Shown: one piece after another, positions 1-31,442 of the stretch | How positions within the stretch are numbered: position 1 is the stretch's first letter | Layout of the letters: every line of letters begins with the position of its first letter | Origin: Deltaproteobacteria bacterium | GTDB lineage: Bacteria > Planctomycetota > Planctomycetia > Planctomycetales > Planctomycetaceae | Direction of reading: 5' to 3' | NCBI GenBank assembly: GCA_050257335.1 | Contig: JBLMWR010000089.1 | Location: 1 to 31,442 of the forward strand | DNA length: 31,442 bases | Position numbers and translations under genes: made by a program | Notes under the pieces: model-generated | The model's database searches: none | What the model saw: the letters and a program-made list of their open reading frames with translations, nothing else | What the model was told of the DNA's origin: nothing

Positions 1-1516
1 CGACGCCCGACTCGGTTTCATAGCGCAACAGAAATCCGTGCCGCATCAGCCGCTGGCGGATCGCATTAATCGTCCCAACGATGCGGGGGTCGTCGGGCGG
101 CAGGAACCCAACCTTGGCGAGCATCAGCAGGCTGGCGTCGACCTCCTGCGAGCCGTAGTGCTGAACGAACGAATTGATCCGGGGGTCGAACCCCTTCGTG
201 CACACTTCTTCGTGGATCGTATCGCGCAGTTTCCGCCAGCGCTCGACGGGCCCGTCGCGACCGAACTGCTCGACTGTCTTGACGGCCCGGTCCGCGGCGA
301 CCCAGGCCATCACCTTGGAATGCGTCAACTGCCGGGGCGCTCCCCGAATCTCCCAAATCCCCTCGTCGGACTCGCGCCAGATCGTTTCGAGATGCTCCAT
401 GAGCACGCGCTGCATGCGCCACGCATTTTCATCGCGCGGCATGTGCTTCGAACGGGCCAGATGGAGCGTCGCCATGATCTCCCCGTAAACGTCGAGCTGA
501 AGCTGACTGTAAGCGTCGTTCCCGACGCGGACCGGCGCCGAATTCTCGTAGCCGGGCAGCCAGGGGAGCTCCAGTTCGGTCAACCGGTGTTCGCCGGCGA
601 TTCCGTAGACCGACTGAATCTGATCGGGGGCGCCGGCGACGGCCCGGAGCAGCCAGTCGCGCCAGGCTCGGGCCTCGTCGAGATACCCGGCTTCCAGCAG
701 CGCGTGCAGAGTGAACGTCGCGTCGCGGGGCCAGCAGCAACGATAATCCCAGTTCCGGTTCCCCCCCAGCCGCTCGGGAAGCGACGTGGTGAGGGCGGCG
801 AGAATCCCTCCGGTGGGAGCGTAGGTGAGGGCTTTGAGCGCAATCAGCGAACGAATCATCGCATCGGGCCATCGGCCCCGATACCGGCAGCGGCCCGACC
901 ATTCCTTCCAGAAGGCTTCCGTCATTTCCAGCGACTTCATCGGATCGATCGGCCGGGGCGGGTTCCGATGTGAGGGAAACCACGTCAGATTGAAAGAGAC
1001 CGACTGCCCCGCCGCGACCGTGAAATCTGCGACCGTCGTAAAGTCCTCGCCCCGCAGTTCGACGTCGCTGTGAAAATGAAAGCCATCGGGCCCGGCCAGG
1101 CCGCTGATTCCGCCGTCCAGCCGCCGAACCCAGGGCACAATCGATCCGTAATCAGGCCGCAGAATCAGTTCCAGTCGCATCGGAACCTGACCGGAGCGCC
1201 CGATGACCGTTCGCACGAGATCCGGCTGGACGGCGCGGGGCGGCATGAAGTCGACGAGAGTCACGGCTCCCGCGGGGGTCTCAAAATCGGTCTCGAGGAT
1301 GAGCGTGTCGTCGCGGTACCGCCGACGAATCTTCGGATTTTCGGCGCGCGGCTGAATCAGCAAGCGCCCATGAGCGCGAGTTCCCAGGAGCGCTGCGAAG
1401 CACGCTCCCGAATCGAAGCGCGGCAGACAAAGCCAGTCGATTGATCCGTCCCGCGACACGAGCGCGCCGGTATGACAGTCGCCGATCAGCGCGTAGTCTT
1501 CAATTCGGGCCGACAT
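1..1516 (-). CDS. Glycoside hydrolase family 15 protein (glucoamylase/trehalase-like), 3' end runs off the window
   Basis: Missing from the ORF track because no stop lies in the window. My translation from ATG 1516: MSARIEDYALIGDCHTGALVSRDGSIDWLCLPRFDSGACFAALLG...LTTSLPERLGGNRNWDYRCCWPRDATFT...GNDAYSQLQLDVYGE...DEGIWEIRGAPRQLTHSKVMAW...DASLLMLAKVGFLPPDDPRI...LLRYETESGV. Open frame to position 2, with typical GH15 motifs. Confidence 0.93.
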   Translation of the reverse strand, partial: MSARIEDYALIGDCHTGALVSRDGSIDWLCLPRFDSGACFAALLGTRAHGRLLIQPRAENPKIRRRYRDDTLILETDFETPAGAVTLVDFMPPRAVQPDLVRTVIGRSGQVPMRLELILRPDYGSIVPWVRRLDGGISGLAGPDGFHFHSDVELRGEDFTTVADFTVAAGQSVSFNLTWFPSHRNPPRPIDPMKSLEMTEAFWKEWSGRCRYRGRWPDAMIRSLIALKALTYAPTGGILAALTTSLPERLGGNRNWDYRCCWPRDATFTLHALLEAGYLDEARAWRDWLLRAVAGAPDQIQSVYGIAGEHRLTELELPWLPGYENSAPVRVGNDAYSQLQLDVYGEIMATLHLARSKHMPRDENAWRMQRVLMEHLETIWRESDEGIWEIRGAPRQLTHSKVMAWVAADRAVKTVEQFGRDGPVERWRKLRDTIHEEVCTKGFDPRINSFVQHYGSQEVDASLLMLAKVGFLPPDDPRIVGTINAIRQRLMRHGFLLRYETESGV

Positions 1517-1749
1517 GTTCGGGCGCTTTGCGACGAGTTCTCAGCCCGCGCGGATGAATCCCCTTTTTTAAGTATTGCGTCAAACTGGTCTGAATCAATC
1601 TGGCAGCATGTTCAGTGGTTCGTCCGGCGATTACCGGGGACTCGCGTCCATGGCGGAAGTATTCCTCCACTGGGTAGCTGCGTCCAACCTACCGCAGGGC
1701 CGGCGCGAACTGGTCGCCGGACCGCTTTCAGGTCGCAATCTGCTGCCGG

Positions 1750-1818
1750 TTACAGTGCGTCTGAGCCCGTTTCGCCGGTGCGGATGCGGATGACTTCGGC
1801 CAGATCGCTGACGAAGAT
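1750..1818 (-). pseudogene. 3' remnant of a P-II nitrogen regulator gene (GlnB/GlnK family)
   Basis: Translates IFVSDLAEVIRIRTGETGSDAL* (TAA at 1752-1750), matching the P-II C-terminus (E. coli GlnK KIFVAELQRVIRIRTGEADEAAL). No start codon in this frame; an upstream in-frame TGA lies at 1848-1846. Confidence 0.8.
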
Positions 1819-1835
1819 CCTGTTGAATGACGGAG

Positions 1836-2849
1836 TCAGTTTTTTTCATGATCGTACTTGTCGCGCAGGGTGAGGTTCACTTCAAGGACGTTAATCAGAC
1901 CGACGCCGACCAGCCCGCCCAGCGGGGCTTCCTTCTTCTCCTGGAGGAGCGTTTCGATTTCCTTGCGCACCTCATCGACGTTACGGTTCGCGTCGGCGGC
2001 CCGCCTGGCGGCGACGCGGTCGAGCTGGTAGAGCGCATTTTTCAGGCTGATGTGCGGATCAAGGCCGGAACCGGAGGCCATCACCATGTCGGCGGGCACG
2101 GGCACGAGTTCGGCGTTCGGGTGCTCCTGCCGCCACATATCGAAGAAGATCCCCTGGATCTCTGTTCCCACTTTGACCGTCTGAATCTTCTTCTCGATCG
2201 TGCCGTCGTCGGCCGCCAATTCCACGGCGCTCGGGAACATCCCCGGATGCTCCTTCGAGAAGCTGTTGAAGAAAATGCCCGCCAGGTCTTCGGGCTTCGG
2301 CTCGGGATTATTGTTCTCCTTTTTCCACTGGGACACTTCGTCGGCGTGGTCGCCTGCCCAGGCCATCACGTATGCGCCGTTCAGGGGATCGGCCTTGGCC
2401 CAGTTTGCGGCGACAGCCGAATGCGCCGCGGCCCATTGGGCCACGATCCCCGGATGGCCTTGGAACTGGTCCTTCTGGAACCAGGCTTCGATGTCCGGTC
2501 CCACGGGCTGCCCCTTCCTGGCACCGGCGTACTTCACAATCGGGCCGAGCTGGCGGGCCACCCGCGCGCGAAGCAGATAGTTATTGGCGCCCCAGTTCGA
2601 GGCGCCCGAGCCGGCGGCGTTGTACGAAACAGCCGACGGACGTGGCTGAAAATACCCTTCGCCGCTGAAGGGCTGGGCGATCAGCCGCGAGCCGATCGGA
2701 TTGCCGTCTTTGTCATACAGCAGGCTCCCTTGCGCCTTGTCGTGGAACACTGTCTGTCCAATGAGCAGCAGGATGCCCGGGTAGATGAGGCAGCACAAGA
2801 CCACGGTCAGGACCAGAAGCAGCAGGTTGGCACGCAGGTGCGGAAGCAT
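1836..2849 (-). CDS. kdpC: K+-transporting ATPase subunit C, long form (337 aa)
   Basis: N-terminal TM helix, GSRLIAQPF..GYFQPRPSA, GASNWG, PADMVMASGSGLDPHIS and INVLEVNL motifs. ATG 2849 has an AAGGA SD; the ORF-track start at 3062 runs through a repeat element and is unlikely. Confidence 0.95.
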   Translation of the reverse strand: MLPHLRANLLLLVLTVVLCCLIYPGILLLIGQTVFHDKAQGSLLYDKDGNPIGSRLIAQPFSGEGYFQPRPSAVSYNAAGSGASNWGANNYLLRARVARQLGPIVKYAGARKGQPVGPDIEAWFQKDQFQGHPGIVAQWAAAHSAVAANWAKADPLNGAYVMAWAGDHADEVSQWKKENNNPEPKPEDLAGIFFNSFSKEHPGMFPSAVELAADDGTIEKKIQTVKVGTEIQGIFFDMWRQEHPNAELVPVPADMVMASGSGLDPHISLKNALYQLDRVAARRAADANRNVDEVRKEIETLLQEKKEAPLGGLVGVGLINVLEVNLTLRDKYDHEKN

Positions 2850-2975
2850 CGTTTTTCCTTCGCGATTCTTCAATTCGGGAATCGATGAAGAGCGACGAGG
2901 GACGCCCGGGCCCCTCGCGCATCCACACCCCCAAATAGTTCGGCGGCAGATTGAGCTGCGAATTCGAAAAGAAGT

Positions 2976-3046
2976 CTCACGCAAAGTCGCAAAGACGCGA
3001 AGGTTGCGAATGGCCGTTTCTTTGCGACTTTGCGCCTCTGCGTGAG
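2976..3046. repeat. Imperfect palindrome built from 8-nt (NCGCAAAG) units, in the kdpB-kdpC spacer
   Basis: Left arm CTCACGCAAAGTCGCAAAGACGCGAAG (2976-3002). Right arm CTTTGCGACTTTGCGCCTCTGCGTGAG (3020-3046), whose reverse complement is CTCACGCAGAGGCGCAAAGTCGCAAAG. Confidence 0.85.
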
Positions 3047-3098
3047 GTTCGTCATTTGTCATTCTCTTTCGGTCGTATGTCCTTCAAGGATTGAAACA

Positions 3099-5282
3099 TC
3101 AAGAGATAACGTGCATGCCGACAAGGACGACGTCGAGAAGCTTGATACCGATGAACGGAACGATCACGCCCCCCAGCCCCCAGATCAAAAGATTCCGCCG
3201 GAGCAGTGCGTCCGCGCCGACCGGGCGATACTCGACCCCCTTGAGCGCGATGGGGATAAGCAGCGGAATGATGATCGCGTTGAAAATCACCGCCGCCAGG
3301 ATGGCCGAGGTCGGCGAATGCAGATTCATCACGTCGAAGCTCTTGAGCCACGGCAGCGTGCCGGCGAACAGCGCCGGGACGATGGCGAAATACTTGGCCA
3401 GGTCGTTGGCGATCGAGAAGGTGGTCAGGGCCCCCCGGGTCATCAGGAGCTGCTTGCCGATTTCGACCACTTCGATCAGCTTCGTCGGATCGCTGTCGAG
3501 ATCGACCATGTTGCCGGCCTCCCTGGCGGCCTGCGTTCCCGAGTTCATGGCCACGCCGACGTCGGCTTGCGCGAGCGCGGGGGCGTCGTTGGTTCCGTCC
3601 CCCATCATAGCCACGAGCTTGCCGGCTGCCTGCTCCCTGCGGATGTAGTCGAGTTTCGCTTCGGGCGTGGCCTGGGCGATGAAGGCATCGACGCCGGCCT
3701 GTTCGGCAATGGCTTTGGCCGTCAGCGGGTTGTCCCCCGTGACCATGACGGTCCTCAACCCCATGCGCCGCAGCCGCTCGAACCGGTCGCGCATGCCGGG
3801 CTTCAATATGTCTTCCAGCACGACGAGCCCGGCGAGTTTGCTCCCTTCGCAGACGAGGAGCGGGGTGGCGCCGCGCGAGGCGACTTCGTCCACCTGCTGC
3901 TGAACGCCCGAGCCGAGGTGGCCATTACTCTGCTGCACGTATCTGATCACTGAATCCGGAGCCCCCTTGCGGATCTTCCTCCCATCGGCGAGGTCCAGGC
4001 CGCTCATGCGGGTCTGGGCCGTGAATTCGACGAATTTCGATCCCTGGGGAATGACGGCTTCGAGCGGCAACGTGGCGGCCGACAGGCGGCTTCCCCCGGA
4101 TTCGGCCGGCATCTTCTGAAACAGCTCGACAATGCTCTTTCCCTCGGGGGTCTGGTCGGCGACCGAGGCCAGGGCCGCCAGTCGCCCCAGATCGGTGGCC
4201 GTGTAGCCGTCGAGCGGAACAAATTGCGTGGCCCGCCGATTGCCGACCGTGATCGTCCCGGTCTTGTCCAGGAGCAGCGTATCGACGTCACCGGCGACTT
4301 CAACCGCCTTGCCGCTCTTGGAAAGGATGTTGGCCCTGAGCGCCCGGTCCATCCCTGCGATTCCAATCGCCGCGAGCAGCGCGCCGATCGTCGTCGGAAT
4401 AAGGCACACGAGCAGCCCGACGAGCGTCGGGATGTCGGTTCCCAGGCCCTTGATCGCTTCGGACACGCCGAGATACGACTGCATGTACACCTCGGCGTAG
4501 CAGGCCATGGGCCACAGGGCGGCGGTGACGATGAGGAAGATCAGCGTAAAGGCCGAGAGAACCAGCGACAGCGCGATCTCGTTGGGCGTGCGCTGGCGGA
4601 TGGCCCCCTCGACCAGGGCGATCATGCGGTCGAGGAAGGACTTCCCCGCGCTGGCCGTGATCTCGACGACGATGCGGTCGGAGAGGACGCGCGTTCCGCC
4701 GGTGACACCCGAGCGGTCACCCCCCGCTTCACGGATGACGGGAGCCGACTCGCCGGTGATCGCCGATTCGTCAACTGACGCCACGCCCTCGACGATCTCG
4801 CCGTCGCCGGGGATCACCTGCCCGGCCTCGACCACAACGTGGTCTCCGGCTTGAAGTGCGGTAGACACAGTTTCTTCGATCTGGCCCTTGTCCCGGAGGC
4901 GCCGCGCGGGGGTTTCGCGGCGGGTCTTGCGGAGCGTATCGGCCTGGGCCTTGCCGCGAGCTTCCGCGAGCGCCGTCGCGAAATTCGCGAACAGCACGGT
5001 GGCGAAGAGCCAGACGTCGAGCTGGATGAGATAAGGCAACTGGGTGCCGGGCGCGAGGAACGTAAAGATGATGCTCAAGAACGTCCCAATCTCGACGACG
5101 AACATTACCGGGTTCTTCCATTGGATGTCCGGACGCAGCATCACGAGCGACTGTCTGAGCGCCGCTTTGAGCAGATGCGGCGCGAACAGCCCGTAGCGGC
5201 GGCTGGCGCGGCGGCTGAGTTTCAATTCCTCGGGTGAACCGGGTTGCACCGGAGGAGACTGGACAAGGGTGGCTTCTGACAT
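3099..5282 (-). CDS. kdpB: K+-transporting P-type ATPase subunit B (727 aa)
   Basis: [17 protein letters not shown], phosphorylation motif DKTGTIT, KGAPD, TGDN and [18 protein letters not shown]. Confidence 0.99.
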
Positions 5283-5333
5283 GGGAATCTCGCGTCAGGA
5301 AAAACCGGCGGCGTCGTTTACTCACACCGCTTC

Positions 5334-5387
5334 AGATTTCGGATTTCGAATCTGGGATTTTGGATTTCGTTAGACGTTCGTCATTCG
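5334..5387. repeat. 7-nt-period degenerate repeat (GGATTTC / TTCGTCATTCG) in the kdpA-kdpB spacer
   Basis: AGATTTC GGATTTC GAATCTG GGATTTT GGATTTC ... TTCGTCATTCG. Same family in reverse complement at 11127-11178, with a short copy at 3048-3064. Confidence 0.75.
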
Positions 5388-5397
5388 TATCGTGGGG

Positions 5398-7287
5398 TTA
5401 CCCCCCGAACGGCAGCGGGCCGAGATGTTCGGCGACGGGGCCCAGCACGGCGGCCGGCAGGAACAGCAGAGCGCCGATGAGCAGGATCGTTCCCAGCAGC
5501 ACGAATCCAAATGTGATCGTGTCCGTGCGCAATGTTCCGACCGTTTGAGGCGTCGGCCTCTTGGCCGCGAGGCTTCCTGCGAGGGCGATCGGGGCAATGA
5601 TGGGAATAAACCGGCCGAACAACATCGCCAGTCCGCAGGCGATGTCCCAGTGGAAGCCAAAAGGAGCCAGCGGCGGAGTGTCGTTGAAGCCGTACGAGTC
5701 TCCCAGCCCCTCGAAGCCCGAACCGTTATTGGCTGAGGCGGAGGAGAACTCATAGAGCACTTCCGAAAAGCCGTGCGCCGCCGGGCTGTTCATGGCTTTC
5801 ATTCCCCAATCGGTCGCCACAAACAATCCCGTTGGGATGAGGATCAAGAGCGGGTGCGCCAGCATGGCCAGCGAGGCGAGCTTCATTTCGCGGGCCTCCA
5901 CCTTCTTCCCCAGGTATTCGGGCGTGCGACCGACCATGAGGCCCGCCAGGAAGACGCCGATCACCAGGTAAACGAGCAGATTAATCAGTCCGACGCCCAC
6001 ACCCCCCCAGATGCAGTTCAGCCACATTCCGGTCAGTGGCGTCACACCCGCCAGCGGATTCAGGCTGTCGTGCATGCAGTTGACTGAGCCGTTTGAGGTA
6101 TTCGTTGTGAGCGCCGCCCATGTGGCGCCGGCCGACGTGCCGAACCGCAGTTCCTTGCCCTCGAGATTCCCCATTTCCTGATCGACGGGCAGATCCGGCA
6201 ACACGGTCGATTGCGGTTTATCCAGACCGCTTTTGGCCGGATCACGGTCTGTCAGATCGGCCGACCGGCCCGAATGGGCCACGACCCAGACCGGTTTCGC
6301 AGCGCCGCCCGCCTGGGGCACGTCCTGCGGATAGACGAGATCGGCCCTGGCCATAAGAGCCGGATTCGGCTGCGCTGTATCCCAATACAGGACCCATCCG
6401 ATCGTCGTCAGCGACAGCACCAGCATGACGCCGAAGATGACGGCGGCATGGCGAAAGTTGTTCAGCATCTTTCCGAACATGACCAGCGTCGAGACGGGAA
6501 TCAGAATGATTCCCAGGCAGGTCAGGAAATTCGTGTAGCTGTTGGGGTTCTCGAAGGGATGCGCGCTGTTGATGGCAAAGTAACCGCCGCCGTTCGTCCC
6601 GAACTGCTTGACGGCGACGATCGCCGCGACCGGTCCGAGACAGATCTCCTGCGGCTTGGCAACTCCCGCGTCGTCGTTGCCCATGGCGCCAGCTTCGACG
6701 GTGGCCGCCTTCACGCTCCCCTCCAGCGTCATCGGCATGCCCCCCGCAACGAGCAGGGTTGCGACAACCAGGCAAAGCGGCACAAAGAAATAGGCGACGC
6801 CGCGCCACAGATCCACGTAGAAATTCCCCATGTGCCTGTCGCCCCGCAGGCCGCGGATAATCGCCAGCAGCGCGGCCAGACCGATGATCGGCGACAGGAT
6901 CTGCTTCCAGCAGATGAAGAACAACTGGCTGAAATACGAAAGATGGACTTCGCCGGAATAGTGCTGCTGGTTGGTGTTCGTCATGAACGACACGGTGGTG
7001 TGGAAGATCGTGCTCGGGGAAAGCATGCCTTTGTTGTCGGGGTTGAGCGGCAGCCAGGGCTGCAGGCTCAGAACGGCGAACCCGACGACGAACGTCACGA
7101 TATTGAACAGCATGAACGCCACACAGTACTGCTTCCAGTCCTGTGGGCCGGTGTCCAGTTTTTCCTCAATCCAGCGAAGCCAGGTGGGCAGACGGAACCC
7201 GCCGTCAAAGACCCGCGCCATATACAGGCCCAGCGGGATCGCGAGAACGAACGCCGTCGCGAGGATGAGAATCGGCAGAGTCCACAT
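5398..7287 (-). CDS. kdpA: K+-transporting ATPase subunit A (629 aa)
   Basis: Four selectivity-filter segments TNTNQQHYSGE, GTNGGG, TSNGSVN and NNGSGFEGL; also GNLEGKELRFG and GRTPEYLGKK. ATG 7287 is preferred over the SD-less TTG at 7407. Confidence 0.97.
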   Translation of the reverse strand: MWTLPILILATAFVLAIPLGLYMARVFDGGFRLPTWLRWIEEKLDTGPQDWKQYCVAFMLFNIVTFVVGFAVLSLQPWLPLNPDNKGMLSPSTIFHTTVSFMTNTNQQHYSGEVHLSYFSQLFFICWKQILSPIIGLAALLAIIRGLRGDRHMGNFYVDLWRGVAYFFVPLCLVVATLLVAGGMPMTLEGSVKAATVEAGAMGNDDAGVAKPQEICLGPVAAIVAVKQFGTNGGGYFAINSAHPFENPNSYTNFLTCLGIILIPVSTLVMFGKMLNNFRHAAVIFGVMLVLSLTTIGWVLYWDTAQPNPALMARADLVYPQDVPQAGGAAKPVWVVAHSGRSADLTDRDPAKSGLDKPQSTVLPDLPVDQEMGNLEGKELRFGTSAGATWAALTTNTSNGSVNCMHDSLNPLAGVTPLTGMWLNCIWGGVGVGLINLLVYLVIGVFLAGLMVGRTPEYLGKKVEAREMKLASLAMLAHPLLILIPTGLFVATDWGMKAMNSPAAHGFSEVLYEFSSASANNGSGFEGLGDSYGFNDTPPLAPFGFHWDIACGLAMLFGRFIPIIAPIALAGSLAAKRPTPQTVGTLRTDTITFGFVLLGTILLIGALLFLPAAVLGPVAEHLGPLPFGG

Positions 7288-7323
7288 GGCAAAGGCAGCC
7301 TTTCGCAGGATGGGCTTCCCGGC

Positions 7324-7347
7324 CCGTCCGTCCGTCCGTCCGTCCGT
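7324..7347. repeat. (CCGT)6 tetranucleotide microsatellite
   Basis: Six perfect CCGT units between kdpF and kdpA. Confidence 0.95.
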
Positions 7348-7444
7348 TACAAATGTTGATCGCTCTGCAAGCGGCACGCATGGTTCATCCACGCCTTCGG
7401 CCGCCAATTACGCACGGGCTTGGAAGCCCATGCTGCAGGCACGA

Positions 7445-7525
7445 CTAGAACCACTCTGGTCGCAAGAGCGCGGCCATGAGGTAGACGAAGAGCAACACAG
7501 TGACAATGGCGGTGAGCACCAGCAT
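7445..7525 (-). CDS. kdpF: KdpF subunit (26 aa)
   Basis: MLVLTAIVTVLLFVYLMAALLRPEWF*: single TM helix with the YL..ALLRPE.F KdpF signature, a GAGGGG SD, and directly upstream of kdpA. Too short for the ORF track. Confidence 0.93.
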   Translation of the reverse strand: MLVLTAIVTVLLFVYLMAALLRPEWF

Positions 7526-7537
7526 GAATGCCCCTCT

Positions 7538-7633
7538 TTAAACTTTTTCACAACCAATGATGAAAGCGCACATGAGCCCGAGGACAACCAGCCCCAGGAG
7601 CAACAGGGCCGGAATCCAGATGGAAAGGTTCAT
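7538..7633 (-). CDS. Small single-TM peptide upstream of kdpF (KdpG/KdpZ-like, 31 aa)
   Basis: MNLSIWIPALLLLGLVVLGLMCAFIIGCEKV*: GGAG SD 7 nt upstream, hydrophobic core, C-terminal GCEKV, stop 12 nt before the kdpF ATG. Confidence 0.8.
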   Translation of the reverse strand: MNLSIWIPALLLLGLVVLGLMCAFIIGCEKV

Positions 7634-7678
7634 AAGTCGCTCCGTTTTCGTTCGTGTAACCCGATTGACCCTTCTAAA

Positions 7679-7694
7679 CGCAACGCCTATGCCA
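7679..7694 (-). promoter_or_regulatory. Sigma-54 (-24/-12) promoter of the kdp operon
   Basis: Minus strand TGGCATAGGCGTTGCG = GG-N10-GC with TGGCA and TTGC flanks, ending 45 nt before the first kdp ORF. A sigma-54 activator is encoded nearby. Confidence 0.8.
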
Positions 7695-7732
7695 ATGCCG
7701 CGACGAAACCGCAAACATTTCACTGACGCGAG

Positions 7733-7762
7733 GTTGTGAATTTTTTCGCGCCGTGTCACAAC
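7733..7762. promoter_or_regulatory. Inverted repeat GTTGTGA-N16-TCACAAC with a T-tract, between the enhancer and the sigma-54 promoter
   Basis: Perfect 7-bp arms at 7733-7739 and 7756-7762, with T6 at 7741-7746. Confidence 0.4.
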
Positions 7763-7770
7763 ATCCAGAA

Positions 7771-7785
7771 CGTGCACTGTGCACG
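7771..7785. promoter_or_regulatory. Candidate upstream activator site 1 (CGTGCA-CTG-TGCACG)
   Basis: Palindrome centred at 7778, about 110 bp upstream of the inferred sigma-54 transcription start. Confidence 0.65.
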
Positions 7786-7801
7786 AACTGTTTCAACTGT
7801 T

Positions 7802-7817
7802 CTTGCAATTTGCATGA
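7802..7817. promoter_or_regulatory. Candidate upstream activator site 2 (CTTGCA-ATT-TGCATGA)
   Basis: Same TGCA-N3-TGCA core, centred at 7809, 31 bp (three helical turns) from site 1. Confidence 0.6.
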
Positions 7818-7977
7818 CGCTCGCCTGAGTGCCTTCGTAAACGGTTTCTCCATTCCCTCGACCGTCTGATCCGGCCCTGCAGTCCGCCGAATTCCGGGCC
7901 GCATGTCCCAGATGACCGTTGAGAACTCCGGCAGCGGCGCCGACGAGAGCACCTGCGCTCAGACGACAGGTCCGAGA

Positions 7978-8021
7978 AACAAAAAAGCCCTCGGCGCGCC
8001 GCTCGCGGCGCACCAAGGGCT
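7978..8021 (-). terminator. Rho-independent terminator of element B
   Basis: About 16-bp GC-rich stem (8021-7986) followed by a U-tract on the minus strand. Confidence 0.85.
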
Positions 8022-8061
8022 CTCACAGCCGAATTAAACTGCCACTCATGGGAAGCCAATA
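7978..8061 (-). ncRNA. Leader/sRNA element B ending in an intrinsic terminator
   Basis: Follows a TTGACA-N17-TAGTTT promoter. Ends in the hairpin AGCCCTTGGTGCGCCG-CGAG-CGGCGCGCCGAGGGCT followed by TTTTTGTTT. GGCTT (8057-8053) can pair with GAGCC at the foot of the terminator. Confidence 0.5.
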
Positions 8062-8067
8062 ACCGTA

Positions 8068-8096
8068 AAACTAACCGGCCGGCATCTGGCTGTCAA
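8068..8096 (-). promoter_or_regulatory. Sigma-70-type promoter TTGACA-N17-TAGTTT
   Basis: Perfect -35 (8096-8091), 17-nt spacer, TAnnnT -10 (8073-8068). Confidence 0.7.
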
Positions 8097-8155
8097 CAAG
8101 AATTTGATTAATGAAACGGGCGCGCGAGGCAGTTTGGACCGCCCGCTCGAGACGA

Positions 8156-8183
8156 GTAGGACGACCTTCTCAGGTCGTCCTAC
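8156..8183. repeat. Perfect palindrome with GTAG/CTAC ends (REP-like)
   Basis: GTAGGACGACCT-TCTC-AGGTCGTCCTAC: 12-bp perfect arms starting with the GTAG tetranucleotide typical of REP sequences. Confidence 0.7.
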
Positions 8184-8209
8184 AGTGTCCAAGCCATGCC
8201 GTGCGCCCG

Positions 8210-8290
8210 AAATAAAAGAACCCTTCGAACGCCGGGGCCGTTTCGAAGGGTTCTCGCAGCCACATTGACCTGCCGCTGCTCAGGAGGCGG
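8210..8290 (-). ncRNA. Leader element A ending in an intrinsic terminator
   Basis: Hairpin AGAACCCTTCGAA...TTCGAAGGGTTCT (13-bp perfect, 8254-8217) followed by TTTATTT. The region 8274-8246 is 23/29 identical to element B (8043-8015). No clear promoter was found. Confidence 0.45.
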
Positions 8291-8486
8291 CCACAGGATG
8301 GGTTCAGTTCTGCAATCGGTTTTGTGAAGCGAGTGTTTCTCTCCTTCGCCGGTTGGCGTCCAAAACCGCGATCAGCCGGTTTCGCGGGTGCCAATCGTTC
8401 GGGCTGGCAATCTGGCGGGCGGATTCGACAGGAATCCGGCCCGGCTCGGCGGACTTCCCAAAGATTGCATCCCGCACGATCGCACC

Positions 8487-8497
8487 TGCAGATTGCA
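8487..8497. promoter_or_regulatory. TGCA-GAT-TGCA site upstream of the GGDEF promoter
   Basis: Third copy of the TGCA-N3-TGCA core, 37 nt upstream of the -35 at 8535. Confidence 0.45.
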
Positions 8498-8534
8498 AAG
8501 CGAGGATGACGAAAAAAGGCCTGGCGGATACCGT

Positions 8535-8564
8535 TTGACAGTGCTGCGTACCACGGCCCATAAT
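8535..8564 (+). promoter_or_regulatory. Sigma-70-type promoter TTGACA-N18-CATAAT
   Basis: Perfect -35 (8535-8540) and 5/6 -10 (8559-8564), just before leader C. Confidence 0.7.
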
Positions 8565-8570
8565 TCAAAT

Positions 8571-8658
8571 TGTGTGACGGCTCCTCGCGACCGGGCAGGC
8601 GCGGTCGGGCAGTGAAAGCCGCTCTGTGCGACGACCGCAGGGCGAGGCTTTTTTTATT
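8571..8658 (+). ncRNA. Riboswitch/attenuator-like leader C of the GGDEF gene
   Basis: CGGCT (8578-8582) can pair with AGCCG (8617-8621), competing with the terminator AAAGCC...GGCTTTTTTT (8615-8655). Internal hairpin CGACCG-GGCAGGCG-CGGTCG. The terminator ends about 25 nt before the ATG at 8682. Confidence 0.55.
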
Positions 8659-8681
8659 CCCCTGATTTCGACGGGGCTTCG

Positions 8682-9608
8682 ATGCCGCCAGACCTCCGCG
8701 AGCACGACGAGCGGGAACGATCTCTCCGCCTGATGGCGGCTATCGTCGACTCCTCCGGCGACGCCATCTTTAGCCAGAATTGGGACGGCGCGATCACGAG
8801 CTGGAACCACGGAGCCGAGCAGATGTTTGGCTATTCCTCCGCGCAGGCGCTCGGACAATCCGAAACGATCATTGTTCCGCCCGAGTATGAGAATGAGCTG
8901 TCGCAGATTCGCGGAAAAATCCGACGCGGCGAGCGGATCGAAAATTTCGAGGCGGTGCGGTGGACGAAGTTTGGGCGGCGCATTTGCGTGTCGATCAGCG
9001 TTTCGCCGGTCAGGAACGAGTCCGGCGTCCTCATCGGCGTGGCGAACATCGTCCGCGACATCACGGCACGCAAGGAGGCCGAGGCCCGGATTCTGCACCT
9101 GGCGTATTTCGACGCTCTCACCGAACTGCCGAACCGGACGCTGTTCCAGGACCGCCTGCAGCAGGCCGTGGCGCTCGCAAAACGGCAGAACCGCTTGCTG
9201 GCCGTGCATTTTCTGGATCTGGACCATTTCAAGAACGTCAACGATTCGCTGGGGCACTTGCAGGGGGATGCACTCCTGCGGGCGGTCGCCGAGCGCCTGC
9301 AGCGCTCGATCCGTGCCAGCGACACCGTGGCGCGGTTTTCCGGCGATGAGTTCGCCGTCCTGCAGACCGATCTCGCGCACGCGGAGGGTGCCGCCACGCT
9401 GGCGGGCAGGCTCCTGGCCGTGATTTCCGAGCCCTACCTGATCAACCAGCAGACAGTCCGCACGACGGCCAGCATCGGTATCGCGATCTACCCTCTTGAC
9501 GATGCGTCCGGAAGCCAATTGGTGCAGAACGCGGACAGGGCCATGTACCAGGCCAAGAAGAGCGGGCGGAATGATTTCTGGTTCTATGGCGAAGAAACGG
9601 AGACATAG
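8682..9608 (+). CDS. PAS-GGDEF diguanylate cyclase-type protein (308 aa)
   Basis: PAS (IVDSSGDAIFS...ITSWNHGAEQMFGYS...VSISVSPVRN...IVRDIT), then DALTELPNR, DLDHFKNVNDSLGH..GD, I-site RASD five residues before SGDEF, and ADRAMYQAK. No EAL domain. Confidence 0.93.
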   Translation: MPPDLREHDERERSLRLMAAIVDSSGDAIFSQNWDGAITSWNHGAEQMFGYSSAQALGQSETIIVPPEYENELSQIRGKIRRGERIENFEAVRWTKFGRRICVSISVSPVRNESGVLIGVANIVRDITARKEAEARILHLAYFDALTELPNRTLFQDRLQQAVALAKRQNRLLAVHFLDLDHFKNVNDSLGHLQGDALLRAVAERLQRSIRASDTVARFSGDEFAVLQTDLAHAEGAATLAGRLLAVISEPYLINQQTVRTTASIGIAIYPLDDASGSQLVQNADRAMYQAKKSGRNDFWFYGEETET

Positions 9609-9641
9609 CGCCTCCGCCTTCGAAAGGCACCCCGCGCCCGT

Positions 9642-9658
9642 TCGTGCAATTTGCACGA
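9642..9658. promoter_or_regulatory. Perfect palindrome TCGTGCA-ATT-TGCACGA upstream of the regulator operon
   Basis: Fourth and most symmetric copy of the TGCA-N3-TGCA motif, 129 nt upstream of the regulator ATG. Confidence 0.6.
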
Positions 9659-9727
9659 TCGCCGCAACCTCTGATCGGCCGGTCTCTAATTGTGAATGGT
9701 GCTGAAATCGTTCATGTCGGGGGAGTT

Positions 9728-9790
9728 ATGAAGGAATCGCGGCTCCGCAACGCCGCCGGCACGAAGAATGCGGTTTGGGGTCGTTCATGA
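9728..9790 (+). CDS. Possible 20-aa upstream ORF coupled to the regulator
   Basis: GGGGGAG SD, then [20 protein letters not shown]. Its TGA overlaps the regulator ATG (ATGA at 9787-9790). Confidence 0.3.
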   Translation: MKESRLRNAAGTKNAVWGRS

Positions 9791-11121
9791 ATATTCTCTT
9801 GATCGATGACGACCAGAGCCTGCGCAAGTCGATCCGCATGGCGCTGGAAACGATGAACCATCGCGTGACCGAGGCGAGCGATGGCGCGCAGGCGCAAGAA
9901 CTCCTGGGACATAGCTTGTTCGACGTCGCCTTTCTCGACGTTCGTCTCGGTCGCGAAAAGGGACTGGACCTGCTGCTGACGCTATTGCGGCTGGCCCCGG
10001 GGCTGGCGGTCGTGGTCATTACCGCGTATGCGACAATCGAGACGGCCGTCGAAGCGATGCGGCGCGGAGCGTTTGATTTTCTGCCGAAGCCGTTCACGCC
10101 GGACGAGCTTCGCCGCGTGCTGGAACGCGTCGTTCGCATCCGCCGGCTCGAGTCGCACGTGGAGGAACTGGAGGATCAGGTCCGCTCGATCGTCCCCGAG
10201 GCCGACCTGCAGACGGAAGAGCCGGCAATGCAGCACGCGGTGGAAATGGCCTTTCGGGCGGCCCCGACGGAAGCCACGATTCTGCTGCGCGGCGAAAGCG
10301 GGACCGGCAAGGGGGTGCTGGCGCGGGCCATTCATGCCCGCAGTCAGCGGGCCGCGGCGCCGTTCATTACGGTCAATTGCCCGAGCCTGTCGGCGGAGCT
10401 GCTGGAGAGCGAGCTCTTCGGGCACGTCCGCGGGGCCTTTACGGGGGCGGTTCAGGATACCGAGGGGAAAGTCGCGGCGGCCGAGGGAGGGACGCTGTTT
10501 CTCGACGAGATCGGCGATCTGCCGCTGGGCCTGCAGCCGAAACTGCTGCGGCTTCTGCAGGAGAAGCGGTATGAGCGGGTCGGAGAGACGCGGACGCGGG
10601 TGTGCGACGTGCGAATTCTGGCGGCCACGAATCGCGACCTGCGCACCGCGGTCGCCAAAGGGACGTTTCGCGAGGATTTGCTGTACCGCCTCAACGTGAT
10701 TGAAATCGAGCTGCCTCCCTTGCGACAGCGGCAGAAAGACATCCTGTTTCTGGCCGAACATCTGCTGCAGTTTTTCGCGAAGCAGGCGGGCAAACCGGGT
10801 TGCACGTTCACGCCGGAAGCCCGCGAGGCGCTGCTGAAACACCCTTGGCCGGGAAACGTGCGGGAACTGCGGAACGCCATTGAGCGGGGCGTCATCCTGG
10901 CTCCTGGCCTGGAGGTGGGGCTGTCGGATCTGCCGGCACAGATCGGCGCGTCGCTGCCTGCCGGCGTTATCGAGCTGGGCGGCGGCGTGACGCTCGAACA
11001 GCTCGAAGCCGAATACATCCGCCGCGTCCTGGCAAAGACGGCGACCATGGACGAGGCGGCCACGGTTCTGGGGATCGACCCGAGCACGCTGTACCGCAAG
11101 CGCAAACGGCACGGACTTTGA
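9787..11121 (+). CDS. Sigma-54-dependent response regulator (NtrC family, AlgB-like; 444 aa)
   Basis: Receiver ([22 protein letters not shown]), AAA+ ([51 protein letters not shown]) and Fis-type HTH ending [18 protein letters not shown], like Pseudomonas AlgB. Confidence 0.96.
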
Positions 11122-11126
11122 AACGG

Positions 11127-11178
11127 ACGAATGACGAAATCCGAATGTCCAAACAGATCCGAAGCCCGAATGACAAAG
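11127..11178. repeat. 7-nt-period degenerate repeat (NCGAATG / NCGAAAT)
   Basis: ACGAATG ACGAAAT CCGAATG TCCAAAC agat CCGAAGC CCGAATG; reverse-complement family of 5334-5387. Confidence 0.75.
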
Positions 11179-11229
11179 GAAACCTGTCTATTTCACCGCA
11201 ACCTTCCGCCACGACTAGAACAAAAGGAA

Positions 11230-11310
11230 ACCGCGGATGACGCTGATGAAGGCGGATGTGCGCGTTGACCCTGATCTTATTTATCCGTGCGTATCCGCGT
11301 CATCCGCGGT
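11230..11310. repeat. Imperfect palindrome built from 9-nt (NNCGCGGAT-like) units
   Basis: Left arm ACCGCGGATGACGCTGATGAAGGCGGAT (11230-11257) versus the reverse complement of the right arm ACCGCGGATGACGCGGATACGCACGGAT (11283-11310): 22/28 identical. Confidence 0.85.
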
Positions 11311-11358
11311 GCCTCTCTTTTAATTTCTCCAAACTGACATTCCTGAATCAGTCCACCG

Positions 11359-13266
11359 ATGACCCTGACGCTGCGGCAACGCATCTTCCTGACACTGGTT
11401 CCCCTGCTGCTGCTGCTGGCGGTGGTGGGGAGCGCGGGGGTGGCGCTGCTGCTGCGGCTGGGGAACAGCATCAACGAGATCTTGCGCGAGAACTACGCCA
11501 GCGTCATCGCGATGGAGCGGCTCAACGAGTCACTGGAACGGATTGACTCGTCGTTCCAGATTGCAATGAGCGGAAGAGATGACAGGGAGCTGCTGGAGAA
11601 GGCCCGCACGCAGTATGAGCAAAACTGGAAGGAGTACCTCGAGGAGTTTGAGAAGGAGCAGAACAACATTACGCTCCCCGGGGAGGGAGACCTCGTCGGT
11701 CAGCTCGAGTCGCTGACGCAGGAATACCGGTCGCTCGGGGACGCCTTTTTCGCCAGCGCCGGGAAGGAAGCCGAGCAGCGGAAAGCCTATTACGGGCATC
11801 CCTCCGGCCTGTTGGAGACCTTCGGGCGGATTAAAGAGGTTACTGGAAAGATCCTGCGGATCAATCAGCAAAACATGGAGGACGCCGGCCGGCGCGCACG
11901 GCAGCTCGCGCTCGATTCGCTGACGTGGTTCGGCGCCGGCCTGGCGTTGGCCATCCTCCTGGCTGGAATTTCGGCCTGGCACACGGTCCGCACGATCCTG
12001 CAGCCAATCGGGGCAATGACTCTGGCGGCCCAGGAAATCAGCGCGGGAAATCCCGATCAGGTCGTGCCGTTCGTCGGACGCGACGAGCTGGGGCAGCTTG
12101 CGCAGGCCTTCAACACCATGGCGCATCACCTGCGCGAGTACCGGCAGTCGCAATCGGCCCAGCTCTTGCGCGCCCAGCAGACGATCCAGGCGACGATCGA
12201 TTCTTTTCCCGACCCGGTGCTGGTGATCGACCTGGAAGGGTCCGTGGAGATGGCCAACCCCGCCGCGCGGCGGCTGCTCGGGGTGGTTCCGAAGCAAAAG
12301 GGGCAGGCGGCGTCGGGGATCTGGCACCCGCTGGATTCGCTTCGCCAACCCCTGACCGAAGCCCTGCAGGGACAGCGCGACTTCCTGCCGGAAGGCTTCG
12401 ACCGGGCGATTCTGGTCGGTTCCAACGGGCGAGAACGGGCGATGCTCCCGCGGATCCTCACGATTCGCGATCCGCACGGATATACGCTGGGGGCCGCCGT
12501 GGTGCTGCAGGACGTCACTCGCCTGCGGCTGCTCGACCAGGTCAAAAGCAATCTCGTGGCGACCGCCAGTCACGAACTGAAAACGCCGCTGACCAGCATC
12601 CGCCTGGCGGTGCACCTGCTCCTTGAAGAAACGGTGGGGCCCCTCACCCCCAAGCAGATGGAGCTCCTGCTGGATGCCCGGGAAAACAGCGAGCGGCTCT
12701 TGGCTATGGTCAATAACCTGCTTGATCTGGCGCGCCTCGAAAAGGGATCGCGGCAGCTCGATGTGCGCGCGGAATCCGCCGAGTCGCTGCTGCAGTCGGC
12801 GGCCGACGCCGTTCGCCCGCGTGCGGACGACAAGGGAATCGAGATCGTGGTCGAGGTTCTGCCGGGGCTGCCGCCGGTTGCGGTTGACGCCTCACGGCTG
12901 GGCCACGCCCTGCGAAACTTGCTGGATAATGCCCTCACGTACACTGACCGGGGAGGCCGGATTACGCTGTCGGCCAGTGCCGATGCTGAGGCGGTCATCC
13001 TGTCTGTCGCCGACACGGGGATCGGCATTCCGGCCGAGCACGTTACGCATGTCTTCGAAAAGTTCTTCCGAGTGCCGGGACAAAGCCGCGGAACAGGAAC
13101 CGGACTGGGACTGGCCATCGTGAACGAAATCGTCGCCGCCCATGGCGGAACAATCACCTGCGAGAGCCGGCCGGGCGCGGGCACGGTATTCCGGATGCGG
13201 CTGCCGCTGTCGGAGGGAAGCCTCGACGCGGGATACGCGTTCGGTCACTTGGAGACACAACGATGA
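11359..13266 (+). CDS. Membrane sensor histidine kinase (KinB-like: 2 TM, helical periplasmic domain, HAMP, PAS, HisKA, HATPase; 635 aa)
   Basis: TM1 IFLTLVPLLLLLAVVGSAGVALLL, TM2 TWFGAGLALAILLAGISAW, HAMP (RDELGQLAQAFNTM), PAS (IDSFPDPVLVID...ANPAARRLLG), H-box ASHELKTPLTSI, and NLLDNA, DTGIGI, GTGLGLAI. Confidence 0.95.
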   Translation: MTLTLRQRIFLTLVPLLLLLAVVGSAGVALLLRLGNSINEILRENYASVIAMERLNESLERIDSSFQIAMSGRDDRELLEKARTQYEQNWKEYLEEFEKEQNNITLPGEGDLVGQLESLTQEYRSLGDAFFASAGKEAEQRKAYYGHPSGLLETFGRIKEVTGKILRINQQNMEDAGRRARQLALDSLTWFGAGLALAILLAGISAWHTVRTILQPIGAMTLAAQEISAGNPDQVVPFVGRDELGQLAQAFNTMAHHLREYRQSQSAQLLRAQQTIQATIDSFPDPVLVIDLEGSVEMANPAARRLLGVVPKQKGQAASGIWHPLDSLRQPLTEALQGQRDFLPEGFDRAILVGSNGRERAMLPRILTIRDPHGYTLGAAVVLQDVTRLRLLDQVKSNLVATASHELKTPLTSIRLAVHLLLEETVGPLTPKQMELLLDARENSERLLAMVNNLLDLARLEKGSRQLDVRAESAESLLQSAADAVRPRADDKGIEIVVEVLPGLPPVAVDASRLGHALRNLLDNALTYTDRGGRITLSASADAEAVILSVADTGIGIPAEHVTHVFEKFFRVPGQSRGTGTGLGLAIVNEIVAAHGGTITCESRPGAGTVFRMRLPLSEGSLDAGYAFGHLETQR

Positions 13267-13343
13267 TTCATGCCCGCCATTCATATCCGAGGGCGACGCT
13301 GCCAGCGTCGCCCACGAATGTCCTCGTGCGGAGTTGACCAGCC

Positions 13344-14474
13344 GTGGCCACTGACGACACCCGGCCGGCGCCCGAGCATTTCCTGACGCTGATCCGCCAG
13401 CAGCAGCGGGGGCGGCTCAAGATTTATCTGGGTTTTGCCGCCGGCGTCGGCAAGACGTATGAGATGCTGCAGGAAGGACATCGTCTGAAACGGCGCGGCG
13501 TGGACGTCGTCATCGGCCTCGTGGAGACGCACGGGCGGGCTGAAACGATCGCGCAGATCGGCGACCTCGAGCAGGTCCCGCGCCGCAAAATCGAATTTCA
13601 CGGCGTGACGCTCGAGGAGATGGACCTCGACGCCATCCTCGCGCGCCGCCCCAGCGTCGTTCTGGTCGACGAGCTGGCCCACACCAACGCCCCCGGGAGC
13701 CGGAACGCCAAACGCTATCAGGATGTCGACGAGCTGCTGCAGGCGGGGATCAACGTCATCAGCACGCTCAACATCCAGCACCTCGAGAGTCTGTACGACA
13801 TGGTCGAACGGGCCATCGGCGTGAAGGTGAAGGAACGCGTCCCCGACTACGTTCTGGGGATGGCCGACCAGTTGGTGAACGTGGACGTGTCGGCCGAGGA
13901 CTTGCGCGAGCGGCTGCAGGCGGGCAAGGTCTATCCGGCGGAGCGGATCGACACGGCCCTGCAGAATTTCTTCACGCAGGTCAACCTCACCCGCCTGCGG
14001 GAGCTGGCCCTGGAAGAAATCGCCCACCGGCTCGACCGGCGGCGGACGAAACACGATGCTGACGAGAACCAGGGGGGCTCCGAACGCGTCATGGTCTGCC
14101 TCAGCTCGCGGAGCCCTCATGCCGAGCAGTTGCTCCGCAAGGGAGCGCGACTCGCGGATCGACTCGGCGCCCCGTGGTACGCCGTCTACATCCAGACTCC
14201 TGACGAGGAGCTTGACCGCATCGACGCGGCGACCCAGCGGCGGATCACCAATACGCTGACCCTGACCCAGCAGATGGGGGGAACCCCCATGACCTTCAAG
14301 GGAAGCGACGTGGTGAGCACGGTGGCGGCGTTCGCCAACGAGTACGGGATCACGCATATCGTGATGGGCCGCACGCAGCGCCCCTGGTACCGGCGCCTGT
14401 TCAGCCAGTCGGTCCTCGACGGCCTGCTGCAAGCAGTCCCGCACGTGGACGTGATCGTCGTCGGCGCCCGCTGA
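13344..14474 (+). CDS. kdpD: Stand-alone KdpD N-terminal sensor + Usp domain protein (truncated KdpD, 376 aa)
   Basis: GRLKIYLGFAAGVGKTYEML, GLVETHGRAET, EEMDLDAILARRP..VLVDELAHTN, KRYQDV, STLNIQHLESL, then a Usp domain. No TM helices or kinase core. GTG start with GGAG SD. Confidence 0.93.
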   Translation: MATDDTRPAPEHFLTLIRQQQRGRLKIYLGFAAGVGKTYEMLQEGHRLKRRGVDVVIGLVETHGRAETIAQIGDLEQVPRRKIEFHGVTLEEMDLDAILARRPSVVLVDELAHTNAPGSRNAKRYQDVDELLQAGINVISTLNIQHLESLYDMVERAIGVKVKERVPDYVLGMADQLVNVDVSAEDLRERLQAGKVYPAERIDTALQNFFTQVNLTRLRELALEEIAHRLDRRRTKHDADENQGGSERVMVCLSSRSPHAEQLLRKGARLADRLGAPWYAVYIQTPDEELDRIDAATQRRITNTLTLTQQMGGTPMTFKGSDVVSTVAAFANEYGITHIVMGRTQRPWYRRLFSQSVLDGLLQAVPHVDVIVVGAR

Positions 14475-14621
14475 GGTAGATCAGCCTTTCCAGGCTGACA
14501 GCGATGCGGTGTCGATCGGCCAAGTCGAAAAGCAGGCCGCCACGCTTGCATGACGTGCGAAACGGTCAGCGAGCCGAATCGTTATTTTGGATCTCAGTTT
14601 TGTTCCGCCTCTCAACACAAC

Positions 14622-14710
14622 AGCCCGGAAGGGGCGAGATTCAATAGCCCGGGGCGCGAGCCCTGGGTATCGTCGGCAAACCCGAGGGAAGCCCCAACGG
14701 GGCGAGATTC
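14622..14710. repeat. REP-like three-hairpin element between convergent genes
   Basis: Direct repeats AGCCCGGAAGGGGCGAGATTC (14622-14642) and AGCCCCAACGGGGCGAGATTC (14690-14710), 18/21 identical, flanking the hairpin CCCGGGGC-GCGA-GCCCTGGG (14648-14667). Confidence 0.7.
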
Positions 14711-14773
14711 GGAAACCGCGTCAATGGCATCCGACGCGGGGAATCTCGCCCGGGAAGCCCATCCTGCGACACG

Positions 14774-17602
14774 TCACGCCGCGCGGCCGGCGTGGTCTTC
14801 ATCCTGCGGCGGATCGTCATGAAATTCGGCGATGCGCAGGAACTCAAGCGTGTTTGGGGCTTCGTCAAACTCGTTCGATGACTCAGCGGACAGCAAATCG
14901 ACGGAGCGCGCCCCGCGGTGCCGGGTCATCCAGGTCAAAATCGCCGGTACGGTGATGACCGACACCAGGAGACACGTCCCGACGCCGATTGTCAGCACCA
15001 GTCCCAGGCTGTAGAGGCCGCGGTGGGCGGCGATCATCATGCTGCCGAAGCCGACCATGGTCGTGGTGGCGTTGACGAAAATGGCGTTGATGACACTGGC
15101 GGACGGAGTATAGGGTTCGGACTGCGACTGCGTCCGGAAATCGTGAATCACATGGACCCCGCCATCGACTCCCAGGCCGATGACCAGCGGGAGCACGATC
15201 AGATTGGCCGGGTTCAGGTCGACGTCGAAGAGACCCAGAACGCCGAACATCAGGGCCGTCCCGGCCAGCGGGGGCAACAGGGCCAAAAGACAATCGCGCA
15301 GGTTGCGAAAGTCGATCAGCAGGAAGATGCAGACGGCGATCAGGGCATAGATCCCGGCCGTCTCGTAGCTGTGCTTGATCGCCTTGGAGGCCTCGTAAGT
15401 CTGCAGCGGCGTGCCGGTCGCCTCGGGATCGACCGAGCGCACCTCGGCGATGAACTTTTCGAGGGGCTGGATGTCCCAGATCTGCGACTTGGGATAAACC
15501 TGCAGCAGCCATTTCCCCTGCGGGCTGATGAAGCGCCCCACGAGGGCCGGAGTAAGGTCGGCGGGGCTGACCGGCTCGGACTGGGCGATCGACGCCAGTC
15601 CGTGGAGCCGCCCCAGCAAGTCCGCCGCCAGCCGCGCCTGGTACTCGCGCAAGAGCTGCATCTGTGCCGGCTGGCTCAGCTCCGCAAGGTGATCGAGAAA
15701 GCGGTTGATCGTTTCGCGGGCCCCTCTCGCCGCGGACGAGGGATTCGACGCGAGCGCGGTCTCGATCCGCTCCAGCTCGACGCCGATCATGCTGGGATCG
15801 ACTTCGCGGGACTCCGGCGTGCGGGCCGGGAGCGAGGCCAGCTCGGCCCCGACGGCCTGCACCAGAAGCTGCGTTTCTTCCTCGGGATAATGCGGCAGGA
15901 TCGCCGCGAGTTCTTCGACGTGGTGCACCGTCGGCAGCGCTTCGAATTTCTTTTTCAGCTCGAGGACCTGCTTCGAGCTGTCGGCCAGCGACACGGCGAA
16001 GAGGAGCGAATTGTCGGCCTGATCGAAAATCCGCTTCTGGACTTCCACCGATTCCAGTCCGCTGGCCTGCAGGTGCAGCAGGTTGTAGTCGTATTCGACG
16101 CGCACCCCATAGGCAGCGATGCCGGCGATCGCCAGGCTCGACAGCCCCGTCACCCACACGGGATACTTCGAAGTCAGCGCCCGAAGCCAGCGGCTTTCCA
16201 GCGGCTTGGCGAGCGTATTTCCCGGGCGGCGGCGGTCGGCCACCACCAGGACTGCCGGCAGCACCACGAAGGCGGCCACGGTGCAGAGCAGAATTCCCCC
16301 GCCGGCGATGATCCCCAGCTCGGCGACGCCGGCGAAGTCGGTGAGCACTGCGCAATAAAAGGCGACCGACGACGAAATGGCGGCCGTCAGGATTCCGGGG
16401 CCCACGCTGGTCCCCGTTGCGATGACGGCCGACTGGGCGTCGAGCCCCTCATGCCGGCACTCCAGATACCGGAGCAGATACACCGTGGAATAGTCGATCC
16501 CGATGCCGATCAGCATGGCGGCAAACGACACCGACAGGATATTGAGGTGCCCGACAGCGAGGGTCGTGAAGCCGAATGACCACGCCATGCCGACCAGGAG
16601 GACGAGGTTGCCGAGGATGGGGTAGCGCAGGCCGCGAAAGCCGAGAACCATCAGGGCGGCGACGCCGAGAAACGAGAGGATCGAAGCGTAGAACATGGCC
16701 GTCTGAGACGAGCGCATTTCGTCGCTTTCGAGGACGGGAATGCCGGTCAGCGCCAGGCGCGCCCCGGCGTGCTGCCGGACGACCTCAGCCATCAATTCGC
16801 GCAGGCGGTCGATGGAAGGGGATGAGCCGTTGAAGTCGTTGGCGGTGGTCGTGGGCTGGGTCTTGAGGAACCCCATGGTTCCTTTTTCGTTCATCAGATA
16901 GCGATCGCGAAAAATTGTTTCGAGCTGGGACAGCTCCCCTGGCATCTGCGCCTGCCAGGGAGAATTGAAGCGCCGCTGGTCGCGCGCGTAGGTTTCGAGG
17001 CTCGACGCCAAGAGCGCGGTCTGCTGGACGAGAGGCTCGGTCATCAGGGCGGCGACCTCGGCCGGCTGAGAACCGGCCCGTTCGAGCGTCATCCGCAGCT
17101 CGCGTACGAACGACCGCAGGGTCAACAGGTCGAATTGCTGCAGAAGGGGGCTGAGCTGATCGAGCTGAGACAGGATCATCTGCAGTTGTTCGGGGGACGA
17201 ATACTGCAGCGACTTTTCGCGGAGATGGCTCAGATCGACCTTGTAGAGGACGTTCTTGAACAGGTCCTTTTCGCCCTCGAGCCGCCGGCCCAGGTCGTCG
17301 AGCGTCCGCTTGATCGTCTCGGCATCATCGGCTTCGATGACGACGACCATGTCCTCGGTGACGTCTCCGAATTCCCGCGTATAGTTCATCCACCGCTGGT
17401 GGTACTCGGTGCTGGGGTCGATGAGGTCGGCACGGCTGGTTTTGAAGGCCAGATGATCGCGGGTGTAAAGGGTGCAGAGTGCGGCCAGTCCCAGGCAGAC
17501 GAACAGGGTAAACGCCGGAAAACGGGCCACCGCCACGGTCGTCCAGTGCAGAATCGCTTCGACTGGCGAGCGGCGCGAGCGTTCCGGTGGATGTCCAGAC
17601 AT
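14774..17602 (-). CDS. MMPL/RND-superfamily lipid transporter, HpnN-like (942 aa)
   Basis: Two TM clusters with LNILSVSFAAMLIGIGIDYS and LNPANLIVLPLVIGLGVDGGVH, large periplasmic domains, RLALTGIPVL and ATGTPLQTYE. ATG 17602 chosen over the track start at 17758. Confidence 0.85.
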   Translation of the reverse strand: MSGHPPERSRRSPVEAILHWTTVAVARFPAFTLFVCLGLAALCTLYTRDHLAFKTSRADLIDPSTEYHQRWMNYTREFGDVTEDMVVVIEADDAETIKRTLDDLGRRLEGEKDLFKNVLYKVDLSHLREKSLQYSSPEQLQMILSQLDQLSPLLQQFDLLTLRSFVRELRMTLERAGSQPAEVAALMTEPLVQQTALLASSLETYARDQRRFNSPWQAQMPGELSQLETIFRDRYLMNEKGTMGFLKTQPTTTANDFNGSSPSIDRLRELMAEVVRQHAGARLALTGIPVLESDEMRSSQTAMFYASILSFLGVAALMVLGFRGLRYPILGNLVLLVGMAWSFGFTTLAVGHLNILSVSFAAMLIGIGIDYSTVYLLRYLECRHEGLDAQSAVIATGTSVGPGILTAAISSSVAFYCAVLTDFAGVAELGIIAGGGILLCTVAAFVVLPAVLVVADRRRPGNTLAKPLESRWLRALTSKYPVWVTGLSSLAIAGIAAYGVRVEYDYNLLHLQASGLESVEVQKRIFDQADNSLLFAVSLADSSKQVLELKKKFEALPTVHHVEELAAILPHYPEEETQLLVQAVGAELASLPARTPESREVDPSMIGVELERIETALASNPSSAARGARETINRFLDHLAELSQPAQMQLLREYQARLAADLLGRLHGLASIAQSEPVSPADLTPALVGRFISPQGKWLLQVYPKSQIWDIQPLEKFIAEVRSVDPEATGTPLQTYEASKAIKHSYETAGIYALIAVCIFLLIDFRNLRDCLLALLPPLAGTALMFGVLGLFDVDLNPANLIVLPLVIGLGVDGGVHVIHDFRTQSQSEPYTPSASVINAIFVNATTTMVGFGSMMIAAHRGLYSLGLVLTIGVGTCLLVSVITVPAILTWMTRHRGARSVDLLSAESSNEFDEAPNTLEFLRIAEFHDDPPQDEDHAGRAA

Positions 17603-17874
17603 GAGGAATCCCGCAGGCAATGCGTCAGTTCGACGCGGAGTCTGATCGTGATAATCTACGGAAAAGGCGATGGGCGGGGTGTTTACCAGAATCCCGGCTT
17701 TCTGGCAATCCCGACTCCTGCCTCGGCCCGCAAACCCAACGCAGGACGCAGGTTCCACAGTGAAGCGTCCGTTGGTGAATGCGGGGTCGCGACGTTCGGA
17801 ATGCGACGGTATAATTTGCGGCGTGAGGGGACGGCCGAATCATTCGCTCCACGAAGCGCTCTGCGTCAACCGCC

Positions 17875-19035
17875 ATGGAACCTGATCGCAGCACGAAGGT
17901 CCGCCGCGGGGCGTGGATGCTGGCGGCGACGATCGGCATCGCCGCCGTCATTTTCTGGCTGGTGCGACCCACCTCCCCCCGCGCGGCGCCGGCGCATCCT
18001 GCTGCCGCTTCGCGGGCGGTGCCCGAGGCGGTGCGGGTCGAGCCGGGCGGGCTCATTGTCGTTGCAGGCGATTCGCCCCTTTGCAGGCACCTCGATCAAC
18101 TGCGACTGCGGCCCCAGAAGGTGACGTTTCCGCTGTTGACGGTGAGCGGATCGATCCTGGCGCGAATCAGACCGGGCGGCGAGGCGCTCGAAGACCGCTG
18201 GCAATTCGCCAGCAGCGAACTGGCCGGGAAATACGCCGACTGGCTTCGAACCACCGGCGAAATCGACTTTGCGAGAAACCAGCTCGCGAAGACGAAGGAA
18301 CTGGTGGCGGCCCAGACGGACTACCTGGCCGAAGTGGTCAGGCGCCTGGAGCCGTCGCTCAAAAGCGGCAGCGTCCCAGAGAAGAACTTCAAGGCCGCGC
18401 AGGCGGAACTGCTGAAGGCGCAGTTGCAGGGGGAGAAGGACATCTTCAGCGCCCAATCGACGCTGCGCGTCGCGCTGAAGACGCAAACCGCGCTCGAACG
18501 CGACCTGTCTCAGACGGGGATCGAGGCGGTGGTCTTCGGCCGGGGGGTCGAGCACATGGTTCTGATCGCCGCCAACGTCCCCGAGACTCATGTCTCCCAG
18601 GTCCGTGAAGGCCAGGGCTGCGTGGCCCGTTTCTACGCTTATCCCGCCCGGACGTTCGACGCCCACGTCGAAACCCTCAGCTCGCTCCTCTCCCATGAAC
18701 GCCGGACGCTGCGGGTGCTTTTCGAATTGAGCGATCCGGAGGAAGTGCTCCGCCCCGGCATGTTTGCCGAAGTGGGACTGGGGACTGATGAGCGCGAAGC
18801 GCTGCTCGTCCCGGCCGAGGCCCTGCTGCACGTCAACCTCGACGACTACGTGGTGGTCGCGGCGGGGGATGAGGAATGGAAGCCGGTCAAAGTGCGCGTC
18901 GGCGAACAGCACGACGGCTCATTCGAAGTGCTGCAGGGATTGAGTCCCGCGGACACAGTGATCACGCGCGGGGCGATTCTGCTGAAGCCCGCCGTAATGC
19001 AGGCACTCAGTCGCGCCAGCCAGGGAAAAAAGTGA
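17875..19035 (+). CDS. RND periplasmic adaptor (MFP), CzcB/CusB-like (386 aa)
   Basis: N-terminal TM, coiled hairpin, ANVPETHVSQVREGQ, RTLRVLFEL...LRPGMFAEV and V.VGEQH..FEVLQGL..DTVITRGA. Its stop overlaps the next start (TGATG). Confidence 0.9.
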   Translation: MEPDRSTKVRRGAWMLAATIGIAAVIFWLVRPTSPRAAPAHPAAASRAVPEAVRVEPGGLIVVAGDSPLCRHLDQLRLRPQKVTFPLLTVSGSILARIRPGGEALEDRWQFASSELAGKYADWLRTTGEIDFARNQLAKTKELVAAQTDYLAEVVRRLEPSLKSGSVPEKNFKAAQAELLKAQLQGEKDIFSAQSTLRVALKTQTALERDLSQTGIEAVVFGRGVEHMVLIAANVPETHVSQVREGQGCVARFYAYPARTFDAHVETLSSLLSHERRTLRVLFELSDPEEVLRPGMFAEVGLGTDEREALLVPAEALLHVNLDDYVVVAAGDEEWKPVKVRVGEQHDGSFEVLQGLSPADTVITRGAILLKPAVMQALSRASQGKK

Positions 19036-22000
19036 TGGTTCCGCACCTGATCCGCGAGGCCATCGACCGGCGGCTTCTGGTCGTGCTTCTCAGCCTGGGT
19101 ATGGCCGCCGGGGGCGTCTGGTCCTATACGCAACTCTCCGTCGATGCCTATCCGGACATCTCGCCCCAGGAAGTCTTGATCATAACCGCCTTTCCCGGCC
19201 GTGCTCCGGAGGAAATCGAAAGGCAGGTGACGATCCCCATCGAACTGGCCATGGGCAGCGTTCCGAACGTCGCCAGCATCCGTTCGCGCACAATCTTCGG
19301 CCTGTCGGTGGTGGACCTGATTTTCGACGAAGGGGTCGACAAGTACTTCGCACGGCAGCGGGTTCAGGAACGGCTGGGGGCGGCCAATCTTCCCGAAGGA
19401 GTCTCACCCGAACTGGGCCCGTTGGCGACGGCCTACGGCGAAATTTACCGCTACGAACTCCAGTCGGACGGGACCCGCGATCTGATGGAGCTGCGAAGTC
19501 TGAACGACTGGGTGATCGCGCCGCGCATGCAGCGGACGCCGGGGATCGCCGAGGTCTCCAATTTCGGCGGCTATGAGAAGCAGTACACGCTGAAACTCGA
19601 TCCGCGGCGTCTGGAGCGTTATGGCTTCACGCTGGACGACGTGATCAAGGCCGTGCAGACGAACAACGCCAATGCGGGAGGCAGCGTCCTGCGGCGCGGC
19701 GACATGGCGTTCGTGATCCGCGGCCGGGGACTTTTGCAGAATGAGGACGACATCGAGTCCACGGTGGTGAACACCATCGGAGGCACCCCCGTGTACGTCC
19801 GCGACGTCGCGACCGTGGAGCTCGATTCGCGGGTTCCGTCGGGGATCTTCGGAAAGGACCGGACGTCGGAATCGATCGAGGGCATCGTCCTGATGCGCCG
19901 CGGGGAAAACCCGTCGGCGACGCTGGCGCGGGTCAAGTGGGAGGTTGACGAGCTGAACGCCAGCGTGCTCCCCGCGGGGGTGCGGGTTGTTCCGTTCTAC
20001 GACCGGCAGTACCTGGTGGACAGCACGCTCGAGACCGTCGCGCACAGCGTGCTGACCGGCATCGGACTGGTGCTTCTGGTGCTGTTGGCCTGCCTGGGGA
20101 GTCCGGCCATGGCCCTCCTGGTGGGGTTGACCGTTCCCTTTGCCCTGCTGTTCGCCCTGGTGCTGATGCGATTCACGAATATTCCGATCGGCCTGCTGTC
20201 GATCGGCGCCATCGACTTCGGGATTCTCATGGACGGCGCGGTCTTTATGGCGGATAACGTCGCCCGGCATCTCTCGGCGCTGCCGGCACAGGCTTCGCGG
20301 CGCGGCATCCGCGAAGTGATTCTTGCGGGGGCCCTCGAAGTGCAGCGGCCCATTTTTTTTTCGATGATGATGATCGTCTGCGCCTATCTGCCGCTTTTGA
20401 CGCTGACCAGCATCGAGGGTCTGCTGTTCCGGCCCATGGCTCTCACGGTCATTTTTGCGCTGGTGGGCTCAGTCCTGTTTGCCCTGTTCGTCGTTCCGGG
20501 CCTGGCCACGCTGCTGCTTCACCGGGGATATCGCGACGCGGAGAACCCCCTGTTGCGCTGGTTCCGGCCGCTGTACGGCTCCGTCCTGCGCAACCTGATG
20601 GGGGCGCGGTGGCTGGTCGTCGCCGGCACCGCCCTAGCGGTCGGGGCCGTCTGCTGGTGGATTGTTCCGATGCTCGGATTCGACTTTTTGCCTTATCTCG
20701 ACGAAGGAGTCATCTGGGTCCGCGCCAATTTTCCGGAAGGGACAGCCATCGATCAGACCGCCGAATTTGGCGACCGGATCCGGTCCATCGCCCGCGAATT
20801 TCCCGACGTGACGTTTGCCTCTTCTCAGGCCGGTCGCAACGCCAGCGGAACCGACCCCTTTCCGCCCAGCCGACTGGAAGTGATGATCGGGCTGAAACCG
20901 CGCGACCAGTGGGTCGCCGGCTCGAAGGAGCAGCTTCTCGCCCAGTTAGGTGATCGCCTGCGGAGCGAATTCCCCACGACGCGCTTCAATTTCACGCAAC
21001 CAATCATCGACAGCGTCACCGAAGACACCAACGGAACCTCGGCCAATCTGGCCGTGGAGTTTTCGGGGCCCGAACTGGAGGTGCTGTTGGATCTGGCGCG
21101 GCAGATGGCCGAACTGCTCAAGGGGGTCCGGGGGGCGGTCGACGTGAACATCGAACAGGAAGGACCGCAGCCGCAATTCGTGATCCAGCCCAACCGGGCC
21201 CGTTGCGCGCAATATGACGTGAAGATCGAGGACGTGAATCAGTTGATCAACACGGCCCTCGGCGGCGAACCGATTGCAACGCTGTACGAGGAGGAACGCC
21301 GGTTTGAGATCGTTGCCCGCTTCGACCGGGCGGCGATCACCTCGCCCAGGGCCATCGGCAACCTGCCGGTGTTTACCGACCGCGGCGTCCCCATCCCGCT
21401 GTCGCAGGTAGCCGATTTTTCACTGGCCGACGGTCAGACGATCATCGCGCGGGACAGCGTCCGGCGGCGCATGACGGTGCGCTGCGACATCGTGGGGCGC
21501 GACCAGGGCGGGTTTGTCGCCGACGCCAAACGGCAATTCGCCGGCGCCGTCGCCGTTCCCGAGGGGTACCGCGTGCGCTGGATCGGGATGTTCGAGAACC
21601 TGGAGCGCGCCGGCCGGCACTTCGTGCTCGTGATTCCGGTGACGATCCTGATCATTTACGGGCTCCTCTTTCTCACTTTCCACACGCAGCGCGAAGCGCT
21701 GCTGGTCCTGGTTTCGCTCCCATTCGCCTTCGTCGGCGGTTCCGTCGCCTTGTATGCGCGGGGCATGACGCTGAACGTATCGAGTGGAGTCGGATTTGCC
21801 GCCTTGTTCGGCGTCTCGGCAATGAACGGGGTGCTGATGGTGGAATGGATTTCGCACCTGCGTCGGAAGGGAATGAGGCTGGACGAGGCGATTGTGGAAG
21901 GCGCACTGGCCCGCCTGCGGCCGATCCTGATGACCTCCTCGGTTGCCATTCTGGGGCTCCTGCCGGCGTCGCTGGCCCGGGGACTGGGTTCCGACGTCCA

Positions 22001-22133
22001 GCGCCCCCTGGCGACGGTGATCGTGTGGGGGCTGGTCAGCACGGTCCTGCTCACGCTCTTCGTGATGCCGGTCCTCTACCGAATCTTCGCCCCGCGGACC
22101 GCGGCGGACACTGCTGCAAGGAAGGCCGATTAA
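19035..22133 (+). CDS. Heavy-metal efflux RND permease, CzcA/CusA family, copy 1 (1032 aa)
   Basis: LSVDAYPDISP, PEEIERQVTIPIE, SRTIFGLS, LSIGAIDFGILMDGAVFMADN, GLLFRPMALT, RLRPILMT and GSDVQRPLATV. ATG overlaps the MFP stop. Confidence 0.95.
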   Translation: MVPHLIREAIDRRLLVVLLSLGMAAGGVWSYTQLSVDAYPDISPQEVLIITAFPGRAPEEIERQVTIPIELAMGSVPNVASIRSRTIFGLSVVDLIFDEGVDKYFARQRVQERLGAANLPEGVSPELGPLATAYGEIYRYELQSDGTRDLMELRSLNDWVIAPRMQRTPGIAEVSNFGGYEKQYTLKLDPRRLERYGFTLDDVIKAVQTNNANAGGSVLRRGDMAFVIRGRGLLQNEDDIESTVVNTIGGTPVYVRDVATVELDSRVPSGIFGKDRTSESIEGIVLMRRGENPSATLARVKWEVDELNASVLPAGVRVVPFYDRQYLVDSTLETVAHSVLTGIGLVLLVLLACLGSPAMALLVGLTVPFALLFALVLMRFTNIPIGLLSIGAIDFGILMDGAVFMADNVARHLSALPAQASRRGIREVILAGALEVQRPIFFSMMMIVCAYLPLLTLTSIEGLLFRPMALTVIFALVGSVLFALFVVPGLATLLLHRGYRDAENPLLRWFRPLYGSVLRNLMGARWLVVAGTALAVGAVCWWIVPMLGFDFLPYLDEGVIWVRANFPEGTAIDQTAEFGDRIRSIAREFPDVTFASSQAGRNASGTDPFPPSRLEVMIGLKPRDQWVAGSKEQLLAQLGDRLRSEFPTTRFNFTQPIIDSVTEDTNGTSANLAVEFSGPELEVLLDLARQMAELLKGVRGAVDVNIEQEGPQPQFVIQPNRARCAQYDVKIEDVNQLINTALGGEPIATLYEEERRFEIVARFDRAAITSPRAIGNLPVFTDRGVPIPLSQVADFSLADGQTIIARDSVRRRMTVRCDIVGRDQGGFVADAKRQFAGAVAVPEGYRVRWIGMFENLERAGRHFVLVIPVTILIIYGLLFLTFHTQREALLVLVSLPFAFVGGSVALYARGMTLNVSSGVGFAALFGVSAMNGVLMVEWISHLRRKGMRLDEAIVEGALARLRPILMTSSVAILGLLPASLARGLGSDVQRPLATVIVWGLVSTVLLTLFVMPVLYRIFAPRTAADTAARKAD

Positions 22134-25100
22134 TGCGACAGATGGCCTGTGCCGGCGTGCGGTTCGCGATGGCCGTAGAAGCTGTACAGGACGGGAACGA
22201 GGTTGAAGAAGAGCAGCGTTCCGATCATGCCGCCGACCACGACGATCGCCAGGGGGCGTTGCGATTCCGACCCGATCTTCGTCGAGAAGGCCGCGGGCAG
22301 AAGCCCCAGAATGGCGGTGAGGGCCGTCATGGTCACGGGGCGGATCCGCCTTTCGGTTCCCTTGACGATGGCCTCGAAGACGGGGACACGCACGGCACGC
22401 AGTGAGTTGAACGACGAGACGAGAATCATCCCTTCCATCACGGCCACGCCCAGAATCGAGATGAACCCCACCGCCGCCGAGACGTTGAAGTGCAATCCCG
22501 CCAGCAGCAGCGTCCACAGCCCGCCCAGCGACATGGCGACGACGTTGGCCAGCACGAGAAACGCATCGAGCAGCGAATAGAAGGCCAGATACAGCATGAC
22601 CATAATGAGCACGAGGGCCAGTGAGGCGACGAGCAGCATGCGGCGTTCGGCCTCCTGCATCTGCTGGAACTCGCCGCTCCACGTCGAGCGGTAGGGGGTC
22701 TTCAGCAGCGGGCTGGTGCGGGCCTGCGATTCCTTGACGGTGCTCGCCAGGTCGCGCCCGCGGACGCCGAACTTGACGGCGATCAGGCGTTCTCCCTGTT
22801 CGCGGCTGATGGTGGCGGCCCCCGGTTTGACGAAGCTGCCGTCGGCGCTGCGGTCGCCGTTCTCGTCGCGGGGAGTCACGAGGTCCCCCAGCCGCCGCCG
22901 CGGGACGCGACTGAGGTTGTTGGCGGCGCCGTTAAAGGTGCTGCCGGTGAGCGCGGGCATGGCCAGGCTGGTGCCCAGGGCCGAGAGCCCGGTGGAAGCC
23001 CCGGTGAAAGGCGTCGCCGGGCGGCTGGAGACGGATCCTTCGGTAACGGTATTTTTAACGATGTCGACGGGGATGTCGAGGATGTCATCGGCGCTCTTGC
23101 GCAGCTCCTCGGGCCAGCGCAGGGCGATGTCGAAGCGGCGTTCGCCTTCGAGCATTTCGGTGAAGGGCATGCCTCCGACAGCAGTGGAGATGACGTCTTC
23201 AACGTCGGCCACATTCACCCCCCACAATGCACATTTGGCGCGGTCAATCGGAAATGCCAGGTTCGTCTGTCCCTTGATCCGGAAGATCCCGGGATCGGAA
23301 ACCCCCGAGACCTGGGAAAGCGTATTGCGGAAATCGATCGCCAGGCGTTCGAGCTCATCCAGGTCGGGCCCGATGATCTTGACCGAGTTTTCTCCTTTGA
23401 CGCCCGACAGCGACTCCAGGACGTTGTCTCGGATGATCTGCGAGAAGTCCCAATTGACTCCCGGCACGTGGCGCGAGAGGTCTTCATCGAGGTCTTCGAT
23501 CAGCTCGAATTTCTCGCGTGCTTGCGTTTTCCCGGCCGGAGCCGGCCATTTCGAGCGGGGATTGAGGGGGACGAACAACTGCAGCTCGTAAAACCCGGTC
23601 GGGTCGGTGCCGTCATCGGGGCGCCCGATCTGCGACGCGGCCAGCTTGATCTCGGGGTAGCCGGCCAGCCGTTTGCGGACAAACCGCGCGTTGCGGGCGA
23701 CTTCGTCGATTGACACGTTGACGGGAAACGTTCCGCGGATCACCAGGTTTCCTTCCTCGAGCTCGGGCATGAATTCGCGCCCCATGAAGGGGACCACGAA
23801 GGCCGTGCTGAGAGCGATCACCGAGAAAGCCCCGACGGTCGCCCAGCGGTAGTGCAGGAACAGTCGGAGCTGGGCCATGTACAGCTGTTTGATGGCCCGC
23901 ACGATGAAGTTATCGCCCGCAGGGGCGAGATTCCCGAACAGCATCCCGCACAGAACGGGCGAGATCGTGAAAGCCAGAAGCAGTGCCCCGGCCAGGGCGA
24001 AGGCGTACGTGTCGGCCATGGGCCCGAAAATCTGCCCTTCCGGCCCCTGCATGGTAAACAGCGGCAAGAGGGCGCACACCATGATCAGCGTCGAATAAAA
24101 CAGGCTCCGTTCGACTTCCTTGGCAGCCCGCAAGACGCGGTCTTTGACGTGCAGCTCGACCGCTTCGCCGCTCGTCAGTCTGCGATAGATGTTCTCGACC
24201 ATGATCACCGACGAATCGACGATGATGCCGAAATCCACGGCCCCGATCGACAGCAAATTGGCCGATTTGCCGCGCAGGTAGAGCATGGCGAAGGCGAACA
24301 GAAGCGCCAGGGGAATGTTGATGGCCACGATGAGGGCCGTGCGGACGTTGCTCAGGAACATCAGCAGGATGAGGGTCACGAGGATGACCCCCACGAGCAG
24401 GTTTTCGCGGACGGTCTCGGTGGTGACGTCGATAAGCGTCGAGCGGTTGTAATAGGGTTCGAGGTAGACGCCAGGCAGCAGGCGGCCCGGTTCGTGGTTG
24501 AACGCCCGGACCTTTTCGTGGACCGCCTCGAGGACGGGGAGCGATTTCTCTCCTTTGCGGAGCAGGATGATCCCCTGCACCTTGTCGTCTTCGTCGAGCA
24601 TGACGCGCTGGTTGTTCTGGTCGAGGATTTCCTCGCCGTCGCGGTCGATCAGCGGCTGGATGATTCCGATCCGTCCCTGCCGCGTCTGGTGCCCCACAAT
24701 GACCCCCTCGGTGAGATCGTCCTCCTCGGGACGCACCGGCCCCCCCTTGACGACGTGCTCGACGCGAATCGGGACGCTGTTGGTGGCCGTGATGACGATC
24801 TGGCGGATCTGCCGCACACGGCGCCGGTCTTCGGCGCGCAGGTATGCGGCAGCGGTCGCCGCGTCGGGCATGTTCATCGCCTTGACGATCGGGTCTTCGC
24901 CTCCGCCGATCAGCCCGATCCCGCGGACCACCTGCACGCTCGCTCCCTGGACGACGAAATTTCCGCCGGCGTTGGCGTTGCTGGCCGACACGGCATCTTC
25001 CAGTTGCTGCAGAGTAATGCCGTATTCTTTCAGCCGCTGCGGGTCGGGCTGAATCTCGTAGCGTTTGACGGTCCCGCCGCAGCTCACGACCCCCGCCACG

Positions 25101-25624
25101 CCCGGAATCCTCAGGAACTGCCGCTCCAGCGTCCAGTCCTGCAGCGACTTCAGGTCGTTGAGCGTGTAAATGTCCTTCCCCAGGGGGTCTTTGGGGCTGT
25201 GCAGAGTGTAGCGGTAGATTTCGCCGATGGGCGAGGCGGGTGAAACGATCGGTTTGACGGTCTTGGGGACGTCGGCCATCGCCAGGCGATTGAGGACTTC
25301 CTGGCGGGCGGCGACGTAGTCGATGCCGTACTCGAACTGGTTCCGCAGATGCGCCAGTCCGAACATCGACCTGCTGCGGGTGTACTTGAGGCCCGGCATC
25401 CCCGCCAGGGCCACTTCCAGCGGAATCGTCACCAGCCGCTCGACCTCTTCGGCCGACGCCCCCGGGTACTGGGCGACGACCTCGACGATCGCCGGCGCCG
25501 GGTCGGGATAGGCCTCGACGTTGACGTGCAGGAAGGCGTACCCGCCGAAGTATGCCAGGCTGGCGACGAGCAGGAGCACGACGACCCGGCTCGCCATGGC
25601 CCATTCCAGAAGTCTTCCTCCCAT
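22130..25624 (-). CDS. Heavy-metal efflux RND permease, CzcA/CusA family, copy 2 (1164 aa)
   Basis: VNVEAYPDPAP, AEEVERLVTIPLE, LLSIGAVDFGIIVDSSVIMVEN, GQIFGPMADT, EFMPELEEG, RIRPVTMTALTAILGLLPA and GSESQRPLA. Confidence 0.96.
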   Translation of the reverse strand: MGGRLLEWAMASRVVVLLLVASLAYFGGYAFLHVNVEAYPDPAPAIVEVVAQYPGASAEEVERLVTIPLEVALAGMPGLKYTRSRSMFGLAHLRNQFEYGIDYVAARQEVLNRLAMADVPKTVKPIVSPASPIGEIYRYTLHSPKDPLGKDIYTLNDLKSLQDWTLERQFLRIPGVAGVVSCGGTVKRYEIQPDPQRLKEYGITLQQLEDAVSASNANAGGNFVVQGASVQVVRGIGLIGGGEDPIVKAMNMPDAATAAAYLRAEDRRRVRQIRQIVITATNSVPIRVEHVVKGGPVRPEEDDLTEGVIVGHQTRQGRIGIIQPLIDRDGEEILDQNNQRVMLDEDDKVQGIILLRKGEKSLPVLEAVHEKVRAFNHEPGRLLPGVYLEPYYNRSTLIDVTTETVRENLLVGVILVTLILLMFLSNVRTALIVAINIPLALLFAFAMLYLRGKSANLLSIGAVDFGIIVDSSVIMVENIYRRLTSGEAVELHVKDRVLRAAKEVERSLFYSTLIMVCALLPLFTMQGPEGQIFGPMADTYAFALAGALLLAFTISPVLCGMLFGNLAPAGDNFIVRAIKQLYMAQLRLFLHYRWATVGAFSVIALSTAFVVPFMGREFMPELEEGNLVIRGTFPVNVSIDEVARNARFVRKRLAGYPEIKLAASQIGRPDDGTDPTGFYELQLFVPLNPRSKWPAPAGKTQAREKFELIEDLDEDLSRHVPGVNWDFSQIIRDNVLESLSGVKGENSVKIIGPDLDELERLAIDFRNTLSQVSGVSDPGIFRIKGQTNLAFPIDRAKCALWGVNVADVEDVISTAVGGMPFTEMLEGERRFDIALRWPEELRKSADDILDIPVDIVKNTVTEGSVSSRPATPFTGASTGLSALGTSLAMPALTGSTFNGAANNLSRVPRRRLGDLVTPRDENGDRSADGSFVKPGAATISREQGERLIAVKFGVRGRDLASTVKESQARTSPLLKTPYRSTWSGEFQQMQEAERRMLLVASLALVLIMVMLYLAFYSLLDAFLVLANVVAMSLGGLWTLLLAGLHFNVSAAVGFISILGVAVMEGMILVSSFNSLRAVRVPVFEAIVKGTERRIRPVTMTALTAILGLLPAAFSTKIGSESQRPLAIVVVGGMIGTLLFFNLVPVLYSFYGHREPHAGTGHLSH

Positions 25625-25672
25625 GCCGCACCCAGTCTCGGCTCGACGATGAGCCGCGCTTCATTCGCGCCG

Positions 25673-27154
25673 TTATTTCTGCACGGCGTCGAAATGTTCG
25701 TTTGCTTTCGGCTCCGCCGCCTTCGATTCCGCTTCCGCCTTTGCCTGCGATTGCAGGTAGGTCAGCTCGGCGGCCAGTTGCAGGCCACCGGCGGTCACGA
25801 CCCAATCACCCACCTCGAGCGGTTCGACGTCGGATCCGCCTGCTGACCTGTGCGCACGGGAACGGCACGAGAGCGACACCACGTCGTCGCGTCGCCGCAC
25901 CGGAAAGACCTTGCGCCGTGTAAATTTCCGCGGGTCAGACTTCGATCGCACGAACACGAACGTCTGGCCGTCCTGATCGATGAGGGCCGAGACGGGAATG
26001 GACACTTCGTCCGGAGGAGTCGGCAGATTGATCCAGGCGGTGATGAATTGGCCCACCCGCAGCCGCCCCCGCGAATTGTCGACCCACCCCCGGACCAGCC
26101 CCGTGTGCTGCGTCGGATCGATGATTGGCAGAACCCGATCGAAGCTCCCCTTCAGGGGCTCTTCGTCGGGATCGGCCTTGAGGTGAATCGTCCAGTCGCG
26201 GAGGTTCGGCGGAATGCGCTCGAGGACCGGCATTTCTTCTTCGTAGGCGTGCGCCATGACGTCCATGCGGCTCAGATCGGCGATTTTGAACAGATCGAGA
26301 TCGCTGGTCACGTAGTCGCCGAGGGCGACGTTCATTTCCATGATCGTGCCATCGACAAACGCCCGAACTTCGACACGTGCCCAGGTCTCGCTCAACTTGA
26401 CGTCGCGGCCTGCGCCCCGGTCGCGGACCCTTTCCGCCTCGGCGCGAAGCGCCGCGATTTCTGACTTGGGAACCTGCCACGAGAGGAGGGTATCTTCGGC
26501 CTTTTCGACGGCGATGATGTCGGCTTGAACGAGGCGGCTCTGTTCGCTCACCTTCGCCTCGCTGATGCTCCCATTCTTCAGCCCAGCCTCGAGGTTTTTC
26601 AGCCGCTCCTGGTCGATCCGCAGGCGGGCGATTCCGTCAACCAGCTCGCTCTTCTTTTCGCCGAGATCCTTGCTCCAGACGACCGCCAGCAGTTGCCCCT
26701 TGCGGACAAAGTCGCCGTACTGCAGGCGCTCGGCGGCCCGCGCCCGGACGGACGACGAATCGGCTCCCTGGGCTGCGGCCAGCGGGGATTCGACCCCGCC
26801 CACCTCCATCACGTCGCCCGGAAATCGCGAACGGACGTGCGTCATGCTGTTGGAGAGCAGATACAGCTCGCCGTCGAGCTTGAGCGGTTCGGGAGCGACC
26901 GCCGACTGCACCTGCGCCAGCGTCAGTCCCAGCGACTTCTGCACGTCGCCGGGAACAATCAGCGTGTCGGCCTGGTCTTCCGCCAGTTCCTCCAGCTTTT
27001 CGGCCTGAACCAGTGCGGCGTGCTTCGTTCCCGCGCTCTGGCGGTCCTCCAGCCACTGCTGGACCCTGGGGACGATCTTGAGCGGAACCAGGACCACCAT
27101 TACAAAGATGGCGGCGGTCGACACGCCTTTCAATAAGGGTTTGGCAAAACGCAT
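25673..27154 (-). CDS. RND periplasmic adaptor (MFP), CzcB-like (493 aa)
   Basis: N-terminal TM, GDFVRKGQLLA lipoyl half, VDGTIMEMNVALGDYV, LFKIADLS, IDPTQHTGLVR and LRVGQFI. GGAG SD. Confidence 0.92.
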   Translation of the reverse strand: MRFAKPLLKGVSTAAIFVMVVLVPLKIVPRVQQWLEDRQSAGTKHAALVQAEKLEELAEDQADTLIVPGDVQKSLGLTLAQVQSAVAPEPLKLDGELYLLSNSMTHVRSRFPGDVMEVGGVESPLAAAQGADSSSVRARAAERLQYGDFVRKGQLLAVVWSKDLGEKKSELVDGIARLRIDQERLKNLEAGLKNGSISEAKVSEQSRLVQADIIAVEKAEDTLLSWQVPKSEIAALRAEAERVRDRGAGRDVKLSETWARVEVRAFVDGTIMEMNVALGDYVTSDLDLFKIADLSRMDVMAHAYEEEMPVLERIPPNLRDWTIHLKADPDEEPLKGSFDRVLPIIDPTQHTGLVRGWVDNSRGRLRVGQFITAWINLPTPPDEVSIPVSALIDQDGQTFVFVRSKSDPRKFTRRKVFPVRRRDDVVSLSCRSRAHRSAGGSDVEPLEVGDWVVTAGGLQLAAELTYLQSQAKAEAESKAAEPKANEHFDAVQK

Positions 27155-27179
27155 ACGCCGGTCTCCGGGCGCCGGAAGA

Positions 27180-27216
27180 ATACTTTAAGTATGGCAGCCG
27201 CAACCAACCAAGTCAA
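27180..27216 (-). promoter_or_regulatory. Sigma-70-type promoter TTGACT-N17-CATACT with an overlapping palindrome ATACTT-T-AAGTAT
   Basis: -35 at 27216-27211 and -10 at 27193-27188. Perfect 6-bp inverted repeat at 27180-27192 over the -10/start region. Confidence 0.6.
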
Positions 27217-27252
27217 TTTCCGGAAGCGCGCTTGCCAGCGTAACTTGCGTCA

Positions 27253-27270
27253 GGTTACCGATTTGTAACC
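27253..27270. promoter_or_regulatory. Inverted repeat GGTTAC-N6-GTAACC upstream of the MFP2-RND2 promoter
   Basis: Perfect 6-bp arms, about 37 nt upstream of the -35. Confidence 0.5.
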
Positions 27271-27297
27271 CGGCCAGCGGGTTTCGCGGGCAAACGT

Positions 27298-27356
27298 CCT
27301 GCGCGGACGGCCCTTTCAGGCCGGCGCTGTCGGGCCGGAAAGGTCCGCCGCGCAGG
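27298..27356. other. Long imperfect hairpin downstream of the TolC gene
   Basis: CCTGCGCGG/CCGCGCAGG (9 bp) plus CGGCCCTTTC/GAAAGGTCCG. No clear U-tract. Confidence 0.45.
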
Positions 27357-27399
27357 AATCATCTGGGTTGAGGGAGGCACGCACCGGGTCGGCCGGACG

Positions 27400-29250
27400 T
27401 CATTCGTCTGACGGAAGCTCAAGAGACTCGGCTTCGTGCGCGTCTTCAACAGGGGCGACTGCACCCTTGCCGCTGGGCGTCTCGGTCTTCGGAACGCCCC
27501 GGATCCCCGAGAAGAGGCTGGTGACGTCATTCCCGTCGTCGGGCCCATCGACGGGTTCCGGATTCGAGCCTTTCTCCTTGAGCTTGAGCTGCAGCTCCCT
27601 GAGACTCTCGACTTGCAGCAGGGCGGCGATGTCTGCGAAAGCGTTCCACTGGTCCGACAGGGCCGAAATGTACTGGCTGACCGCGTTCAACATGTTCTGC
27701 TGAGCCACGACTACGTCGGCGAAGCCCACCACGTCCGGCTCCTGGATGTGTCTCTGGTACGTTCCCCGGTAGGTCCGCACCACGTCCGGCAGGATATGGT
27801 CGCGCTGGTAACCCACGAGGACCCGGCTGGTCTCGAAGCGTTCAAAGGCGTCGGCGAGCCGCGTGCGCAGGTCGTTCTCGACCCGGGTGACTTCCTGCGT
27901 CGCCCGCACGAGCGAGGCCCGCGCCGCGAGGATGTTTCCCTTGTTGCGATCGAAAATCGGGAGCGGCACGCCGAGCTGCATATTGTAGGTGGTCCGGGGA
28001 AGTGCGGGGGTGGTGAAGTCGCGCTGCAGGGTCAGGTAGGCGTTGATATCGGGGATCGGGGTGATTTCGGCCAGCCGCAAGACGAGGCGCGCCTTGAGCG
28101 GTCCGTTGCGCGCCGCGCGAACTTCGGTGTTTGTGCTCAAAACATGGGTGACTGCCGCGTCGTAATCCTCCACGGGGACAGGCATGTCGGGATGATCGAC
28201 CAGATCGGCGACCGGCATGTTCGGCGAATTCAGCGTGGCGGTCATTTGCTGCCACGCGGAGGTATAACGATTGCGGGCCGCGGCGAGCGCTGCGCGGGCC
28301 TGGTTGGCGAACGCCCGGAGCGCCGGGGGCTCATAGGCGGCCGCCTGGCCTTCCGAGACCTGGTCGACCTGGACGCGGTACAGTTCATGCGTAAAGGGGA
28401 CAATGGCCTCGTTGATCTTGACCGATTCGCGGGCGATGAGCAGGGCGAAATACTGCCGTCGCACCTGCGTCAACAGCTCGATCCGCGCCTGCCGCAGCGC
28501 CAATTGGGCATTCATCAGATCGACGTTCTCGATGGCCTGAGAAACCTGCAGTTTACCCGCCGTCTTGATCAATTGCGTGAAGAACACCCCCTGGTAGTTG
28601 CGCGTTCCGGCGGAGCCGACAGTGTCCGCTTCGTACCCGATGAGGGGATTGGGATGCGTTCCCGCCTGAATCGCCTCCCCGGCCTGTGCCGCGACATCCG
28701 CCTGGTACTGGGCGATCACCGGGCTGTTGGCCAGGGCCATCTGCTCGAATTCATCGAGCGTCATCGTGACGCGCGGGGCCGGGGACGGCCCCAGATCGAG
28801 AGCGGGCGGTTTGGAAAGCTCGGGATAGAGCTTTTTCATGGCGGCGGCGTGCTCGGCCTTATTCTCGTCCGTCCGTTTCGGCGGTCGCAGCGTCGGTGCA
28901 TCGGCCCCGGGGAGCGCCTTCGGGACCCGGACCCGTTCTTCCAGCGCCTGCCCGCCGGAATTCTCGGGGCGTTCGTCCGAGCCCTGCGCGGACGTCCCGG
29001 ATTCCTCTTCGGCACTTGCCAGAATGATGTCCGAGGAACTGTTCCGGGCGGATCCGGGACGGACCGGGACTTGTGCGGGGGGAACGCGAACAATGTCAGG
29101 AGGCAGAGGCACGGCTTGGACTTCTGCTCCCGGATTTTTGATCGCCTGCAGTTCCCCGCGGTCCGCAGCGCAGCCTGCCGCGATCATCAGCGCCAGGGCT
29201 GGCGCCAACATGCGAAGCTGGACGGCGGAATTCGGTTTCACGGGAAACAT
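27400..29250 (-). CDS. TolC/CzcC-family outer-membrane efflux protein, probable lipoprotein (616 aa)
   Basis: Lipobox ALMIAAGC, a Pro/Ser/Glu-rich linker, then MTLDEFEQMALANSP, AGTHPNP, IKTAGK and LGVPLPIFDRNKGNI. The true start may be Met14. Confidence 0.9.
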   Translation of the reverse strand: MFPVKPNSAVQLRMLAPALALMIAAGCAADRGELQAIKNPGAEVQAVPLPPDIVRVPPAQVPVRPGSARNSSSDIILASAEEESGTSAQGSDERPENSGGQALEERVRVPKALPGADAPTLRPPKRTDENKAEHAAAMKKLYPELSKPPALDLGPSPAPRVTMTLDEFEQMALANSPVIAQYQADVAAQAGEAIQAGTHPNPLIGYEADTVGSAGTRNYQGVFFTQLIKTAGKLQVSQAIENVDLMNAQLALRQARIELLTQVRRQYFALLIARESVKINEAIVPFTHELYRVQVDQVSEGQAAAYEPPALRAFANQARAALAAARNRYTSAWQQMTATLNSPNMPVADLVDHPDMPVPVEDYDAAVTHVLSTNTEVRAARNGPLKARLVLRLAEITPIPDINAYLTLQRDFTTPALPRTTYNMQLGVPLPIFDRNKGNILAARASLVRATQEVTRVENDLRTRLADAFERFETSRVLVGYQRDHILPDVVRTYRGTYQRHIQEPDVVGFADVVVAQQNMLNAVSQYISALSDQWNAFADIAALLQVESLRELQLKLKEKGSNPEPVDGPDDGNDVTSLFSGIRGVPKTETPSGKGAVAPVEDAHEAESLELPSDE

Positions 29251-29264
29251 GCGCGATTAAAACT

Positions 29265-30779
29265 TCAGTAGGAAAGGCTTACGTTGGCCCAGATCTGATA
29301 TCTCTGCTGGAGCTGAGGACCGAAGAGTGACTGATAAGCGGGGATGCCCCCTTCCACCCCCAGCCGCTGCCCCCGCAGCGCGCCGCTGGGAACGACGTAA
29401 TTGAGACCAAACAGGACGTTCAAGAGTCGGCCTCCCTGAAGATCGGGGCGATTCGTTGGAACGAGATTGGGATTTAGGCGGTGGTCGGCGCCGACGATGT
29501 TTCCCCAGAGCACGCCATTGAGGCGGACGGAACCGCTGAGCGAGTCGGTCAGTTTGCGGGAAAGCCAGGCGTTCAAAGTCAGGTCGTCCCCGAGCCGATA
29601 GTCGTACCGGTTCTTCCCGAACCGCTTCGTTCCCAGGATCTGCGCTCCCCATGTCCAGTAATCCGATTGGCCGCGATAGGTGGCCCCCGGCAGGAAATCC
29701 CAGGTGCCGTCGCTGGTCCGCATGGGATACGTCAAATTCGGCGACGTGGGGGTCGGGAACTGCCCCTGCTGATCGAAAATACCGTTCGGCGTTCGCAGAC
29801 CAAGATTGAGGTGAATCTGCTGCCGGTCCCCCCGGTAGAGGACGTACATCGTGTTGAACTGCAGGTCGTACAGGTCGGTGACGTCCGTGACAAAGTGCTG
29901 TCCGGCCTGGCTGACGTATTGAATCCTGCGCTGGATAACGGGGAGAATGAACTGGAACGTGAAATCGTCGGTCGGACCGAACTCGCCCACGAAATAATGC
30001 GTGAGCGCGGTTTCGTGCGTGGGAGCCAGCGCAAAGGAGTTGAACACGCTCGCATTGCTCACGGAACCGGTGCCGCTGAGGAGCCCGTCGTACGAGGTAT
30101 TATTGAACCGGTATGACAGCAGGACCCGTCCCCCGGTGTTCAAGGTGTGGTCGCCGAACACCCCGGCGGGGGCCATCCCGTCCGGGCGCATGAGATCAAT
30201 CGGCGGCGGGCACGTCGCCTCTTCGTAGATCAGGTCGTCTTCGCTGGCGACAACCCGCTCGAACTCCTGGTCGTCCAGGGTCTGCAGGATGCCGTGCGCC
30301 GGGCGAACGAGGTCGTATTGTCCGGCGGGGGCGAAGATCGGCTGCCTCGACGGATCGCTCGCCGGCGTCCACGTCGGCCAGATCGGGTCCGGCGGATACT
30401 CCGGATACGGGGTGCTCTCTTCCGCGGTTTTTGGCGGGTGTTTTTGTTTATTCTCGTCATCGGAATCCGCGTCCCCTGCATCGATCGTCCCTGCGGCCGG
30501 CATGATCTGGTCTGCCGCCGGAATCGCACTTTTGAAGGGGCTGACCAGAGTGCGGGCTGTTTTTGGCGAGAGCGGCGAGCGAGGAACCTGATCCTGACCG
30601 ATTCCCCACCCGCCTGTTGCGAACAGGACGGCCAGGGGGATCACCCATCGGATTTGTCTGAGCGCGCCTGCGGCGCAGCCTCGCCCCGTCCCGGCGGGAG
30701 CCGGTCTGCATCGAACGAGATAGAGACGGCGATGCATGGGCGCGGTCGGTTCCCGAAACAGAATGGAATTGTCTGGCAC
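29265..30779 (-). CDS. Putative outer-membrane beta-barrel ('transporter', MetA-pathway/phenol-degradation-like fold), up to 504 aa
   Basis: Hydrophobic signal-like segment, acidic Pro-rich linker, RPDGMAPAGVFGDH motif, alternating beta-strand pattern and aromatic C-terminus (WANVSLSY). Stop is 14 nt before the TolC start. Start uncertain (GTG 30779 or ATG 30737). Confidence 0.7.
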   Translation of the reverse strand: MPDNSILFREPTAPMHRRLYLVRCRPAPAGTGRGCAAGALRQIRWVIPLAVLFATGGWGIGQDQVPRSPLSPKTARTLVSPFKSAIPAADQIMPAAGTIDAGDADSDDENKQKHPPKTAEESTPYPEYPPDPIWPTWTPASDPSRQPIFAPAGQYDLVRPAHGILQTLDDQEFERVVASEDDLIYEEATCPPPIDLMRPDGMAPAGVFGDHTLNTGGRVLLSYRFNNTSYDGLLSGTGSVSNASVFNSFALAPTHETALTHYFVGEFGPTDDFTFQFILPVIQRRIQYVSQAGQHFVTDVTDLYDLQFNTMYVLYRGDRQQIHLNLGLRTPNGIFDQQGQFPTPTSPNLTYPMRTSDGTWDFLPGATYRGQSDYWTWGAQILGTKRFGKNRYDYRLGDDLTLNAWLSRKLTDSLSGSVRLNGVLWGNIVGADHRLNPNLVPTNRPDLQGGRLLNVLFGLNYVVPSGALRGQRLGVEGGIPAYQSLFGPQLQQRYQIWANVSLSY

Positions 30780-31074
30780 CTGCCGCAGGCCTGTCTGACC
30801 CTGACGAGCGTAACGACAGCGCAGAATACGTTGAATTTATCGGCCGGATGCGTCTTGCCGCTTGAACGGGTCCGGGAAGACAGGCTGACTTTTCAGCCCA
30901 TGCGGACTGCGCATCATCTAAGATGGGATGTATGGGAGAAATGTGGCGTGTCCCCCGCCGCCTTGGGACCGCCGGCACCACGTATATTCTTCGCGTGATG
31001 CATGATGTTGTGCGTGCATTGGACTTTGGGAGCGGTCGGTGTGGCCAATGTCTCGTCCGTCGATCGAGCCGATA

Positions 31075-31103
31075 TTGACCCCCGCGCGTTCCAGAGTTAC
31101 AAC
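31075..31103 (+). promoter_or_regulatory. Possible sigma-70 promoter TTGACC-N17-TACAAC
   Basis: 5/6 -35 and 4/6 -10, 33 nt upstream of ATG 31137. Confidence 0.4.
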
Positions 31104-31136
31104 GGATTCTGAAGAACAATCCGGAGCGATCCCATC

Positions 31137-31442
31137 ATGGCGAAACGGCTGCTGACTCTGGTCCTCGTGGCGGCGCAAAGTGTGTCGTGGGGCGCGCTGC
31201 CGGTGTACCTTTGCGTCGCCAAAGACGGTTCGGTCTGCGTCGACCTGGGGCGCGAAAGTTGCAACTGTTGCGACGAGAACTGTTGCAATGAGTCGGATGA
31301 GCACGATTCGCATTCCGTCTGCGATCGCTCCGCTGGCCGCGATCATGACGAGTACGCAGCCGGTGTCGATGTTCACGACGCTCCGGCCTTCTCCGATGCC
31401 TGCGGTTGCACCCATTATCGAATCGTGCATCCGCGGGGACCG
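31137..31442 (+). CDS. Cys/His-rich exported protein, N-terminal 102 aa (runs off the window)
   Basis: Not in the ORF track (no stop). GGAG SD. MAKRLLTLVLVAAQSVSWGALPVYLCVAKDGSVCVDLGRESCNCCDENCCNESDEHDSHSVCDRSAGRDHDEYAAGVDVHDAPAFSDACGCTHYRIVHPRGP: signal-like N-terminus, 10 Cys, 6 His. Confidence 0.75.
   Translation, partial: MAKRLLTLVLVAAQSVSWGALPVYLCVAKDGSVCVDLGRESCNCCDENCCNESDEHDSHSVCDRSAGRDHDEYAAGVDVHDAPAFSDACGCTHYRIVHPRGP

Follow-up and report, generated by a model that had tools for sequence, protein, structure and literature searches.

The window (the whole 31,442-nt stretch analysed, about 31 kb) carries what we read, at a probability of about 0.6, as a two-tier control cassette for the Kdp pump, combining sigma-54-dependent transcription with a serine-kinase shut-off of the pump. 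The transcriptional arm (kinase, sigma-54 enhancer-binding protein and kdp promoter) is well supported by motif and neighbourhood evidence, and the short KdpD is most likely, by analogy with published enzymes, a separate and direct brake on the pump. In the first tier, a membrane kinase with a periplasmic four-helix-bundle sensor, a HAMP domain and a cytoplasmic PAS domain would phosphorylate the adjacent NtrC-type activator. The activator would bind TGCA-N3-TGCA palindromes about 90 and 120 nt 5′ of the sigma-54 promoter, then drive transcription of a 31-aa peptide gene and kdpF-A-B-C, and would also autoregulate the activator-kinase-kdpD′ operon positively. In the second tier, the soluble short KdpD (KdpD′; KdpD-N plus Usp) would be a stand-alone atypical serine kinase that phosphorylates Ser179 in the TGES motif of KdpB and so, once K+ is plentiful, shuts off pumps that already sit in the membrane; c-di-AMP, acting through Usp, might stimulate it.

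Genes of the locus

All the parts named in an earlier note on this DNA were found in the window where it had placed them. kdpF-A-B-C lies on the minus strand and faces a plus-strand operon for a GAFTGA activator, a histidine kinase with two transmembrane (TM) segments and HAMP and PAS domains, and a short KdpD, as Pfam, TIGR02115 and the translations confirm. About 940 nt of non-coding DNA and a PAS-GGDEF gene, neither of them in the earlier description, separate the two divergent operons. The genes are:

1836..3062, minus: kdpC (Pfam KdpC, 6.1e-51), a long form with an insert
3099..5282, minus: kdpB, P-type ATPase subunit (E1-E2 ATPase/HAD, Pfam), keeping TGES and DKTGT
5398..7287, minus: kdpA (Pfam KdpA, 8.7e-199)
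7445..7525, minus: kdpF (TIGR02115, 33.2 bits against a cut-off of 26.85)
7538..7633, minus: conserved 31-aa single-TM peptide gene, first in the kdp operon, with same-position homologs
8682..9608, plus: PAS-GGDEF (SGDEF) diguanylate cyclase gene (NCBIfam GGDEF, 2.2e-46, and PAS)
9787..11121, plus: NtrC-type sigma-54 enhancer-binding response regulator (REC-AAA+-HTH_8, GAFTGA; Pfam, translation)
11359..13266, plus: membrane histidine kinase (TM1, periplasmic 4HB-like region, TM2, HAMP, PAS, HisKA, HATPase_c; Pfam, hydrophobicity)
13344..14474, plus: short KdpD, N-terminal domain and Usp, 376 aa (Pfam KdpD 3.2e-95, Usp 2e-10)

The start of kdpA is most likely 7287, because the KdpA profile begins at residue 47 of the long open reading frame, and the true start of kdpC may lie downstream of 3062. 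KdpB aligns with E. coli KdpB at 58.8% identity, its TGES Ser179 corresponding to E. coli Ser162. The 31-aa peptide has homologs at the same position in at least 17 Gemmataceae-type loci, with the consensus end C-[DE]-[KR]-V, and matched nothing in Pfam or NCBIfam. The PAS-GGDEF gene found no tblastn match in any of 80 related loci and is a lineage-specific insertion between the operons.

The activator, which most likely starts at ATG 9787 and not at 9775, has REC, Sigma54_activat (4.7e-67), AAA_lid_14 and HTH_8 domains in Pfam, and GAFTGA is visible in its translation. Among its orthologs, those linked to kdp in other phyla share 46-54% identity with it, against at most 41% for paralogs in its own genome. 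In the kinase, two hydrophobic segments (about residues 9-32 and 187-207) enclose a helical region some 155 residues long, and this N-terminal sensor part is 24-62% identical across phyla. The pair had been called KinB/AlgB-like. The label holds for domain architecture, since Pseudomonas KinB/AlgB also joins a 2-TM HAMP-PAS kinase to an NtrC-type regulator, though with a different regulon. No specific sequence relationship was seen: the best NCBIfam matches are AtoC, NtrC and PEP-CTERM regulators for the activator and PnpS, WalK and PhoR kinases for the kinase, all below cut-off.

The sigma-54 arm

The regulatory features lie between and beside the two operons:

7680..7694, minus: sigma-54 -24/-12 promoter of the kdp operon, TGGCAT-N5-TTGC, TGGCATAGGCGTTGC (motif match)
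7773..7783, no strand: predicted proximal enhancer palindrome TGCACAGTGCA, 89 nt upstream of the -24 element
7804..7814, no strand: predicted distal enhancer palindrome TGCAAATTGCA, 120 nt upstream of the -24 element
7983..8024, minus: intrinsic terminator with a 19-bp stem, upstream of the kdp enhancer
8487..8497, no strand: fourth TGCA-N3-TGCA palindrome, TGCAATCTGCA on the minus strand (motif match)
9645..9655, no strand: palindrome TGCAATTTGCA, upstream of the activator gene (motif match)
9757..9772, plus: candidate sigma-54 promoter of the activator-kinase-kdpD′ operon, CGGCAC-N5-ATGC, 112 nt 3′ of the palindrome

The GG-N10-GC kdp promoter noted earlier is confirmed as the sole TGGCAY-N5-TTGC match in the window (0.13 expected), and related loci have equivalent -24/-12 sites at the same relative position. 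The four TGCA-N3-TGCA palindromes all fall within the regulatory region 7773-9655; the motif gives 7 strand-matches against 1.27 expected, a number reached in 0 of 100 shuffles. A search for a promoter partnering the palindrome at 8487..8497 found none. The terminator would shield the kdp promoter from upstream minus-strand transcription. Before the activator gene, a similar palindrome and a weaker -24/-12 site suggest positive autoregulation of the activator-kinase-kdpD′ operon, and the same arrangement precedes the activator gene in five related loci. The promoter proposed here is tentative because hardly any leader would remain in front of ATG 9787 (the site scores only 4/7 and stops 15 nt short of the start codon).

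The pairing of palindrome and promoter recurs well outside this genome. A composite motif (palindrome, 80-125 nt, GG-N10-GC), run over 81 sequences (2.65 Mb with both strands counted), gave 47 distinct promoter-like sites, against 4-12 with control spacings, and 40 of the 47 lie directly 5′ of kdpA or of the gene for the kinase or the activator. Such a pair precedes one of these genes in 37 related loci, which come from Planctomycetota, Desulfobacterota, Fibrobacterota, Aminicenantes, Binatota and Myxococcota. The spacings cluster at about 89, 101, 111 and 122 nt, that is, with helical phasing.

Gene content agrees with this picture. In the assembled genome (a MAG, 78% complete), which has rpoN, the short KdpD is the sole KdpD-domain gene, the TM/GAF part of E. 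coli KdpD finds no match, and neither KdpE nor full-length KdpD is present. The closest KdpE-like genes reach 35-41% identity to E. coli KdpE, against 49-58% for true KdpE genes of relatives. Among 120 family relatives, activator orthologs (75-78% identity; next best at most 46%) occur in 6, exactly the six with a short KdpD, and about 29 others carry canonical kdpABC-kdpD-kdpE. A gene-neighbourhood survey, as the earlier note had proposed, found the linkage conserved: of 52 short-KdpD loci with enough flank, kdp genes occur in 47, the kinase in 42, the activator in 38 and the full set of three in 34. The proposal that the activator works at the kdp promoter is thus supported by phased palindromes in several phyla, by co-occurrence with the short KdpD and by the lack of KdpE and full-length KdpD in the assembled genome.

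The role of the short KdpD

As had been claimed, the protein consists of the KdpD N-terminal domain and Usp, stops directly after Usp and lacks the TM, GAF and kinase-core parts. It shares 42.6% identity with residues 1-376 of E. coli KdpD, matches 2R8R at 4.5e-71, and scores 395.9 bits with NF038185 (KdpD_non_kinase), under the cut-off of 550. KdpD-N is known as a serine kinase that inactivates KdpB, and KdpD1-230 by itself phosphorylates KdpB Ser162 (Silberberg 2024, PMC11018627). This phosphorylation is lost or nearly lost in a Walker A mutant (G36A/K37A/T38C), in D109A, in E110A and in W39A/R190A, and a natural Deinococcus protein of KdpD and Usp only also phosphorylates KdpB, stimulated by c-di-AMP (PMC11018627). 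In alignment, the short KdpD keeps G30-x5-GKT38, D109, E110 and R190 (E. coli numbering), with Tyr in place of Trp39, and the catalytic residues are invariant or nearly so in 46 short KdpDs. Control by c-di-AMP is uncertain because Usp region I is a hybrid: it shows SxS-X20-WYAVY at the S. aureus c-di-AMP positions and also fits the E. coli-type RXXXR-X8-WXAVY exactly.

The earlier note saw KdpD′ instead as a detached sensor that modulates the kinase. Spelled out, KdpD′ would monitor ATP, c-di-AMP or K+ status in the cytoplasm and, bound to the HAMP-PAS kinase, tune the balance between that enzyme's kinase and phosphatase activities, a circuit in which kdp transcriptional control would need KdpD′ and which would be compatible with a serine-kinase role. 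We consider this unlikely. Here kdpD′ sits in a predicted operon with the kinase gene, apart from the pump, which would also fit a role with the kinase; it lies directly 3′ of the kinase gene in Gemmataceae-type and Myxococcota-type arrangements, and stays with it in three loci where the activator gene has moved away. The N-terminal part of E. coli KdpD, expressed separately, reportedly complements a KdpD without it. In most phyla, however, kdpD′ follows kdpC and not the kinase gene, it is linked to kdpABC (47/52) more often than to kinase or activator, and four loci have kdpABC and kdpD′ without kinase or activator. The D. vulgaris pair was read as a single split kinase (PMC3333781). The kinase here does not supply the half that KdpD lacks: it is without a 4-TM or GAF part, and its core matches KdpD cores at 33-38% identity, about the level reached with paralog kinases of its own genome (31-37%). 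A complex prediction for KdpD′ and the cytoplasmic part of the kinase, from 46-row alignments of the same loci, scored 0.19, below the mark of 0.32, a result that counts neither for nor against an interaction. The strict conservation of the Walker A/B residues is accounted for by the published enzymatic role, phosphorylation of KdpB Ser162 (PMC11018627), and the detached-sensor role is unsupported.

Two further readings are very improbable. The short KdpD might act on the regulator or on DNA, for example by stabilising the activator at the enhancer; the N-terminal domain of E. coli KdpD is said to stabilise KdpE-DNA binding, and short KdpD and activator co-occur exactly in the family sample. 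Yet an NtrC-type AAA+ activator is unrelated to KdpE outside the receiver domain, and short KdpDs also occur with no activator nearby. Just as hard to credit is that the two-component system is a mere neighbour, with control of the operon resting on a canonical KdpD/KdpE pair from the unassembled 22% of the genome, or on another factor. Two relatives do carry full-length and short KdpD together, but the canonical kdpD-kdpE of relatives lies in its own kdpABC operon, whose KdpA is 38-40% identical to the one here. The kdp promoter shares its palindromes with the activator gene, no sigma-70-type match was found near kdpF, and the composite motif is conserved across phyla. A direct brake on the pump is still the most likely role of the short KdpD.

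Relation to described Kdp systems

In E. coli the same pump is controlled by a KdpD with 4-TM, GAF and DHp-CA parts and by an OmpR-type KdpE at a KdpE-activated sigma-70 promoter; here those parts and KdpE are missing and the promoter is a sigma-54 one with a distant enhancer. The same family also has canonical KdpD/KdpE cassettes, alongside a divergent pump. Cyanobacteria (Anabaena, Synechocystis) likewise encode a stand-alone KdpD-N protein at the kdp operon, where its partners are a KdpD-C-like kinase and an OmpR-type regulator and not a sigma-54 system. DgKdpD of Deinococcus geothermalis also consists of KdpD-N and Usp only, and its system shares G-x5-GKT, Walker B DE, Arg190, the KdpB TGES serine and a diadenylate cyclase gene with this genome (PMC11018627). 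The protein here differs in falling below the cut-off of NF038185 ("KdpD-like non-kinase potassium sensor") and in Tyr for Trp39, and its activity is predicted.

The earlier note knew of no experimental description of the circuit, and on novelty its interpretation fails, as on the detached sensor, while its sigma-54 arm stands. The same circuit has been described in D. vulgaris Hildenborough, where DVU3339.1-DVU3334 comprise kdpFABC, a KdpD-N plus UspA protein (DVU3336), a PAS kinase (DVU3335) and a GAFTGA regulator (DVU3334), the kinase being described as "split" into DVU3336 (K+ sensor and UspA) and DVU3335 (PMC3333781; PMC4641369). By DAP-chip, DVU3334 binds the region upstream of kdpF (Rajeev 2011, PMC3333781), at a palindrome TTACA-TTT-TGTAA 149 nt before the gene (Table S7, PMC3333781). 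Both systems have a 5-N3-5 palindrome upstream of the kdp operon and no KdpE. They differ in phylum (Planctomycetota here), in half-site (TGCA here, TACA there), in the extra 31-aa peptide gene 5′ of kdpF, and in layout, a single operon kdpFABC-kdpD′-HK-RR there and two divergent operons with a PAS-GGDEF gene between them here. Sigma-54 wiring of Kdp is real and conserved across phyla and, having been described in Desulfovibrio in 2011, is not new. The transcriptional regulator of KdpE-less species, unnamed in PMC11018627, is evident here, and what is new is the pair of palindromes at the kdp promoter, the third before the activator gene, the confinement of activator orthologs to the six short-KdpD genomes among 120 relatives, and the recurrence of the palindrome-promoter pair across phyla.

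The kdp locus and its predicted sigma-54 promoter

Textbook Kdp control is exerted by KdpD and KdpE, and the window departs from that canonical arrangement on both counts: its KdpD lacks the four transmembrane (TM) helices, the GAF domain and the DHp-CA core, ending after the Usp domain, and the OmpR-family KdpE that lies beside kdpD in canonical systems is missing. The gene parts reported in the earlier note (kdpFABC, a GAFTGA activator, a two-TM kinase and a short KdpD) are all present according to Pfam domains and translation.

Features of the kdp locus (kdp operon in transcription order, then the plus-strand genes)
7538-7633, minus strand: 31-codon gene for a 31-aa single-TM membrane peptide, first in the kdp transcription order
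7445-7525, minus strand: kdpF, second in transcription order
5398-7287, minus strand: kdpA
3099-5282, minus strand: kdpB
1836 to about 3062, minus strand: kdpC, last in transcription order
8682-9608, plus strand: PAS-GGDEF gene, active-site motif SGDEF
9787-11121, plus strand: NtrC-type response regulator (the activator), with REC, sigma-54 AAA+ and HTH_8 domains (Pfam) and GAFTGA in translation
11359-13266, plus strand: histidine kinase, with two TM segments flanking a helical periplasmic part of ~155 residues, then HAMP, PAS, HisKA and HATPase_c
13344-14474, plus strand: KdpD-N + Usp protein of 376 aa (KdpD'; Pfam), whose ORF stops after Usp

The activator, its GAFTGA motif intact, is thus encoded adjoining kdpFABC, and the PAS histidine kinase and the separate KdpD-N/Usp protein share one cluster. 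The periplasmic part of the kinase weakly resembles 4HB_MCP_1 (E = 2e-4, below cut-off). The earlier note likened the pair to KinB/AlgB; the best NCBIfam matches are to other families (AtoC/PEP-CTERM/NtrC for the activator, PnpS/WalK/PhoR for the kinase), and all fall below cut-off. The source genome is a metagenome-assembled genome, 78% complete, whose closest relatives carry the labels Gemmataceae or Planctomycetota. E. coli KdpC has 190 aa; the KdpC encoded here (1836-3062, minus strand) is far longer because of an internal insert. Over its full length this long form matches the KdpC of Gemmataceae-type loci and that of some Desulfobacterota loci (L047, L049, L050 and L052; 51-55% identity); KdpC of other loci aligns with it at both ends only.

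The strict sigma-54 consensus TGGCAY-N5-TTGCW has no match in the window, because the base following TTGC is G. With the pattern relaxed after this miss, TGGCAT-N5-TTGC is found at 7680-7694 (minus strand), the only such site in 31 kb; the GG-N10-GC kdp promoter described earlier is therefore present, and together with the gene content it confirms what had been seen at this locus. Four copies of the palindrome TGCA-N3-TGCA occur in the window, all within 7773-9655 (7 strand-matches against 1.27 expected, with none of 100 shuffles as high). Two of them precede the kdp -24 element by 89 and 120 nt, so that kdpF is preceded by a -24/-12 promoter and, further upstream within a range of ~90-150 nt, by a palindromic predicted enhancer. 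Another (9645-9655) is followed after 112 nt by a weaker -24/-12-like site, CGGCAC-N5-ATGC (9757-9772), which stops 15 nt short of the activator ATG; this pair is likely an autoregulatory promoter. The fourth (8487-8497) has no partner promoter. The sequencing runs in which this region occurs are all labelled as probable DNA or as undetermined in type.

The earlier note was silent on the PAS-GGDEF gene and on the ~940 nt of non-coding DNA that separate the operons. The kdp and regulator operons diverge, and the PAS-GGDEF gene is inserted between them; upstream of it are a near-consensus sigma-70 promoter (8535-8564) and a hairpin resembling a terminator (8620-8644). The gene was dropped as a part of the circuit because a counterpart is absent from all 80 related loci. 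The stretch 7740-8680 (~940 nt) has no convincing ORF and contains a minus-strand terminator with a 19-bp stem (8024-7983) and additional hairpins near 8150-8260. An Rfam scan of 7300-9900 with E values up to 1 gave only chance-level matches, with neither a c-di-AMP (ydaO) riboswitch nor any other known leader before kdp. Between the sigma-54 promoter and kdpF sits the 31-aa peptide gene (7538-7633, minus strand). The peptide has no Pfam or NCBIfam match; homologs with the consensus M-D-L-x-I-W-L-P ... F-A-F-V-x-A-C-D-K-V occupy the same position in Gemmataceae-type loci, at least 17 of them, and the other arrangements yielded no homolog. The peptide may serve as an additional small Kdp subunit or as a leader peptide.

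Conserved linkage and a phased operator in related loci

The neighbourhood survey that the earlier note had called for found the linkage to be conserved. Among 52 short-KdpD loci with at least 8 kb of upstream and 3.5 kb of downstream sequence, kdp genes are present in 47, the kinase in 42, the activator in 38 and all three partners in 34; several of the loci that seem to lack a partner come from frameshifted long-read assemblies or have clusters that extend beyond the flank. Four gene orders recur: kdpCBA facing activator-kinase-kdpD' (16 loci, the type of the window), activator-kinase-REC-kdpABC-kdpD' (Isosphaeraceae), activator-kinase-kdpABC-kdpD', and kdpABC-kdpD'-kinase-activator (Myxococcota and Binatota, and also Desulfovibrio vulgaris). 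In Smithella, Hydrogenedentota and one Isosphaeraceae locus, kdpABC and the short KdpD stand alone. Among cultured bacteria, the cassette is present in Singulisphaera acidiphila DSM 18658 (L030), Tautonia sp. (L027), Corallococcus coralloides (L082) and D. vulgaris. The kdp-linked activators of other phyla are 46-54% identical to that of the window, while paralogs from its own genome reach at most 41%.

Several loci vary on these themes. Between the kinase gene and kdpA, the Isosphaeraceae-type loci L027-L040 and L069 carry one or two genes for a single-domain receiver (REC); a Schlesneria locus (L016) has activator-kinase-kdpD' without kdpABC within 5 kb upstream; and in family genome G105 (loci L088 and L089), L006 and L009, kdpCBA faces kinase-kdpD' with no adjacent activator, the G105 activator ortholog (76% identity) being on another contig. 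A Fibrobacteres locus (L065:9980-11635, plus strand) encodes a fusion of the short KdpD with a PTS EIIA_2 domain, 551 aa in length.

A strict promoter pattern missed most promoters of the related loci, and a graded score with background controls was used instead. A composite site was defined as a palindrome followed after 80-125 nt by GG-N10-GC with at least four of seven further consensus positions, and was sought in 80 short-KdpD loci from one-genome-per-species contigs and in the window. This search returned 47 distinct promoter-like sites, where six control spacings gave 4-12. Of the 47, 40 stand immediately before kdpA, the kinase gene or the activator gene and on the strand that matches it. 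The loci concerned carry the labels Gemmataceae, Isosphaeraceae, Desulfobacterota, Fibrobacterota, Aminicenantes, Binataceae, Acidiferrales and Myxococcota. Spacings between palindrome and promoter cluster near 89, 101, 111 and 122 nt, at intervals of about one helical turn. Such a pattern is the signature expected of an enhancer-binding protein at a sigma-54 promoter, and its conservation across related loci assigns the adjacent activator, on comparative evidence, as the kdp regulator, with DNA binding itself predicted. The proposal that a sigma-54 activator works at the kdp promoter is in this comparative sense supported. In the co-linear loci (activator, kinase, kdpABC, kdpD') the composite falls between the genes for activator and kinase, and the kinase would be co-induced with the pump, along with the REC protein in the Isosphaeraceae-type loci. 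The conserved TGCA-N3-TGCA operator with its phased spacing provides a concrete regulon signature. Two composites point elsewhere: a second one in L065 (~16060-16172, plus strand) stands before an SPFH/Band 7 gene and not before kdp, a hint of a wider regulon, and a good one in L016 (~5031, minus strand; score 6, spacing 112) points at an ORF containing DUF4278.

The short KdpD as a proposed serine kinase and its possible partners

The N-terminal domain of KdpD is an atypical serine kinase that phosphorylates KdpB at Ser162 and thereby inactivates the pump (Silberberg et al., 2024, PMC11018627). In that work, residues 1-230 sufficed for phosphorylation; the Walker A mutant (G36A/K37A/T38C), D109A, E110A and W39A/R190A each abolished or almost abolished it; and a natural KdpD/Usp-only protein from Deinococcus geothermalis (DgKdpD) phosphorylated KdpB with stimulation by c-di-AMP. 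KdpD' consists likewise of KdpD-N and Usp only, with no TM, GAF or DHp-CA parts, and shares with the DgKdpD type the Walker residues and the TGES substrate serine, differing at Tyr39. It is 42.6% identical to E. coli KdpD over 371 aligned positions and keeps G-x5-GKT at 30-38 (G30, G36, K37, T38), D109, E110 and R190; position 39 is Tyr where E. coli KdpD has the Trp of the adenine pair W39/R190. Across 46 short KdpDs from kdp-linked loci, G30, G36, K37, T38, D109 and R190 are invariant and E110 nearly so. KdpB has ITGESAPV at residues 175-182, with E178-S179 in TGES and Ser179 equivalent to E. coli Ser162. Given the published activity and the catalytic residues and TGES retained here, a serine-kinase role is the best-supported function of KdpD', as judged by homology. 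The protein scores 395.9 bits against NCBIfam NF038185 (KdpD_non_kinase), below the curated cut-off of 550; the model is of the "exception" type and was probably built on a narrower clade. The own genome encodes a diadenylate cyclase (DAC) domain protein, and Usp region I reads SxS-X20-WYAVY, with equivalents of the c-di-AMP-binding S244 and Y271 of Staphylococcus aureus. Because the same region also fits the E. coli-type RXXXR-X8-WXAVY exactly, c-di-AMP control of KdpD' is rated as possible only.

The earlier note had cast KdpD' as a detached sensor that modulates the kinase. This part of the proposal found no support: a complex prediction of the cytoplasmic part of the kinase (residues 208-635) with KdpD', made from 46-row alignments of the same loci in the same order, gave a median score of 0.19 against a mark of 0.32, which is neither support nor contrary evidence, and the linkage leans towards the pump. 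The short KdpD accompanies pump genes (47/52) more often than the kinase (42/52) or the activator (38/52), and some loci hold kdpABC and kdpD' alone, a pattern that fits a pump-directed role. An additional role with the kinase is nevertheless kept as an unlikely reading, since kdpD' is predicted to be co-transcribed with the kinase gene in the lineage of the window and stays beside it where the activator gene has moved away (G105). KdpD' would then be bifunctional, phosphorylating KdpB and also docking on the 4HB-HAMP-PAS kinase, so as to pass nucleotide status (ATP or c-di-AMP) into the sigma-54 circuit; a true three-component system would then integrate what the periplasmic four-helix bundle senses outside with the K+ status inside. 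We regard this as a rather improbable extension of the pump-directed role; if true, it would supply the K+ input still lacking for the many bacteria whose only KdpD is a short one. The kinase was also considered as the split-off C-terminal half of KdpD. It has no TM4 or GAF match, its membrane and sensor part differs from that of KdpD, and its core shows 33-38% identity to KdpD cores, level with the 31-37% to paralog kinases of its own genome; with no special kinship to KdpD, this origin was rejected.

Two alternative cassettes and their precedent

A sample of 120 genomes from the window's own family sets the sigma-54 locus beside the canonical one. A KdpD domain occurs in 36 of them, about 29 full-length (~900 aa) and six short; a 299-aa KdpD frame in G006 is a frameshifted canonical copy. 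All six short-KdpD genomes (G021, G024, G076, G086, G105 and G116), and no others, have an ortholog of the activator (75-78% identity); the best match in every other genome of the sample is at most 46%. Three full-length cases examined are canonical kdpABC-kdpD-kdpE operons, with KdpE adjoining kdpD and 49-58% identical to that of E. coli. Their KdpA is only 38-40% identical to KdpA of the window, compared with 54-56% for KdpA of Desulfobacterota sigma-54-type loci. From these identities and the co-occurrence of activator and short KdpD, the pump and its regulators appear to move together as one of two alternative cassettes. Within the family the pumps of the two cassettes have diverged strongly, a KdpD domain is absent from 84 of 121 genomes, and both KdpD types occur in two (G076 and G116), which together suggests that whole kdp cassettes are gained and lost.

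A full-length KdpD or a kdpE elsewhere, which the earlier note had named as evidence that would speak against it, was not found in the 78%-complete own genome: there is no second KdpD domain and no match to E. coli KdpD residues 400-660 (the TM/GAF part), and the best matches to OmpR-family KdpE are 35-41% identical and unlinked. The genome does have rpoN and some 13 paralogous activators.

The circuit is not without experimental precedent, as had been supposed, since kdp wiring of this kind has been published for D. vulgaris. The DAP-chip data of Rajeev et al. (PMC3333781) place a peak for the regulator DVU3334 at DVU3339, and the entry in their Table S7 gives its site as CGTTACATTTTGTAACG, 149 nt before kdpF. 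In the sigma-54 regulome of Kazakov et al. (2015, PMC4641369), DVU3334 (GAFTGA) is associated with potassium uptake. Its E. coli reporter was among those without a meaningful result in the D. vulgaris work, so binding has been demonstrated and activation has not. Set against the DVU3334-3336 module, the window is alike in the features compared, gene content and promoter/palindrome layout; the tabulated site has the same 5-N3-5 geometry as the window palindromes, with one letter differing per half-site.

Taken on its sequence, the locus is a real, well-preserved Kdp cassette of the sigma-54-dependent kind, joined by a stand-alone KdpD module that is probably a serine kinase. It adds no new principle, the wiring having been mapped in D. 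vulgaris in 2011; the kind of cassette was already described, and the phylum of the window is new for it. Also new are the helically phased operator-promoter signature shared across phyla, a probable autoregulatory promoter, the finding that activator and short KdpD co-occur exactly in the family sample, and the conserved 31-aa peptide gene heading the kdp operon. KdpD without histidine-kinase domains predominates in species without KdpE, for which Silberberg et al. (2024, PMC11018627) name no kdp transcriptional regulator. In many phyla the missing regulator would be part of a portable cassette, in which the pump travels together with two regulatory parts, a two-component system of the sigma-54 type and a stand-alone KdpD module with a predicted serine-kinase role.

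Follow-up and report, generated by a model that had tools for sequence, protein, structure and literature searches.

The window (the whole stretch of 31,442 nucleotides that was analysed) carries a kdp operon on its minus strand and a set of regulator genes on its plus strand, separated by an intergenic region of 1 kb (Table 1). The open reading frames at positions 7640-8680 lacked a coding-like composition (GC3 of 0.55-0.65, compared with about 0.8 in genes), and the region was taken as intergenic on this basis. When both strands of positions 7500-9200 were read, three elements, A and B on the minus strand and C on the plus strand, were found where a preliminary description of this DNA had placed them, and the gene following C was confirmed with Pfam as encoding a PAS-GGDEF protein.

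The operon for the Kdp proteins starts with two small open reading frames and ends with an unusually long KdpC frame (1836-3062, minus strand; 408 aa as called), to which the KdpC profile was matched in two stretches; its length may reflect a duplication or an over-extended start. The set of kdp regulators is also unusual: beside a sigma-54 response regulator and a HAMP-PAS histidine kinase, the N-terminal sensor domain of KdpD occurs together with Usp as a separate protein with no kinase domain. The operon appears to depend on sigma-54, and the gene for the NtrC-type activator is divergent from it.

Table 1. Features of the kdp locus and of elements A, B and C, in window coordinates.
Feature	Position	Strand	Evidence or remark
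kdp operon: 31-aa ORF, KdpF-like ORF, KdpA, KdpB, KdpC	1836-7633	-	translations, Pfam
31-aa hydrophobic peptide ORF before kdpA	7633-7538	-	kept in sister genome G005
26-aa KdpF-like peptide, ending LLRPEWF	7525-7445	-	kept in sister genome G005
Sigma-54 type promoter of kdp, TGGCAT-N5-TTGC	7680-7694	-	sequence reading
Element B, leader	7981-8067	-	R1 65.5 bits, R2 53.7 bits
B terminator, 19 bp + U6	7983-8024	-	terminator scan; fold z-score -4.8
B P2, canonical, GGCU-GUGAG-AGCC	8018-8030	-	
B P1, weak, loop AUGAG	8037-8057	-	
Promoter of B: TTGACA 8096-8091, 17 nt, TAGTTT 8073-8068	8068-8096	-	sequence reading and own scan, 9/12
Element A, promoterless degenerate copy	8214-8298	-	R1 71 bits (trained on A)
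A terminator, 15-bp hairpin + U4	8214-8253	-	fold
A P2-like hairpin, third pair broken	8249-8261	-	
A P1-like hairpin, loop AGCAG	8268-8288	-	
Sigma-70 type promoter of C, TTGACA-18 nt-CATAAT	8535-8564	+	promoter scan, 11/12
Element C, complete leader RNA, canonical family member	8571-8655	+	R1 and R2 scores; no Rfam match
C P1: arms 8579-8586 / 8593-8600, loop GCGACC 8587-8592	8579-8600	+	alignment A3
C P2, mini-hairpin: GGCA, loop GUGAA, AGCC	8608-8620	+	alignments A3, A4
C intrinsic terminator hairpin + U7 tract	8617-8655	+	terminator scan; MFE fold -39.7 kcal/mol
Genes behind C	8682-14474	+	Pfam
PAS-GGDEF	8682-9608	+	
NtrC-type sigma-54 response regulator	9775-11121	+	
HAMP-PAS histidine kinase	11359-13266	+	
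KdpD sensor domain + Usp	13344-14474	+	

About 45 nt 5' of the first small frame of the operon, and downstream of A and B, lies a sigma-54 type sequence, preceded by inverted repeats at 7772-7784 and 7804-7814 of the minus strand (GTGCAC-A-GTGCAC and TGCAAATTGCA). Both the promoter, in the form TGGCAC-N5-TTGC, and the inverted repeats upstream of it are conserved in the sister genome G005 (alignment A5), the kdp locus of which has an A-type element only, upstream of kdp and directly after an upstream open reading frame, whereas B, C and the GGDEF gene are all absent. To judge from the sequence, kdp is most likely transcribed from a sigma-54 promoter of its own, situated downstream of the A and B terminators. 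The proposal that A and B form the leader of kdp was consequently not sustained, as the promoter and its repeats lie downstream of both elements and are conserved in G005, where B is absent.

The three elements are clearly related. A and B share 23 of 29 positions over their common stretch, as had been stated, and the 13-mer GGCWGYGARARCC occurs five times on both strands of the 5.68-Mb assembly (about three occurrences being expected by our own estimate), three of them inside 650 bp of the window, each immediately 5' of an intrinsic terminator. With R1, a covariance model built from 8 aligned copies (alignment A1), the scores were 71 bits for A, which belongs to the training set, 66 bits for B and 73 bits for C (E of 1e-13 to 1e-15); with R2, a second model built from 55 copies, C reached 61 bits and B 53.7 bits. 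The terminators of B and C were on the list of the terminator scanner, and all three elements fold as such. In C, the 3' arm of P2 doubles as the 5' foot of the terminator, the end of which is 26 nt from the ATG of the PAS-GGDEF gene. The preliminary description had given both B and C near-consensus promoters, which is correct for C, whereas B combines a perfect -35 box with a poor -10 box (3 of 6 matches) and is missing from the list of a stricter scanner. No promoter was found for A in our own promoter scan.

Since it has no promoter and its loops are degenerate, A is read as a decayed copy serving as a plain terminator, whereas B, at a distance of 345 nt from the kdp operon, is taken to be complete though weak. 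C is read as a canonical copy, which would gate the regulator operon. A and B are atypical for the family described below, being far from kdp, which has a promoter of its own.

A paralogue of C was found on another contig when the region was compared as DNA with relatives and with its own genome, and pattern searches added more. In the own genome, which is 78% complete, at least 38 full-length matches to R1 were obtained at E below about 0.02, of which 33 were below 1e-3. Matches to R2 were present in 33 of the 151 genomes of the same taxonomic family, and in a class-wide sample they were found in 19 of 35 Isosphaeraceae and in one of two genomes of a third family, with none in the 19 and 30 genomes of two other families. 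An exact-pattern scan over 185,000 species returned 52 stretches, and those confirmed by R2 were all from Planctomycetota (Tundrisphaera lichenicola P12, Singulisphaera and other Isosphaeraceae among them) with one exception, a weak 36-bit match in a MAG labelled Deltaproteobacteria. The scattered pattern matches in other phyla are expected chance matches. Modelling copies of the A/B/C type, as had been proposed, recovered a large family in Planctomycetota.

Searches against Rfam 15 at the gathering threshold gave nothing at A, B or C, and when positions 7400-8900 were searched at E up to 10, only chance matches to plastid and snoRNA models appeared. Twenty loci with family copies had no match at E up to 0.1. 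Neither ydaO, GEMM, nhaA-I and DUF1646, which the preliminary description had named for comparison, nor c-di-GMP-I/II, mini-ykkC, mepA, fluoride and NiCo matched in these searches, and no prior description of the leader family was found in the literature. The claim of a new family of leader and terminator is thus upheld by its absence from Rfam 15 and by the many copies detected with covariance models. It is an uncatalogued leader RNA family of Planctomycetia, of a kind already known, the terminator-switch leader; what is unusual is its copy number, its compact dual-pentaloop design and its coherent putative regulon.

The copies share a common anatomy. A promoter-like site with at least 9 of 12 matches was present at a fixed place in 86 of 114 copies, compared with 6% of shuffles, with its -10 box ending 0-4 nt 5' of the modelled RNA. 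The first element, P1, is an 8-bp hairpin in which compensatory changes were found at all 8 pairs, this being the covariation that the preliminary description had wished to see, and 91% of the cells were paired. Its covariation score was reached by none of 500 shuffles, and slid controls fell to 30-58% paired. The top of P1 is conserved as G-C, C-G, U-G and C-G (GCYC/GGGC). Between P1 and P2 runs a linker of no conserved sequence, the length of which is 6-8 nt in 81% of the copies.

P1 and P2 carry alike loops, an R-Y-G-A-N pentaloop in which G at position 3 is conserved in 97-99% and A at position 4 in 77-93%, and position 2 is U in 49-70% and C in 20-38% of the copies. The loop measured 5 nt in 98 of 111 copies for P1, which rarely has a hexaloop, and in all 111 for P2, and about 19 nt separate the two loops. 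The consensus of P2 is GGYU-RYGAN-AGCC, with a conserved GGYU strand; three of its pairs are nearly invariant, while at the fourth only about two thirds of the copies have a pair, which may be U-A, U-G, C-G or A-U. Partners that change in step were seen in a few copies (GGGU/ACCC/GGGU in L112 and GAGCU/AGCUC in L073), and P2 is regarded as plausible from these sequences, with weak covariation support. The 3' arm of P2, AGCC, was the terminator foot in all aligned copies, where it is placed at the bottom of the stem beside the U tract. All family copies end in a hairpin and a T run, and the upper terminator stem reads G-Y-G-C in 72 of 101 copies, its conservation being weak.

When canonical copies were truncated at the end of P2, the fold obtained was P1 plus P2, whereas the full-length copies formed the terminator next to P1 (z-scores -3.8 to -5.4); the full-length RNAs of A, B and C also folded with the terminator. 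The built-in two-state design that had been proposed is supported by this difference between truncated and full-length folds. The strand that had been assigned to the alternative state, a 5' GGCT segment, was not confirmed in that role. Although a GGCT/AGCC antiterminator can be formed in the truncated B and C RNAs, the segment is the lower 5' arm of P1, which is freely variable and covaries with its own 3' partner, and it was rejected as the mechanism of the family. The predicted family-wide competitor of the terminator foot is instead the conserved GGYU strand of P2, just upstream. Attenuation by a leader peptide was also rejected, because P1 begins a few bases after the transcription start and there is no space for an open reading frame.

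The genes behind the copies were identified with our own crude GC3-based caller. With these calls, 33 of the 38 copies in the own genome were co-oriented with the next gene, in agreement with the context bias anticipated earlier, and 24 of these 33 ended at most 130 nt from its start, leaving no space for another promoter. Some copies, A and B among them, are 200-900 nt from the next gene. The genes found in the own genome encode PAS-GGDEF, PAC2, PEP synthase, a GroEL paralogue, Usp, NorB, hemerythrin, an AMP-forming ligase, CHAD, alpha-amylase, a xanthine-dehydrogenase-like protein, YkoF-like proteins, DUF488, a SpoIIAA-like protein, a YgaP-like membrane protein and a SnoaL-like protein. Among relatives, pyruvate:ferredoxin oxidoreductase (PFOR) lies behind the motif in several genera of Isosphaeraceae, PEP synthase in two bacterial families, GroEL and Acs in two species of the own genus, and a conserved 70-aa protein in at least two genera; Hsp20, phosphoketolase, CBS, BON, a NuoF-like protein and a pyridine-nucleotide disulphide oxidoreductase were also found.

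The kinds of gene that recur are thus PFOR, PEP synthase, GroEL, Acs, Usp, Hsp20 and BON, and their recurrence across genera and families argues for a role in cis. Position on the same strand, closeness to the next gene and recurrent gene kinds were all found, as in cis-regulatory leaders. From the nature of the genes we infer that the regulon is a stress, low-oxygen or dormancy set. A genome-wide repeat or MITE was rejected, as the copies are very unlike in sequence with their structure kept, and the same kinds of gene stand behind the motif in other genera and in a second family.

For intrinsic termination to occur, the hairpin has to extend nearly to the U tract. A retained P2 should weaken termination, because the base of the terminator stem would be shortened, and we infer that the terminator is conditional. 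In the mechanism proposed here, a strong sigma-70 promoter would start the RNA a few bases 5' of P1, and P2 would form first during transcription; by default the 3' arm of the terminator would then displace P2 and transcription would stop. If a two-sided effector gripped both of the equal loops, held at a fixed distance, P2 would persist, the terminator stem would lack 4-5 pairs at its base and the polymerase would read on. An even chance is given to the view that the three elements belong to a family of leader RNAs acting in cis, by which the downstream gene is gated through such conditional termination. Slightly favoured overall is a hitherto undescribed RNA switch class of Planctomycetia, made of two R-Y-G-A-N pentaloop hairpins joined to a terminator, that would gate a stress and low-oxygen regulon of dozens of operons. 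Its reader would be a global signal molecule or an RNA-binding antiterminator protein of a new kind, for which a diverged CsrA paralogue may be a candidate.

A two-sided reader is suggested by the two equal loop modules and their fixed spacing. By analogy with known systems a dimeric RNA-binding protein is given about an even chance of being the effector and is rated above a small ligand. The closest known logic would be that of ANTAR antitermination. The targets of EutV, NasR and AmiR are dual-hairpin antiterminators (PMC8934654, PMC3369931), in which the hexaloops carry A1 and G4 (PMC8934654). They share with the leader family a pair of small hairpins whose loops are alike and whose spacing is constrained, the second hairpin reaching into the 5' base of an intrinsic terminator; termination is prevented when a dimeric protein holds this second hairpin, and several leaders occur per regulon. 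The family differs from them in its R-Y-G-A-N pentaloops with G at position 3 and A at position 4, in its long 8-bp P1 with the GCYC/GGGC top and in its dozens of copies per genome. The loops of the family do not fit the ANTAR rule. A search with PF03861 (ANTAR) gave no match in the own genome, but is uninformative, since it was equally silent in all of 14 control genomes.

A second protein considered was CsrA. In two-site binding by CsrA/RsmA, one homodimer spans a pair of hairpin loops with a spacing of some 18 nt, which compares with the roughly 19 nt between the loops of the leader family. Canonical CsrA sites need GGA, whereas the family loops have Y-G-A, and G was found at loop position 2 in only 4 of 98 P1 and 1 of 111 P2 loops. 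Paralogues of csrA are expanded in these bacteria, with 2-17 matches per genome among 151 Planctomycetia genomes and 14 in the own genome (on contigs C930, C347, C1110, C106, C590, C639 and others). The motif stands directly before a csrA paralogue in genome G081 (L071), and in G075 another paralogue lies downstream of it (L044); none of 12 csrA paralogues located by tblastn in the own genome adjoins a family copy. As a factor co-occurring with the motif CsrA was rejected, since it is present in 151 of 151 genomes, with or without the motif, and gives no signal.

The alternative to a protein is a small-molecule riboswitch, in which both pentaloops would dock around a ligand, as the ACGR loops of guanidine-II do, and lock P2 to give an ON switch; we regard this as rather unlikely. 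The expected ligand would report on stress, redox state or energy in general, as an alarmone or a dinucleotide does, and would not be K+. Guanidine-II (mini-ykkC) likewise has two tandem small hairpins with the same Y-G-containing loop (ACGR) and little other conservation, so that the amount of conserved sequence is about the same, and its function needs both loops together. In the leader family, Y2 and the invariant G3 of both loops could make symmetric Y-G/G-Y contacts, a conserved U-G wobble lies beside the P1 loop, and the two-state fold is also what a riboswitch would show. Many copies before varied genes are known for signal-sensing riboswitches, as for c-di-GMP-I in Geobacter. Both c-di-GMP-I (GEMM) and T-box leaders resemble the family in that one type of leader is reused before tens of operons and acts through a choice between terminator and antiterminator, but they contain large aptamers or tRNA-binding domains unrelated to it in sequence and structure. 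The likeness to guanidine-II is limited as well: its tetraloop contrasts with the pentaloop of the family, its invariant C2 with a position at which U is commoner than C, its variable linker with a fixed one, and its guanidine exporters with a different set of genes. RF01068 (guanidine-II) had no match at the family copies, and no Rfam riboswitch matched even at E of 0.1-10. Also speaking against a ligand, the conserved core is very small, offering little for a selective pocket, and the regulated genes have no common pathway or transporter that would indicate a metabolite.

The proposed protein-read leader would act on the gene behind it, whereas the product could also be the terminated transcripts of about 85 nt themselves, acting in trans, for instance as decoys for an RNA-binding protein, with gene position being secondary. 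The copies come with strong promoters of their own and with efficient terminators, some are distant from the next gene, and paired copies occur: divergent back-to-back pairs with overlapping or adjacent promoters at C794:883-1113 and C138:2676-2973 of the own genome, and tandem pairs on C708, in G001 (L062 and L063) and in G019 (L054). A terminated leader that also serves as a decoy is known in EutX, the decoy for EutV (PMC8934654). This view is considered unlikely, because most copies are co-oriented with the next gene (33 of 38) and too near to it for another promoter, the same kinds of gene follow the motif across genera, and the linker, the only unpaired stretch, is not conserved and provides no common seed. 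Action of the short RNAs in trans would nevertheless be compatible with either a protein or a ligand as effector.

Very unlikely is the absence of any switch, in which case the copies would be leaky terminators near a promoter, working constitutively, or else a dispersed repeat in which a promoter and a terminator happen to be included. The weak covariation of P2 would fit this, as would the A-type element of G005, which looks like a plain terminator after the upstream unit. Against it, copies within one genome vary widely in P1 sequence with pairing kept, which speaks against a recent burst of a repeat, and two families have kept the loop sequences, the length of the linker and the GGYU strand, none of which a mere terminator would need. 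Finally, a sensor of a cation (K+, Na+, Li+) or of c-di-AMP/c-di-GMP dedicated to the kdp locus would be suggested by the clustering of three copies between kdp and the regulator operon, by the GGDEF gene behind C and by the A-kdp arrangement retained in G005, but it is improbable in the extreme, and the link to K+ made in the preliminary description is likewise not supported, because K+ concerns only this one of about 40 loci in the genome, the family precedes unrelated genes here (PFOR, PEP synthase, chaperones, Usp and NorB being among those behind other copies) and hundreds elsewhere, the conserved sigma-54 promoter of kdp follows A and B, and ydaO, GEMM, nhaA-I and DUF1646 gave no match in Rfam.

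Gene regulation in Planctomycetia is almost unexplored. The compact RNA device described here appears to govern some 40 transcription units of a single genome, and in two bacterial families taken together their number runs to hundreds. With its enzymes of fermentation and anaerobic metabolism (PFOR, PEP synthase, phosphoketolase), its chaperones (GroEL, Hsp20), Usp, CBS and BON proteins, an NO reductase and a diguanylate cyclase, the gene set resembles a dormancy or hypoxia regulon, which would be run by termination rather than by initiation. Once found, the effector would represent a new class of riboswitch ligand or a new family of antiterminator proteins, and a portable genetic switch for the hard-to-engineer planctomycetes would follow. 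Tundrisphaera lichenicola P12, with 5 copies, is a cultured carrier of the leader family. Among RNA runs, none was found to contain the window, and the single run for the Tundrisphaera locus gave only seven short contigs with a depth of 2-3, too thin a coverage to place RNA ends.

Two further observations were made in the window. The only Rfam match at the gathering threshold in its whole length was an Acido-Lenti-1 RNA (RF01687) at 14622-14667 of the minus strand (42.7 bits, gathering score 37), just 3' of a gene at 14774-17758 of the same strand, in a phylum outside those in the name of that family. Between A and B, at 8156-8183, there is a dispersed palindromic hairpin, GGACGACCT-N4-AGGTCGTCC, which has 14 matches in the assembly at no more than two mismatches (on contigs C91, C582, C253, C501, C513 and others), roughly ten of which look real.
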